Notes under the pieces: model-generated
Database searches by the model: none
What the model saw: only the letters and a program-made list of their open reading frames with translations
Told to the model about the DNA's origin: nothing
From: an uncultured Candidatus Saccharibacteria bacterium
GTDB lineage: Bacteria > Patescibacteriota > Minisyncoccia > UBA6257 > Colwellbacteraceae
Assembly (NCBI GenBank): GCA_964559765.1
Contig: CAZLHU010000003.1
Location: 1 to 42,226 of the forward strand
Direction of reading: 5' to 3'
Length of the DNA stretch: 42,226 bases
Program-made: the position numbers and the translations under genes
Part shown: positions 1 through 42,226 of the stretch, piece after piece
Layout: each line of letters starts with the position of its first letter
How positions within the stretch are numbered: position 1 is the first letter of the stretch

Positions 1-68
1 TTTCTGCTAAAATAGGTTTGAAGAAAGAGGTAGAGCTGCGCAATAGGTAGGACAGGAAACTGTATCAC

Positions 69-96
69 AAAAAGCTCCGATTTATCGGAGCTTTTT
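69..96. terminator. Bidirectional intrinsic terminator hairpin
   Basis: AAAAAGCTCCGA-ttta-TCGGAGCTTTTT perfect inverted repeat with A/T tracts on both sides, just downstream of the minus-strand small ORF. Confidence 0.8.
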
Positions 97-124
97 CTTT
101 AATCTATTTACCACACTAATGAGT

Positions 125-289
125 TCATCGGTTCAGGAATCTCAAGAGGAAGGCCCCGAATATAAGAACTATTCCTACATTCGCCATAAGTCGGTACCAG
201 AACAGGTCCCTGAAGAACAAAATATCCACAGTGACTACGACGACTATCAGCAGCACAATAACGGCCGCTACAATGTATGAGGAGTGCAT
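125..289 (-). CDS. Small two-TM membrane protein (54 aa), below the ORF-track cutoff
   Basis: Manual translation MHSSYIVAAVIVLLIVVVVTVDILFFRDLFWYRLMANVGIVLIFGAFLLRFLNR*; two hydrophobic segments, A-rich upstream, followed by the 69-96 terminator. Confidence 0.7.
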   Translation of the reverse strand: MHSSYIVAAVIVLLIVVVVTVDILFFRDLFWYRLMANVGIVLIFGAFLLRFLNR

Positions 290-358
290 AGTTTTTTATG
301 ATTGATTTTTAATGACCTTTGTCGAACTCATATCTCCTCTAATGTATACCTAACGGCA

Positions 359-1549
359 TTAGACAACAACCGTACGCCCAGATTTTCTGACGGAGAAAAG
401 AAACAGGATAAGCCCGCCGACAACGACCAAAGTGGATGCGAAGAATGCGGCCCCAGAACCGTATGCCTGCCAGACATATCCGCCGCCGATACCCGCAAAT
501 AACGCCCCTAATCCTACGGCCGCGTTCAACCACCCTAACGCCCCGCCGCGTAATTCCTCGCCGCTCAATTGCGAAGCGAGCGACCGCTGGACGCCATCGG
601 TAAGCCCAGGGAAGAGACCGAAGACAAGGAATCCCCCCGCAAGCGCCCACGCCGATGAAACGTGCGCGATGACGAAATAGCTCGCAAGCAGGGCGGCGTA
701 ACCTATGGCGATGACGCTTGGTGCGCCGATCCGATCGCTAAGCTTGCCCGCAGGCAGCGAGAATATCGCATAGGAAAGGTTATAGACCATATAGAACAAC
801 GGGATATCGGCGATGATAAGGCCGATTGACTGGGTCTTTAAAAGGACCACGACGACTGGCAGGCTTCCGATGGACAGCACGAAGATCGCAAGTATGAATA
901 GCCTGAAACGGCTGGAAAGCCCGCGCCACGAAGCAAGAATGTTGCGCCGTCTGTTGCCGTTGATCAAAGTGATCGCAACATCAGAAACAAAGACCAGGGT
1001 TAAGACCGCGAGGATACCCACGATAAACGAGGTGATGAAAACCAGATTGAAATTCAGCGGAAAGGAACGCAGAAGTATGTATGCGACAAGTGGGCCGAGG
1101 ATCGCCCCGGTGGTATCCATAGCCCGGTGGTAACCGAACGATTTTCCTAGCTCTTCCTTCGGAGTGGAAAGCGAGATTATGGCGTCACGCGGGGCGTCGC
1201 GCACGCCCTTCCCCACCCTATCCAAGACTCGCAGGCCGAGGGCTTCGGCCACGGTCGACGCCAGGATGTAAAACGGACGGGTGACGACCGCAAGCGCATA
1301 CCCGAACACAATGAACGGCTTCCTTCTCTGGATCCAGTCGGATAGGTTGCCTGAATATATTTTAAAAAGGTCTGAGAACGCTTCCGCCACGCCGTCCACA
1401 AGGCCGAGCGAAGCCGCTCCGGCCCTCAGGACCGAAACAAAGAACGCCGGGAAGATGGAATAGACCATCTCGGAAGAGAAGTCGTTGAACAGGCTGGTCA
1501 GGCCCAGAAAGAATATGTTCTTAGGAAATCCAAGGATCCGTTCTTTCAT
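359..1549 (-). CDS. MFS transporter (396 aa)
   Basis: About 12 hydrophobic segments; MFS motif-A-like GNLSDWIQRRK and GKLSDRIG; DRVGKGVRDAPRDA motif. Confidence 0.9.
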   Translation of the reverse strand: MKERILGFPKNIFFLGLTSLFNDFSSEMVYSIFPAFFVSVLRAGAASLGLVDGVAEAFSDLFKIYSGNLSDWIQRRKPFIVFGYALAVVTRPFYILASTVAEALGLRVLDRVGKGVRDAPRDAIISLSTPKEELGKSFGYHRAMDTTGAILGPLVAYILLRSFPLNFNLVFITSFIVGILAVLTLVFVSDVAITLINGNRRRNILASWRGLSSRFRLFILAIFVLSIGSLPVVVVLLKTQSIGLIIADIPLFYMVYNLSYAIFSLPAGKLSDRIGAPSVIAIGYAALLASYFVIAHVSSAWALAGGFLVFGLFPGLTDGVQRSLASQLSGEELRGGALGWLNAAVGLGALFAGIGGGYVWQAYGSGAAFFASTLVVVGGLILFLFSVRKSGRTVVV

Positions 1550-1595
1550 GGATACTTATATTATCGCTCTAATGCCAAGTTTTCGGCAAAGGCAT

Positions 1596-2042
1596 TTAAA
1601 CCCCTATGATCTGAAGCGCGATCCTGCGCGGGCGGGAATCGTCTAGCTCCACGGCGAAAATTCTTTGCCACTCCCCCAACTGGAGCTGGTTCTTCGTGAT
1701 GTTCAGCATCGCGGATGTTGGGAGATGCAGGGCTTTATTGTGAGCATGGCCGTTCTTGGATTCGTTCGGGTGCATGTGCACAGTACGGATCTTAAAGTTA
1801 TCGTGAAGATATTTGGCAGTCCTCGGGGCCAATTTTTCCAAAAGTCTTTTCATGTCCATTATTAGCAAGGGCTCGGCTTCGTTGACGACTATAGACAGGG
1901 TGGTGTGAAGGCTCTGAATATTTATTATTCCCTCGGTTATACCGCTTTTCCTTATCTTATCCTGGATCTTCCCGGTTATGTCTATAAAATCCAGCGAGGC
2001 AGCGGTTTTCAGGCTTATTGTGTGGTTTATTATTTTTAGCAT
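1596..2042 (-). CDS. yjbQ: YjbQ/UPF0047 family protein (148 aa from ATG 2042)
   Basis: FIDITGKI, SLHTT, NGHAH and LQLGEWQRIFAVELD..R.R motifs; start moved to 2042 because an extended -10 lies inside the longer ORF. Confidence 0.85.
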   Translation of the reverse strand: MLKIINHTISLKTAASLDFIDITGKIQDKIRKSGITEGIINIQSLHTTLSIVVNEAEPLLIMDMKRLLEKLAPRTAKYLHDNFKIRTVHMHPNESKNGHAHNKALHLPTSAMLNITKNQLQLGEWQRIFAVELDDSRPRRIALQIIGV

Positions 2043-2069
2043 ATGGTTCCTGTCTGATAATCGTGTGAA

Positions 2070-2078
2070 ATTATAGCA
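2070..2078 (-). promoter_or_regulatory. Extended -10 promoter (TGCTATAAT) for yjbQ
   Basis: Exact TGnTATAAT on the minus strand 27 nt upstream of ATG 2042. Confidence 0.6.
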
Positions 2079-2131
2079 CGGCACGGCATTGGGCTGTTTA
2101 TATTTTTCATAGTTTGCGGGATAATTGAGCT

Positions 2132-2620
2132 ATGTCCAATACTTATATACGCCCCACGTGGGATGAATATTTCATGGAGGTCTGCCGAGCCGTGGCCAAG
2201 CGCTCCACCTGCGACCGTGGCCGCGCCGGATGCGTAATCGCGCGGGACAAGCAAATCCTAGTGACCGGCTACGCCGGATCGCCCAAGGGACTTCCCCATT
2301 GCGACGACGCCGGACACCAGCTGAGGACGGTAACCCACGAAGACGGCTCTCAAAGCACTCATTGTGTAAGGACGGTGCATGCGGAACAGAACGCCATAGC
2401 GCAAGCTGCCAAACTGGGAGTGGCAATCGCGGGAGCGACACTATATTGCAAAATGACCCCGTGCTCCACCTGCGCGAAGATAATAATCAATACGGACATA
2501 AAAAAGATCGTGTGCGAGAAGAAATACCATGCCGGCGAGGAGAGCGAGGAGTTGTTCCGACAGGCCGGGGTGGAGTTGGAACATTTTGAGAACTCCGTAG
2601 AAGGGTACGACAACCAATAA
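2132..2620 (+). CDS. dCMP deaminase/ComEB-like zinc-dependent deaminase (162 aa)
   Basis: RPTWDEYFM N-terminus, RSTC.R, HAEQNA and PCSTC zinc-binding motifs. Confidence 0.9.
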   Translation: MSNTYIRPTWDEYFMEVCRAVAKRSTCDRGRAGCVIARDKQILVTGYAGSPKGLPHCDDAGHQLRTVTHEDGSQSTHCVRTVHAEQNAIAQAAKLGVAIAGATLYCKMTPCSTCAKIIINTDIKKIVCEKKYHAGEESEELFRQAGVELEHFENSVEGYDNQ

Positions 2621-2736
2621 TAACGCCGTTCTTTTTGTATTTCGCCATTATTGGCTTATACACCAGACTATTGACGTCCGACGAACTTTGAGATGAGAAT
2701 GTGGATAGTTCGTCAAAAACAGAAGGAGGCAACAAG

Positions 2737-3777
2737 ATGGAACGTAGTTATTACCTACAACGTTGGAATGAGTGGCCATTGCCGGTCATGTCGGTTCCGA
2801 GCGAGCTGAATCCTTTCGAGGCCGATCGGGTCGATCTTTCCATAGCGATCGCGTATCACCTTCCATACGAGAACATCAAATTCCTGACCGTCTACGGCCT
2901 CCTACTTGGAGCCGAAGAGTCGGGAATACTTCGTGACGTCGACACCCTAGTGGAAGCCACATCGGGCAACACCGGGATCGTGCTCGCGTCCGAAGCCAAG
3001 TCATTCGGCAAGCTTCGCGTAAAACTTGTGGTTTCGCACGATCTGCCGGACGGCAAGAGATACCCCCTCATCATGGCCGGAGCTGAGCTTATCCACCCCG
3101 ATCCCAAAGTCGACGCCAGCGCAATCGCCATGGCAAGAAGACTGGGCGGAGGCGGATGGAAGGCCGAAGGATGGCATGCCGATAACGGCTGTCTCAACCT
3201 CGACCAATACGCCAACATGGACGGAACGAAGCTACACACCAGCTTCACCGGTCCAAAGATCATGGAACAGCTCGCTTACCCACCAACGCTTTTCGTCGCC
3301 GGAGTCGGCACGGGAGGAACGCTGGTCGGAGTCAGCAATTATCTCCGCAACAGGCTGAAAAAGATCAGGGTCGTGGGAGTTCTCCTAGCGCCAAAGCAGG
3401 AGATCCCTGGAGTCCGTGACCTTAACCGCATGAGAGAGATCACTCTTCCCTGGAAGGAATCTCTGAACGAGTCGGTCGAAATAATGACCAGACCGTCGTA
3501 TCTCGCCAGTCAGTGGTTCAATTGGCTGATGGGAATAACTCCCGGTCCAAGCAGCGGATTCGCCTATCTCGGCGCGCTCAAGTCCCTCTGGGGGCATAAG
3601 GCAGCCGGCACGCTCGATTCGCTGCGCGATGACAAGGGAAGGATCCACGCCGTGATACTGTTCCCGGACGGCAACCGTCCCTATGGCGACAGGTTCATGT
3701 CCAACCTACCTACCGAATATCTCAACCCCTCCACAGCACCCTTACCCTGGCAATTCCCCGGGGATGAACTCTGGTAA
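2737..3777 (+). CDS. Divergent PLP-dependent cysteine-synthase-family (fold type II) enzyme (346 aa)
   Basis: EATSGNTGI, DQYAN, GVGTGGT, IPG, GPSSG motifs; candidate PLP lysine in YENIKF; AAGGAGG SD at 2723-2729 supports start 2737. Confidence 0.8.
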   Translation: MERSYYLQRWNEWPLPVMSVPSELNPFEADRVDLSIAIAYHLPYENIKFLTVYGLLLGAEESGILRDVDTLVEATSGNTGIVLASEAKSFGKLRVKLVVSHDLPDGKRYPLIMAGAELIHPDPKVDASAIAMARRLGGGGWKAEGWHADNGCLNLDQYANMDGTKLHTSFTGPKIMEQLAYPPTLFVAGVGTGGTLVGVSNYLRNRLKKIRVVGVLLAPKQEIPGVRDLNRMREITLPWKESLNESVEIMTRPSYLASQWFNWLMGITPGPSSGFAYLGALKSLWGHKAAGTLDSLRDDKGRIHAVILFPDGNRPYGDRFMSNLPTEYLNPSTAPLPWQFPGDELW

Positions 3778-3793
3778 GGAATTATCTGAGGAT

Positions 3794-3824
3794 AGCCGTT
3801 GCACGCACAGTGCAACGGCTTTTC
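3794..3824 (+). terminator. Intrinsic terminator after the PLP enzyme
   Basis: AGCCGTTGCAC-gcaca-GTGCAACGGCT perfect 11-bp stem followed by TTTC. Confidence 0.7.
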
Positions 3825-3837
3825 TGTTATTATTAAT

Positions 3838-4917
3838 ATGCAACCAATGGACCATAAGGAAATACATCTGCCCGAAGACGCGCTGCCGCACGATAGCGTT
3901 ATCGAATGGTGGTACTTCAACGGCAATCTCAGAGATAAGGACGGAAATCGATATGCGTTCATGGATTGCCTCTTCAGAGCCGACGCCAAAAGAGTGAATA
4001 TCCCCATCCTAAAGCAGCCATTCAAAAACTTCAAAGATATTCCGTATGTCTATTCAGGACACTCGATAGTCTCCGACATCGACAGGCAGAAAAGCCATAA
4101 AGACCTACACACCATCTCGCTAATGTCCCGGGACAGTTTCACCCGTCCGATGCTTTACGCCAACTATCTCAATCAGCTTGATGTGGACGGATTTTCCACG
4201 AGCGAGATGGCCGAAACGGAGAAGGGGGCATTCCACATAAAGACGGAGAGAATGGACCTGTATCTGAGGTCCGGCGGAAAGCCGATACTCCACGGGAAGG
4301 GCGGGACCATATCTTTCTGGGGGCGGGAAAGCCGATATTACTCGATAACCGACCTCCATGCCGACGGAGTGATAAACGTCGAGGGCGAATGGGTGCGTGT
4401 GAAAGGCAAAGCCTGGATGGACCATCAATGGACCGATGCCGGATACCGCAAGGATAAATGGACTTGGTTTTCCGTGCAGCTGAACAGCGGCATGGATATC
4501 ATGTGCGCGGAATATGAAGTCGATCGGGTTAAGAATTATTTTTTGACTGTCATCGATCAAAATAGACGCGTGCGGCGATATGAACACTTCTCCATGGTAT
4601 CCGGCAAGGATGCATGGGAAAGCAAGAAAACAAAAGCCAAATATCCTACATCGTGGACCGTAAAGATTCCGGAGGAAGACATAGAACTGGACATACGCTC
4701 GGACGCGTCAGACCAAGAGATGATATTCGGCGATATAAATTATTGGGAAAGCCCTACTATCGTAAGCGCCGCCGTAGGCAAGAAGAGGATCAAGGGCGTT
4801 GGTTTTATGGAGCTGGTCGGGTATCCATCCGACTACAACGCACTTATTCTCGCCGGAAAGAACCTCAATACAAGAATCCAGGAACAGGCCGTCGCCCTGT
4901 TCAAAAAGGTCTTTTGA
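3838..4917 (+). CDS. AttH/CrtC-like lipocalin-fold protein (start 3838 or 3847)
   Basis: EWWYFNG, YYS, WMDHQW, W.WFS.QL and YWE motifs of the AttH/carotenoid 1,2-hydratase-like family; the TTG start at 3799 lies inside the terminator. Confidence 0.75.
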   Translation: MQPMDHKEIHLPEDALPHDSVIEWWYFNGNLRDKDGNRYAFMDCLFRADAKRVNIPILKQPFKNFKDIPYVYSGHSIVSDIDRQKSHKDLHTISLMSRDSFTRPMLYANYLNQLDVDGFSTSEMAETEKGAFHIKTERMDLYLRSGGKPILHGKGGTISFWGRESRYYSITDLHADGVINVEGEWVRVKGKAWMDHQWTDAGYRKDKWTWFSVQLNSGMDIMCAEYEVDRVKNYFLTVIDQNRRVRRYEHFSMVSGKDAWESKKTKAKYPTSWTVKIPEEDIELDIRSDASDQEMIFGDINYWESPTIVSAAVGKKRIKGVGFMELVGYPSDYNALILAGKNLNTRIQEQAVALFKKVF

Positions 4918-4926
4918 TAAGATCCT

Positions 4927-5544
4927 CTAGTTGTCGCTTGTTTCTGCAGACTCTCTCCGCCGCTTCGTCATTCGTCGATACATCCTGAAGAGGATGAACA
5001 TTATAACGCCCGTGGCAACGACGGCTGCGAATATGGTCAGCACGCTGGAGAAATTGTCCCAATAGACGCCTAGGACGTAACCTACGCACATAAGGACCAA
5101 TGGCTCTATCAGATCACCCAATAGGTCGGGTATAAAAAAGCTGAAGAATGGCACGCCCACAAACCCAGCTACAAAGTTGACTATTGAACTAAGGGATCCG
5201 GCGAATCTGGACGAGAATACCGTACTCACAGCATCCTGACGTAGCTCTTCTTCAAGCTGCAGGAAGAAGCGGGATTTATTTATCCTGAGCTTCTTGATCA
5301 CTATCTCACCGAACTTTCTGGTCGCCAGATAATCTGTAAGGTCCCCCAGCACATTCCCGGCAACAGCCGCAGTTAAAGACCCCCATAAATTAAAATATCC
5401 CTGACTTGAAAATGCGCCAACGGCGAGCATTGCCGCGTTGACTGGCAATGGCAGGATTATCGCACCGAAAAACTCGATTATAAAAATAGCCGCATACCTG
5501 TAGATAAGGACGTACGAAAGAACCGACGCAAGCAGGGAGTCCAT
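4927..5544 (-). CDS. DedA family membrane protein (205 aa)
   Basis: LPLP...MLAVGA, AAVAGNVLGD..DY, SRF and FFIPDLLG pattern of DedA/VTT proteins. Confidence 0.85.
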   Translation of the reverse strand: MDSLLASVLSYVLIYRYAAIFIIEFFGAIILPLPVNAAMLAVGAFSSQGYFNLWGSLTAAVAGNVLGDLTDYLATRKFGEIVIKKLRINKSRFFLQLEEELRQDAVSTVFSSRFAGSLSSIVNFVAGFVGVPFFSFFIPDLLGDLIEPLVLMCVGYVLGVYWDNFSSVLTIFAAVVATGVIMFILFRMYRRMTKRRRESAETSDN

Positions 5545-5551
5545 ATACCCG

Positions 5552-5959
5552 TTACTTCTTGTTGATCAGATAATCGCGCAGATCGGATTGGACCTCGCCT
5601 ATGAATACCGTCGCATTCATGCCCTCTGACCTTGCATATCCGGATATGGAAATCTGAGGATATCTGGAATCGGTAACAACCAGACTTGTCTTTAAAAACT
5701 CTGGGGGCAACTTGAATAACCTATTGATGTAGTCGAACGTCATCCAGGGGGCGATTATGCCAGCGTCATTTACCGTCATCGGACCGTGTGATTTCAAGAA
5801 GCTAGAAAATTGGATCTTTCTTATGTTTATATCCTCTGATCGTTTTATGTAAACGATTTCCCTGACCAAGAAGAACATCAGGATGACCAAAACAATGCCT
5901 AAAAAAATAAGGGCGTATTTAATGTAGGTTCTGAATCCGTTGTTCCCCAACTTGGCCAT
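5552..5959 (-). CDS. Single-TM hypothetical protein (135 aa), probably co-transcribed with the DedA gene
   Basis: N-terminal TM helix; WMTFDYINRLFKLPPEFLK segment; 7-nt gap to DedA. Confidence 0.7.
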   Translation of the reverse strand: MAKLGNNGFRTYIKYALIFLGIVLVILMFFLVREIVYIKRSEDINIRKIQFSSFLKSHGPMTVNDAGIIAPWMTFDYINRLFKLPPEFLKTSLVVTDSRYPQISISGYARSEGMNATVFIGEVQSDLRDYLINKK

Positions 5960-6004
5960 ATTATAAGTATAGCTCGGAAGATATTAGCTTAGACACTCAC
6001 GCCA

Positions 6005-7585
6005 CTAGCAACTCCCCTGACAGAGCTGCAGGCCCGAGCTTGATGCGGTTACATCAGTTTCGCTCTGGTACGGAGACGGCGACTGGCAGCTTGACGTGGC
6101 TGAAACGGTCGACGTTGAGATCGATCCCGACCACGACTGCTGCACACAGACCTCATTCCTCCATCTGGTTATATATTCCGGAAGGACAAGTGGCGTTATG
6201 CCATTCGAACTGACGGTGACGGTAACGAGTTCCGTTGAAGGGTCTATGTTTCCACCAGACGTTACGCAAGTAGTGGTCGAGGTACCTCCACTATCACTCA
6301 CTCCTGTTATGTTATTGGTCGAAGTTGCGCGACATACATTTTGCACGGTGAAATAGCGTGAAAAAGTAGCGGTGTTCAATGTTTTTATATCGGTTCCAGA
6401 AGCGATTGTCCACGACCCGCTCGTAGTCGTGGCGTAATAAGTATTTGCACCTCCACCAGTAGTAGTGACGTAGGTAATTACAAGCTCTCCAGCGCCTCCA
6501 GTGCCTCCATGCGAATTTCCAGCGCCGCCTCCTGCGCCAGGCTGACCCCCGTTTCCGGCAGTAGTTCCGCCCTCACCCGCATTGTCTCCACCACCGCCGC
6601 CAGAGTCAGAACCAGAACCATTTGTCCCGTTTTGAGCCGGGTTACCGGCAGCTCCGCCAGTCGCTCCGCCTGAGCCATTGGCGCCATTTAAATTTGAAGG
6701 AGCGTTATTCCCATTGCCAGTTGCGCCCGCTGATGATCCGCCGCCGCCATACTGGTTCGGATCAGCTCCGTTAGTCCCGGTTTGGATCGTTCCCCCGGTA
6801 CCCGCGGCCCCACCAGAATATGGACTGGAACCGCCGCTTGTGCTGTTGCTTCCCGTATTTCCAGATCCGCCGCCGCCTCCGCCGCCATAATATCCGCCAT
6901 ACCCCCCGCCTCCCGTTCCTCCAATTGAACTAGTAGCAGCGGTGGCGGTAGGCGTCCAAGCACCGGCACCGCCGCCTCCTGATGCAATATACGTCATACC
7001 GCTTACCGTAACCGATGTAGAACCTCCGCCTCCGCCGCCGGAGCCTAGAGCGTTACCCCCTGTCTCGAATGAACCATTGCCTCCAGACCTATAACCAGAA
7101 CCCCCAGCGCCTCCCGCAGTTGCGCCCGTTCCTCCACCTCCTCCGGATGCAATTATATAAGTGATATTATTACCCGGCGTTACGGCAAGGCCCGTTTCCG
7201 TCACATAGGCACCGGCGCCGCCGCCTATAGAGCTGAAAGTGGCACCTCCTCCGCCGCCTCCCCATAATTGGACCTGAACGGAGTTAACTCCTGCAGGTAC
7301 CTGCCAACTTCCCGAACCCGTAGTTGTTATGACAACCGTTGAAGTAGACGAACCCCCGCTTCCGCCGCCGGTTAGACTGGAAACGTTCTGCCATTGCTGG
7401 GTCGCAGCGCCAATCACCCCGGCCATCTCCTCTTGGGCCAACCCTAGAGCCGAATTATTGTTTGACGACGACTGATTGCCCTCAAGTGAGGCGTAGATAA
7501 GGCCGGCGCCCAAACCTAAAACTATCACAGCCACAGATACGGTTATAAGTATTTCTATAAGCAATTGTCCCGAATTATTTTTCAT
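6005..7585 (-). CDS. PilV-like minor type IV pilin with inserted glycine-rich domain (526 aa)
   Basis: Class III signal KNNSG|QLLIE with E5 and hydrophobic helix; about 300-aa Gly-rich block in the middle; RYFTVQNVCR...DPST..VTVTV...EYITRW pilin C-terminal part. Confidence 0.8.
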   Translation of the reverse strand: MKNNSGQLLIEILITVSVAVIVLGLGAGLIYASLEGNQSSSNNNSALGLAQEEMAGVIGAATQQWQNVSSLTGGGSGGSSTSTVVITTTGSGSWQVPAGVNSVQVQLWGGGGGGATFSSIGGGAGAYVTETGLAVTPGNNITYIIASGGGGGTGATAGGAGGSGYRSGGNGSFETGGNALGSGGGGGGSTSVTVSGMTYIASGGGGAGAWTPTATAATSSIGGTGGGGYGGYYGGGGGGGSGNTGSNSTSGGSSPYSGGAAGTGGTIQTGTNGADPNQYGGGGSSAGATGNGNNAPSNLNGANGSGGATGGAAGNPAQNGTNGSGSDSGGGGGDNAGEGGTTAGNGGQPGAGGGAGNSHGGTGGAGELVITYVTTTGGGANTYYATTTSGSWTIASGTDIKTLNTATFSRYFTVQNVCRATSTNNITGVSDSGGTSTTTCVTSGGNIDPSTELVTVTVSSNGITPLVLPEYITRWRNEVCVQQSWSGSISTSTVSATSSCQSPSPYQSETDVTASSSGLQLCQGSC

Positions 7586-7600
7586 AGATCTATTGATTTA

Positions 7601-8122
7601 CTAATAAATCGTTCCGGAAGGAGTGATCGTGACCGTGCTTGAGTCGTTGGAGTTATCGCCTATCGAAACCTGAAAATTGGAAGCTGAGCTGGTGGTCGTC
7701 CCAGTGGTATCCGTGAATATTATAGTACTGGAAGCGGCGACTCCGGAAGGATTTGAAAATACGACACCGGAGGGCAAATAGACTACGGTGGTGGTTACGG
7801 TGGAAGCCGAAGAGAAATTGTTGGCCGGTGTGTAAAATATGGTGTAGTAATATGGGTTCCTAATCGTACTGCTTGAGGATAAATTGGTGTATTGTATGCC
7901 CCAATTCTCTCCATACTCGCCGCTCATCGCCGCCTCTCTGGTAGTTTTGAGGTCGGATATTACATCTTCGCGGGCGGCATTGAATTGGACGGAGCTGACA
8001 AAAGACGTATATATGCCGAAGCTCGCTGTGGCCAAGATCATAATTATGCCTATGGCAAGGAGCATCTCGAGCAACGTGAACCCTCCTTTGCCCATAAGAA
8101 CTTTATTGTTACTGCAACCCAT
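7601..8122 (-). CDS. FimU/GspH-like minor pilin (173 aa; alternative start 8095)
   Basis: KGG|FTLLEMLLAIGIIMILA prepilin motif; C-terminal ITITPSG-type strand. Confidence 0.8.
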   Translation of the reverse strand: MGCSNNKVLMGKGGFTLLEMLLAIGIIMILATASFGIYTSFVSSVQFNAAREDVISDLKTTREAAMSGEYGENWGIQYTNLSSSSTIRNPYYYTIFYTPANNFSSASTVTTTVVYLPSGVVFSNPSGVAASSTIIFTDTTGTTTSSASNFQVSIGDNSNDSSTVTITPSGTIY

Positions 8123-8134
8123 ATGGCTTTTGGA

Positions 8135-9349
8135 TCATTGGATCTTGCCGATGAGGCTGTAAATAGGCAGCAATACAGCCACGGCGATCCCTCCCACAGT
8201 AAGACCCATGAACAGTATAAGTATCGGCTCGATAAACGCAGTCACATCCTTGAGCGAGTCAGCCACTTCTTCGTCGTAGAACTCGGAGAATGTGCTAAGA
8301 ACCTTTTCCAGCGAACCAGACCTTTCTCCGACATTGATCAAGCTAGTCAGAAATTGCGGGAACAGTTTTCCGTGCGACGCAAGCGCCATATTCAGCGGAA
8401 CGCCGTTCTTAACCTGAACGATCACATCCGTTACCGCTTCCCTGTAATAGACATTGCTGACCGAATCGGCCGACAGGTTCAACGCCTCGATTATAGGCAT
8501 GCCGCTGGAGATCAGGTTCCCCAGAGTCCTAGTGAACCTGACCAATGCGATCTTCTTCATCAAACCCTTGATTATCGGTGTATGCATTCCCACAGCGGTA
8601 AATAGCTTCTGCCCCATGACGGTTTTCCTAAAATACACGAAGAACCAGGCTACAAAGAGTATGGCTATTATATCCAAAGCCGGACTGTAGAGCACGATAT
8701 GACTCAGGAAGATTATAAATAGAGTGATCCAAGGAAGCTGGTAGCCCGCTTGGGCAAAGGCCACAGTAAGCCTAGGAAGCACGAAGAACAGAAGAAGACC
8801 TACGACCAATACGGCGGCACAGATCAAAATGACGGGGTAGGCCATCGCCGCCTTTACTTTTTTCGACAGGTCGTAATCCCTAGACAGCTGCTTTCCTAGG
8901 TCGTCGAAGACCGCATCAAGTTTACCCCCGACCTCTCCCGCTTTGATCATGCCCACGAATATCGGCGGGAACACCTCTTTCATCTCCGAGAAGGTCGCTG
9001 AAAGCGACTGCCCGTTCTGCAGGTTATCCCTGGCCTTGGTGAGCAATTTCCTCATTATGTCCTTATCCGCGTCGGCGATAAGTATGTTTAGGGCCTCTAT
9101 TATCCCGAGACCGGCATGCAAAGCGGCTGAGAGGTTTCGCACCAAGGCGACCTGATCCAGCGGAGTGACCTTCTCAAAAAGGTTGGAAGACAGGTTCATC
9201 TTGCTGATAGCCACGGTCTTTTCTTCAACTGAGACGGGTATCAGGCCCTTTTCCTGCAGATATGTGACGACCGTCTTTTTGTCCGGCGCGTCATAATCGC
9301 CCTCCTCTATCCTGCCTGATTTATTCGATGCCTGGTATCTATATAGCAT
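8135..9349 (-). CDS. pilC: Type IV pilus platform protein PilC (T2SS F family, 404 aa)
   Basis: Duplicated T2SSF domains: AGEVGGKLD and VGERSGSLE, AMAYP, IEPILI motifs, three TM segments. Confidence 0.95.
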   Translation of the reverse strand: MLYRYQASNKSGRIEEGDYDAPDKKTVVTYLQEKGLIPVSVEEKTVAISKMNLSSNLFEKVTPLDQVALVRNLSAALHAGLGIIEALNILIADADKDIMRKLLTKARDNLQNGQSLSATFSEMKEVFPPIFVGMIKAGEVGGKLDAVFDDLGKQLSRDYDLSKKVKAAMAYPVILICAAVLVVGLLLFFVLPRLTVAFAQAGYQLPWITLFIIFLSHIVLYSPALDIIAILFVAWFFVYFRKTVMGQKLFTAVGMHTPIIKGLMKKIALVRFTRTLGNLISSGMPIIEALNLSADSVSNVYYREAVTDVIVQVKNGVPLNMALASHGKLFPQFLTSLINVGERSGSLEKVLSTFSEFYDEEVADSLKDVTAFIEPILILFMGLTVGGIAVAVLLPIYSLIGKIQ

Positions 9350-9370
9350 GTTCTTTTATGATAAAAACCT

Positions 9371-11083
9371 TTACTCCCTGACCACTCGGACGATTTCCTC
9401 TATCGTTGTGATTCCTTTCTCAACCTTAGTCAACCCATCCCTGAACATGGTCACCATGCCATTTTTTATCGCCGCGGTTTTTATGTCATTTAGCCCGGCT
9501 TGTTTCACTATTAGCTCTCTTATCTCCTCTGTAATCTGAAGAAGCTCGAATATGCCCACCTGCCCCTGGAATCCAGAATTGCCGCATACCTTACAGCCCT
9601 TGCCTCGATACATCATCTTAGGAACGCTTTCTTTGTCGATATCACCGGACAATTCCAATTGGGTCTTTACTAAATCTGCTATATCCTTCGTCGTCTTATA
9701 GGATTCGATGCATGAAGTGCATATCCTCCTGACCAGACGCTGTGCTAGGACTATGTTCAACGTCGATGCGAGCAGGAAAGATTGGGCTCCCATATCCGTA
9801 AGCCTGGGTATCGCCGAGGCGGCGTCGTTGGTGTGCAGGGAAGACAGCACAAGATGCCCGGTCAACGCAGATTGCACGGCTATCTCGACCGTCTCATTGT
9901 CACGAATTTCGCCGATCATGATAATGTCCGGGTTTTGCCTCATAAGACTTCTCAGGCCATTGGCAAACGTTATCCCGGCCTTAACATTGACTTGGGTCTG
10001 GTTGACTCTGGGGATCTCGTATTCTATAGGGTCTTCAACGGTCACGATGTTAACCTCCGGCTTATTGAGCATATGAAGAATCGCATAAAGCGTGGTCGTC
10101 TTGCCGTGACCAGTAGGGCCCGTCACCAGGAACATCCCGTGTGGTTTTTGTATTTCCGCATCGATTATCTTCGCCGCTTCGGGAGAGATGCCCAGCTCCT
10201 CGAAAGAAAGCGGTCTCGTGAGACTTTTTAGGAGCCTCATCTCCACCTTCTCCCCGTTCATCACCGGCATTATATTCACCCTGAGGTCGATCATGCCCTT
10301 ATCCCCGACCTCGAATCGGAAACGTCCGTCCTGGGGAACGCGGTGCTCATCGATCCTAAGACTGGCCAAAACTTTGACCCTAGCCACCAATATGGGCTCG
10401 ATCTCCTTGCTCAAGGTGGATATCTCGTGCATTATCCCATCGATGCGGTATCTTATCACGACCTCGTTCTGCAACGGCTCAAAGTGGATGTCGGAAGCGT
10501 TCAAATCGACGCCGTGTTCGATGATGCTGTCCAATATAGTGACGATCGGAACCGCTTCGGCCAGCTTGGCCAAATCGGCCTCGCCGCTTGCCGAGGCGAA
10601 TTTCTGCACATTCTCATTTATCAGTTGATTGAACTCACTGCCCACCTTCTGCTTGTACTGATTCAAGCCATATTTTAGGCTTACGGAACTCGTAAAATAG
10701 GGCTCGACCCAGGCGCCGAGATTGGCCCTCAGATATTCAAGGGTCTCGTAGTCCAGGGGGTCGGACATAGCGATCTTATAGACCTTCCTGTCCGCATCGT
10801 ATCCGAATAGGACCATCTTTTTCGCTTTGGCCGTAGCCTCCGGAATTAGATTAAGGACGTCTTCGGGAATAGTGACTTGCTTAAGATCGATGCCGGGAAG
10901 ATTGTAATAGCCCTCCAGGAGCTCCAGCATGTACTCCTCGGTTATCTTGCCTAAGCCGATAAGCACGTTGGCAATGGTCTGGCCCGACCTGTCCGATTCT
11001 TCTTTGGCCTCGTTAAAATCATTTTCGGTAATGACTCCGGATTTTAATAAGACATCTTTTAATTTTTCGTCGAAGATGGCCAT
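9371..11083 (-). CDS. pilB: Type IV pilus assembly ATPase PilB (GspE family, 570 aa)
   Basis: ASDIHFEP, PQDGR, Walker A GPTGHGKTTT, TVEDPIE, RQNPDIIMIGEIRD, TGHLVLSSLH, AQRLVRRIC..C and GC..C zinc motif. Confidence 0.95.
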   Translation of the reverse strand: MAIFDEKLKDVLLKSGVITENDFNEAKEESDRSGQTIANVLIGLGKITEEYMLELLEGYYNLPGIDLKQVTIPEDVLNLIPEATAKAKKMVLFGYDADRKVYKIAMSDPLDYETLEYLRANLGAWVEPYFTSSVSLKYGLNQYKQKVGSEFNQLINENVQKFASASGEADLAKLAEAVPIVTILDSIIEHGVDLNASDIHFEPLQNEVVIRYRIDGIMHEISTLSKEIEPILVARVKVLASLRIDEHRVPQDGRFRFEVGDKGMIDLRVNIMPVMNGEKVEMRLLKSLTRPLSFEELGISPEAAKIIDAEIQKPHGMFLVTGPTGHGKTTTLYAILHMLNKPEVNIVTVEDPIEYEIPRVNQTQVNVKAGITFANGLRSLMRQNPDIIMIGEIRDNETVEIAVQSALTGHLVLSSLHTNDAASAIPRLTDMGAQSFLLASTLNIVLAQRLVRRICTSCIESYKTTKDIADLVKTQLELSGDIDKESVPKMMYRGKGCKVCGNSGFQGQVGIFELLQITEEIRELIVKQAGLNDIKTAAIKNGMVTMFRDGLTKVEKGITTIEEIVRVVRE

Positions 11084-11127
11084 TTAATGTTGATAGATAG
11101 GCTGCCGCAAATGATCGCCTAGTTTTT

Positions 11128-11136
11128 ATTATATCA
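11128..11136 (-). promoter_or_regulatory. Extended -10 promoter (TGATATAAT) for pilB-pilC-pilin genes
   Basis: Exact TGnTATAAT on the minus strand 44 nt upstream of the pilB ATG. Confidence 0.6.
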
Positions 11137-11242
11137 GATAATCGGCCTATTAAGGACTGTGCGCCAAAAGTTAAATTAGATGGGTCCTATAGCCTAGGAG
11201 TCCACCTATAAAACCAAGGGGCGGTATCGTCACTTATACGAA

Positions 11243-11974
11243 CTACCAAACGGTACTTGTTGAAGGAAACAGTCTATTATCAGATCCGACTTGGTAGTAA
11301 TAAATATTCGGGGCACCGTCTTTGGCCGGCAGCCCACCGCCTGGGGCGGATGCTCCATACAGTGCGCTCTCGAGGACGGCTGCGATCTGGTATGCGTGGG
11401 CCGGCTTGGCGCTGTTTGAAGTTTGCGACTGGCAGACATAACGGTAGACCAAATCAGTACTGGCTGGCGTGGCATTAACGTTGGCTATGGTATTGACCGG
11501 GTCAACTGGCAGGTTAGATATAGGCGAGCCGCCGCTCAGACCAAGGAAGTTGACTGGGATCCAGCCCGTGCCGTCAACCGCAGTATACGTGGTCGAAGCC
11601 GCTTCAAAACAGAAGTTGGCCGGAAGAGTGCTGCTCACTGAGTCCGTGCCCATGTATATGGTCGCTCCACCGGTACATGTCGGAGTGCTGGTCGTATAGC
11701 CAACGCTGTATGCGATCGGTGTGGTTCCGCTTCCGCCCAAACATAGGTTACTAGTGCCGCCAAGTTGAGGAGTAGTGGTATTGGTCAGATATATGCCTAA
11801 AGCCGTCTTCAGGGTATTGAGGTCGGACACGCGCTGCGAGTCCCTGGCCCTCTTTAAGGTTTCGGCCGGATCCAACACGATGATCAATAGGACCGCCAAT
11901 ACGGCGATGATGGCGATGACTATCAAAAGTTCCAACAAAGTGAAACCTTTCTTGTTTGTATTTGCTGCGTTCAT
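11243..11974 (-). CDS. pilA: Major-pilin-like type IV pilin, downstream copy (243 aa)
   Basis: NKKG|FTLLELLIVIAIIAVLA, RDSQRVSDL, DGTGWIPVNF, NLPVDP motifs; four Cys. Confidence 0.85.
   Translation of the reverse strand: MNAANTNKKGFTLLELLIVIAIIAVLAVLLIIVLDPAETLKRARDSQRVSDLNTLKTALGIYLTNTTTPQLGGTSNLCLGGSGTTPIAYSVGYTTSTPTCTGGATIYMGTDSVSSTLPANFCFEAASTTYTAVDGTGWIPVNFLGLSGGSPISNLPVDPVNTIANVNATPASTDLVYRYVCQSQTSNSAKPAHAYQIAAVLESALYGASAPGGGLPAKDGAPNIYYYQVGSDNRLFPSTSTVW
11353..11974. repeat. 622-bp direct repeat, copy 1 (identical to 12207-12828, offset 854)
   Basis: No difference found on line-by-line reading; antisense ORFs in the track are also identical at offset 854. Confidence 0.9.
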
Positions 11975-12046
11975 AAACTATGCAAGTTAACTGTTAATAT
12001 AATGATATATCTAATCTGTGTATTTTAAAAAAGGTTATCAACAGCC

Positions 12047-12083
12047 AAAACAAAAACAGCCTCGGATACGCCGGGGCTGTTTT
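12047..12083 (-). terminator. Intrinsic terminator between the two pilin copies
   Basis: Minus strand AAAACAGCCCCGG-cgtat-CCGAGGCTGTTTTT-GTTTT: GC-rich stem with one mismatch plus U tract. Confidence 0.75.
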
Positions 12084-12105
12084 GTAACAATTCGATTTAG
12101 AGATA

Positions 12106-12828
12106 CTACCAAACAGTGCTGGTCGGAGGGGTCAACCTGCTGTCGGATCCAACCTGATAATAGTTGGCATTTGGTGCGCCATCTTTAGATGCCAAACCAG
12201 TTGTTCCTCCATACAGTGCGCTCTCGAGGACGGCTGCGATCTGGTATGCGTGGGCCGGCTTGGCGCTGTTTGAAGTTTGCGACTGGCAGACATAACGGTA
12301 GACCAAATCAGTACTGGCTGGCGTGGCATTAACGTTGGCTATGGTATTGACCGGGTCAACTGGCAGGTTAGATATAGGCGAGCCGCCGCTCAGACCAAGG
12401 AAGTTGACTGGGATCCAGCCCGTGCCGTCAACCGCAGTATACGTGGTCGAAGCCGCTTCAAAACAGAAGTTGGCCGGAAGAGTGCTGCTCACTGAGTCCG
12501 TGCCCATGTATATGGTCGCTCCACCGGTACATGTCGGAGTGCTGGTCGTATAGCCAACGCTGTATGCGATCGGTGTGGTTCCGCTTCCGCCCAAACATAG
12601 GTTACTAGTGCCGCCAAGTTGAGGAGTAGTGGTATTGGTCAGATATATGCCTAAAGCCGTCTTCAGGGTATTGAGGTCGGACACGCGCTGCGAGTCCCTG
12701 GCCCTCTTTAAGGTTTCGGCCGGATCCAACACGATGATCAATAGGACCGCCAATACGGCGATGATGGCGATGACTATCAAAAGTTCCAACAAAGTGAAAC
12801 CTTTCTTGTTTGTATTTGCTGCGTTCAT
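12106..12828 (-). CDS. pilA: Major-pilin-like type IV pilin, upstream copy (240 aa)
   Basis: Same prepilin motif and body as 11243-11974; own extended -10, A-rich leader and terminator. Confidence 0.88.
   Translation of the reverse strand: MNAANTNKKGFTLLELLIVIAIIAVLAVLLIIVLDPAETLKRARDSQRVSDLNTLKTALGIYLTNTTTPQLGGTSNLCLGGSGTTPIAYSVGYTTSTPTCTGGATIYMGTDSVSSTLPANFCFEAASTTYTAVDGTGWIPVNFLGLSGGSPISNLPVDPVNTIANVNATPASTDLVYRYVCQSQTSNSAKPAHAYQIAAVLESALYGGTTGLASKDGAPNANYYQVGSDSRLTPPTSTVW
12207..12828. repeat. 622-bp direct repeat, copy 2
   Basis: Identical to 11353-11974; identity stops exactly at the start codon. Confidence 0.9.
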
Positions 12829-12875
12829 CTTTTTTCTTTTCTTTGTTTGTTTTGTTTAGACTTTTATATGCTCTT

Positions 12876-12884
12876 AGTATAGCA
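12876..12884 (-). promoter_or_regulatory. Extended -10 promoter (TGCTATACT) for the upstream pilin
   Basis: TGn-TATACT 47 nt upstream of ATG 12828, followed by an A-rich untranslated leader. Confidence 0.6.
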
Positions 12885-12912
12885 AATACACCTGTCTTAA
12901 TCGAAATTTAGC

Positions 12913-12921
12913 TGTGGATAA
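12913..12921. promoter_or_regulatory. Consensus DnaA box (TTATCCACA on the minus strand)
   Basis: TGTGGATAA on + strand in the pilin upstream region; a 1-mismatch version lies at 12035-12043. Confidence 0.4.
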
Positions 12922-12967
12922 CGCCGTATCTACCCCTTAAACATATACCCAAGACGACTAAGGAACG

Positions 12968-14200
12968 CTACTTCCTTACGAACGCTTCCTTAGGTGAAAG
13001 CGAGCTTGCGCGCCGCGCTGGGATAAATCCGGCCAGTAGCCCGATTACAGCCGAAAAACCGACAACCAGACCGAGGAACCATATCGGGGATACGAACAGC
13101 GTAAAACCCGTACCTCCGTAGTGCTCAGCCAGAAGACTGATAAGTATGTTAAGCAACTCCCCTATACCCACGCCGATCGCGATTCCAATCACCCCTCCCG
13201 CAAGGCCCATGATTAACGATTCCATTAGAAATAGGCTGCGGACGTCGCCGTCAGTAGCCCCGATGGCCTTCATGACTCCGACCTCATACGTCCTTTCCAG
13301 GAATCCGACGATCATCGTGTTGAACATTCCGATGGCTGAAACGATTAGCGCAGCCACTCCGAAAATACCAAGGATGATCGTTATGATATTCGTCACCTGT
13401 TGGGCCTGCTGCACCAAATCAATGTGGGCGGATATTAAGAATCCCTGCCCAGTCAGCTTGCCCCGCAAATTTCCCAGTTCGGCCTCACTCGTCGCCTCCG
13501 CGTAAATCTCCTTGAAATACGGCGGGGCTTGTTTGAACGCAGTATTTGAAACCATGATGGTCGGCGATTCCGCATTATTGACCACAATTCCGGTTATAGG
13601 CATGGCGGTAGTGGAAGTTACTACGTAGGTCGAAGTGCCGTCGGCGGACGTGTAGAAAACGGTAACGCTTACCATCTTGCCAAGCGTTGAGACGCTGGCC
13701 GGAAGATTGATCAGGCGAAGCGCCTGGTTGGAAATCACGGCTCCTCCCGACTGGCCAAATCCCTGACCGATATCCGGCAAATCACCGGACAATTTGAAAT
13801 AATTCGCATCGGCTACGTCAACCAGCACCAGCCCCGAGGAACCTTGGGACATCACCGCACCCGGAAATTCAGCCACTGGGCTGACCTCTTTCACCAGAGG
13901 CAATGCGCTGGTGCTGCTAACCGTGGCCTGGGTAATAAGCAGATCACTGTCCGAGGGGTAAGAAGCCTCTATCGTGACGAGAGATTCGGGCGTTGTTATA
14001 AGTCTTCCGAGAAGAATGCCCTGCAATCCGTATCCGAGAGAGACGAGGACCACAACCGTTGCGATTCCCACCGACGTTCCTAGAATGGTGAGTATCGTCC
14101 TAGCGGGCTTTGCGAAAAAACTCCGCATGGAAAGGCGTATGAGGTCGCGCACGCTTAGTCGATTCGACACCTTATCTACTATTATTTCTTTCTGATCCAT
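12968..14200 (-). CDS. MacB/FtsX-like ABC transporter permease (410 aa)
   Basis: RTILTILGTSVGIATVVVLVSLG N-terminal TM, extracytoplasmic domain, GMFNTM...ERTYEVGVMKAIGA, C-terminal GFIPARRASSLSP. Confidence 0.9.
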   Translation of the reverse strand: MDQKEIIVDKVSNRLSVRDLIRLSMRSFFAKPARTILTILGTSVGIATVVVLVSLGYGLQGILLGRLITTPESLVTIEASYPSDSDLLITQATVSSTSALPLVKEVSPVAEFPGAVMSQGSSGLVLVDVADANYFKLSGDLPDIGQGFGQSGGAVISNQALRLINLPASVSTLGKMVSVTVFYTSADGTSTYVVTSTTAMPITGIVVNNAESPTIMVSNTAFKQAPPYFKEIYAEATSEAELGNLRGKLTGQGFLISAHIDLVQQAQQVTNIITIILGIFGVAALIVSAIGMFNTMIVGFLERTYEVGVMKAIGATDGDVRSLFLMESLIMGLAGGVIGIAIGVGIGELLNILISLLAEHYGGTGFTLFVSPIWFLGLVVGFSAVIGLLAGFIPARRASSLSPKEAFVRK

Positions 14201-14212
14201 GTTTTATGAAGA

Positions 14213-15514
14213 TTATACGGGAGAAAACGATCCGAGCTGCGGATGGCCATTGTTAAGTATGAAATCAAGCCTCTCTTTTATCCGCTCGGCCGTGTGTATC
14301 GAGAAGCCCAATCCGGCCTTGCTGCGAGGCAGGTTGAGTATTTCGCGCATGTCATCCGATGAGATCACCCCGCGAATGCGGTCGACTATGATTTCCCGCA
14401 GCTGCACGCTCTGAAGATCGGACAGTTCGCCCCTGTAATCGCTGACCAGCCAGGACTTGAGTTTCTCGACGTCATCGGCGAGAGGGGCCTCTGGATGCGT
14501 TTCAAGCTCTTTATACAGGCTCTCGACATCCCGTTTTTCTTCGATCACTTCTTCCACCCATTGGCTCACTTTGTTCGCCTTCTGCTTCCATAGCCCGAGG
14601 CCGTCGGAGTGCCACGGCCGACCAAGCATCATGCGGAATAAGTCGGCGTCTATCTTGTTTTCCAATCGCTGGCTGAGGAAGAACTCGAAGCGCTTTAGTT
14701 CCGGAGCCGAATATCCCCGAAGGAACAGGCTGGATAGCGCCTGAGCGGTCAATTGAGTCTTAGATAATTCCGGCGAAAGCTGGCTGTAGAGCCGCTGCGA
14801 AATCGTCTGGCCCACCTCCTTTGGACTGGAAGATTTATCCTCGGTTATAACTCCGTCTTTTATGAAGAATATTTTCTTGGCGTCCCTCAAACTCCACGCC
14901 TCGTGGGTGACCATAATGACCGTACGCCCGTCTTTTTCGTTCAGCTCCTTTAGGAAGGCAAGCACGGTCTCGGCGTTGGTGGAATCAAGGTTGCCCAGCG
15001 GTTCGTCGGCGACGATTATGGGCGGGTTGTTCGCCAGAGCCCTAATGATGCCGACCCGCTGCTGCTGTCCCCCGGACAGCTCGTCCGGGAAACGGTCGGC
15101 AAGCTGTTCAATGCCGACACGCTTGAGCAGTTCCATCGCCTCTACCTTGGCACGCTCCTGTGAAACCCCTAGGAACGACATCGGCAGGATTATATTTTGG
15201 ACAACGCTTAGCGATGGAATCAGGTTGAATTGCTGGAAGACCATGCCCACGCCCACCTGCCTGTATATAGCCAGCTCCTGCTTGGAAAGAGTGGAGATGT
15301 CGCGTCCGTTAATTATGATCTTTCCGTCCTGGCTCTGCTCTATTCCTGCGATCAGATATAGAAGGGTCGTCTTCCCGGAACCGGAAGCGCCGAAGAAAGC
15401 GACATACTCCCCGGGGTTTATGTCGAAAGATATGTCCTTCAGGGCAAGGTATTCCGATGGCTTGCCGTGCTCATACCAGAAGTTTACGTTCTGCAGTCGG
15501 ATTATTGGGTCCAT
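14213..15514 (-). CDS. MacB/LolD-like ABC ATPase with about 200-aa C-terminal extension (433 aa)
   Basis: Walker A GASGSGKTT, VFQQFNLI, LSGGQQQRV, ADEPLGNLD, VTH; extra sequence after about aa 235. Confidence 0.9.
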   Translation of the reverse strand: MDPIIRLQNVNFWYEHGKPSEYLALKDISFDINPGEYVAFFGASGSGKTTLLYLIAGIEQSQDGKIIINGRDISTLSKQELAIYRQVGVGMVFQQFNLIPSLSVVQNIILPMSFLGVSQERAKVEAMELLKRVGIEQLADRFPDELSGGQQQRVGIIRALANNPPIIVADEPLGNLDSTNAETVLAFLKELNEKDGRTVIMVTHEAWSLRDAKKIFFIKDGVITEDKSSSPKEVGQTISQRLYSQLSPELSKTQLTAQALSSLFLRGYSAPELKRFEFFLSQRLENKIDADLFRMMLGRPWHSDGLGLWKQKANKVSQWVEEVIEEKRDVESLYKELETHPEAPLADDVEKLKSWLVSDYRGELSDLQSVQLREIIVDRIRGVISSDDMREILNLPRSKAGLGFSIHTAERIKERLDFILNNGHPQLGSFSPV

Positions 15515-15528
15515 ATCGGTTATGCGAT

Positions 15529-15957
15529 CTATTTGGCGAGGAGGCGGCTGACGAGTTCGACTATGTCCTTGGGCAGATTCTCTCCCTTGCGCAGATATAT
15601 GTCGACGCCAGCCTCCTTGGCTTCGGCTTCAAATTCCTTTTCTGCGTGGTCGGAAAGCATGACTACCCTCGTCTCAGACATTAGCGGATCTGCTTTGATA
15701 CGCTTCACGAAATCGAAGCTGTATCGCGGGTCGATGACGGTTCGGCCGCCGACCTTCTTCGGCAGGGATAGGTCGAGGAACACTATGCTGGGTCGCGAGG
15801 CGGGATCGACGACTGTGCGTTCGGCCGCATCCAGATCCGCAGCCACGGAAAGTTCGCAGCGGTCTTCGAACCCGTAGATCCAGAATATGTCATGGAAATA
15901 TATCCTGATTACTTCGTCATCGTCGACGATCAAAACCTTTGTCTTCTTGTCTGCCAT
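15529..15957 (-). CDS. Stand-alone response-regulator receiver (142 aa)
   Basis: VLIVDDD, IVFLDLSLP (phospho-Asp), MLS, YLRK; no output domain; start overlaps the upstream stop (TAATG). Confidence 0.85.
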   Translation of the reverse strand: MADKKTKVLIVDDDEVIRIYFHDIFWIYGFEDRCELSVAADLDAAERTVVDPASRPSIVFLDLSLPKKVGGRTVIDPRYSFDFVKRIKADPLMSETRVVMLSDHAEKEFEAEAKEAGVDIYLRKGENLPKDIVELVSRLLAK

Positions 15958-18900
15958 TACGGTTGCACCTTCTGCAGGAATTGGAATGTGTTTTCGAAAT
16001 TATTGAGTATGACGTCTAGAATCGACTGGGATTGCTCGGAGACCACTATTGTCTGCGTCGGATAAACCGCCGTATTGGACGCCTGATCGGTCGACGATAT
16101 CTGCACCCGGTACACCGCCCCCGGAGTCAGGTTGGGCACGATGACGACGTGGGTCAACGTGTAACTGGCAAGGTCCTGAATTGTATGGGAGAAGGTCTGC
16201 TGCGTCGAACCCACGCCTGAGTCGTAGTTAACTATCGAATTGGATGGTTTGTCGGTGCTCCATCCGACTATGGCTTCGGCAACATTCGGCGTCTGAGGGT
16301 CGATGATGGTCTGAATCTTTATATTGGATATCTTCGGGGGCGTCGTGTCCTTCAGTGTGGTAACTTTTATATTGTTCGCTGCGCTAACCGGATTGCCCTC
16401 GGCGGTTTCCCCGGAAGCCGAAACCTGATAAGTCTCCGCCGATGGGAGGTTCTGGACCTGCACGTCATGGATCGTGACTGGCGTATTGTCGGTTATTGTC
16501 TGCACCGTCCCCGTCTTCACATCCTCGTATTGCACCACCGAGCTGGTCAGCATGTCCGTCACCCACGTGACATTGAACCCGCTGGTCGTGACATTGGTCA
16601 CGTCCGCGGTCACCTTCGAGGCAGCCGTCGTGAACGTTATATCCTTGCTCTTGCCAAACACTCCGGGGATGCTGAATGATTCCGCCATGATGTGATAGGT
16701 CGTGTTCGGAAGCAAATCAGTCAGATTTAAAACGTGGTCGGTTACCTTGTCGTTCACATCGGATGTCTGGGAAGGATACGGGGTCTGTGAGGTCGGGTCG
16801 TAATTGCTGCCGGCTGCATAGTATAGGACTGAGTACGAATTTATATTTGTCGTCCAGTCTACCTCGGCGCTGTTTTCGGTTACATTCGACACCGCCGGCG
16901 TGCTCAGGAACGGCGGCACAAGGCTCGGCAGCGCCGAAGCTATGCTGTTCTCGATCTCCTGCTGGAACTGATATGCGGTCGTCGGGCTGGTCGATGCCGC
17001 TGTGAGATATTGCGTCATAAAAGTGCCGGTGGAGGAAGTAGCCGTGTTCCCGGCGTTGTCTATCGCCTTTACGTAATAGCTGTAGTTCGTTCCCATCAGC
17101 AACCCGCTCAGAGTTATGGCGTGGGATGTGAGGAATGTCCCGTCAGCGGCGGCATAGCCGAAGTTGGTTCCGGAACCGTATTCCACGAACCCTATCGCCG
17201 ATTTTGATGTATTAAAGGAAACGGTTGCATTGAACGCGGTCGAGGTCGCGGTCACGTTGGTGATCGTCGGCGGAGTTATGTCCGGGGCCGGCGCGCCACC
17301 GCTCGAGCTGACATAGATATACGTCTGCTGGCTACCAGAAAGCGTGGAGAAGGAACTTTCTCCAGAAGACCCCTCGACTCCTATGTTCGACTTGGAATGG
17401 GCGGTGAGATAGTAGGTTGTCGACGCCGTAAGTCCGGTCAGAGTAACGGCATGGTATGTCGTAAGAGTCGGATCTTCTGTCGTGCTAGAGGAATATTCGC
17501 CGCTCTCGATCCCGTACTCGACCCAGCTGGTCGAAGGCTTGTCGGTATTCCAGGTGACTATGGCCGAGGTCTCGTTCATTACAGGCACTTTGACATAGGA
17601 TAGGACTGGCGGCGTATGGTCGGTCGTAGTGAATGTGTAATATTCGTTGAAATTGTTGTCGATGTGCATTATGTCGTTGGCGTCGTCAGACTGCAGGTAG
17701 TAGTAATATGTAGTACCTGGAATCAGGCCATCAATTGAAACCGTATGCTGGAATGGCGCCCCTCCACCGCCTACGAACGTGGACGTACCGGTTTCAGTCG
17801 CACCGACTCCTCCGCCGATCTGCGTAGGGTCGAAATAGTAAACATAGGAATCCGAGTCCATTGTGGTGTCCCAAGTCACAATAGCCGAAGTGTCGCCGAC
17901 GTATGTCGTTGTGGCATCAGAGAATACCGGAGCCTGCGTGGTAAAGAAGAGGTCCGAGGACGAAGCCGCGTTTCCTGCAGCGTCCACAGAACTGGCCACA
18001 TAGTGATACATGGTGTCCGGGGTAAGTTCGGTCAGGAATATCTGGTGCGCCGTGACCAAGGTGGAGCTCGATATACTGTCAGGATAAACTCCGGTGGAAG
18101 TGCCGTAAGACACCTCTGTGTCCGAAGGCTTATCAGTAGTCCAGGCGATACCCGCCGTGTCGCCGCTCAGGAAAGAAATATTGACGTTGGTGATCTGTGG
18201 AGGCTGACTGTTGGTTGTGGCGAATTGGTAGTATGCCCCGCCGTTCTTATCGACCGATACCAGGCCAGACGCATCTGTCGACTGTACGTAGTAATAATAT
18301 GTCGTGTCGGGGACCAAATCCGGCAGCGACACCGAGTGGAAGTAGGGCGATGACGATCCCGAAACAAGGTCGGCGCTTCCGGCCGACATACTGAAAGAAT
18401 CGGTGGACGTGGAATAGAACACATAGGAGTCGGAATCGGTGTTTGTATCCCAAGTTACGACGGCGCTCGTGTCTTGCGGGCTTGCCGAGACCAATGTTAT
18501 TGCCGGGCCGCCGCCGTTTCCAGTCGAGGTTACGAACACTTGGGGCGTGAAGGCCGAGATATTCCCATTTGTGTCTTCCACCCTCATCTCATATGTATAG
18601 GCCGTCGACGGCATAAGCCCCGTGTCTGTATACGAGGTCATCCCCGCGGATGATATGGTCGCAAGCGGCGCAAAGGCCCCGCCCCCGACCGAACGGTATA
18701 TGTCATACTGCTTGAAATCAGGCATGGTGCTGGTCGCCCAAGACACGTAAGCGCCATAAGCTCCCGTTTTAAGGTTGGTGATATCCTTGACCACCAGGCC
18801 TGACGGCATGGCCGGACCGGAGAACGTCTGGATATAATCGTTGCCGTACACGTCTTCCAACTCGACATAGACAACAGGAGTGCTAGTGGTGGTACTGGCG

Positions 18901-21900
18901 TTTCCGAAAGACAGGGCATGGGCCGATGTGTTTGTGGCATCCCCGCCGACCGCAACGAACGGCAATATCGAATCCGGCGTCGAAGCGGTGAACGGCGAGC
19001 TAGAAAGCCGATACGAGAAATTGGCATCGGCCGAGAAGTTGAAATTGACGATCCCCTGGCTGACGTCCATCGTGAGTGAGTTTACGGCCGGAGGATTGGT
19101 GTCTAGGACGAACGGGACGCTTGTTGCCGTTGCAATATGGTTGGCCAACTGATGGTCGTCCAGCGTTACGAGAACTTCCGTGTCAGTTGAATACTGCTGC
19201 CCCACGTCCGCCGACGAGTTCCAGACGATAGTGGATGTCGGAGAATAGTCGCCCTGAGGAAGCATGGAAATGTCTTCGGTCGGATCAGGAGTAATAAAGG
19301 TATTCATTGGGTTCCAGGTACTCCCGCCGTTAAGCGAATATTGATAGCTTGGCGTTACGGTCGATGTTGCGTGGCCGTTGGCAGCGTTGTCCGTCAGCGA
19401 ATCTGAATCCATGCCCGAAAACTGGAACTGGACCAGATCGGGAGTCGAAGAGGTCCCGTGCTGCTCTAAGGCGGTAACACCAGTTCCCCCGCCGATATCC
19501 GCATTGAACTGCGGCGGAGCGTTGACGACGTATTTCACCGTCACATTGGATACGGTTGGCGTTGCGGCGCCAGTCGAACTTTCAGCGACTTTATACTGCC
19601 AATACTGCGCGCCGGTTTGAAGCGAAGAAGGGATAGCCACCCCCGAACATGCAACTACGGTCGACGAACCGTCCGGAGTCGTTGCGCATCCAGTGGTCGA
19701 GTCCGTAAGGCTGACCCAGCTTGCGTTGGATAAATCAGACGCGTTATCGCCTACGCGCACAGAAAGAGCTACCCCGGTGTTGGTCGGCACCGTCTCCGTC
19801 CAATCAATCTCCCCCACCGCATCGCTCGGATCGGTCGTGTTATACGGAGAAGAAATAACAGCTCCTGGCAGATATGCGTTATACGATATCGTCACGCTGT
19901 TTAAGGACGGCGTTATCGTAGTATTGGTCGTTGAAAGTGTGGCTTTATACTGTATGTAAGCATCTCCGTTAGTCACGCACCCGCCCGACGCGAGCGGTTG
20001 GCCGTTCGATATCTGCGAACAGGTCGACCAGTCGGGGGCATCGCTTGTATCTGGGTCGTTGAACGATCGGGCCTCCATAGTGAGGGTCTCGCCTCCGGTT
20101 TCATTCCACTGCAGGCTCCCCCATGATACGGAATCGCCTATGTCTATCGGCGAAGACGTGAAGGTGCCCGTCGATGGATATGCGCTGAAGTCGAAACCCC
20201 AGAAATTGGAGCTGCCGTCGCCGGGTATGGCATAAAGATAATTTCCCGTCCCCGGATAGGCCAACAGACTCGAATACCCGCCGCTTGTTATATTGCCGGG
20301 CGCGTTGGGCATGATGTCCCAGGTATTATCGGACACGGTATAGCGCCACAGCGCACTGCCGCCGCCCTGAACCGCAAATATATAATCGCCGTCATTGGGG
20401 TAGATAAGGGATCCGCCAGATACGTCACCGGGGGCATTAGCCATCGAAGACCAGGTGCCGGCGGAAATGGAATATCGGTAGAAATTAGCGGTGCCGTCGC
20501 CGGGAAAGGCGTAAATATAGTTGCTATCGGGACCGTTAGTGATCTGGGGATATGCGCCGATGGTCGGAGGCGTTGGCAAGCCGCCCCACCCGCCGCCGAT
20601 AGAATATACCTGGAACGTGTCTTGGGCGTATCTAGTGTAGTAGTCAAAGAGACCGTAAATGTTGTTGCCGGACCCAGGGTATGCGAGCGAACCGGCAATA
20701 TTACAGAAATAACACTCGTTCGGACTGGCTAATTGGATCGTGGAATTTTGAGATATGGAATAGCCGAAAAACGGGGCCTGATATGTGTTTATCCTAGCGG
20801 AGTTGCCGATTACCGGCGGAAATACATATATATTGCCGTTGACGGTCACCGCGCCGCCGGCGTACGGGCCGCCGCTTAGATAATTCCACGAGCCGTTGTC
20901 ATAGTCCCAATTCGGAGCATAAAGATTGTTGTTGTATCCGGACACAAGGTTTGTACTATTGCCCGGTATGTTGTTAACGGAGCTCCAACCGTTATCTGCG
21001 AGCGGCGAGTAGCGATAAAGAGTGGTGCCTCCACCGCCCTGCAGGGCATAGAGATTTCCATCGGGGCCCGGCGCAATGGTTCCCCCGCCGCTAAATCCGC
21101 CCGGGGCATCCGTCATAGTGGTCCATGTGCCCTGTGATATCGAATAACGCCATATGGCATTGCTACCACCTCCTTGTAGGGCATAAATATAGTCGCCCGT
21201 GCCGGGGTAGGTGCAGCTAGCGCCATCGCCAGGCGTGCCAGGTGGAGAATTTTGAAAGCCCGTCGTTCCGTCAGCGCCTCCGTCAAATCCATATATGCCG
21301 CCTTTGGCGGTGCAGAAACTATAACCAGTAGTATATTGCGAACGATTGTAGCCTACCGGATAAGCACTCCATGAATCATTGGATATGTTGTAGGCCATAA
21401 CGTTTTCATCGTATGGGTCTCCGTAAAGAACCGCATCGGCATAGATAACACCTCCGCCTGAATAGGTGAGGTAATAATTATAATTCCATTCCGATTGGCC
21501 AATCGGACCAAAAGCACTCAAAGTGCTCCATGTCCCTTGTGAAATCGAATAGCGCCAAAATCCCGTACGAGCCAGACCAGATGGAGCCGCATAAATATAG
21601 TCATCTCCCGTGGAGATGAGATCATTCTCTCCTATACTGCCGGGTGCGTCCGGCATTTGAGTCCACGAATCACCAAGGACGGAATAACGCCAGAGCGAAG
21701 CGCTGCCCGCACCTTGTGAGACATAGATATAATTGCCATAGCCCGGATAGACCATCTGCGCATCCTCACCAAAAGCCACGGGGGTGTTTCCTATAGTCGT
21801 CCATGGCGGAGGCGAAGGATAGGCAGCGAGAATAACGCTCGACTGAGTACTGGATCCGTTCACTAAAGTATTTGAGAACGCCCCGGCATTGAAGTCGGCG

Positions 21901-22160
21901 CCGGACTGCTGTGTCACTGTTTTTGTGCCGATACTTAGACTTATATCAGTCGAGGCGGAGTAATTTGTCGAGCTTGCGAATTGGTTCCATCCGGATTCGT
22001 CCGCGGGGTGGGTCGCTGTATTTAAAGACGTTCCCCCACTCCAATCCTGCTGATTAAAGGTGTAGGTCTTCGCATCTGCGGGGAAGGTGCCAAAGACAGT
22101 TAGGAGCACAACTCCAGCAATAACCGCAACAGAAAGACCACCAGCCCTCACCCTCTTCAT
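15957..22160 (-). CDS. Giant secreted surface protein (2067 aa): Kelch-like beta-propeller plus FN3/PAP-N-like repeats
   Basis: N-terminal signal peptide; about 11 YIYA..G.G....WRYSIS..TW repeats; about 8 A.V.W.T.KPS/DS repeats; amphipathic C-terminal helix SILDVILNNFENTFQFL. Confidence 0.8.
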   Translation of the reverse strand: MKRVRAGGLSVAVIAGVVLLTVFGTFPADAKTYTFNQQDWSGGTSLNTATHPADESGWNQFASSTNYSASTDISLSIGTKTVTQQSGADFNAGAFSNTLVNGSSTQSSVILAAYPSPPPWTTIGNTPVAFGEDAQMVYPGYGNYIYVSQGAGSASLWRYSVLGDSWTQMPDAPGSIGENDLISTGDDYIYAAPSGLARTGFWRYSISQGTWSTLSAFGPIGQSEWNYNYYLTYSGGGVIYADAVLYGDPYDENVMAYNISNDSWSAYPVGYNRSQYTTGYSFCTAKGGIYGFDGGADGTTGFQNSPPGTPGDGASCTYPGTGDYIYALQGGGSNAIWRYSISQGTWTTMTDAPGGFSGGGTIAPGPDGNLYALQGGGGTTLYRYSPLADNGWSSVNNIPGNSTNLVSGYNNNLYAPNWDYDNGSWNYLSGGPYAGGAVTVNGNIYVFPPVIGNSARINTYQAPFFGYSISQNSTIQLASPNECYFCNIAGSLAYPGSGNNIYGLFDYYTRYAQDTFQVYSIGGGWGGLPTPPTIGAYPQITNGPDSNYIYAFPGDGTANFYRYSISAGTWSSMANAPGDVSGGSLIYPNDGDYIFAVQGGGSALWRYTVSDNTWDIMPNAPGNITSGGYSSLLAYPGTGNYLYAIPGDGSSNFWGFDFSAYPSTGTFTSSPIDIGDSVSWGSLQWNETGGETLTMEARSFNDPDTSDAPDWSTCSQISNGQPLASGGCVTNGDAYIQYKATLSTTNTTITPSLNSVTISYNAYLPGAVISSPYNTTDPSDAVGEIDWTETVPTNTGVALSVRVGDNASDLSNASWVSLTDSTTGCATTPDGSSTVVACSGVAIPSSLQTGAQYWQYKVAESSTGAATPTVSNVTVKYVVNAPPQFNADIGGGTGVTALEQHGTSSTPDLVQFQFSGMDSDSLTDNAANGHATSTVTPSYQYSLNGGSTWNPMNTFITPDPTEDISMLPQGDYSPTSTIVWNSSADVGQQYSTDTEVLVTLDDHQLANHIATATSVPFVLDTNPPAVNSLTMDVSQGIVNFNFSADANFSYRLSSSPFTASTPDSILPFVAVGGDATNTSAHALSFGNASTTTSTPVVYVELEDVYGNDYIQTFSGPAMPSGLVVKDITNLKTGAYGAYVSWATSTMPDFKQYDIYRSVGGGAFAPLATISSAGMTSYTDTGLMPSTAYTYEMRVEDTNGNISAFTPQVFVTSTGNGGGPAITLVSASPQDTSAVVTWDTNTDSDSYVFYSTSTDSFSMSAGSADLVSGSSSPYFHSVSLPDLVPDTTYYYYVQSTDASGLVSVDKNGGAYYQFATTNSQPPQITNVNISFLSGDTAGIAWTTDKPSDTEVSYGTSTGVYPDSISSSTLVTAHQIFLTELTPDTMYHYVASSVDAAGNAASSSDLFFTTQAPVFSDATTTYVGDTSAIVTWDTTMDSDSYVYYFDPTQIGGGVGATETGTSTFVGGGGAPFQHTVSIDGLIPGTTYYYYLQSDDANDIMHIDNNFNEYYTFTTTDHTPPVLSYVKVPVMNETSAIVTWNTDKPSTSWVEYGIESGEYSSSTTEDPTLTTYHAVTLTGLTASTTYYLTAHSKSNIGVEGSSGESSFSTLSGSQQTYIYVSSSGGAPAPDITPPTITNVTATSTAFNATVSFNTSKSAIGFVEYGSGTNFGYAAADGTFLTSHAITLSGLLMGTNYSYYVKAIDNAGNTATSSTGTFMTQYLTAASTSPTTAYQFQQEIENSIASALPSLVPPFLSTPAVSNVTENSAEVDWTTNINSYSVLYYAAGSNYDPTSQTPYPSQTSDVNDKVTDHVLNLTDLLPNTTYHIMAESFSIPGVFGKSKDITFTTAASKVTADVTNVTTSGFNVTWVTDMLTSSVVQYEDVKTGTVQTITDNTPVTIHDVQVQNLPSAETYQVSASGETAEGNPVSAANNIKVTTLKDTTPPKISNIKIQTIIDPQTPNVAEAIVGWSTDKPSNSIVNYDSGVGSTQQTFSHTIQDLASYTLTHVVIVPNLTPGAVYRVQISSTDQASNTAVYPTQTIVVSEQSQSILDVILNNFENTFQFLQKVQP

Positions 22161-22282
22161 ACTATGTTTAAATTATCCCCCTATATATAGTACGAAATCA
22201 AGTGTACATGCTCGCACAACGGCATTGCATAAAGAAGATTGCGTAAGCTTCCCGGCTTAATTGAGGCCAGCTATGTAATTTA

Positions 22283-22291
22283 TGATATAAT
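22283..22291 (+). promoter_or_regulatory. Extended -10 promoter (TGATATAAT) for pilMN-pilO
   Basis: Exact TGnTATAAT 17 nt upstream of ATG 22309. Confidence 0.6.
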
Positions 22292-22308
22292 TTTCAGAAG
22301 ATAACGAC

Positions 22309-23736
22309 ATGGATTGGTTTATAAAACTTTTCACCAGAGAAGAGAAGATCGCTGGACTAGAGGTCAGAGACGATTATCTGCGGATGGCTTTGTTGCAACC
22401 CGGGAAAATCGGGGACAAGCCCTCCACAGAGATAAGATTTCTAGGAGAAGAACCGTTGGACGAAGGCGTTGTAATCGGCGGTTCGATAAAGGACAAGGAT
22501 AAGTTCGTTAAGTCAGTAAAAAAGCTGGTTAATAGGTCGCCTGTAAAGATAAGCTTCACGATGGTTTCCATCCCCGCTGACGGGGTGTATTCCAAGGTCT
22601 CTTCATTCCCCAAGACGATCATGGGCGATAAGCTAAAAGAATCGATGGATTTGGCTATGCAATTCCAGCTGCCGGACAAGCCCGAGGAGACTTATGCCAG
22701 TTGGGAAAAAATTGGGCCCAGCGACCGGAATGAGGTGTTGGTAGCGACTATATTAAAGAAACCCATAAACGAGCTTGTCGACGCCCTAAGCTCGGCGGGC
22801 CTGCGGGTCGTCGCCGTTGAATTCAGCGCTCTTAGCATATGCAGGTCTATGGATATAAAGGATTCCGAGACAGTTCTGGTTAGGGCGCCGCAAATCTCGG
22901 GCGTGGAAGTATTCATAGTCAAAAATAGATTACCCTATTTCGTTAGAGTTTTGCCGAAAGAATTTTTATCTTCAAAGGATCTGTTGGATAAGGAGGTTGA
23001 TAGGATAGCAGATTTCTTCGGAGCAGATAAAGGCGATATCGACCGGAGGATAGACATAAGCGAAGCCAAAATTATTGATTCGCTATCCGGCAATCCGAAG
23101 ATTGGCGAAAACTACGGCAAATGGCTGTCCAGCATCGGCATTGCGATGCGAGCAATGATCCCGCGGTCGGCGGACGACATGATCAGCCTGATGTCTGTAG
23201 GCACAGAGGACGCCTATGAATACCAAAAGGCCGTCGCCTTCTCCGAATTCATCCTAGAGAGTTCAATCGCCGTATCGCTGTTCTTCATCGCCGTCTTTAT
23301 AATAGCGTTGGCATCTCTTTCGTCGTTCCAGCAATCCGTCATCAGACAGACAGCCTCGATTTCAACAACTCCTCTGCCGAATAACTCGGATCAATTACAG
23401 GCCCAGGCCGGACAGCTTAACAACACCCTAGCGATAACAGTGGGGATATTGAGGGGAACGGTTGATTGGTCTGCCGTCTTAAAGAAACTGGATGCGGACA
23501 TAATACCCGGGATAACGTTGAATGGCATAAGCATGCCATCGCAAAACGGCACCATGTCGATCAGCGGCATCGCGCAGACAAGGGACATACTTAACAATTT
23601 CAACGCGACCCTAGAAGCCGATACTTTCTTGTCCAACGTCAATCTGCCGATAACCAATATCGATCAGTCCAATAACCTGCCATTCAATATCACCTTCACA
23701 ATCTCCAATCCACAAGCACTTTACTATGCCCAGTAA
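22309..23736 (+). CDS. pilM: PilM-PilN fusion protein (475 aa)
   Basis: N-terminal IAGLEV..DYLRMALL and A.LRVVAVE actin-like PilM features, one TM, then PilN-like WSAVL..L...I.L.......SISGIA..R..L..F...LE....LSNV. Confidence 0.75.
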   Translation: MDWFIKLFTREEKIAGLEVRDDYLRMALLQPGKIGDKPSTEIRFLGEEPLDEGVVIGGSIKDKDKFVKSVKKLVNRSPVKISFTMVSIPADGVYSKVSSFPKTIMGDKLKESMDLAMQFQLPDKPEETYASWEKIGPSDRNEVLVATILKKPINELVDALSSAGLRVVAVEFSALSICRSMDIKDSETVLVRAPQISGVEVFIVKNRLPYFVRVLPKEFLSSKDLLDKEVDRIADFFGADKGDIDRRIDISEAKIIDSLSGNPKIGENYGKWLSSIGIAMRAMIPRSADDMISLMSVGTEDAYEYQKAVAFSEFILESSIAVSLFFIAVFIIALASLSSFQQSVIRQTASISTTPLPNNSDQLQAQAGQLNNTLAITVGILRGTVDWSAVLKKLDADIIPGITLNGISMPSQNGTMSISGIAQTRDILNNFNATLEADTFLSNVNLPITNIDQSNNLPFNITFTISNPQALYYAQ

Positions 23737-24274
23737 GATCCAAACCATAAAGATAATACTTAGGAATGTGGCGGAGGCCTGCGCGGCCATAGCTGTCTGC
23801 GGGATTTTAGTGTCCGTATCCAGCAGCCAGATATCGAACATAGTCGGCTCCATCACCCAGGCCAGGGAAACATCCATGGAGGGGCAAGACCGGAGTGCTG
23901 CGATATCTCAGTTACAAAGCCAATTCGCGACCATCGATGGCAATGATGCAAAGATAAGCAATGCACTGATGCACGAAAACGACATCATCCCGTTTGTCGA
24001 CGCACTGAACTCTCTTGCTAGCAAAGATTCCGTCCAACAGTCATATAACTTCTCCTCGCCCGCACCATATGCGTCTCAGGGGAACTTAAACGTTTACAGC
24101 ATACCCTACAGCATAGGCCTTACCGGGAACGTAAACGCGTTCATGAAATATCTGAGCGACTTCCAGAGCCTGCCGTATTTCACCAACATTTCCTCGGTCA
24201 GTATATCGGCTCCATCTGGACTGGGGCAGAATTCCACTATGAACATGGCCGCAACCCTATACATACAACAATAA
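23726..24274 (+). CDS. pilO: PilO-like protein (182 aa)
   Basis: N-terminal TM, coiled coil, LTGNVNAFMKYLSDFQSLPYFTNISSV PilO-type motif; overlaps pilMN by 11 nt. Confidence 0.7.
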   Translation: MPSKIQTIKIILRNVAEACAAIAVCGILVSVSSSQISNIVGSITQARETSMEGQDRSAAISQLQSQFATIDGNDAKISNALMHENDIIPFVDALNSLASKDSVQQSYNFSSPAPYASQGNLNVYSIPYSIGLTGNVNAFMKYLSDFQSLPYFTNISSVSISAPSGLGQNSTMNMAATLYIQQ

Positions 24275-24278
24275 TTCC

Positions 24279-24731
24279 ATGCCAGATACAGACAATAAAA
24301 TGAATATCGGCGCCCGGTTCAGCAACATAAACGGCAGGCAATTGATATACCCCGGCATATTGATAGTCGTGCTCGTATTGCTGTGCATGGCCTTCTATTC
24401 AACGGTACAATTCCTTAGCACGAATATAAATTCCGCGTTCACTCCCCCGTCGCAAAGCATCGTGGCCGCACAAACGCAGATACAGCAGGTGGATATGCAA
24501 GATTATGGCACGGTTCTGCAGAAGGTAGCGGCTGGCTTATCGGCTACGAGCTCATCGGCTGCAAATCCGAATGCATCGATACCATCGAATGCGGACGCAG
24601 CGAAGAAAGTCCCGTCGGCACTGGTAAACACAGGCACACCTAGCCCGAAAGTGAATCTATTGCCGTCGCCTCCGAATACATTAACGCCTTCGTCCGTCGC
24701 GCCGATTACGTTGACACCTACACAACCCTAG
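24279..24731 (+). CDS. Single-TM protein with Pro/Ser-rich tail at the PilP position (150 aa)
   Basis: One TM segment, low-complexity C-terminus, 4-nt gap after pilO. Confidence 0.6.
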   Translation: MPDTDNKMNIGARFSNINGRQLIYPGILIVVLVLLCMAFYSTVQFLSTNINSAFTPPSQSIVAAQTQIQQVDMQDYGTVLQKVAAGLSATSSSAANPNASIPSNADAAKKVPSALVNTGTPSPKVNLLPSPPNTLTPSSVAPITLTPTQP

Positions 24732-24745
24732 ATCTAGGATCGCAT

Positions 24746-25225
24746 TCACTGAGATATTTCCTGCCAAGTCGTGGTCGCTATCTGCCCGTACTCATTGGGC
24801 TGGTCTAATATGACGTTGACCTGGACTTCGATGCTGTTATTAGCGACGGCACCAGTCGAATTAATTACTATAGGGGTGGATGTCGATCCAGTATATCCTG
24901 GGCCATTAAGAACACTCACTGTGGCGCAGCCTGCCGGCGGCGTTCCGCAGCCATTGGATACGAAAGGTATCGTATAGGGCGTGCTGGTCGGTGCCGAATA
25001 TGTATAGTTAACGGCAAGCTTTTGCAGGGCGTCCCTGGCCCCGGCTTCAGCGTATTCCTGTGCGGCCACCGTATTGGATTGATTGTATGAACTGGAAGAT
25101 TCATTCAAAGACAAAGCGGTTATGCTGATGGCGACGATCAATATCAAAAGGACTATGACCAATATCGTCGTTAAAGAGGCCACTCCGTCAGAATTTGATT
25201 TATATATGCCCGCTTTTTTAATCAT
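24746..25225 (-). CDS. PilX/GspK-like minor pilin lacking E5 (159 aa)
   Basis: KSNSDG|VASLTTILVIVLLILIV; A..YAEAGARDAL..L PilX-type helix; INSTG...W.EI C-terminus. Confidence 0.75.
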   Translation of the reverse strand: MIKKAGIYKSNSDGVASLTTILVIVLLILIVAISITALSLNESSSSYNQSNTVAAQEYAEAGARDALQKLAVNYTYSAPTSTPYTIPFVSNGCGTPPAGCATVSVLNGPGYTGSTSTPIVINSTGAVANNSIEVQVNVILDQPNEYGQIATTTWQEISQ

Positions 25226-25253
25226 CTTATTAGCCTTAAATACTGTCTCTGCT

Positions 25254-25781
25254 CTAATGACTCAACTGGAATGTTGTCTGATTGGTCTGTGAATAGCTCC
25301 AGTCCGGACTGGAAGAATTGTACTGCACATTCATAGCCATCTGGACACTGACCACCGTCTCCCCCAGCGTACTGTTTGTATTCTGTATATTCGTGAAATT
25401 GAGGCTGGTCACGACCACGGAGGTGGATGTCATTGGTTCTGAGCTCGATGTGCAGGAACCTCCCGCTTGTCTATATACTACGCCGTTTATCAGACAATAT
25501 GAGACCGATGCCCCGGATCCAGACACGATAGTGAGCGTGCTTGAAGATGTGCCAGCGGCGGATGGAACGGTGACCGTGCTGGCATAGCCGACATCCTGAC
25601 CCACCTTATCCAAGACGAAACGGATATTGGAGTCCACTTCACTGCTTGAAGTTATCTGGCCTATCCCTCTATTAATGGAGGTAAGCGAGGCGACAAGCAT
25701 GACCATGACGATCATAAGTATCGCCACATATATCAGGAGCTCCAACAGAGTAAACCCCTTATTGGACTTAAGCTTTCCCAT
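25254..25781 (-). CDS. PilW/GspJ-like minor pilin (175 aa)
   Basis: SNKG|FTLLELLIYVAIL; N.RF.LDKVGQDV..A; VTSLNFT motifs. Confidence 0.8.
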   Translation of the reverse strand: MGKLKSNKGFTLLELLIYVAILMIVMVMLVASLTSINRGIGQITSSSEVDSNIRFVLDKVGQDVGYASTVTVPSAAGTSSSTLTIVSGSGASVSYCLINGVVYRQAGGSCTSSSEPMTSTSVVVTSLNFTNIQNTNSTLGETVVSVQMAMNVQYNSSSPDWSYSQTNQTTFQLSH

Positions 25782-25787
25782 ATTCTG

Positions 25788-28700
25788 TTATGGGCTCCAG
25801 TTTACGACGACGTGGCTCACCACAGGAGTGGCTGACCCCGATGTGTTGCATGTGCTCGCCGAGCATATCTTGACCTGATAACTGAAGTATCTGTTGTTAT
25901 TATTCTGGGAAGGACAGCTCAACTGCATAGGCGCCGCATTGGGATTAGGGGCATACCAATTGCTCGTGCCGGCGATACCAGTTAGACAAGACGGTCCGTA
26001 ATAAGCCCATGTGCCAGTATTGCATGTCGGGTAGTTAGTCGCGCCGTTCGAGCACTTCGATGTCGCAAGTTGGAATCCGACCCATCCGCCAGTCAGGCTA
26101 CCCTGCCAAGATATCGAATTGTACGCCGCCCCCAATGTCACACCCGTGTCGAATACGGCGGACTGCAGGGTGCCGTAGCTGGGGTACCCGCCGGTTATCT
26201 GATTCGCGCCCATGTCCCAGTTATTGCTTCCTGTGGCAAGCCTAGGATTGCCGGCGATGTCAGCTGTAGAATTCACATTATAGATATTGGAATCGCTCGT
26301 CAGATTAGCTCCCGTCGTGACAGTCCCCGTGTCGGACGATGACAACAGTAGATTCGGCGATGTGCCATTGGTGAATCCCACCGTCACACTTCGGAATGAC
26401 GGGTTCGGGGAACTGGCGTCCTGGGATATATCGTCTTCGGAAGCGGCATTGAATGTCCCGGAGTAATCCGTGGTATCGCCGTTGGCTATAACATCCTTGG
26501 CGGTGAAATAGGAATCGTTGCTGTATATGCCCTCGGTATTTCCATAGAATGTGTCGTTATAGACATAGGCCGATGCGCTGCCCCCTATGTTCAGCCCGGC
26601 GCTGCTGGTGCTGTTCCAGTAATAGATCATATTGTTCCAGATATTCAATGTCTCGGAACTGGGCGGATTGTTGGCGATTATGCCCGCCGAACCCATGTCC
26701 GTGCCGATACCCCCGGAGTTCAAGCTTGCGCTTATTATATTGTCGGCGACATTGTAGGTTGACGAACTGGAGGTGTTTTGGAACGAGATGCCCGCAAGAC
26801 CGGACGGATTGCCGCTGTCCGTGACCAATATTTGAAGCCCGGTTATGTTTACGTAGTCCGTGGATGCGTTGACGACGATCCCGTTATAGCCCGAGGGCGG
26901 CTGGAGGGTATAGGCATTATTGACCCAATCCCCTGAATTCCGCTGATTGGAATTTGCCTGAGTGGCGGTAGGCGCATAAATGTTTATATAGTTGGACGGT
27001 CTAGTGGTGTATCCGCTTATGGACACCTGTGCCGTATCGGGACTAGCTGAACTTCCGTTGCCGTCGTAGTAGCAGGGGATGTTCAAGACATAATTGCCGG
27101 TAACCAGATTGTTGGTATTCATGAAATTCGTACCACTGGCATTACTCAATGCGTTACTTAAAGAGGAGAAGGCATGAGCGATCGATACGACCGTGGAACT
27201 GCTGATATTGGCGGGCGCGGTGCCTGTGGCGGTCACAAGAGTCCATACGGTAGACGAAGTCTTTCCGGAAATGTAGGCGACCTGGTTGGTGTTGTACGTT
27301 ACCGCATCGCCGACGCCCATGTCAGCCGTCGTCTGGCCGACAGAGAAAGTTCCGACTCCCCCGTTGGTAATGGTCAACGTGGGGTTTAAGTACATATGAT
27401 TGGAGGTATTCTGTCCGACCGAATAATAGACTGGGGTCGCAATGCCGCTCAATGTGTTGAAGCTCGAATACGGAGAAGTCGAAGTACCTACGCTATTAAC
27501 CGCATAACCCTCGTAATAGACGGTGGTGTTTTGAGTCAGGCCGGTGACCGACATGGTATAGACCCCCGTCGAAGTCGCCGCCGAATCAACGTTACAATTA
27601 GGCATTGAAGAAGACGTAAGTCCCCAGCACGTACCAACCGCCGTCAAAGCAGTCCCACCATTAGATGTCACGTTTGCTCCAAGCACCGCGCTACTAGTCG
27701 AGATGGAGGTAGCTGTTGGAGAGGTTAGAGTAGGAGTTTGAGCGGGAGGGCCGGCCGTCACAAAACTACTGGAAGTCGAGTATGACGTACCGGCGCTGTT
27801 CGATGCATAACCTTTGTAATAGATCGTGGTACTGGTTGCTAGGTTGGGAACGTTGACGGTAAAAGCTCCAGTGGAGGTGGCACCAGAGATAACCTGGTTA
27901 GACATAGATCCGCTGGAAAGGCCCCAATATATGCCGATACTGGTAAGCGCTCCACCCCCGTTTGCAGACACGGTGGCGCCTAAGGTTGCGCTCGTGGTAG
28001 CGATGTTGGTAACCGTGGGCAAGATAACCGTGGGCGGGATTACATTGAAATAGGTAACTATTGATAGGCTGCCATTAGTCTGGCTGGGCGCGCCAGTGCC
28101 CTGCGTCGTCGTTGCGCTGACGAGCGCCGATGAAATATATCCGGAACCGCCGCCCCCTCCGGCGCAGCCGTCGTTGTTTAGGTCGCCTCCTCCACCTCCC
28201 CCGCCGTAATAACCACCGCCCCCTCCGCCTCCGCCGTAATAGCCGGAAGTGGTGCCTCCGCCGTTCCCACCGGTTCCGGCAGCTCCGGCCGTACCGCTGT
28301 TAGATGAATCGCCCTTTCCGGCAGCTCCGCCGGCTATTTGGGTTCCGCCGCCTCCGCCAGTGATGCCACCAGCGCCTCCGCAGGCAAAGCCGATCTGGCC
28401 GGATGCACCGCCTCCGGCGCCGCCAGGGACACCGCTTTCCCAACCGCCGCCATCGCCGCCTCCGCCGCCTCCTATGATAATCGAGTTTCCTTGAGAGAAA
28501 GTGTTAGCTGTACCGAACCACGTCATACCTCCTCCACCGCCTCCGCCGTAATCGTTACTGTAACTGGTACTTTGAGGGCCTCCCGTGCCCCCACCCCCAT
28601 ATCCGCCAGAGGCGTGGGCCGATCCACTAACCCCCACCGCACCGGCTCCGCCGACTACGTAGTAATAAGTCGTACTGGGGACAAGGCCGATCAGCGTCCC

Positions 28701-31700
28701 AACGGATGTTCCGCCTGGGCCGCCTTGGCCAGCGACATAGGGATTGCCTCCACCTCCGCCGCCGACCGCAGTTATAGTCGCCGAAGTCGCCCCGGCGGGT
28801 ACGATCCAGGAAACAGTGGTGCTGGTGAATGAGTAATTGACGGTAGAAGGCACTATCGTGAGATATGGTGAATATCCGGTACCCAAAGCATTGCTCGCAT
28901 ACCCCTCGTAATAAGTAGGCACGCCCGGCGACATACCCGTAGCGGTGACCGTGTATGCGCCGGTGGAGGTGGCCGCCGAAGGAACCTGGTTAGTCATTTG
29001 AGTTGGAGATATGCCCCAATACACCCCTCTGGACGTGATCGGGAGGCCCCCTCCATCCACTAGGGTCGCGCCCAGCACCGCCGAGCTTGAGGCGATGGAT
29101 GTCGAGGTCGGGGTGGTAAGGGTAGGCGTGCCGCTGGCTACGGTGAACGTGTTGAAAGCAATCTCGCTGGTCGTAGCCGATCCGGTCAAGTTATACGGGT
29201 CAACGTCGGCATAGATATTATAAGCGGTCCCGGCTACGCCGACGGTCAGGGACGCTTGAGCGGTTGAGGTCGTATTGCTATTCATGGAACCAATCACCTG
29301 AGTGGTACCGATCTGCGTTCCGCCGGAACTCGGATTGCCGTTGTAGAAATTAACCTCAGCCGGCGCATATCCATTTCCATACAACTCGAACCAGAACGCA
29401 TCTCCGGAATCTACCGTCCAGGTTCCCGCCGTTCCTCCTGCGTTATAGGCCATACTGCCGCCCGTATAGTGTCCGCCGACGTCGGTATACAGACCTATGC
29501 AGCTTGTGTCGCTGGTGCAGTTATTGGCGTTACTTGTCACAACAAGCCAGTATTCCGTTCCGGCGGTCAGGGTGGGAGAGTTGAAGAAAGTTGATGTTGC
29601 AAACAGCGAGCCATTTGTTCCGAAAACCGCTTGGTTAAGGGTGGTGCTGGTCGCAAGCACGGTACCGCTGGGTTTTCCGGAACTGTTCGACTCTATATAA
29701 TAGTTAACGTTCGGAAGATCACTGAACAGCACCAGGTTTACTGCGGCATTGGCAACAACTAAGTTTGCCGTAGGGGTAAACGGCACAGCCCACGAGGTGG
29801 TGGCGTCATCCCCTATGTAACCGTTATTCTCCGCGCCGTTGGTGGTATCAAAGTGATTGTCCTCCTGATACGGACTGCTCGGCCAGTTACTGCCGATATT
29901 ACTCACAGCAACGGTCGTAGTGACGGTCTGGTTGTATGTCGGGGGATTAGGACTGAACGTTATACTTGAAGGACTGATCGAGAAATCGGGCACGGGCGCG
30001 GCCAGAACGGTTATGGAAGTGGAAGCAGTATTGTTGGTGTAACTGCTCTCGGGAATAGTCGAGCTTGCGTTAACCCAAGCATAGATGCTGTCCGTACCGG
30101 CTGAAGGAAGACTGAAGTTCGAGCTTACGCTAGCGGTAGCGTTTATGGCCAAGGAGGAACTGATCTGTCGCAAGGGACCCACCGCCTTACCTCCCGAGGA
30201 AGGGTTGCCGTTGTAAAACTGGACGTTGAGAGTCGGCTCAACATATAGCTCGAACCACATATTCTCGGCTATAGCGCCCCACGAGGCGCCGCTATTAGTA
30301 GAAACAGCTCCCGCTGAGCCGGAACTTGCGCCGACCCAACCGGCGTCATTGGAACCACTTGAACCGGCCCCCTCTACTTCAATCCAGTATTCAGTCCCTG
30401 CGGTAAGAATGGGAGGAGTCGGCCAGACTATGTTAAACCAGGTCAGACTGGTAGGTATGTTTGCCTGGGGTATGGTGGTACTCGCAAGGACGGGCGCGCC
30501 CGGGTAAGGCGCACCGGTATTTTGGATAATATTGAAAGTTATGGCACCGCAGGTGCCGGTGCAGTCCATATACAGGCTCATATAAGGGGCGTATGACGTC
30601 ACCGTAGGGACGAATGATTGGGCTATCCACTGAGTTGCGTAGACGCCATAGGTACCGCTATTGGTGGTGTTGTAATACGTGTTCTCTACGGCAGTGCTCG
30701 TGCCGGTAAAAGGGGTATAGTTTGCCTGGCCTATATTGCTTATGACCGCCGTAGCGGTCGCGTTCTGGTTAATATACGGGCTGTTGTTGCTGAAGGATAT
30801 ACTCGAGGAGCTCAGGGTAAAGTCGGGATAATAGGCGCTCGTGGTGAAGGTCCCGTTGCTAGTGGTCGAAGTGCCGTAGCTATTCACCGCATATCCCACG
30901 TAATCGTAAAGGGTCCCCGCCGATAGGCCAGTTCTCGACTGGGTGAATGTCCCAGTCGACGTACTACCAGTGGCAAGACAGTTGGTCGTAGGATTGGGCG
31001 TTGTCCCCCAGCAAGTGCCTTCTGAAGTTATGACTGAACCGCCGCCATTCGTTATAGTTGCGCCCAAAGTAGAGGTAGTATAGCCGATCAACGTAGCTGT
31101 AGGGCTACCGATAGTTGGGAGGTTGCTGAATGTAGTGAAATTGGAACTTGGGGAATATGCCGTACCATAGCTATTCGTAGCGTAGCCGTCATAATAATAT
31201 GTGGTGCTTGCGGTCAGTCCGGTGGTCGAATTGGTGAAAACCCCGGTAGTAGTGCTGCCGTTAGAAGTGCAGTTTGTATTAATAATCGTTGAATTGGTCG
31301 TACTCCAACAAGTGCCTTCCGCTGTTACGCTCGAATCTCCAGCGGCGGTTATGTTCGCTCCCAAGGTAGCGGTCGTCTGGGCAATGTTCGCCGCGGTAGG
31401 AGTGGTCAGGGTCGGGGCGGCGCTGAAGGTCGAAGTGATCATCTCGTCCAAAGTTGCGGTAGGATCGTCCTGAGCCAATGTTGCCTTGCCGCTAGAACTA
31501 CCTCCAGCCACAGTGAAACTTAGATACAACTCAACGTATATATATTGCCCGGCAAGGATCGAAACCGTAGAGGTCGGAGTAAAAGTCAGACTTTCTTTGG
31601 TAAGACTTGAAGGTATGTTAGTAATATTCGACGAGCTTATTAATCCGGATAAGTTGGTAACCGAAGTCACGGTAGTCGAGTTGGCGGTCACCTTAAACAC

Positions 31701-32168
31701 TTGAGCCCCGAGCACAGCGGTTCCGCTCGCGTTGGTGTCGTCGATACCGACGTTGATCGTCCATGCCGTTGCGGCATATTGTCCCGGAGTCTGCGCATCG
31801 AATATCCATCCCTTACTATCGGGCGACGTACTGGTCGCCCAAGTGGTACCGTTCGCGACAGCGACGCTCGGACTGAACTGCCAAATCGCAACGGTCTTAT
31901 CGTTGGCGATTGTGGTTGCGGTATTGGCGGAGCCACCGATGGTCGTGGACAACTGGTGCACCGTTGCCGTGCCAGATACCACCGCCGAGGCGGTAGAGCG
32001 GAAATACAACGTCTGAGCAGCAGCGGCAATAGCCTTATTGGATGAAGGGTTGAGGATACTCGAAGATCCCAAACCAATTAAAACGACTGCGACTATAATC
32101 GCCGTGGACGCAACTCTAACAGCAAATCTGAAACGGTTATTTTTGAGGTAATTGATGCCTACTCTCAT
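25788..32168 (-). CDS. Giant secreted adhesin-like protein (2126 aa), candidate pilus-tip adhesin
   Basis: N-terminal hydrophobic signal without a prepilin site; five PT...T.I..T.A.LGA....G......G..W FN3-like repeats, two CARDB-like domains, Gly-rich domain, Asn-rich beta-helix-like region, Cys-containing C-terminal module; 6-nt gap to the pilW-like gene. Confidence 0.8.
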   Translation of the reverse strand: MRVGINYLKNNRFRFAVRVASTAIIVAVVLIGLGSSSILNPSSNKAIAAAAQTLYFRSTASAVVSGTATVHQLSTTIGGSANTATTIANDKTVAIWQFSPSVAVANGTTWATSTSPDSKGWIFDAQTPGQYAATAWTINVGIDDTNASGTAVLGAQVFKVTANSTTVTSVTNLSGLISSSNITNIPSSLTKESLTFTPTSTVSILAGQYIYVELYLSFTVAGGSSSGKATLAQDDPTATLDEMITSTFSAAPTLTTPTAANIAQTTATLGANITAAGDSSVTAEGTCWSTTNSTIINTNCTSNGSTTTGVFTNSTTGLTASTTYYYDGYATNSYGTAYSPSSNFTTFSNLPTIGSPTATLIGYTTSTLGATITNGGGSVITSEGTCWGTTPNPTTNCLATGSTSTGTFTQSRTGLSAGTLYDYVGYAVNSYGTSTTSNGTFTTSAYYPDFTLSSSSISFSNNSPYINQNATATAVISNIGQANYTPFTGTSTAVENTYYNTTNSGTYGVYATQWIAQSFVPTVTSYAPYMSLYMDCTGTCGAITFNIIQNTGAPYPGAPVLASTTIPQANIPTSLTWFNIVWPTPPILTAGTEYWIEVEGAGSSGSNDAGWVGASSGSAGAVSTNSGASWGAIAENMWFELYVEPTLNVQFYNGNPSSGGKAVGPLRQISSSLAINATASVSSNFSLPSAGTDSIYAWVNASSTIPESSYTNNTASTSITVLAAPVPDFSISPSSITFSPNPPTYNQTVTTTVAVSNIGSNWPSSPYQEDNHFDTTNGAENNGYIGDDATTSWAVPFTPTANLVVANAAVNLVLFSDLPNVNYYIESNSSGKPSGTVLATSTTLNQAVFGTNGSLFATSTFFNSPTLTAGTEYWLVVTSNANNCTSDTSCIGLYTDVGGHYTGGSMAYNAGGTAGTWTVDSGDAFWFELYGNGYAPAEVNFYNGNPSSGGTQIGTTQVIGSMNSNTTSTAQASLTVGVAGTAYNIYADVDPYNLTGSATTSEIAFNTFTVASGTPTLTTPTSTSIASSSAVLGATLVDGGGLPITSRGVYWGISPTQMTNQVPSAATSTGAYTVTATGMSPGVPTYYEGYASNALGTGYSPYLTIVPSTVNYSFTSTTVSWIVPAGATSATITAVGGGGGGNPYVAGQGGPGGTSVGTLIGLVPSTTYYYVVGGAGAVGVSGSAHASGGYGGGGTGGPQSTSYSNDYGGGGGGGMTWFGTANTFSQGNSIIIGGGGGGDGGGWESGVPGGAGGGASGQIGFACGGAGGITGGGGGTQIAGGAAGKGDSSNSGTAGAAGTGGNGGGTTSGYYGGGGGGGGYYGGGGGGGDLNNDGCAGGGGGSGYISSALVSATTTQGTGAPSQTNGSLSIVTYFNVIPPTVILPTVTNIATTSATLGATVSANGGGALTSIGIYWGLSSGSMSNQVISGATSTGAFTVNVPNLATSTTIYYKGYASNSAGTSYSTSSSFVTAGPPAQTPTLTSPTATSISTSSAVLGANVTSNGGTALTAVGTCWGLTSSSMPNCNVDSAATSTGVYTMSVTGLTQNTTVYYEGYAVNSVGTSTSPYSSFNTLSGIATPVYYSVGQNTSNHMYLNPTLTITNGGVGTFSVGQTTADMGVGDAVTYNTNQVAYISGKTSSTVWTLVTATGTAPANISSSTVVSIAHAFSSLSNALSNASGTNFMNTNNLVTGNYVLNIPCYYDGNGSSASPDTAQVSISGYTTRPSNYINIYAPTATQANSNQRNSGDWVNNAYTLQPPSGYNGIVVNASTDYVNITGLQILVTDSGNPSGLAGISFQNTSSSSTYNVADNIISASLNSGGIGTDMGSAGIIANNPPSSETLNIWNNMIYYWNSTSSAGLNIGGSASAYVYNDTFYGNTEGIYSNDSYFTAKDVIANGDTTDYSGTFNAASEDDISQDASSPNPSFRSVTVGFTNGTSPNLLLSSSDTGTVTTGANLTSDSNIYNVNSTADIAGNPRLATGSNNWDMGANQITGGYPSYGTLQSAVFDTGVTLGAAYNSISWQGSLTGGWVGFQLATSKCSNGATNYPTCNTGTWAYYGPSCLTGIAGTSNWYAPNPNAAPMQLSCPSQNNNNRYFSYQVKICSASTCNTSGSATPVVSHVVVNWSP

Positions 32169-32555
32169 TTATACGTATTGCTTGTCTTCATTGCCCGCAT
32201 GATAAATATCCGCACACAACGACACAACACTGGAAATCAAGCCAATGTTCATAATTCCGAGCCTCAATCGAGGTGCGACCAAAAATATTCTATTCATCTT
32301 TACTCGACTTTTCCTCACACAGTCAACCACAACTGTTTAATTCATTATACATTTTAATGGATACTCTATCTAACCTTCCCTGTGGAAGAACTAAAGGATC
32401 TGAATCGTGTCGCATTATCGGAATCTTTTAAGCCGCATCGACCACGCCCACGACAGATAGTCTTGAGCGGATGGTATTGGCGTAGGATGTGCGACCCACA
32501 GCACATTAACGTGGAGTTTTAAGAAATGGGCAGTGTAGCGCAGAAATAGTTGCCT

Positions 32556-32564
32556 TGTTATAAT
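32556..32564 (+). promoter_or_regulatory. Extended -10 promoter (TGTTATAAT) for tRNA-Arg
   Basis: Exact TGnTATAAT 28 nt upstream of the tRNA. Confidence 0.55.
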
Positions 32565-32592
32565 CGTAGTGCTAAGTTGTTGCAGGTATATT

Positions 32593-32664
32593 GCCTCCGT
32601 CGTTCAACGGATAGGACGCGAGATTGCGGATCTTGCAATAGAGGTTCGATTCCTCTCGGAGGCA
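32593..32664 (+). tRNA. tRNA-Arg(GCG), CCA not encoded
   Basis: Acceptor GCCTCCG/CGGAGGC; D arm GTTC-AACGGATA-GGAC with A20; anticodon arm CGAGA-TTGCGGA-TCTTG; T arm AGAGG-TTCGATT-CCTCT. Confidence 0.92.
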
Positions 32665-32696
32665 CACGTCGCATAAGCATGATAAATACCCATCAA

Positions 32697-32882
32697 ATGT
32701 TGAAACGCAATAAGAGAATCGTTATCTCCGTCGCCATAGTCGTATTGGCAGTTGTGTGTGGATATATTTATTATCACTACAACGTGTCCACAAAAACCAA
32801 TTCCCAAAGCCTGCCTGTTTTCCACGGGCCAAACGGAGCTCCGCACGTCGTTGGGCCAACAACCCTGCCGCCGAAGGAATAG
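32697..32882 (+). CDS. Small single-TM protein (61 aa; alternative start 32679) between two tRNAs
   Basis: Basic N-terminus, TM helix IVISVAIVVLAVVCGYIYY, C-terminal PHVVGPTTLPP; the longer track ORF from 32550 overlaps the tRNA. Confidence 0.6.
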   Translation: MLKRNKRIVISVAIVVLAVVCGYIYYHYNVSTKTNSQSLPVFHGPNGAPHVVGPTTLPPKE

Positions 32883-32883
32883 T

Positions 32884-32911
32884 TTGATATTTATACCCAA
32901 AAAAGTAGAAT
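32884..32911 (+). promoter_or_regulatory. Sigma70-type promoter for tRNA-Gly
   Basis: TTGATA-16 nt-TAGAAT. Confidence 0.45.
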
Positions 32912-32944
32912 CTTTATGTCTGGAACATCTTACCAGACATAGAA

Positions 32945-33015
32945 GCGAGTATCGTATAATGGCATTACCTCAGCTTTCCAAGCTGATGACAGGGGTTCGA
33001 TTCCCCTTACTCGCT
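32945..33015 (+). tRNA. tRNA-Gly(TCC), CCA not encoded
   Basis: Acceptor GCGAGTA/TACTCGC with U73; anticodon arm TCAGC-TTTCCAA-GCTGA; T arm AGGGG-TTCGATT-CCCCT. Confidence 0.93.
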
Positions 33016-33074
33016 CAGATAGGAAAAACGTTATTCGACTTATCGTCATACGTCCAAAATGGTAGAATATTCAC

Positions 33075-33476
33075 ATGAATGAATATTTATCCAATAAAAA
33101 AATATTGATAGCTGAGGACGAGCCGGCGATGCTCAATGCCTTGGTCGATAAATTTAAGCGGGAAGGGTGTATAACCATACCCGCCGAAAACGGCGAGGTT
33201 GCATTCGATTTAGCTAATAAAGAAAATCCGGATGTCGTTCTGCTCGACATCTTGATGCCGAAGATGAGCGGCATGGAAGTAATGGCAAAACTAAGAGGAG
33301 AATCGGAATGGGGCAGGAAGGTTCCGATAATAATGCTTACCAACGTATCGCCGGATGAAAAGATAATGAGCGGAGTGGTCTCAGGCGAACCGGCATATTA
33401 TCTAATAAAGAGCGACTGGAAGCTCTACGAAGTCGTTGAAAAGGTGGAGGACTGCCTAAAAAACCCGGCACACTAG
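33075..33476 (+). CDS. Stand-alone response-regulator receiver (133 aa)
   Basis: ILIAEDE, PDVVLLDILMPKMSG, MLTN, YYLIK; no output domain. Confidence 0.9.
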   Translation: MNEYLSNKKILIAEDEPAMLNALVDKFKREGCITIPAENGEVAFDLANKENPDVVLLDILMPKMSGMEVMAKLRGESEWGRKVPIIMLTNVSPDEKIMSGVVSGEPAYYLIKSDWKLYEVVEKVEDCLKNPAH

Positions 33477-33553
33477 TCCCATCACCGACGCGGAGCCGAT
33501 GCTCCGAATAAACCCGTAAACGCTGTTTATAGAGAACGCGCAGCGGGTTTATT

Positions 33554-33562
33554 TGTTATAAT
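33554..33562 (+). promoter_or_regulatory. Extended -10 promoter (TGTTATAAT) for the PAS-kinase pair
   Basis: Exact TGnTATAAT 45 nt upstream of ATG 33608. Confidence 0.55.
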
Positions 33563-33607
33563 TAAGATTGGTAAATATCTAAAAACGTCGAGTTAAAAAA
33601 TAAAAAT

Positions 33608-34222
33608 ATGGAGCACGCAAAAGACAAACAAAGCGAGTTAACAGAGTCGAAAAAACTCGCCTTGCATTACATGAAAACACTAATCGATGTCGCTCAGGAG
33701 TCGTTTTTAATCCTTGGCGCCGATCTGAAGGTGCTTTCAGCAAATCCAACATTCTATCAAGCCTTCCAGGTCTCACCGGAAGATACAGAGGGCAAACCCG
33801 TCTATGCGCTAGGGAACGGCCAATGGGACATACCAGAACTTAGAAATCTAATGGGAAGCATTCTGCCCAAAAAGAAAATAATCACCAACTACGAAGTTAC
33901 GCATGTCTTTGAGACTGTTGGCAAGAAAACCATGCTACTCAGCGCTAGACAGATAGATGCGGTGCAGCTTATCATCCTCGCCATAGAAGACATTACTACT
34001 AGGAAGGAACTCGAGAACAAGCTGGCCGAGAACGCTCAGGAATTAGAAATCAGAGTAGCCAAAAGAACAGCGGAACTTGATGACCGAGTCAAAGACCTGG
34101 AGACGCTGAACAAGACAATGGTAGGGAGAGAGCTAAAGATGATCGAGCTCAAGAAGGAGGTCGACGATCTAAAGAAATTGGTTCGTAACGGCAATGGGAA
34201 TCATAATGGCCACAAAGAATGA
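33608..34222 (+). CDS. PAS-domain and coiled-coil protein without kinase domain (204 aa)
   Basis: ESFLIL..DLKVLSAN..FYQ.F......G..VY.LGNGQWDIPEL PAS motif; C-terminal TMVGRELKMIELKKEV coiled coil; ATGA overlap with the kinase. Confidence 0.8.
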   Translation: MEHAKDKQSELTESKKLALHYMKTLIDVAQESFLILGADLKVLSANPTFYQAFQVSPEDTEGKPVYALGNGQWDIPELRNLMGSILPKKKIITNYEVTHVFETVGKKTMLLSARQIDAVQLIILAIEDITTRKELENKLAENAQELEIRVAKRTAELDDRVKDLETLNKTMVGRELKMIELKKEVDDLKKLVRNGNGNHNGHKE

Positions 34223-36198
34223 TTTTCCAAGCCCCCAAACCCCTTTATAAGTCGCTTTTTGACAATGCGCTCGATGGACTGGCTTACTGCCAGATGGTCT
34301 TCGACGAACAAGGCCATCCGGTCGATTTTATCTACATTGAAGTCAATAAAAGCTTCGAAAGGATAACGGGCCTAAAGGACGCTGAAGGGAAAAAGGTCAC
34401 GGAGCTTATCCCCGATATCTTTGCATCTAATCCAGACTTGTTCCAGATATACGGCAGGGTTTCTTTGGGCGGAAAATCCGAGCGATTTGAGACATATCTC
34501 GAACAGCTATCAAAATGGTTTTTGGTCTCGGTATACAGCCCAAAAAGGAACTTTTTCTTGGCCGAGTTCGAGGACATCACTGAGAGCAAGCGGATAGAAA
34601 AGGATTTGGAAGATTCGCGTCTCGCCGCCCAAAATGTTTTTGAGGATTTAAGTGCCGAAAAAACAAAAATAGGGGCGGAGATGGCAAAAGAAGAAGCGAT
34701 TCTGCTATCCATCGGCGACGGCGTCATTGTTACAGACGAAGGAGGAAATATTACATTGGTAAACAAAACGGCCGAAAAACTGCTTGGCGTAAACAGCAAA
34801 GAGGCTTACGGCAAAACCGTTGACGAAATAGTTCCTATCGAGGACGAGGGAGGAGTTCTGATTGCGGCGGATAAACGTCCGATGAGCGTGGCGCTTAAAA
34901 CCGGCAGCAGTATCGGCAGCAGCGCCTACTATTTCGTACGAAAGGACAAAACAAGATTTCCGGTAGCTATTTCGGTTACGCCCGTTATTCTTGACGGTAA
35001 GATAATCGGGGTGGTTGATGTTTTCAACGACATATCCGACATCAAAAAAGAAACCGAAAGGATAATTAAGGAGAAGGAGAAGGAAGATGCGCTGGTAAAG
35101 GACTTGGAGAAATTCAAACTGGCGGTGGACAACGCTTCGGACCAAATAGTCATCACCGATCCGAAAGGAACCGTAATCTATGTCAATAGGTCGGTGGAAA
35201 CCATAACCGGCTATAAGCCCGAAGAGGTGCTGGGTAAAAAAAGTGGCGCCCTTTGGAAATCGCCGATGAATTCTGACTATTATCAGAGCATGTGGGACGT
35301 CATAGAGAACCAGAAGAAGGTCTTTGCTGGAGAAATACAGAACAAAAGGAAGAATGGCCTTATATACACAGCCGCGGTCAGCATTTCCCCAATCCTCAAT
35401 AAGGATGGTGGAATAGAGTTTTTTGTAGGCATTGAACGCGATATCACTAAGGAAAAAGAAATTGACCGCGCTAAGAGCGAGTTCGTGTCTCTCGCCTCGC
35501 ATCAACTCCGCACCCCCCCTACGATCATAGGGTGGTATACCGAAACGCTTCAATCAGGAGAACTTGGTCCGATAAATGAAAAACAAGCAGATTATTTGAA
35601 AGAGATATACAAGGCCAATAGAAGGATGGTGTCCATCATCAATTCCCTGCTTAATATTTCGCGAATCGAGATGGGTACATTTGAAATCTCGGCGAAAAAC
35701 GTCAACATCGGGGATATCGTCGATGAGACGGTTAAGGAGCTCTCGAGCCGATTCAATCGTAATGTAGAATTGAAAAGGGACTATGACCCCAACCTGGGGC
35801 TATTCAAAGCAGACCCAGACATCATGCAGATAATCATCGATAACCTCCTTTCGAATGCGTTCAAATATAGTCCAGCCGAAGACACTAAGATTGAGATAAC
35901 CACAAAAAAAGATGGCGATTCCCTGATCTTAAGCGTCAAAGACAACGGCATCGGTATACCACTCAAAGATCAGAGTAGGGTTTTCGAAAAACTGTTCAGA
36001 GCGGATAATGCCGTCACCACGAATCCAGACGGCACTGGCCTTGGGTTATATATGATTAAGAAAATAATAGTGGATGGCTTAGGGGGCAAGGTATGGTTTG
36101 AATCGGAGGAAAACAAGGGAGCCATATTCTACATATCACTCCCCGCTTCCGGCATGAAAGAAAAAGCCGGCACTACGACCCTTGCGCGGATAATATAA
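34219..36198 (+). CDS. Soluble triple-PAS histidine kinase (659 aa)
   Basis: Three PAS/PAC domains; H box SLASHQLRTP, N box NLLSNAFKY, DNGIGI, FRA, GTGLGL; no TM segment. Confidence 0.92.
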   Translation: MIFQAPKPLYKSLFDNALDGLAYCQMVFDEQGHPVDFIYIEVNKSFERITGLKDAEGKKVTELIPDIFASNPDLFQIYGRVSLGGKSERFETYLEQLSKWFLVSVYSPKRNFFLAEFEDITESKRIEKDLEDSRLAAQNVFEDLSAEKTKIGAEMAKEEAILLSIGDGVIVTDEGGNITLVNKTAEKLLGVNSKEAYGKTVDEIVPIEDEGGVLIAADKRPMSVALKTGSSIGSSAYYFVRKDKTRFPVAISVTPVILDGKIIGVVDVFNDISDIKKETERIIKEKEKEDALVKDLEKFKLAVDNASDQIVITDPKGTVIYVNRSVETITGYKPEEVLGKKSGALWKSPMNSDYYQSMWDVIENQKKVFAGEIQNKRKNGLIYTAAVSISPILNKDGGIEFFVGIERDITKEKEIDRAKSEFVSLASHQLRTPPTIIGWYTETLQSGELGPINEKQADYLKEIYKANRRMVSIINSLLNISRIEMGTFEISAKNVNIGDIVDETVKELSSRFNRNVELKRDYDPNLGLFKADPDIMQIIIDNLLSNAFKYSPAEDTKIEITTKKDGDSLILSVKDNGIGIPLKDQSRVFEKLFRADNAVTTNPDGTGLGLYMIKKIIVDGLGGKVWFESEENKGAIFYISLPASGMKEKAGTTTLARII

Positions 36199-36212
36199 CA
36201 GGTTAGGCGGGG

Positions 36213-36587
36213 CTATCGAGATTTTTCGATAAGGCGAGCCTTCACTTTCTCGATCACCTCATTTATAGGATGTTGGGATTTGACGAAGAAGTCTTCGGCA
36301 CCCATCTGGAGCGCTTTCTTCAGACTCTCATCCTCAGCCAGGTTGGAAAGCACGAAGACTGGGATATCCTTAAGCGTGGGATCCTGTTTCAACATACCAA
36401 GCACCTCGAAACCGCTGCGTTTAGGCAGGATTAAATCTAGAAGGATAATGTCCGGACTTTTGTCCTTTGCCATATCCCACCCTTCTACGCCGTCTTTGGC
36501 GGCGAATGTTTCAAAACCGGCGTTCTGTATTTTCTCCTGGAGAACTTTGCGCAGAGCCTCTTCGTCTTCCACAATTAATACTTTCAT
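36213..36587 (-). CDS. Stand-alone response-regulator receiver (124 aa)
   Basis: VLIVEDE, PDIILLDLILPKRSG, VLSN, FFVK. Confidence 0.92.
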   Translation of the reverse strand: MKVLIVEDEEALRKVLQEKIQNAGFETFAAKDGVEGWDMAKDKSPDIILLDLILPKRSGFEVLGMLKQDPTLKDIPVFVLSNLAEDESLKKALQMGAEDFFVKSQHPINEVIEKVKARLIEKSR

Positions 36588-36645
36588 GCTTCTATTTTAC
36601 TTTTCATTGTTTTACCTGTAAAGCCGTGCCTTATCGATATCTCCT

Positions 36646-38094
36646 TCATTGTTCTATCTCCTCGACGTTTTCAGAGACGTAATGTTTCATCTTTTCTATC
36701 TCTTCCTTTGTTGCAGCCAGTAGGAACTTTATATCCGCCATCTGCGATTCCCCTGATCCGTTGTTACATGAATCCAACAGCTTGTCGATATTCTTTTCGA
36801 CTACGCCGAATCCCGTGGAGACATCCCTTCCAGCGATAATAGTCCTATTTTTTCTCTGTGTTTTGGCCTTGCGCCCGATCCACCACCCGATCAGAATACC
36901 AATAATAATAACGGCTATAATGGTGCCGAAGAATATTTCTTCGGTTATCTCTATGCCGGCGATTGTGAGAAAAGGCGGCTGTGCGATTGTGACCGAGAGA
37001 CGACTCTCCGTTGAGTTGCCGGCATAGTCAATCGCCTGAACTATCACCGTATGCGGGCCGAAGGAAAGCGAGGGCAGTACGAATAACGTGCTAGTGGTTG
37101 ATCCCACAACACTTCCATCAACAAATATCTTGTAAGATGCCACACCCGACGGCTGATCCTGCGTCGTAAACTGCACCGTCGGCGCTGAAACCTGTGTTAC
37201 CAAACCTTCTTTTATCGTAGCAATGAACGGCAATGGAGGGGTCGTATCTATAGCTATTCGATAGTTCGCCGTAGGGCCCCACCCAATGGAATTTTTAAAC
37301 CGCACGTGCAAGTACCAGATGCCTTGTTGTACCGCACCGAATATTTTGTTATTGAACAACCCTTCGGAGATGGTCGGGTTTGACTGCGGATTTTGATCTA
37401 GAGTAGTCGCAACGTCAGTTACGTCCGCTGGCAGTTGCCAAGTGACTAAAAAATTATCTACGGCGCTATACCACGCAGTCTGGTCTGGATAAAGGTTTAC
37501 TGAAAGAACCGGTGAGACGGGCACCGTGGTGGTCGCCACCGCTACCCGCTTTATCTGCGTCGGGGCCGGAGGAGGTGTCGGCGCAGAAACCACCTGGGTC
37601 GACGTAGAGCCACTGGGCGCACCGACTGTAAATAACGTGACGGTTGAGGTGGAAAGTATATTCGCACCCGTCCCGTCGCCAGCCGTAACTTCAGCGCTAT
37701 TGAAACCGGCATTACCCTTTCCCGCTCCACGGGCATTAAAAACCACGTTGAAGACCGGGAGGGAGCTGCCAGTAAATGCGTTGGTGCTACCACCAAGAAA
37801 AGATATTTCGCCCGTAGATGTGTTCACGGTCGGTTCCGCAACCCAGATATTGAAGATAGAATTGTTGGTGTTTACTTGTTCAACGTTGAAAATATTGGCC
37901 GGGTAGTACAGCGTTCCTTGCGCAGCATTGACGGGTTGGTCGCTATTTATATTGACGGTAACGTTCACAGTGCCACCCACATTCGTTTGCTGCGTGCTAG
38001 GCGTTAAGAAAAGTGTCGCTGCATTGGCAACGCCAAATGAAGACGCGAAAAACACGACTGCGACAATAATCGATCTTTTTAACAATGACATCAT
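36646..38094 (-). CDS. Membrane-anchored cohesin-domain protein (482 aa; second ATG at 38091 may be the start)
   Basis: Signal peptide; ATLFLTPS....VGGT..VTV.INS...VNAAQG.L.YP...SIF..W...P....G.ISF.GG cohesin-like pattern; P/T linker; Ig-like domains; TM IFFGTIIAVIIIGILIGWWIG; short cytoplasmic helical tail. Confidence 0.75.
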   Translation of the reverse strand: MMSLLKRSIIVAVVFFASSFGVANAATLFLTPSTQQTNVGGTVNVTVNINSDQPVNAAQGTLYYPANIFNVEQVNTNNSIFNIWVAEPTVNTSTGEISFLGGSTNAFTGSSLPVFNVVFNARGAGKGNAGFNSAEVTAGDGTGANILSTSTVTLFTVGAPSGSTSTQVVSAPTPPPAPTQIKRVAVATTTVPVSPVLSVNLYPDQTAWYSAVDNFLVTWQLPADVTDVATTLDQNPQSNPTISEGLFNNKIFGAVQQGIWYLHVRFKNSIGWGPTANYRIAIDTTPPLPFIATIKEGLVTQVSAPTVQFTTQDQPSGVASYKIFVDGSVVGSTTSTLFVLPSLSFGPHTVIVQAIDYAGNSTESRLSVTIAQPPFLTIAGIEITEEIFFGTIIAVIIIGILIGWWIGRKAKTQRKNRTIIAGRDVSTGFGVVEKNIDKLLDSCNNGSGESQMADIKFLLAATKEEIEKMKHYVSENVEEIEQ

Positions 38095-38118
38095 AGTTAT
38101 TATATCAATCTTTTACAC

Positions 38119-41100
38119 CTATTGGGAAAGCCCGGCGTCATGCAATAGGATGCTGATATCCTGCGCATCGACTTTTCCATCATGGTTCAGATCAAGTATG
38201 CGAAGTATGTTCGGATCTACAGTGTTGAAATTAGTTATGCCGGAGAGATAATCCCTAAGATACGACAGATAGATGCTTATATCCTGGACGCCGATCACCC
38301 CCGTACCGGCAAAATCTAAGCCCGGATTGGCAAGCGGAGAAACAGTGAAAGTCTGCTGGCTTGAAATACTGCTTTGGACTCCATTGTATGTTTGGGTCGC
38401 CGCTATAGAATGCTGACCATCGGACAGTTTGTCCGTGCTAAGCACGTAACTATACTGCCCAGAGATATTATTAACGGTTATCGTGCCGATCGCGACGCCG
38501 TCAACCCAAAGAGTAACCGTACCCTTAGGCATAGCATAGCCCTGCACTGTTACGTCGCTTCCCTTGCTCACTATTGAATTTAAGCCGAATCCCACCGTTG
38601 GAGCGATGACTATGTTCCTTGTGTTAAAGAGGTTGAAGTTCTGGGGCACCGCCGGTGCGTTGTATGCCTTCGTTTCTGATACAACTCCAGTCTTGTCGGT
38701 AAACACGAGAACGTAGGTCTGGCCAACCAGATAAGTGGAAGTGCTCAATTTCACTGAGAAGCTGCCGTCATTTGCCATACTTATCGGCTGTACGATCGGC
38801 GCCGCCGACGACTCCACATTCTTAATAATAAGAGAGATGGAGCCTCCTAGATAAGCCCACCCGGAGAATACGTTCGTCACCGTCGGAGGACGTCCCACCG
38901 ATGGCGCCGTCGACGGCCCAGAGACAGGCGCCGGCGGTCCGACAAATGCGATAGACGCAACATCAGTGACCCCTAGACCGGTTGATTGGGTATCTTCAAG
39001 ACCAAGCGCAACGTTTTCAGCGACAGCGTCTGTAATGGTGGTGGTCGCAATGCCATCCACGATATTGATCAACCCTCCGCCGCTGGCACTTCCCGTCAAA
39101 GTCACCGTAACCCCTTGATTGAACGAAGTGTCGATGGCATCAGAGGAATTAACCGCCTCAATATTCAGCGTTGCCGTGCCTCCGGTGGAAATCGAAGCGG
39201 GAACATTGGCGAATATGAACTTCACAGCACTGGCGGGGTTAGCTAAGACCGTCGGATTATCGGCTCCATCGGTAACGCCATTAAGTCCTCCTGGAGACGT
39301 TGGGTTGTTAGATGCGGTTACGGTGTAGGTGCCGGGCACAGTATCGGTGTACCAGAACTGCGTCGACGTGCTATTGGCCGGGATCGTAATGGAGGTTATC
39401 TGAGCGCCTCCGGCCGAAGCGTTGAAGAACGCCGCATTTGAGCTGGTGGAATTAGTGTAGAGGTAGACGACCGTACTGCTGCTGGCGGTGGTGATGTTGT
39501 TGTACTGGTCTTCGAGAGAGAGTGTGTAGCCGAGACGGGAGCCTGAATTAAGGTTGCCCGGATGATTGAGCGAAAACTTAGCGAGGGAACCAGGTAAGAA
39601 GGTTATTGCCGAAGTTGAGCTCACGTTCAGTCCGGTAAATTGAGTGTCTTGCAGGGCAAGATTGATCGTTTCAGCGACGGCGTCGCTGATAGTACTTGTC
39701 CCGACGCCGTTTATGAGGGTCACTATGCCGCCACTAGAGAGCATGCCACTCCCCGTCTTCGTCACCGTAACCCCTTGATTGAACGAAGTGTCGATGGCAT
39801 CAGAGGAATCTACAGCTTCGACATTGAAGAGGGCAGTGGTTCCAACTACAACCGTAGCGGGTACGTTAGTAAAGATGAATTTGGTAGCAACCACGGGGCC
39901 AGAAGTTATCGTAAGTGCGTCGGCTCCATCGGTAACGCCATTAAGTCCTCCTGGAGACGTTGGGTTGTTAGATGCGGTTACGGTGTAGGTGCCGGGCACA
40001 GTATCGGTGTACCAGAACTGCGTCGACGTGCTATTGGCCGGGATCGTAATGGAGGTTATCTGAGCGCCTCCGGCCGAAGCGTTGAAGAACGCCGCATTTG
40101 AGCTGGTGGAATTAGTGTAGAGGTAGACGACCGTACTGCTGCTGGCGGTGGTGATGTTGTTGTACTGGTCTTTAAGATTGACCACATATGCAGCTCTCTC
40201 CACGGTTGAAATAGGCCCAGGATGGTTAAGACTTAATGCGGCAGGTGAGCCTGGAGCAAACATAACCGATTGCGAAGATGAGACATCGAAACCAGTGCTT
40301 TGTGTATCAGAAAGCGTCAATGCGACCACCTGCGCAACATGAGTCGATATCGTTGAGGTGCCCACGCCATTTACGATGTTAACTGATCCCCCGCCAGTTA
40401 CTCCTGTTCCAGCGGCCACAAGTGTCACTCCCCCATTATAGGTTGCCGCAATTTGATTACTGTTATTCTCGGCTTGGATCGTGACAGTAAGCGGAACACC
40501 TACCGTACCACTTCCCGGACTGACGATCACAAACTTTTCAGCGGCTTCACTGACCGTGAATGTCTGGCTGTTCGAGGTTCCTCCTCCAGGAGCGGGATTG
40601 GTGACCGTCACTGGATATGTTCCGGCCGTTGTTATGTCGGAAGCGTTGATCTGGGCCGTGACCTGACTGGCGGAGACAAAGGTCGTAACTTCAGCGACGC
40701 CATTGAAGTTAATAGTCGAAGAGGCGACGAAGTTGGTGCCATCCACGGTCAGCGTGAAGCTAACTCCTCCAGCGAGAGCGGAGGTCGGCGAGGTATCAAT
40801 TGTGGTTGGGACGGGATTGTTAATAGCGAAGGTTTGGGCTGAAGACGTTCCCCCTCCGGGTGCGGGCGTGACAACAGTCACCAAAGCCGTTCCGGCGGTT
40901 GCGATGTCCGTTGCCGGGACGACGGCCGCGACCTCACCGGTAGAGATGAAGGTGGTGATGAGTGGAACTCCGTTCCAGTATATGACAGAAGATGTTGAGA
41001 AATCAGAACCATCAGCGGTCAACGTGAACTGCGGACCTCCGGCCGTGGCAAAGGTCGGGCTTATAGAGGTTAGGATGGGGGTCGTGCTTAAAACCGTGAA

Positions 41101-42225
41101 CGTCTGGCTGTTCGAAGTTCCTCCCCCTGGGGTCGGATTAGTAACTGTCACCGGATATGTCCCGGGCGTTGCGATGTCGGATGAACTTATCATAGCCGTG
41201 AGCTGATTCGAAGAAATGAAGGTTGTGGCCTTGGCGTTGCCATTGAAGTTAACCACTGAGTCGGAGACGAAGTTCGTGCCGTCGACTGTTAGGGTAAAAC
41301 CAGCTCCTCCGGCGATAACCGATGTCGGCGAAGTGTCGATTGTCGTCGGAACCGGATTATTAACAGTGAAGGTCTGGGTAGAGGATGCTCCTCCTCCAGG
41401 AGCTGGAGTAACGACGGTCAATAGGAAGGTCCCCGCTGCAGCGACATCCGTTGCCGGGACAATGGCCGTAATCTGAGTGGTAGAAGAGAAGCTAGTTATA
41501 AGAGGAGAGCCATTCCAATACGCAGTTGAAGAGGCGGAGAAATTTAAGCCATTTAATGTAAGCGTGAATTGGGTTGCGCCGGACGTAGTTGAAATTGGAT
41601 CAATTGAATTAAGAACTGGTGTCGAACTAAGAACCGTGAATGTCTGGCTGTTCGAGGTTCCTCCTCCAGGAGCGGGATTGGTGACCGTCACTGGATATGT
41701 TCCGGCCGTTGTTATGTCGGAAGCGTTGATCTGGGCCGTGACCTGACTGGCGGAGACAAAGGTCGTAACTTCAGCGACGCCATTGAAGTTAATAGTCGAA
41801 GAGGCGACGAAGTTGGTGCCATCCACGGTCAGCGTGAAGCTAACTCCTCCAGCGAGAGCGGAGGTCGGCGAGGTATCAATTGTGGTTGGGACGGGATTGT
41901 TAATAGCGAAGGTTTGGGCTGAAGACGTTCCCCCTCCGGGTGCGGGCGTGACAACAGTCACCAAAGCCGTTCCGGCGGTTGCGATGTCCGTTGCCGGGAC
42001 GACGGCCGCGACCTCACCGGTAGAGATGAAGGTGGTGATGAGTGGAACTCCGTTCCAGTATATGACAGAAGATGTTGAGAAATCAGAACCATCAGCGGTC
42101 AACGTGAACTGCGGACCTCCGGCCGTGGCAAAGGTCGGGCTTATAGAGGTTAGGATGGGAAGCGCGTTTGTGATATTCGCGGTGGTCGTAGGTTCAGTGA
42201 GGGTGTAATTGGAAGCTTGGGCGCC
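38119..42225 (-). CDS. Giant Ig-like (IPT/TIG) repeat surface protein with C-terminal dockerin-like domain; 5' end beyond the window (>1368 aa)
   Basis: Frame is open from 42225 (GAQASNYTLTEPTTTANIT, resembling the end of a YDG-type domain); six P....I.P.....G...FTLT..G..F...S...NG repeats; C-terminal DFAGTGVIGVQD and DLNHDGKVDAQD EF-hand-like loops. Confidence 0.8.
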   Translation of the reverse strand, partial: GAQASNYTLTEPTTTANITNALPILTSISPTFATAGGPQFTLTADGSDFSTSSVIYWNGVPLITTFISTGEVAAVVPATDIATAGTALVTVVTPAPGGGTSSAQTFAINNPVPTTIDTSPTSALAGGVSFTLTVDGTNFVASSTINFNGVAEVTTFVSASQVTAQINASDITTAGTYPVTVTNPAPGGGTSNSQTFTVLSSTPVLNSIDPISTTSGATQFTLTLNGLNFSASSTAYWNGSPLITSFSSTTQITAIVPATDVAAAGTFLLTVVTPAPGGGASSTQTFTVNNPVPTTIDTSPTSVIAGGAGFTLTVDGTNFVSDSVVNFNGNAKATTFISSNQLTAMISSSDIATPGTYPVTVTNPTPGGGTSNSQTFTVLSTTPILTSISPTFATAGGPQFTLTADGSDFSTSSVIYWNGVPLITTFISTGEVAAVVPATDIATAGTALVTVVTPAPGGGTSSAQTFAINNPVPTTIDTSPTSALAGGVSFTLTVDGTNFVASSTINFNGVAEVTTFVSASQVTAQINASDITTAGTYPVTVTNPAPGGGTSNSQTFTVSEAAEKFVIVSPGSGTVGVPLTVTIQAENNSNQIAATYNGGVTLVAAGTGVTGGGSVNIVNGVGTSTISTHVAQVVALTLSDTQSTGFDVSSSQSVMFAPGSPAALSLNHPGPISTVERAAYVVNLKDQYNNITTASSSTVVYLYTNSTSSNAAFFNASAGGAQITSITIPANSTSTQFWYTDTVPGTYTVTASNNPTSPGGLNGVTDGADALTITSGPVVATKFIFTNVPATVVVGTTALFNVEAVDSSDAIDTSFNQGVTVTKTGSGMLSSGGIVTLINGVGTSTISDAVAETINLALQDTQFTGLNVSSTSAITFLPGSLAKFSLNHPGNLNSGSRLGYTLSLEDQYNNITTASSSTVVYLYTNSTSSNAAFFNASAGGAQITSITIPANSTSTQFWYTDTVPGTYTVTASNNPTSPGGLNGVTDGADNPTVLANPASAVKFIFANVPASISTGGTATLNIEAVNSSDAIDTSFNQGVTVTLTGSASGGGLINIVDGIATTTITDAVAENVALGLEDTQSTGLGVTDVASIAFVGPPAPVSGPSTAPSVGRPPTVTNVFSGWAYLGGSISLIIKNVESSAAPIVQPISMANDGSFSVKLSTSTYLVGQTYVLVFTDKTGVVSETKAYNAPAVPQNFNLFNTRNIVIAPTVGFGLNSIVSKGSDVTVQGYAMPKGTVTLWVDGVAIGTITVNNISGQYSYVLSTDKLSDGQHSIAATQTYNGVQSSISSQQTFTVSPLANPGLDFAGTGVIGVQDISIYLSYLRDYLSGITNFNTVDPNILRILDLNHDGKVDAQDISILLHDAGLSQ
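39260..39512. repeat. 253-bp exact repeat, second copy at 39920-40172 (offset 660)
   Basis: Line-by-line identity; an additional 49-bp exact match links 39101-39149 and 39761-39809. Confidence 0.85.
40553..41079. repeat. 527-bp exact repeat, second copy at 41633-42159 (offset 1080)
   Basis: Printed lines 40561-41040 and 41641-42120 are identical; flanks diverge. Confidence 0.9.
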
Positions 42226-42226
42226 G

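Follow-up and report, generated by a model that had tools for sequence, protein, structure and literature searches.

We found that two tandem pilin genes share a perfectly identical body and carry strongly diverged tails. The best explanation is a second pilin, itself old or imported, whose body was replaced through gene conversion between the tandem paralogues, a reading to which we assign a probability of roughly 0.7. The locus is the usual footprint of such conversion and not a new variation system. Both genes belong to a type IV pilus locus of the window (by which we mean the whole 42,226-nt stretch of DNA analysed), with the order pilin B, pilin A, pilB, pilC and minor pilins:

12106-12828, minus strand: pilin gene B, the promoter-proximal copy, 240 aa; an open reading frame (ORF) with an N_methyl/prepilin domain
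11243-11974, minus strand: pilin gene A, the second copy, adjoining pilB, 243 aa; an ORF with domain matches as in B
9371-11083, minus strand: PilB-type assembly ATPase, 570 aa (T2SSE, 1e-127; MshEN)
8135-9349, minus strand: PilC-type platform protein, 404 aa (T2SSF, 9e-59)

PilM/N, PilO and minor pilins are also encoded in the window. Both pilins have a class III signal, in which the leader MNAANTNKKG, followed by FTLLELL, is short and basic, with Gly at -1, Phe at +1 and Glu at +5, and the matches to the pilin profiles PF07963 (1e-8) and TIGR02532 (5e-8) both exceed the cut-off. In AF2 models of the two isoforms (pLDDT 89.5 and 89.7), strands come after a helix of some 50 residues, and the same fold with an ordered tail is predicted for both. 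A profile search of the PDB matched solved T4a pilins (7tgg, 6xxd, 1oqw) over the helix only. The protein cluster at 90% has A and B as its only members. The best explanation for these observations is that A and B are paralogous, putatively T4a-like major-pilin genes of a Patescibacteria type IV pilus locus.

The preliminary description had reported an identity of 622 nt running from the start codon to ...ESALYG, and the two intervals were found to match exactly:

12207-12828, minus strand: identical body in B, codons 1-207 plus 1 nt; BLAST searches of independent contigs bear this out
11353-11974, minus strand: identical body in A, 622 nt; a contig of another sample (L006) starts exactly at 11974
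12106-12206, minus strand: tail B, 33 codons plus stop; GTTGLASKDGAPNANYYQVGSDSRLTPPTSTVW
11243-11352, minus strand: tail A, 36 codons plus stop; ASAPGGGLPAKDGAPNIYYYQVGSDNRLFPSTSTVW

Counted from the A of the ATG, the genes are identical over exactly 622 nt, and the first base 5' of the ATG already differs. The final residues common to both end at G207. Beyond this point, 33 codons of the tails can be aligned, with a single indel of 3 codons (9 nt). The residue is unchanged at 23 of these positions and replaced at the other 10; just 6 of the 23 also keep the codon, which leaves 17 synonymous differences. Nucleotide identity of the tails is 61.6%, with a longest exact run of 6 nt. There are thus 0 differences in 622 nt of body versus 38 in 99 nt of tail (Fisher p = 1e-36). 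A Nei-Gojobori analysis along the alignment gave no differences in the body and, in the tail, a saturated pS of 1.02 with a dN of 0.20, which bears out the near-saturated synonymous divergence described earlier; the 9-nt indel noted there is likewise present. Between species, the tail has pS values of 0.61-1.03 and dN values of 0.17-0.63; the A-B pS is at least at the level of these, and its dN lies near their low end. The synonymous saturation of the tails thus corresponds to the level between different genera, while the bodies are without differences.

The composition of the tails was also analysed. An excess of synonymous divergence, as from selection against homology, was rejected, because the 6 identical codons at the 23 common tail residues do not differ significantly from the 8.3 +/- 2.1 expected under independent codon choice. 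A foreign origin of a tail as judged by codon usage was likewise rejected, with both tails falling within the null distribution of the window (6th and 27th percentile). GC3 is 0.43-0.45 in the tails versus 0.62-0.63 in the body, a contrast that is uninformative since P0004, which is probably a third paralogue encoded at another site of this genome (65% identity, not homogenised), has the same contrast and three other relatives do not. At the DNA level, tail B matches the tail of P0004 with 72.5% identity over 80 nt (E = 9e-7), so its likeness to the tails of relatives is still detectable; tail A shows just weak similarity to such tails.

An exact repeat of 622 nt is longer than short reads, which raises the question of an assembly artefact: the assembler may have joined two strain alleles of a single-copy pilin end to end, or merged two copies with slight differences into one consensus. 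Every independent contig breaks within the repeat or at its edges, and a few true differences between the bodies, such as isolated SNPs, could have been erased by the bubble popping of short-read graph assemblers. One contig of another sample (L005) covers 284 nt of the B body and has 2 mismatches there (I152R and I139F). These look like errors, because they lie near the contig tip, and I152R hits an invariant residue, I139F being at a family-variable position. Contigs of six other samples match the window with 99.97-100% identity and end or branch at the repeat edges, and in contigs of five other samples (L001, L002-L004 and L005) the spacer joins tail B to a second pilin start. Tail B, spacer and pilin ATG form the sole path in these five samples. 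The locus is carried by the samples JGI 3300042090, 3300041809, 3300017988 and 3300014161, ENA ERZ27249851 and SRA SRR6946416. Since the spacer is entered from tail B alone and exits into a pilin ATG alone, any genome with the spacer has at least two bodies. The B side (U-body-tail B, where U is the upstream region of gene B, in L001) and the A side (spacer-body-tail A-pilB, in L005) were both assembled through, and a step from 0% to 38% divergence cannot arise by collapse. We consider an artefact very improbable, because near-identical contigs from other samples reproduce the junctions between B, spacer and A and are interrupted where the repeat begins or ends; the tandem is therefore genuine, with at least two bodies. 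An 854-nt B-type unit was recovered as a closed cycle in three assemblies, and the number of B-type units may exceed one.

The flanking elements were compared with those of two close relatives that have a single pilin, L009 and L010, whose PilB proteins are 83% and 80% identical to that of the window at the amino-acid level. In both relatives, the one pilin is set between response regulators and pilB. The elements around genes A and B are as follows:

12829-12967, minus strand: ancestral pilin upstream region U, a putative promoter with TTATCCACA, an extended -10-like TGCTATACT and an A-rich leader
12913-12921, minus strand: TTATCCACA motif in the upstream region of gene B
12876-12884, minus strand: extended -10-like TGCTATACT upstream of gene B, a presumed promoter element
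12047-12083, minus strand: intrinsic-terminator-like hairpin plus U-run 3' of gene B; AAAACAGCCCCGGCGTATCCGAGGCTGTTTTTGTTTT
11975-12045, minus strand: AT-rich 71 nt directly 5' of gene A, with no detectable homologue
12029-12002, minus strand: weak sigma-70-like match (TTTAAA-16-TATCAT) within these 71 nt
11159-11242, minus strand: 84 nt directly 3' of gene A, with no detectable homologue or terminator-like fold
11084-11158, minus strand: conserved pilB upstream block, the pilB-proximal half of region D downstream of gene A, with an extended -10-like TGATATAAT at 11128-11136

Alignment of region U with the sequences 5' of the pilin in L009 and L010 gave scores of 23 and 25 versus shuffle maxima of 17 and 15. 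The terminator after B scored 19 against the terminator of the single pilin of L009 (shuffle maximum 13), and the pilB upstream block scored 26 against the pilin-pilB spacer of L009 (shuffle maximum 17); L010 supports these last two homologies weakly. The whole B-A spacer has an RNA fold with z = -2.4. The flanks of A, both upstream and downstream, are no more similar to the flanks of B than shuffled sequence is, and the 71 nt 5' of A have no similarity above shuffles to U, D or the relatives. A homology of these 71 nt to the pilB spacer was considered and rejected, the apparent colinear alignment being within the shuffle range. Gene A with the 71 nt or so on its 5' side and the 84 nt on its 3' side thus forms a unit of about 887 nt between the terminator and the pilB promoter block, two elements that are nearly adjacent in a single-pilin relative. 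Because the upstream region and terminator of B are homologous to those of single-pilin relatives, flank homology identifies B as the resident orthologue in the ancestral position and A as the added gene. None of the relatives compared was found to carry an orthologous A copy. As a separate observation, the TTATCCACA motif is a conserved element upstream of pilin gene B, and a literature search returned no description of it upstream of pilins.

The same end state, identical bodies with unrelated tails, would also result from a recent duplication of the pilin, after which the last 110 nt or so of one copy, plus the adjacent flank, were replaced by a diverged foreign allele that came in with external DNA and recombined homologously. 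No relative was detected for tail A or for its 84-nt 3' flank, as would be the case for imported DNA. Type IV pili have been considered in connection with DNA uptake in this phylum, and a competence assay on a Saccharibacterium is reported (PMC11623550). However, a fresh tandem duplication is expected to leave duplicated flanks, whereas the identity ends at the ATG and the 71 nt 5' of A have no match in U or in the pilB spacer. The right-hand crossover would, in addition, need homology 3' of the tail, and there is none before the pilB promoter block. The number of events needed is at least that of the conversion model, and we regard such a tail replacement as unlikely.

Gene conversion, one of the origins put forward in the preliminary description as the homogenisation of the 5' 85% of old paralogues or alleles, fits best with the saturated tails, the unrelated flanks and the comparable arrays described below. 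We propose that A arose as an old duplicate or an imported paralogue, that its tail and flanks had diverged to saturation, and that the sequence of one body was later transferred to the other in at least one RecA-type intrachromosomal gene-conversion event. Conversion would have extended to the limits of usable homology on both sides, namely the ATG at the 5' side and, at the 3' side, codon 207, where an indel-bearing, family-variable loop starts. The tract would stop at the ATG because the upstream sequences are unrelated, and in the absence of an exact run longer than 6 nt in the tails and of related downstream flanks, a recombination intermediate could not be resolved past codon 207. The outcome would be two isoforms alike but for the C-terminal segment. 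Gene B probably supplies the main pilin, as suggested by its ancestral promoter, conserved upstream motif, A-rich leader and own terminator, and A may be a secondary isoform whose transcripts start at a weak promoter in the spacer or come from read-through. The N-terminal parts, which matter for assembly, are the same in both, and A could therefore co-assemble with B into the same filament.

The isoforms differ by 10 residues and the 3-residue loop indel, all within a structured C-terminal segment, and have in common the leader, the alpha1 helix and most of the head. The last Cys of the pilin is C181, and the variable part therefore sits 3' of the last Cys, as had been noted earlier. Throughout the family, the tail follows the motif LES..YG..KDGxxN..YYxVG, in which D, G, Y and G are invariant, and the predicted structures of both isoforms have an ordered helix and a beta-strand there, with pLDDT 85-96. 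A dN far below dS in the tail indicates purifying and not diversifying selection. These observations suggest that purifying selection maintains the tail as a conserved, well-folded element of the pilin and that it is no free epitope, which speaks against the earlier idea that two alternative C-terminal epitopes have been retained. Of the preliminary interpretation as a whole, the conversion is supported as the best fit and the retained epitopes are not supported, and the picture is refined by the assignment of B as resident orthologue and A as added gene.

A constant N-terminal part combined with alternative C-terminal parts resembles the layout of pilin variation systems, and we therefore looked for a programmed device, be it silent cassettes of the Neisseria pilE/pilS type, an inversion or shufflon, or a diversity-generating retroelement (DGR) acting on the C terminus. 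Both copies are complete ORFs in direct orientation with their own upstream regions. Searches for silent cassettes or extra tails by tblastn and blastn (body, tails and spacer against the window) returned the two genes and two unrelated minor pilins, with no other body or tail fragments within the 42 kb. Recombinase, invertase and reverse transcriptase were absent from the Pfam matches of the 29 scanned ORFs (out of 33 of at least 120 aa that were taken as genes, 17 others overlapping on other frames or strands). No G4 motif (G3+N1-7, four times) was found on either strand of 10500-13500, and no inverted repeats flank the alternative tails, the region near the genes having four weak pairs of 22-27 nt with 70-77% complementarity. 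Of the 38 tail mismatches, 24 affect the third base of a codon and 28 are transitions. An A is present at just 6 or 8 of the mismatches, depending on the copy, unlike DGR mutagenesis. Taken together, a programmed device is extremely improbable.

It is also conceivable, though we think it improbable, that the perfect 622-nt direct repeat is kept as a recombinational switch. If so, unequal exchange between the bodies would delete the 854-nt unit (tail B, spacer and body) and so put the ancestral pilin promoter, with its motif, in front of the tail-A isoform; the alternative outcome would be an amplified B-type unit. Clonal cells would then vary in the pilin isoform that they make or in its dosage, which would be a form of bet-hedging in an epibiotic bacterium, to attach to hosts or to avoid phages, and the closed-cycle contigs of 854 nt plus k from three assemblies would be amplified units and not the result of graph pruning.

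In a survey of the pilin family, at least two tandem copies were found at 32 of 112 loci, some with partial identity blocks. One array (L030) has identity blocks of 176-209 nt at the 5' end, and its copies 2 and 3 are identical over 209 nt from the ATG with unrelated upstream sequences. In L151/L154, the 3' 279 nt are identical, and L155 has an identical stretch made up of 40 nt of upstream sequence and the first 60 nt or so of the gene. The 622 nt of the window are the longest exact block among the surveyed arrays, and the window is the sole surveyed case where the C-terminal tail alone escapes identity. The exact body/tail junction had 0 matches in the metagenome contig collection, a protein-guided scan of metagenome contigs recovered only relatives at 55% identity or below, which were of use to the survey, and the genome contig collection held no close relative, with the best at about 50% identity. 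A literature search returned no paper on gene conversion between Patescibacteria pilins.

To our knowledge, almost nothing is known about how the pilin repertoire of Patescibacteria evolves. A central role in host attachment and exploitation by these bacteria is ascribed to type IV pili (PMC11623550). The locus is a clean example in which resident and added copies can be distinguished and only a short, structured C-terminal segment would have escaped overwriting, and tandem arrays with patchy identity are common in the surveyed pilin family. As exact repeats break short-read assemblies at pilin loci, the copy number and isoform content of pilins in metagenome-assembled genomes of this phylum are probably under-reported.

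Several known systems can be compared with this locus. In Neisseria pilE/pilS, sequence is transferred non-reciprocally among the pilin copies of one genome in a RecA-dependent manner; the donors are promoterless, 5'-truncated silent cassettes, a G4-forming element is needed, and the conversion diversifies the expressed gene, with the disulphide loop among the targeted regions. The window likewise points to sequence transfer between pilin gene copies. Unlike in Neisseria, however, both copies are complete, there is no G4 in 10500-13500, the conversion homogenises, and the divergent part follows the last Cys. In Moraxella tfpQ/tfpI (Piv) and the R64 PilV shufflon (Rci), alternative C-termini are produced by site-specific inversion with a dedicated recombinase. 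A single N-terminal pilin part with alternative C-terminal segments is common to these systems and the window, which, in contrast, has whole-gene direct repeats and no recombinase among the ORFs scanned. Other Patescibacteria arrays have the same protein family, the same position upstream of pilB or in arrays, and partial identity between neighbours.

Deletion of a pilin gene via direct repeats was documented for a cultured pathogen in a 2006 study cited in PMC1978527. There, as here, pilin genes carry or are flanked by direct repeats able to recombine and thereby remove a gene; in contrast to that documented case, the corresponding deletion in the window, leaving promoter, body and tail A, is a prediction only. 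Concerted evolution of tandem paralogues by interlocus gene conversion or recombination is described for the Staphylococcus aureus lpl cluster (Tsuru & Kobayashi 2008, PMC2568036), where a highly conserved block common to the paralogues is the recombination substrate, as it would be here. [quoted passage not shown] Unlike in the lpl cluster, the conserved block spans 85% of the gene and is perfectly identical, two copies are seen, and the 3' end alone varies. The process itself is already known, and the locus is a clean new instance of it.

Two tandem genes, A and B, encode type IV pilins that belong to one pilin family of Patescibacteria:

12106-12828, minus strand: pilin B, complete ORF, 240 aa
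11243-11974, minus strand: pilin A, complete ORF, 243 aa

In the assembled sequence, A and B are identical over exactly 622 nt on the gene strand, counted from the A of the ATG, an identity that holds at the level of short-read assembly, where bubble popping may remove isolated SNPs between the two copies. The first base 5' of the ATG already differs, and the common part (hereafter the body) terminates at ...ESALYG (G207). The tails that follow align over 33 codons plus one 3-codon indel, with 10 residues replaced and 23 in common, of which 17 use a differing codon. Tail nucleotide identity is 61.6%, the longest exact run being 6 nt, and differences amount to 0/622 in the body versus 38/99 in the tail (Fisher p = 1e-36). 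The Nei-Gojobori estimates for the tails were pS = 1.02 and dN = 0.20, and only 6 of the shared residues retain the same codon, compared with 8.3 +/- 2.1 expected from independent draws from the window's codon usage. The synonymous sites of the tails are thus fully saturated. The last Cys of both proteins, C181, precedes the divergent tail. The preliminary description, which had the identity running from the start codon to ESALYG, followed by similar tail proteins on different codons with an indel, near-saturated synonymous divergence and a variable part located after the last Cys, was accurate in all details checked.

Could the tandem be an assembly artefact? Exact-protein look-ups led to contigs from six other samples, all 99.97-100% identical to the window, which meet the repeat as follows:

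L001 (JGI 3300042090): MacB-like gene, region upstream of B, full B, B-to-A spacer and 94 nt of A, then ends
L005 (JGI 3300041809): starts within the B body; tail B, spacer, full A, pilB onwards
L174 and L176: end 98 nt into the body, coming from either side
L006 (SRR6946416): first base exactly at the ATG of A
L002-L004: closed cycles with a period of 854 nt (body, tail B and spacer) plus a k-mer overlap (995 = 854 + 141; 977 = 854 + 123)

Such breaks and cycles are the behaviour of a de Bruijn graph at an exact repeat longer than the reads. The three cycles, from independent assemblies, correspond to window 11353-12828 without upstream or tail-A exits, and could be due to graph pruning at low coverage or to more copies of the B-type unit. 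In independent contigs, tail B is the only entry to the spacer and a pilin start its only exit, so any spacer-bearing genome must contain at least two bodies. The sole hint of any body difference is a pair of mismatches in the B body near the tip of L005 (positions 77 and 117, window 12414 and 12374), which would give I139F at a family-variable position and I152R at a residue that is invariant; errors at the contig end are the likeliest cause.

The non-coding flanks were compared with those of the closest relatives with genomic context, in which one pilin lies between response-regulator genes and pilB:

L009 (GCA_009712145.1): single pilin, P0005, 65% identity
L010: single pilin, P0003, 69% identity

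With the maxima of shuffled sequences as the yardstick, the 139 nt 5' of B are homologous to the pilin upstream regions of L009 and L010 (scores 23 and 25; shuffle maxima 17 and 15), all three having the layout TTATCCACAG ... TTTGCTATA(A/C)T ... A-rich leader. The terminator of the L009 pilin has its homologue in the first ~60 nt 3' of B (19 versus 13), where TATCTC likewise follows the stop codon and a terminator hairpin folds well. Likewise, the last 75 nt 5' of pilB match the L009 pilB upstream block (26 versus 17), which contains TCTGATATAAT, and more weakly resemble that of L010. The 71 nt 5' and the 84 nt 3' of A match neither their B counterparts, nor the relatives, nor any fetched locus. 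Because only a few bases separate terminator and pilB block in L009, A with its private flanks (~887 nt) appears as a unit added between them. The flanks thus identify B as the resident orthologue and A as the unit added between the ancestral terminator and the pilB promoter. The DNA of tail B still resembles the tails of relatives (72.5% over 80 nt with the family pilin P0004, E = 9e-7) and that of tail A does not recognisably do so, which is consistent with B being the resident. In protein sequence, each of the two tails nevertheless has its nearest counterpart in the other (dN 0.20), the tails of relatives standing at 0.27-0.45 from A or B; of all pairs among the five genes compared, P0004-P0003 alone has a smaller value (0.17). 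In the single-pilin relatives the pilin is immediately preceded by the response-regulator genes, unlike in the window (12968-15957), where two genes, one for a MacB/FtsX-type permease (12968-14200) and one for an ABC ATPase that carries a long C-terminal extension (14213-15514), intervene between the response regulator (15529-15957) and pilin B.

We infer gene conversion as the origin of the shared body. A second pilin gene would first have been gained, either through an old local duplication, with tail and non-coding flanks randomised since, or through insertion of a paralogue or foreign allele together with flanks of its own; homologous recombination between A and B would later have copied one body onto the other. 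The edges of the step would coincide with the ends of usable homology. Heteroduplex cannot cross the ATG because the upstream sequences are unrelated, and the 3' edge would fall where a loop begins in which indels are frequent throughout the family; farther on, with exact matches of at most 6 nt between the tails and unrelated flanks downstream of them, no exchange could be resolved. The step from 0% to about 40% difference is abrupt and lacks a transitional zone, which speaks for a single recent event or a few of them, or for a hard barrier, rather than for old tracts forming a gradient. A recent duplication with subsequent replacement of one tail would yield the same picture; however, it leaves the private 71-nt flank upstream of A unexplained and needs a downstream crossover where homology is absent. 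Of the two origins offered in the preliminary description, we therefore prefer old paralogues or alleles homogenised in their 5' part, based on the abrupt step, the saturated tails and the unrelated flanks. Cassette, inversion and DGR mechanisms were also considered and rejected, since their hallmarks are missing. A and B are both complete genes in direct orientation; the window contains no extra pilin body or tail fragments, and Pfam detected no recombinase or RT among 29 scanned ORFs (of 33 ORFs of at least 120 aa taken as genes; the 17 further ORFs in the list overlap these in another frame or on the opposite strand). A search of 10500-13500 on both strands found no G4 motif, and the tail mismatches are mostly third-position transitions.

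Tandem copies are common in the family: 32 of 112 fetched loci with a member have at least two within a few kb, and several are mosaics:

L030 (4714-6551), copies 2 and 3: 209 nt identical from the ATG, upstream unrelated
L030, copies 2/4 and 3/4: 176-188 nt in common
L151/L154 (2239-3573), copies 1 and 2: last 279 nt identical, middle differs
L155 (163-1418): about 60 nt shared at the gene's 5' end, plus 40 nt upstream
L170 (133-1393) and L111/L112: copies 89-91% identical throughout

Exact 5' or 3' blocks of 176-279 nt thus stand beside segments of 50-60% identity in other Patescibacteria, indicating that partial homogenisation of neighbouring pilin genes is recurrent in the family. Among the loci surveyed, the window pair is the most extreme mosaic and the only case in which the C-terminal tail alone escaped. 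P0004 (L007 6001-6723, on the 124-kb contig Ga0455670_0001180 of sample 3300041809) is an orphan pilin, 65% identical to A and B, located away from any pilB, with a hypothetical gene on one side and a gene for a nucleoside phosphorylase on the other. The tetranucleotide correlation of its contig with the window (r = 0.82) equals that among the window's own thirds (0.79-0.84), any other locus reaching at most 0.65. P0004 is a probable third, unconverted paralogue of the same genome, and its identity of only 65% fits conversion limited to the adjacent pair.

Both pilins carry a prepilin N-terminal methylation domain with the leader MNAANTNKKG|FTLLE. AlphaFold2 models of the two isoforms (pLDDT 89.5 and 89.7) have the same secondary structure, and the tail, modelled at pLDDT 85-96 throughout, opens with a loop that contains the 3-residue indel and a helix of one turn (A 215-218, B 212-215); after the KDGxxN loop come a beta-strand (A 227-230, B 224-227) and a C-terminal stretch that is also ordered. 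When 26 and when 121 members of the family are aligned, D, G, Y and G prove invariant or nearly so within LES..YG..KDGxxN..YYxVG. Given these residues, the ordered predicted fold and a dN far below dS, the tail is a conserved structural element under purifying selection, and the earlier notion of alternative C-terminal epitopes is not supported in the sense of a free-standing hypervariable epitope.

B is probably the main pilin: it retains the ancestral upstream region, in which TTATCCACA is conserved and an extended -10-like box is found, has an A-rich leader as its relatives do, and is followed by a terminator of its own. For A, the spacer offers just a weak promoter-like match, an A-rich leader is lacking, and no terminator was found between A and the pilB promoter block; A may be expressed at a lower level or via read-through. 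The two proteins are the same in leader, alpha1 helix and most of the head and differ in 10 residues and a 3-residue loop, so processing and polymerisation should not differ between A and B, and one filament could contain both. Recombination across the 622-nt perfect direct repeat could also delete or amplify the 854-nt unit, and deletion of this unit is predicted to put the tail-A isoform under the ancestral promoter. The perfect TTATCCACA, a DnaA-box consensus 9-mer, lies on the gene strand 5' of the first or only family pilin, in the window at pilin B only (12913-12921, minus strand) and elsewhere at L009 1206-1214, L010 164-172, L011 60-68, L013 3910-3918 and about 30 other loci, about 25-35 nt 5' of an extended -10-like TGnTATAAT. 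It occurs at 34/89 non-redundant first or only copies versus 0/33 later tandem copies (chance ~0.001 per locus); we found no literature tying it to pilins.

Genes for the PilB ATPase, the PilC platform protein and minor pilins follow the pair, and the window also encodes PilM/N, PilO, more pilin-like genes and three giant surface-type proteins. One of these, of 2126 aa, has no Pfam hit and a membrane-anchor-like N-terminal segment, and heads an apparent operon (24746-32168, minus strand) that also includes genes for a pilin-like (25254-25781) and a PilX_N-like protein (24746-25225). Its gene reaches a GC content of 0.62 (28-29 kb), and the product could be a giant pilus-associated adhesin. The other two are encoded at 15957-22160 and 38119-42102 (minus strand); one, of 2067 aa, contains fn3, five purple-acid-phosphatase-N-like repeats and Kelch motifs, and the other, of at least 1327 aa, has TIG-like domains and an N-terminus probably mis-called at TTG. 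A 526-aa glycine-rich protein encoded after a minor pilin gene (6005-7585, minus strand) is likely a large minor pilin from its prepilin-like N-terminus, MKNNSGQLLIEILITV..., which Pfam did not flag. The genes for tRNA-Arg(GCG) (32593-32665) and tRNA-Gly(TCC) (32945-33016) lie in a low-GC gap (0.44) separating the pilus-related block from a two-component/PAS histidine kinase block.

As a case of ordinary interlocus gene conversion, or concerted evolution, in tandem paralogues, the locus is tidy and well bounded and will not surprise specialists; our literature search found no description of gene conversion of Patescibacteria pilins. As a practical corollary, pilin loci in such genomes break short-read assemblies. 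Non-reciprocal recombination between pilin copies is the sole likeness to Neisseria pilE/pilS, and inversion systems and DGRs have nothing mechanistic in common with A and B. The closest bacterial parallel that we found is the lpl cluster of Staphylococcus aureus (PMC2568036), where recombination proceeds through a conserved block inside the genes and the unit '3' part - spacer - 5' part' remains linked.

Follow-up and report, generated by a model that had tools for sequence, protein, structure and literature searches.

Organization of the locus

The window, by which is meant the whole 42,226-nucleotide stretch of DNA that was analysed, carries four close-packed genes on its minus strand, encoding from 5' to 3' a giant secreted protein, a stand-alone receiver, an extended ABC ATPase and a MacB-type permease (Table 1). 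These four domain calls, first made in a sequence-only reading of the DNA, agree with Pfam. The tight coupling of the genes that was noted at the same time is borne out by both the ORF coordinates and direct reading of the DNA: the stop codon of the giant gene and the start codon of the receiver gene have one base in common, in a TAATG overlap at 15957 (...caaccgTAATGgcagac), the receiver and ATPase genes are 14 nt apart (atcgcataaccgat) and the ATPase and permease genes 12 nt apart (tcttcataaaac). The operon sits within a type IV pilus cluster, with two pilins, PilB and PilC encoded downstream and PilMN and PilO encoded divergently.

Table 1. Features of the operon and of its products (positions in the window)
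Feature	Position	Strand	Basis or remarks
MacB-type permease, 410 aa	12968..14200	-	Pfam FtsX 75.6 bits, MacB_PCD 39.1 bits
Extended ABC ATPase, 433 aa	14213..15514	-	
ATPase C-terminal extension, aa ~236-433 (~200 aa)	14216..14809	-	All-helical tandem duplication
ATPase nucleotide-binding domain (NBD), aa 1-225	14840..15514	-	ABC_tran 123.6 bits; MacB/LolD/FtsE/BceA type
Stand-alone receiver, 142 aa, no output domain	15529..15957	-	Pfam Response_reg 43.8 bits
Giant secreted protein, 2067 aa	15957..22160	-	Pfam, hydropathy, orthologues adjoining ABC pairs
Terminal helix of the giant, aa 2041-2067	15960..16040	-	Family motif ...SQSILDVILNNFENTFQFLQKVQP
Conserved C-terminal module of the giant	15960..16292	-	Last FN3-like domain (aa 1957-2040) and terminal helix
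Sec-type signal peptide codons	22071..22160	-	MKRVRAGGLSVAVIAGVVLLTVFGTFPADA followed by K; ADA/K cleavage site read from the sequence
Intergenic region 5' of the giant gene	22161..22308	-	148 nt; common to the divergent pilMN gene; candidate promoter

A single promoter region upstream of the operon had also been proposed. The 148-nt region is indeed the sole sizeable intergenic stretch there, with one sigma-70-like -35/-10 match (22201-22172). Over positions 11000-22600, promoter-like matches number 11, against 11.2 in shuffled sequences, and a single promoter for the operon is best described as plausible. Metatranscriptome contigs span the receiver, the ATPase and the permease, but not the giant. 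Neither HlyD/MFP nor TolC/OEP families were detected by Pfam scans of the window ORFs of at least 120 aa, in line with the earlier remark that no membrane-fusion or TolC gene is present.

The giant protein and its terminal helix

The giant begins with a signal peptide (aa 1-30) and a conserved N-terminal box, 'TYTFxQxxWxGG', which is found again in many orthologues. Kelch-like repeats (aa ~120-660) and a middle region follow, then at least eight repeats of the FN3/Pur_ac_phosph_N type (aa 1228-2040) and, at the C-terminus, an amphipathic helix; the Pfam families recognized are Pur_ac_phosph_N, fn3 and Kelch. The head is variable within the family, being Kelch-like in the window and RCC1-like or DUF2341/LamG-like in other loci. 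The signal is of the Sec type I-like kind, devoid of a lipobox cysteine, and its hydrophobic stretch (aa 3-21) is the sole one of the protein. The sequence-only description of a signal peptide, no C-terminal transmembrane (TM) segment and an amphipathic helix at the end is thus reproduced by hydropathy and hydrophobic-moment scans. No recognizable wall anchor (LPXTG, SLH or TM) emerged from the sequence, Pfam or hydropathy. A C-terminal sorting signal of the LPXTG, PEP-CTERM or GlyGly-CTERM type is not seen either, the C-terminus having no hydrophobic segment. The protein does not resemble a type I secretion (RTX) substrate, given its N-terminal signal peptide and the lack of any RTX family match, nor does its partner resemble a type I secretion exporter, the ABC proteins being MacB-type and no MFP or OMF being present. 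A second giant in the window, adjacent to the pilus genes, is unrelated and does not carry the terminal motif.

No other feature of the giants is as constant across the family as the terminal helix. It is amphipathic and rich in D, N, E and K, and the helical hydrophobic moment of the protein peaks in the last 18-residue segment (0.54, for a mean of 0.15 and a standard deviation of 0.09). The family ends with the motif TPxQxES(I/V)xD(V/I)IxKNF(E/D)(D/E)(T/S)FxF(L/I). A profile of the C-terminal module matched 92 ORFs, all 92 with the match lying 0-6 aa from the C-terminus. In a library of 1.84 billion proteins, the motif was terminal in 108 of the 149 top representative clusters, whose median length is 1833 aa. 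Word-indexed protein searches with the giant C-terminus, either as a single sequence or as a profile, returned one match together with short fragments and no usable neighbourhoods. Divergence is lower in the last 33 residues of the giant (0.42) than in the permease ectodomain (0.57) or the ATPase extension (0.62). Polar positions of the motif are nearly fixed (S-3 in 90%, D0 in 81%, K+4 in 83% and N+5 in 98%), as much so as the hydrophobic ones (I+2 in 94%, F+6 in 90%), a pattern that speaks for a specific protein interface rather than for simple association with lipid.

This pattern bears on a release or maturation role of the LolCDE kind, in which the helix would stay in the outer leaflet after Sec export and the ABC pair would extract the giant once, leaving no lasting tether. 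Transporters of the MacB/LolCDE type work on extracytoplasmic substrates, the helix is strongly amphipathic and the linkage data presented below suit this scheme as they suit the docking model that we favour. However, the near-invariant N, S and K residues would be unnecessary for lipid association, a freed giant would still be devoid of a wall anchor, and neither a receiver nor an elaborate ATPase extension is expected in constitutive maturation. Such a role is regarded as quite improbable.

The ABC pair, the ATPase extension and the receiver

The permease starts with a TM helix (TM1, aa ~33-51), continues with an extracytoplasmic MacB_PCD domain of about 210 aa and ends with an FtsX domain containing three TM helices. 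The domain boundaries are aa 35-248 for MacB_PCD and aa 279-403 for FtsX, and the hydrophobic segments lie at 33-51, 267-285, 322-359 and 362-380. The best NCBIfam models for the ATPase are LolD (195 bits), FtsE (192) and MacB (192), all of them scoring under their equivalog cut-offs. The NBD was modelled with AF2 at a pLDDT of 82 and its top Foldseek matches are MJ0796, the MacB NBD, BceA, FtsE, LolD, YbbA, HrtA and YtrE, with TM-scores to target of 0.86-0.97. An NBD of this clade is combined with a four-TM permease bearing a large extracytoplasmic domain, and these sequence and fold comparisons place the two proteins in the type VII (mechanotransmission) class of ABC systems. The whole module is accordingly described as a variant of type VII ABC mechanotransduction, mechanotransmission itself being a prediction.

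The C-terminal extension of the ATPase is conserved across 116 full-length homologues, and the permease is always located 3' of the extended ATPase. The extension consists of two units of about 70 aa, each closed by a G-h-G hairpin, which reads GLGLW and GLGFS in the protein of the window and GGVGLW and FGVGL in the consensus of the family. The internal repeat was detected by hhalign with a probability of 96% (E 2e-9), and the AF2 model comprises 9-10 helices at a pLDDT of about 81. As Foldseek with the full ATPase model picked up the NBD alone, searches with the extension alone are the relevant ones: these gave no fold match (best E 1.1, TM<0.3), and no PDB sequence match was obtained (best E 0.28). 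Apart from a sub-threshold MRS2-like resemblance (11 of 29 members, best E 0.00022, under the gathering score), no Pfam family was assigned. On visual inspection, the paired G-h-G hairpins look like helix-hairpin-helix motifs; this likeness is unconfirmed and is not claimed here.

The receiver has the features of a CheY-like stand-alone receiver, as read from its sequence: an acidic pair, the phospho-acceptor Asp, a Thr/Ser and a Lys, all present (VDDD, FLDL, LSD and RKG), and no output domain. The DD / D / S / K set is retained across 52 unique receivers neighbouring this ABC family. The receiver gene is directly upstream of the ATPase gene in most loci, and it is absent from the fetched locus for 15 of the 45 giant-linked ABC pairs (about a third). 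From gene order and the intact phospho-acceptor residues, we infer that the receiver may gate the ABC pair.

A variant of the ATPase bears on the direction of signalling. In one sublineage (loci L084, L093 and L104), the extension is replaced by a winged helix-turn-helix (HTH_24, 27.5 bits, above the cut-off) and the receiver gene is absent; a variant of this kind implies that the signal could equally run from the outside to the inside. It also suits signalling to DNA better than the gating of a pump. The giant could then be the antenna of an outside-in contact sensor, binding or pulling at the head being passed through the C-terminal module and the permease to the ATPase dimer, whose C-terminal domain would hand the signal on to the receiver or, in the winged helix-turn-helix variant, to DNA. 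Such a sensor would account for an extension that can be swapped and would resemble BceAB, which reports its own activity to BceS; structures have been solved in which an ABC system of type VII is wired to two-component signalling (BceABS entries are found among the Foldseek matches), and the giant-ABC linkage data fit a sensor equally well. On the other hand, receivers are normally phosphorylated by kinases rather than by ATPases, the conserved module contains no kinase (the nearest in the window is about 12 kb away), and no DNA-binding family was detected by Pfam in the common form of the extension. An outside-in sensor is considered unlikely, though a serious alternative.

Linkage of the giant and the ABC pair across genomes

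The association was examined in both directions. In the forward test, genomes were scanned with a 9-sequence alignment of the ATPase extension, and an orthologous giant was found within 10 kb in 14 of the 23 informative species-level loci; the sequence-only reading had named as part of its own refutation that homologous ABC pairs usually occur without such giants, which is the opposite of this result. The position of the giant relative to the ABC pair varies, being upstream and co-directional, divergent, or downstream. The order giant, receiver, ABC ATPase, permease was observed in five of six independent contig look-ups, and the terminal motif was present in all three look-up loci whose DNA was read. 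In the reciprocal test, starting from the giant C-terminus, the ABC pair was found 0-3 ORFs away in 45 of 70 non-redundant metagenome loci. Five further loci stop right after the receiver, and clean negatives, in which 3 kb or more can be seen on either side, number only four of the 70. Linkage therefore amounts to 45/70 (64%) of all giant loci, or to 50/54 of those that are positive or fully informative.

The co-occurrence of the C-terminal helix motif with the ABC pair, proposed earlier as a check, is consequently found whichever partner is used as the starting point. On one contig, a single deletion took the giant body, the receiver, the ATPase and the N-terminal part of the permease together. 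Distances of the giant and of the ABC proteins co-vary (r 0.67-0.81). When the NBD is controlled for, the partial correlation of the giant C-terminal module is 0.25-0.49 with the permease ectodomain, 0.17-0.41 with its TM region and lower, 0.07-0.16, with the cytoplasmic extension of the ATPase; these mirror-tree values run in the expected direction and are not independent of phylogeny. The giant, the receiver, the ATPase and the permease form a conserved four-part module specific to Patescibacteria, of which no published description was found in the literature.

The triad of receiver, ATPase and permease also occurs by itself. It is well conserved in a Yonathbacteria-like clade (at least eight loci) with no giant within 10 kb, and one Wolfebacteria genome retains it next to the dcw cluster, again with no giant within 10 kb. 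In a comparison made to see whether the permease ectodomain evolves faster in the giant-less clade, the PCD/NBD distance ratio was 3.4 versus 3.1. Either the ABC system works without a giant in these organisms or the giant is encoded elsewhere. The neighbours of the Yonathbacteria-like triads were read by eye from the sequence as LeuRS-like, sigma-like and MnmA-like and are not alternative partners.

These giant-less triads, and the very wide distribution of the ATPase family in the phylum, are what a physically independent triad would predict; the triad would then act as a general pump or defence of the envelope (removing for instance peptides or lipids) and be co-transcribed with an adhesin through a shared need. 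This explanation is given little credence: the linkage persists through inversions and reorderings at the frequencies given above, an invariant terminal motif needs a conserved partner, and the joint-deletion remnant stands against it as well.

The surrounding pilus genes raise the question of a type IV pilus accessory, the operon serving pilus assembly or a tip adhesin. The placement of the operon between pilMN/pilO and the two pilin genes, pilB and pilC would agree with such a role, and a pilus gene is nearby in a few other loci. Nevertheless, a homologue of any of the window pilus genes occurs in only 3 of 112 other loci, the module adjoins many unrelated neighbourhoods (dcw, LeuRS and thioredoxin genes) and the pilus-adjacent giant of the window is, as mentioned, a different protein. 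Membership in the pilus system is extremely improbable and was rejected, the surrounding pilus genes being incidental.

Proposed mechanism and significance

The linkage suggests, as far as sequence data can tell, that a giant adhesin is held, operated or used for sensing in a manner not described before. The sequence-only reading had proposed a dedicated system acting on the giant via its C-terminal helix. The two-way co-occurrence and the constancy of the helix speak for one dedicated system in which the helix is the key element, whereas the mechanism is put forward as a model. With a confidence somewhat above even, we propose that the giant is docked by its terminal module on the MacB/FtsX permease and worked by a receiver-controlled ATPase. 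The giant would be exported by Sec, as its signal peptide suggests. It has no membrane anchor of its own and would dock through the last FN3 domain and the amphipathic helix on the extracytoplasmic domain of the permease dimer. Once docked, the giant would be tethered to the cell, and mechanotransmission would link it to the ATPase cycle, rather like the way in which FtsEX uses helical elements to hold and switch EnvC/PcsB. ATP binding and hydrolysis would then change the state of the giant, either between held and released or towards extended or activated. The duplicated helical extension would offer a cytoplasmic control surface, read by the phosphorylated receiver encoded next to it, and the variable N-terminal head would be the distal, target-binding end. 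Sec export, the contact between helix and permease, the direction of control and the contact between receiver and extension are all steps that we infer. The terminal helix might alternatively pack on the last FN3 domain of the giant itself or mediate oligomerization.

Patescibacteria account for a substantial part of bacterial diversity, and their life is spent attached to other cells. Their very large surface proteins lack the usual anchors, and to the question of how these are held and controlled the module is a concrete candidate answer, one that recurs across many of the sampled lineages. The mechanotransmission ABC class would be extended to partners of a new type, adhesin-like giants with proposed recognition via a 25-residue terminal helix, and would acquire a new proposed cytoplasmic control domain in the duplicated helical extension. 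The terminal motif is in addition a simple sequence signature for finding partner proteins in metagenomes. Should the contact between helix and permease be true, it would give structural studies a compact pair to work on and open a way into host attachment in mostly uncultivable organisms. One can further speculate, on a rather unlikely footing, about a surface actuator or sensor of episymbiotic ultrasmall bacteria, in which a phosphorylation-controlled MacB-type motor would work a micrometre-scale giant 'leg' or tether via the terminal helix, pulling, stiffening or releasing the host cell, or in which host contact would be reported inward via the duplicated helical domain.

Comparison with known systems

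Members of the class solved with extracytoplasmic protein partners include YbbAP-TesA and FtsEX, entries of which are among the Foldseek matches. FtsEX performs no transport; helical elements hold its extracytoplasmic partner (EnvC, PcsB, CwlO or RipC), which is switched through ATP-driven mechanotransmission. Like the present pair, FtsEX is a type VII system associating an NBD of the FtsE/MacB class with a four-TM FtsX-domain permease. The differences are nevertheless numerous. The permease ectodomain is MacB_PCD here and not FtsX_ECD, and the equivalog scores are far below the cut-offs (192 versus 264.85 for FtsE, 25-43 versus 225-255 for the FtsX models). A true FtsE with an FtsX_ECD/FtsX partner exists separately beside the triad in a relative. 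In place of a coiled-coil hydrolase activator, the partner is an FN3 giant that has a single terminal helix, and the ATPase carries its ~200-aa extension with a receiver gene attached. The E. coli YbbAP-TesA complex is likewise a solved MacB-type ABC system with an extracytoplasmic partner, and YbbA is among the NBD fold matches (9ge8, 9ge6). The likeness is that of the ABC core, the partner being a small periplasmic enzyme there and a giant repeat protein here, and we know of no receiver or ATPase extension in that system.

In sequence and in fold, MacAB-TolC ranks with the top matches of both the NBD and the permease (MacB_PCD, FtsX), and it likewise acts on extracytoplasmic substrates. Unlike MacAB-TolC, the module has no MacA/HlyD adaptor or TolC, either in the window ORFs of at least 120 aa or among the annotated neighbours of six related loci; its NBD and permease are separate polypeptides, its host is likely a single-membrane cell and the MacB equivalog scores are 86/192 against a cut-off of 966. 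The LolCDE models also score below their cut-offs (46 versus 362 for lolCE, 195 versus 307.75 for LolD), and the giant has no lipobox cysteine. BceAB-BceRS of the Firmicutes shares the functional and physical wiring of a type VII ABC system to two-component signalling, as seen in the BceABS structures. BceB has ten TM helices, however, and its partners are a histidine kinase and a DNA-binding regulator, whereas the permease described here has four TM helices and is accompanied by a bare receiver and no kinase. The LapA-LapG-LapD system of Pseudomonas, finally, relies on T1SS export, a periplasmic protease and a c-di-GMP receptor, whereas the giant of the present module carries a Sec signal and is devoid of RTX repeats. 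The parallel is one of function only and not of homology: in LapA as well, a giant repeat adhesin is kept at the surface or released from it under a cytoplasmic signal relayed across the membrane.

Operon organization

A sequence-only reading had placed four minus-strand ORFs in one operon: a surface protein (the giant) followed by a triad of receiver, extended ABC ATPase and MacB-type permease. All four were found at the positions proposed (see the table below). The DNA read directly bears out the tight junctions as well: the giant stop and the receiver start have one base in common ('...caaccgTAATGgcagac'), and the two remaining gaps are of 14 nt and 12 nt. Only in part could the same be said of the single upstream promoter region. 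The 148 nt upstream of the giant are the sole sizeable intergenic stretch before it and contain one sigma-70-like match, but the frequency of such matches here is no higher than in shuffles (11 vs 11.2), which leaves a single promoter as a plausible reading. As that reading had stated, a membrane-fusion or TolC gene is missing: Pfam scans of the window ORFs of at least 120 aa returned neither family.

Coordinates of the features discussed
Feature	Position	Strand	Product
Giant	15957-22160	-	2067 aa
Receiver	15529-15957	-	142 aa
ABC ATPase	14213-15514	-	433 aa
ATPase extension	14216-14809	-	
Permease	12968-14200	-	410 aa
Tandem pilin gene	11243-11974	-	
Tandem pilin gene	12106-12828	-	
Identical pilin block	11353-11652 = 12207-12506		
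Minor-pilin-like gene	24746-25225		
Minor-pilin-like gene	25254-25781		
Second giant ORF	25788-32168	-	2126 aa
Two-component island	33075-36587		
Large ORF	38119-42226	-	at least 1327 aa

The window sequence can be traced in metagenomes from wetland and peat. In two metatranscriptomes of wetland origin, contigs match stretches of the receiver, ATPase, permease, pilin and pilB genes with full identity; in these sparse data none lies on the giant or across any gene junction.

The operon is located within a type IV pilus cluster, with two pilin genes, pilB and pilC after it and pilMN and pilO divergent. Homologues of any of the window pilus genes were found in only 3 of 112 other loci. The pilus context of the module (the four genes together) is not conserved, and the idea that the module is part of the pilus is therefore hardly tenable. 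Over a block of at least 300 nt the tandem pilin genes are 100% identical, and their proteins differ near the C-terminus only, which suggests a recent duplication or gene conversion. A second giant ORF, unrelated to the first, devoid of its terminal helix and without Pfam match, adjoins two minor-pilin-like genes (PilX_N, N_methyl) and may be a pilus-associated giant; its '...NWSP' C-terminus was seen again in a 288-aa ORF of L008 (L-numbers denote related loci in other genomes or metagenomes). The large ORF running past the window end displays weak Ig-like and TIG matches.

Conservation of the gene neighborhood

The closest ATPase relatives belong to Patescibacteria MAGs (Paceibacterota, Wolfebacteria, Doudnabacteria and others), and the extended ATPase family is large, with more than 50% full-length identity across the best 120 matches. 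Precomputed Pfam labels displayed the order giant, receiver, ABC, permease in five of six contigs looked up (a close relative, a Doudnabacteria, a Parcubacteria-group MAG and two others); the sixth, a Wolfebacteria genome, has the triad without the giant. A motif from the ATPase extension, scanned against contigs of one genome per species, picked out 29 loci, whose ORFs, like those of other related loci, were called with a simple longest-ORF script. With few exceptions the permease comes next after the ATPase; the receiver precedes the ATPase in most loci and lies behind the permease in three. Where flanking sequence was sufficient, a giant orthologue was present within 10 kb in 14 of 23 loci, either upstream co-directional, divergent or downstream. 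The clean negatives fall into a single clade, whose synteny is Yonathbacteria-like. In L063 and L028, of matching synteny, the place between flanking gene and receiver is taken up precisely by the giant; the comparison indicates that the giant was probably lost or relocated in this clade. Simple co-regulation of giant and triad without contact, for which the giant-less clade speaks, is very unlikely.

The reciprocal scan of metagenomes, run with the 110 C-terminal residues of ten giants, gave 80 loci (70 non-redundant). The extended ATPase/permease pair lies 0-3 ORFs from the giant in 45 of the 70 (38 downstream co-directional, 6 divergent, 1 upstream), and in 5 further loci the contig stops after a receiver that directly follows the giant. 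Of the negatives, just 4 show 3 kb or more to either side; the others are on truncated contigs, and one of these, L102, is positive by overlap with L005. With roughly a thousand genes per genome, chance cannot explain the linkage of the gene pair. The co-occurrence of terminal helix and ABC pair expected from the sequence-only reading is thus found, and neither scan depicts ABC pairs as usually devoid of giants.

Pairwise distances of the giant C-terminal module and the ABC components co-vary (r 0.67-0.81), and the genes are therefore inherited together. When controlled for the NBD, partial r is 0.25-0.49 for the permease ectodomain, 0.17-0.41 for its TM region and 0.07-0.16 for the cytoplasmic extension; because the pairs are not phylogenetically independent, these values lend weak support to the giant module tracking the permease more than the extension. 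L082 (1199-2050) has a C-terminal permease remnant (aa 292-410) directly next to that of a giant (aa 1892-2065). A single deletion spanning the two divergent genes, with loss of the giant body, the receiver, the ATPase and the permease N-part, would account for this arrangement, which might also be an assembly artefact.

Several loci carry additional genes. Small GIY-YIG (100 aa) and PD-(D/E)XK (136 aa) ORFs between receiver and ATPase (L044/L049 and L024/L045) look like mobile endonuclease genes. A multi-TM ORF of 600-705 aa with Bact_surface_Ig-like and CarboxypepD_reg domains, inserted between giant and receiver in one subclade (L038, L040, L048, L061/L062, L090, L100), may be an extra module component. 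In several Wolfebacteria-like genomes the module is directly beside a division/cell-wall-type cluster, labeled by Pfam in L002/L003 (MraZ, Methyltransf_5 of RsmH type, PBP transpeptidase, Mur ligase) and deduced from matching ORF sizes in L045, L078 and L102.

The giant protein and its terminal helix

The giant has, as first read, an N-terminal signal, no C-terminal TM and an amphipathic end: its one hydrophobic segment is N-terminal, followed by ADA|K, and the helical hydrophobic moment peaks in the last 18-residue window (0.54 vs a mean of 0.15). Kelch-like repeats occupy the first third and at least 8 FN3/Pur_ac_phosph_N-type repeats aa 1228-2040. Other loci display RCC1-like or DUF2341/Laminin_G heads, the C-terminal ~750 residues being common to giants, as would be expected for an adhesin with variable tip and constant base. 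By its features the giant belongs neither to the type I secretion substrates nor to the sortase-type ones.

The terminal motif, TPxQxES(I/V)xD(V/I)IxKNF(E/D)(D/E)(T/S)FxF(L/I), stands 0-6 residues from the end in all 92 ORFs matched by the C-terminal profile. When 1.84 billion representative proteins were searched exhaustively, 1140 scored E<=1e-10; among the best 149 of these, 108 end in the motif (median length 1833 aa, maximum 6321). Over 145 distinct termini, some positions being constrained by the pattern used for alignment, near-fixed residues are both hydrophobic (I 94%, F 90%, F 84-100%) and polar (P 94%, S 90%, D 81%, K 83%, N 98%). Because conservation covers all helix faces, a specific protein contact fits better than a lipid-seeking helix. 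That the helix is pulled out of the membrane or released from it just once is quite improbable.

The ABC pair and its proposed control

The receiver consists of a Response_reg domain only, in which the acidic pair, the acceptor Asp, the Ser and the Lys are all present. The permease combines MacB_PCD and FtsX domains in the class-typical four-TM topology. The ATPase NBD is of the MacB/LolD/FtsE class, every NCBIfam equivalog score being under cut-off, and the ~200 residues beyond it (the extension) received no family assignment. The AF2 model (pLDDT 82) consists of the NBD, with fold matches to MJ0796, MacB, BceA, FtsE, LolD, YbbA, HrtA and YtrE, and an all-helical extension. Searches with the latter alone (pLDDT 81) gave neither a significant match by fold (best E 1.1) nor one by sequence in the PDB, and no Pfam family reached threshold. 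It is a tandem duplication of a ~70-residue helical unit (hhalign probability 96%, E 2e-9), each closed by a G-h-G hairpin; by eye, and with no database support, the hairpins recall helix-hairpin-helix motifs.

In L084, L093 and L104 a winged HTH (HTH_24) replaces the extension; the ATPase, of 330-340 aa, is encoded after the giant and the locus has no receiver gene. The receiver is present in the locus for 30 of the 45 giant-linked ABC pairs. This swap and distribution mark the cytoplasmic ATPase end as a variable signaling module, which may work in either direction. The winged-HTH variant favors outside-in contact sensing through the giant, a rival reading we consider rather unlikely. The two-component island (receiver, PAS protein, PAS-HisKA-HATPase_c kinase, second receiver) has a GC of 0.44-0.45 vs ~0.52, and its kinase is a candidate partner of the operon's orphan receiver.

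The reading we favor, with somewhat better than even confidence, is that of a tether and actuator. The giant would be exported by Sec, and its terminal FN3-plus-helix module would dock on the permease ectodomain, which would keep the protein at the membrane. Its state would then be altered by ATP-driven mechanotransmission, under cytoplasmic control by the duplicated ATPase extension and the receiver.

Comparison with known systems

Judged by its sequence, the ABC core belongs to the type VII superfamily. Assignment to individual members failed: to MacAB-TolC for lack of a membrane-fusion or TolC family in the window ORFs of at least 120 aa, to FtsEX and LolCDE on the equivalog scores, and to BceAB on the four-TM permease. 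In the literature searched on Patescibacteria giant proteins and adhesins, no account of the giant-ABC linkage, the terminal motif or the ATPase extension was found. YbbAP-TesA, listed among the structure matches, illustrates that MacB-type systems can carry protein partners too, and FtsEX with EnvC/PcsB is the closest working analogue of the tether-and-actuator model.

Follow-up and report, generated by a model that had tools for sequence, protein, structure and literature searches.

A Membrane-Anchored Cohesin beside a Giant Dockerin-Ending Protein: a Predicted Non-Cellulosomal Surface Tether in Patescibacteria

In Ruminococcus flavefaciens, the XDoc-cohesin complex of CttA and ScaE tethers a cellulose-binding adhesin to the wall. 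Cohesin- and dockerin-like modules were reported by Peer et al. in 2009 from all three domains of life, and the structure 2w1n represents a non-cellulosomal cohesin-dockerin system of Clostridium perfringens (GH84C/toxin complexes). Cellulosomes themselves are attached through type-II X-dockerin dyads that bind the cohesins of anchoring scaffoldins, such as the C. thermocellum ScaA/CipA XDoc with SdbA/OlpB/Orf2p and the A. cellulolyticus ScaA XDoc with ScaB (PDB 4u3s/4wi0) (PMC5141474). Here we describe two adjacent genes that, judged from their sequences and from comparison with related genomes, probably encode a dedicated non-cellulosomal cohesin-dockerin surface tether in Patescibacteria. 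Much of bacterial diversity belongs to this lineage, whose members live on other cells to which they attach, and to our knowledge hardly anything is known about how they hold very large surface proteins. The cassette provides a concrete and testable answer to the question of giant-protein attachment in roughly one of every three genomes of the class. If the tether reading is true, these cells have turned the plug and socket of a cellulosome to a new use, with an integral membrane protein tethering a single cargo.

The bacterium that encodes the pair belongs to the Patescibacteria and has a Paceibacteria/Parcubacteria-type cell, with a genome of 682 kb that is 98% complete. Exactly one cohesin and exactly one dockerin are encoded in this genome, and they lie in adjacent genes of the window, by which we mean the whole 42,226-nucleotide stretch of DNA that was analyzed (Table 1). 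The preliminary description of the window had noted that the giant repeat protein ends in two EF-hand-like loops, one canonical and one degenerate, that it has no C-terminal transmembrane (TM) helix, and that the next gene lies 24 nt away. All three observations hold: the last 70 residues contain both loops (DFAGTGVIGVQD and DLNHDGKVDAQD), no hydrophobic C-terminal segment or TM helix follows the dockerin, and the gap is exactly 24 nt. A promoter/terminator scan placed a promoter-like match over this spacer, so giant and anchor may or may not be cotranscribed. The full open reading frame of the giant begins beyond the window, at contig position 47721, and encodes 3,200 amino acids with an N-terminal signal peptide. 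Over this full length Pfam recovered 15 IPT/TIG domains, 2 YDG domains, and Big_3_5 and found no enzyme domain; the NCBIfam model CoaZ_rpt_PGGG matches as well (E = 2e-157), and the protein is composed of stalk-type domains only. No glycoside hydrolase had been seen in view, and domain searches across the 29 main open reading frames of the window likewise returned none.

Table 1. Positions of the cassette, its domains, and the neighboring signaling genes within the window.
Feature	Position (nt)	Strand	Basis or remark
Second receiver	33075-33476	+	Within signaling block
Convergent signaling block	33075..36198	+	Domain searches
PAS protein	33608-34222	+	Within signaling block
Soluble PAS-HisKA-HATPase kinase	34219-36198	+	Within signaling block
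Single-domain CheY-like receiver, 58 nt downstream of anchor	36213..36587	-	Response_reg, E = 1.9e-23
Cohesin anchor, 482 aa, type-I membrane protein	36646..38094	-	Start at 38094
Cytoplasmic helical tail, ~75 aa	36649..36873	-	AF2 and alignment
TM helix, anchor ~residues 386-406	36874..36942	-	AF2 and sequence
Membrane-proximal Ig-like domain, anchor residues 299-370	36985..37200	-	Big_13, OmpL47-type
FN3-like middle domain, anchor residues 185-290, motif IWYLHVRFKN..GWG	37225..37542	-	
Disordered Pro/Thr-rich linker, anchor ~residues 160-195		-	AF2 model
Cohesin domain, anchor residues 27-158	37621..38016	-	PF00963, homologs, and fold
Anchor signal peptide, residues 1-25	38020-38094	-	
Intergenic spacer, giant stop to anchor start, 24 nt	38095..38118	.	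Sequence
Giant secreted repeat protein, C-terminal 1,368 residues	38119..42226	-	Stop codon 38119-38121
Dockerin module, giant residues 3130-3195, two loop-helix repeats	38137..38334	-	Extreme C terminus
Dockerin loop 2, DLNHDGKVDAQD, canonical predicted Ca-binding loop	38158..38193	-	Alignment of 38 tails
Dockerin loop 1, DFAGTGVIGVQD, degenerate	38281..38316	-	Alignment of 38 tails
Ig-like module before dockerin (X-module-like)	38335..38571	-	Alignment A2; in all aligned tails

The second gene had been read as signal peptide, cohesin, linker, Ig domain, TM helix, and cytoplasmic helix. This order stands, but the single beta domain placed after the linker has to be replaced by two extracellular ones, which the AF2 model positions at residues 215 to 282 and 306 to 370. 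The N-terminal domain does have the cohesin fold: in the same model (mean pLDDT, 85.8), residues 26 to 158 form an all-beta sandwich with a pLDDT of 90 to 96, and a Foldseek search with the multidomain model, which does not single out the cohesin domain, gave as its best match the cohesin-plus-FN3 construct 2w1n (E = 1.5e-12), with the type-II cohesin dyads 3l8q and 4fl4_I matching too. A genome search with Pfam Cohesin (PF00963) reached 27 bits at window positions 37651-37998 against a curated cutoff of 24.1 bits, and the same family is matched by 23 of 35 anchor homologs (best E = 2.5e-9). Cohesin was not listed when the whole anchor was run against Pfam with hmmscan, and phmmer against the PDB gave no match; the domain was thus recovered only through the genome search, the homologs, and the fold. 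The FN3-like middle domain consists of beta strands with a pLDDT above 90 and is unique in the genome. The membrane-proximal domain matches Big_13 (E = 0.0014), as do 32 of the 35 homologs, and an OmpL47-type domain (E = 5e-6). After the TM helix, which is present in 75 of 77 homologous anchors, the sequence RKAKTQRKNR indicates a positive-inside orientation with the signal peptide side out. Neither SLH repeats nor an LPXTG sortase signal was matched in the anchor.

The giant terminates in an Ig-plus-dockerin dyad that, by sequence comparison, is X-Doc-like. Its Ig-like module matches Big_3_5 (E = 1.6e-6) and has invariant glycines at positions 11, 38, and 52 of alignment A2. A family-specific dockerin HMM hits the giant at E = 1e-17 and nothing else in the genome, on which ground we rejected a second, weak Dockerin_1 match on contig 16 (14.4 bits). 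The window's dockerin tail scored 16 to 20.5 bits against Dockerin_1 (PF00404), under the curated cutoff of 22.9 bits, because loop 1 is degenerate; all 38 aligned homologous tails match this family at E ≤ 0.01, with a best value of 2.7e-11. The tail profile also matches the solved dockerins 4fl4_A (9e-9) and 2y3n_B (2e-7), and it covers both X and Doc in 4wi0_B (E = 3e-5) and 4u3s_B (7e-5), which are A. cellulolyticus ScaA XDoc chains (PMC5141474). An AF2 model of the last 150 residues of the giant (pLDDT, 91) places three helices at 95 to 113, 120 to 126, and 136 to 145, with a helix after each of the two loops. When this model was submitted to Foldseek, only Ig-like matches and no dockerins were returned, since a dockerin of ~65 residues is too small to drive a search dominated by the Ig module; the dockerin fold therefore rests on sequence profiles and secondary structure.

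Loop 1 keeps D1, G6, and D12 and has A, T, and G at positions 3, 5, and 9. All 37 aligned relatives have Ca-ligand residues at position 3 (N/S/D) and position 5 (D/N/S), and position 9 is mostly D/N with a few S, T, or G; both canonical loops are found in 68 of 72 relatives' dockerins. Having lost three Ca ligands in this loop, the window's dockerin could bind weakly or not at all. The pair might accordingly be decaying or inactive in this genome, with a dockerin that no longer folds or binds properly and a giant that is released or held in some other way, and the tail does have the lowest Dockerin_1 score of the family. However, we consider decay very unlikely: both open reading frames are intact, the cohesin is 61 to 69% identical to its closest homologs, and the dockerin retains loop 2, the two helices, and, in loop 1, D1/D12. 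The AF2 model is likewise confident over the dockerin, where blocks have a pLDDT of 86 to 92 except for one linker block at 67. Some anchoring dockerins are known to be asymmetric and to bind their cohesins one way round. In previous work, a single binding mode was imposed by Asn-to-Gly variants (PMC5141474). With loop 2 alone intact, we predict one binding orientation for the window's dockerin, through the loop-2 helix. Such a natural one-loop dockerin offers a ready way to learn what part of the dockerin duplication is required.

The cassette recurs widely. Among 201 genomes of the class, representing 159 genera, the anchor family is present in 65 genomes and 60 genera. In 72 of 77 species loci the anchor gene is immediately preceded by a gene that ends in a dockerin, 68 of these 72 dockerins having two canonical loops. 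The window fits the shared order, in which a dockerin-ending secreted protein precedes a protein built of signal peptide, cohesin, FN3-like domain, Ig domain, TM helix, and helix; cargo length ranges from 420 to 3,054 amino acids across the relatives' loci. Both modules occur together in 56 of the 201 genomes, cohesin only in 21, dockerin only in 16, and neither in 108, for an odds ratio of 18 (p = 5e-18, not corrected for phylogeny). Where a genome encodes a dockerin, it is mostly the sole one; no adaptor proteins with extra cohesins were found in the 77 orthologous loci, and tandem cohesin genes are confined to a more divergent subtype. The single cohesin and dockerin, their adjacency, and their co-occurrence make a non-cellulosomal tether well supported by comparison. 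Since about 70 related species share the gene pair, it most likely serves these cells to retain a big adhesin and is not a machine for degrading cellulose. The earlier proposal that a non-cellulosomal pair anchors the giant thus gains support from the stoichiometry, the adjacency, and the co-occurrence, as well as from the stalk-only cargo and the predicted anchor topology.

These comparative data also bear on whether the cohesin-like protein is the receptor of the fiber at all. It could instead help in assembly or export, or bind the cell wall, an S-layer, or the host, and the dockerin could then be no more than a Ca-stabilized cap at the terminus or bind a host partner. The bulk of the invariant columns in alignment A1 fall in the FN3-like domain, the best conserved part of the anchor, with the cohesin less conserved, and the genomes in which just one of the two modules was detected would fit such a role. 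The one-to-one stoichiometry, the adjacency, and the strong co-occurrence nevertheless make this highly improbable, and we know of no experimentally established partnership for these two folds other than that between cohesin and dockerin.

According to the tether model, the giant fiber would leave the cell by Sec via its signal peptide; it does not itself carry an anchor for membrane or wall. The Ig-plus-dockerin tail of the fiber would then plug into the sole cohesin of the adjacent anchor, which would display that cohesin at its far end, followed by the flexible Pro/Thr linker, the FN3-like and Ig domains, the TM helix, and the cytoplasmic helix. The fiber would therefore be held on the cell non-covalently, probably as a host-contact adhesin. 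The domain identities, the topology signals, the one-to-one stoichiometry in the genome, and the conserved adjacency and co-occurrence are shown here; from them we infer physical binding, Ca dependence, and the single binding mode. A putative adhesin or host-contact role is suggested only by the domains of the giant and by the way the lineage lives. So minimal a pair, a lone cohesin and a lone dockerin in each genome, should be easy to test in vitro and could possibly be useful as an orthogonal affinity pair.

As in cellulosomal XDoc anchoring, a C-terminal Ig-like module and dockerin would link a large secreted noncatalytic protein to a cell-bound cohesin, and a single orientation is possible when one repeat is altered. 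However, the cargo of a cellulosome anchor is a multi-cohesin scaffoldin loaded with enzymes, whereas here it is a lone fiber, and where cellulosome anchors use SLH or sortase attachment, the anchor described here has a TM helix and a cytoplasmic tail. We rejected a cellulosome for this locus on the basis of the single cohesin, the single dockerin, and the lack of glycoside hydrolases in the window; the genome's only dockerin belongs to a protein whose domains are all of the TIG, YDG, or Ig kind, with no CAZyme cargo, its one cohesin is on a single-cohesin protein, so that a multi-cohesin scaffoldin is absent, and the lineage differs, being Patescibacteria. The resemblance to CttA-ScaE lies in a nonenzymatic, adhesin-type protein predicted to be held on the cell by a single XDoc-cohesin contact in one orientation. 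In contrast, ScaE is attached to peptidoglycan by sortase and also holds the cellulosome, whereas the window's anchor is integral to the membrane, has a cytoplasmic helix besides its conserved FN3-like and Ig domains, and is linked to receiver and kinase genes. The GH84C/toxin complexes of C. perfringens similarly use cohesin and dockerin outside cellulose degradation, but their modules join secreted enzymes together; here the cohesin is membrane anchored, no enzyme domain is present in the cargo, and the gene pair is conserved as a cassette. Our searches of the literature on cohesin or dockerin in Patescibacteria, CPR, or Parcubacteria, or in noncellulosomal settings, found no paper describing this cassette. 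A giant-gene preprint was set aside as a prior account, as it concerns dockerin-like repeats of Omnitrophota, a different system.

The linkage of the anchor to receiver and kinase genes is new here. The receiver next to the anchor keeps its phospho-acceptor residues, with an acidic pocket at D8/E9, the phospho-Asp D51, S81, and K103. With 9 receivers among the ~700 genes of the window's own genome, a receiver would be expected directly after the anchor in ~1% of loci by chance; it is found there in 48 of 73, and in 65 of 80 loci a distance of 5 kb or less takes in a receiver homolog. Among 47 anchor-adjacent receivers, 31 share a single clade with that of the window, which is orthologous to most of these neighbors, and most of the others group with the second receiver of the window. 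Kinase and receiver genes of a similar kind, including PAS kinases, adjoin the cassette in other species, whereas the remaining neighbors differ. This linkage, together with the nearby PAS kinase genes, hints at signaling.

The anchor could therefore be more than a passive tether, relaying fiber occupancy or mechanical load through its TM helix and cytoplasmic helix to the CheY-like receiver and the PAS kinases, a tentative reading that extends the tether model, requires it to be true, and in our judgment is unlikely. The cytoplasmic tail is conserved in a way that would suit such a role, with a median length of 74 residues in 75 homologs, an RDV motif, and a near-invariant Tyr472. However, a similar charged helical tail occurs in loci of the two-to-four-cohesin subtype, where no receiver was found within 7 to 16 kb, and this lowers the odds of the signaling reading. 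The kinase is soluble, no known signaling domain was detected in the tail by hmmscan, and the adjacency might mean no more than co-regulation. A type IV pilus cluster is also present in the window and could be what the receivers serve instead. In its most specific form, the anchor would act as a single-pass relay in which load on the fiber (for example, upon host contact) passes from the TM helix to a cytoplasmic coiled coil and on to the output-less receivers and the soluble PAS kinase, steering pili or other surface machinery; we regard this as quite unlikely. If contact sensing were true, the cohesin-dockerin pair would belong to a pathway by which ultra-small symbiotic bacteria sense contact, which would be a new role for these modules.

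Three features are added to the preliminary description: the conserved receiver and kinase neighbors, a further beta domain on the extracellular side, and the Ig module that is joined to the dockerin. That description had also suggested three different attachment routes for three giant proteins in the window, which is plausible; the other two giants are without a dockerin. One of them adjoins pilin-like genes, and the other adjoins a receiver and an FtsX/MacB ABC set.

The genome (682 kb, 98% complete) encodes exactly one cohesin and one dockerin, as counted with Pfam models and family-specific HMMs, and the two lie in neighboring genes. The preliminary description had proposed that this pair anchors a giant adhesin to the cell without being part of a cellulosome. 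Stoichiometry, synteny, co-occurrence, and the lack of enzymes together argue that the pairing is real, and the reading as a noncellulosomal tether, in which the dockerin would bind the cohesin, is well supported. Names of homologs and titles of their loci point to the Paceibacteria/Parcubacteria part of Patescibacteria. The window (42,226 bases) opens contig 3, and the minus-strand giant gene extends past its edge; in the full contig the gene starts at position 47721 and encodes 3,200 aa. This protein begins with a typical signal peptide and contains 15 IPT/TIG domains, two YDG domains, and Big_3_5 Ig domains, with no enzyme domain detected by Pfam along its full length. Its repeats match the NCBIfam model CoaZ_rpt_PGGG (E = 2e-157). 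As described earlier, the C terminus has no hydrophobic segment that could serve as a transmembrane (TM) helix, and the anchor gene follows after a short spacer.

The 482-aa anchor has 196 detected homologs, many with precomputed Cohesin annotations and some named "cohesin domain-containing protein" by NCBI. Among 35 aligned homologs, Cohesin was matched by 23 and Big_13 by 32. The AF2 model built from this alignment (mean pLDDT, 85.8) comprises a signal-peptide helix, a beta-sandwich (residues 26 to 158), a disordered Pro/Thr linker, a second beta domain (215 to 282), an Ig domain (306 to 370), a long helix from residue 385 that includes the TM segment, and a second helix running to the C terminus. 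The architecture proposed earlier (signal peptide, cohesin, linker, Ig, TM, and cytoplasmic helix) holds, except that it left out an FN3-like middle domain (IWYLHVRFKN..GWG), which is the conservation peak of the family, the cohesin being less conserved. The best fold match in the PDB by Foldseek is 2w1n, a cohesin+FN3 construct of C. perfringens GH84C (E = 1.5e-12), and type-II cohesin dyads likewise match; together with the HMM hit, this bears out the cohesin fold suggested for the N-terminal domain. The N-terminal signal peptide and the basic stretch RKAKTQRKNR directly after the TM segment give a predicted topology with the cohesin outside and the tail inside.

Features of the giant-anchor-receiver region (positions in the window)
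Feature	Position	Strand	Remarks
Dockerin loop 1, DFAGTGVIGVQD	38281-38316	-	within last ~65 residues of giant
Dockerin loop 2, DLNHDGKVDAQD	38158-38193	-	within last ~65 residues of giant
Giant stop codon	38119-38121	-	ORF read from sequence
Giant-anchor spacer	anchor ORF start 38094	-	gap exactly 24 nt, from ORF coordinates
Cohesin HMM match in anchor	37651-37998	-	27 bits, cutoff 24.1
Single-domain CheY-like receiver	36213-36587	-	58 nt downstream of anchor; all phospho-acceptor residues present

Taken alone, the giant's tail (its last ~150 residues) matches Dockerin_1 weakly (16 to 20.5 bits; cutoff, 22.9), and its best PDB sequence match is a scaffoldin dockerin (E = 0.009). In an alignment of the tail with the C-terminal 150 residues of 37 orthologs, each encoded upstream of an anchor, all 38 tails matched Dockerin_1 at E <= 0.01 (best, 2.7e-11). 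This family context strongly supports the predicted dockerin identity of the window's weakly scoring tail. The tail profile hits solved dockerins, with 4fl4_A at 9e-9, 2y3n_B at 2e-7, and many others, and it spans both modules of 4wi0_B and 4u3s_B, the X-module plus type-II dockerin dyad of A. cellulolyticus ScaA, whose role is cell-surface attachment (PMC5141474). Because both modules of this XDoc dyad are covered, the tail is predicted to be an Ig-plus-dockerin dyad rather than a bare dockerin. An AF2 model of the tail (mean pLDDT, 91) has a beta-sandwich followed by three helices, dockerin-like; Foldseek matches to it were dominated by the Ig part and uninformative on the dockerin.

Both C-terminal loops reported earlier, one canonical and one degenerate, are present. 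Loop 1 lacks three of the usual ligands, having A, T, and G at loop positions 3, 5, and 9; ligand-type residues occupy positions 3 and 5 in 37/37 aligned relatives and position 9 in most, and two canonical loops are kept in 68 of 72 dockerin-ending relatives. Only the second of the two Ca sites is expected to be functional, and the window's copy should be a natural one-site dockerin with a single predicted binding orientation, a point particular to this copy and worth keeping.

Searching with the anchor alignment gave 80 loci of different species (77 nonredundant), spanning Wolfe-, Yonath-, Nomura-, Colwell-, Staskawicz-, Uhrbacteria, Magasanik-, Buchanan-, Azam-, Adler-, Jorgensen-, and Harrisonbacteria. 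Upstream sequence is available for 77 loci, and at 72 of these the anchor's immediate upstream neighbor ends in a dockerin; in this survey the dockerin-ending cargo ranges from 420 to 3,054 aa (median, 1,412). Co-occurrence, named as a check in the preliminary description, was found: of 201 genomes drawn from the whole class, 56 have both cohesin and dockerin, 21 and 16 have one only, and 108 have neither (odds ratio of 18, without phylogenetic correction). Most dockerin-positive genomes carry a single dockerin. A domain search of the 42,226-nt window found no glycoside hydrolase, in line with the earlier reading; the window otherwise encodes type IV pilus components, two further giants, and two-component proteins. 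A cellulosome is excluded by this absence and by the single cohesin and single dockerin of the genome.

Cohesin-dockerin modules are known in general outside cellulosomes. By analogy, the window's pair is predicted to work like the CttA-ScaE adhesin tether and like the attachment of cellulosomes to the cell surface, in which an anchoring cohesin receives an X-Doc. Whereas known anchoring scaffoldins use SLH or sortase attachment, this anchor has a TM helix and a conserved cytoplasmic domain; it also differs from them in its one-to-one pairing with a nonenzymatic giant cargo and in its linkage to receiver and kinase genes. Our literature search found no paper describing a Patescibacterial dockerin-cohesin cassette, that is, adjacent genes for a dockerin-ending secreted protein and a cohesin anchor.

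The receiver downstream of the anchor and the kinase block are absent from the preliminary description. The genes convergent to the CheY-like receiver encode a second receiver as well as a PAS protein and a soluble histidine kinase with PAS domain. Three homolog loci, picked by exact protein look-up, all repeat the order giant-anchor-receiver; Dockerin_1 is recorded for the upstream protein at two of them, kinases are close by, and other neighbors differ. The immediate downstream ORF of the anchor is a receiver in 48/73 loci, and 65/80 have a receiver homolog no more than 5 kb away. With nine receivers among roughly 700 genes of the window's genome, chance adjacency would be ~1%. Of 47 adjacent receivers placed in a tree, 31 share a clade with the window's CheY-like receiver and 14 with its second receiver. 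The anchor-receiver gene linkage is strong. That the anchor also passes a signal from the fiber to the receiver and kinase seems unlikely, since a similar charged helical cytoplasmic tail occurs in a more divergent subtype, in which two to four tandem cohesin genes come after one dockerin gene, at loci where no receiver was found in the 7 to 16 kb examined.

Among loci of more divergent class members, L088 (G008:C6:18000-34000) and L089 (G119:C14:9000-20000) have one dockerin-ending gene and then four tandem cohesin genes, whose products have long cytoplasmic tails in some cases and very short ones in others. At L084 to L087, the dockerin gene precedes genes for two cohesin proteins, one short (~300 aa) and the other an anchor of ~600 aa. 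The window's receivers at 33075-33476 and 36213-36587 flank the kinase block and belong to two distinct clades, both recurring beside the cassette in other species; the second type sits directly after the anchor in some species.

The two other giants of the window have no dockerin. At 15529-22160 and 12968-15514, one of them (2,067 aa), with FN3, Pur_ac_phosph_N-like, and Kelch repeats, overlaps by its stop codon the start codon of another single-domain receiver gene, and genes for an ABC ATPase and for a permease of the FtsX/MacB type come next; this makes a second giant-receiver pairing in the window. In the stretch 24746-32168, the other (2,126 aa) carries a TM/signal segment at its N terminus, matches nothing in Pfam, and precedes two pilin-like genes (N_methyl and PilX_N). 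A type IV pilus gene set (7601-12828 and 22309-24274) surrounds these giants and includes a PilB-like T2SSE, a PilC-like T2SSF, three N_methyl pilins, a PilM/N fusion, and PilO; no such genes were seen near the cassette in the gene tables of the three homolog loci.

Two records labeled Gammaproteobacteria (L026 and L071, one an 886-kb chromosome) and many loci titled "uncultured Candidatus Saccharibacteria" carry a Paceibacteria-type cassette at ~40% identity, and these labels are probably wrong. In the survey of the class, Dockerin_1 scored highest (47 to 53 bits) with four short ORFs (101 to 211 aa) on small contigs of one genome, G022 (C35, C21, C37, and C5); these ORFs may be pieces of repeated genes that bear dockerins.
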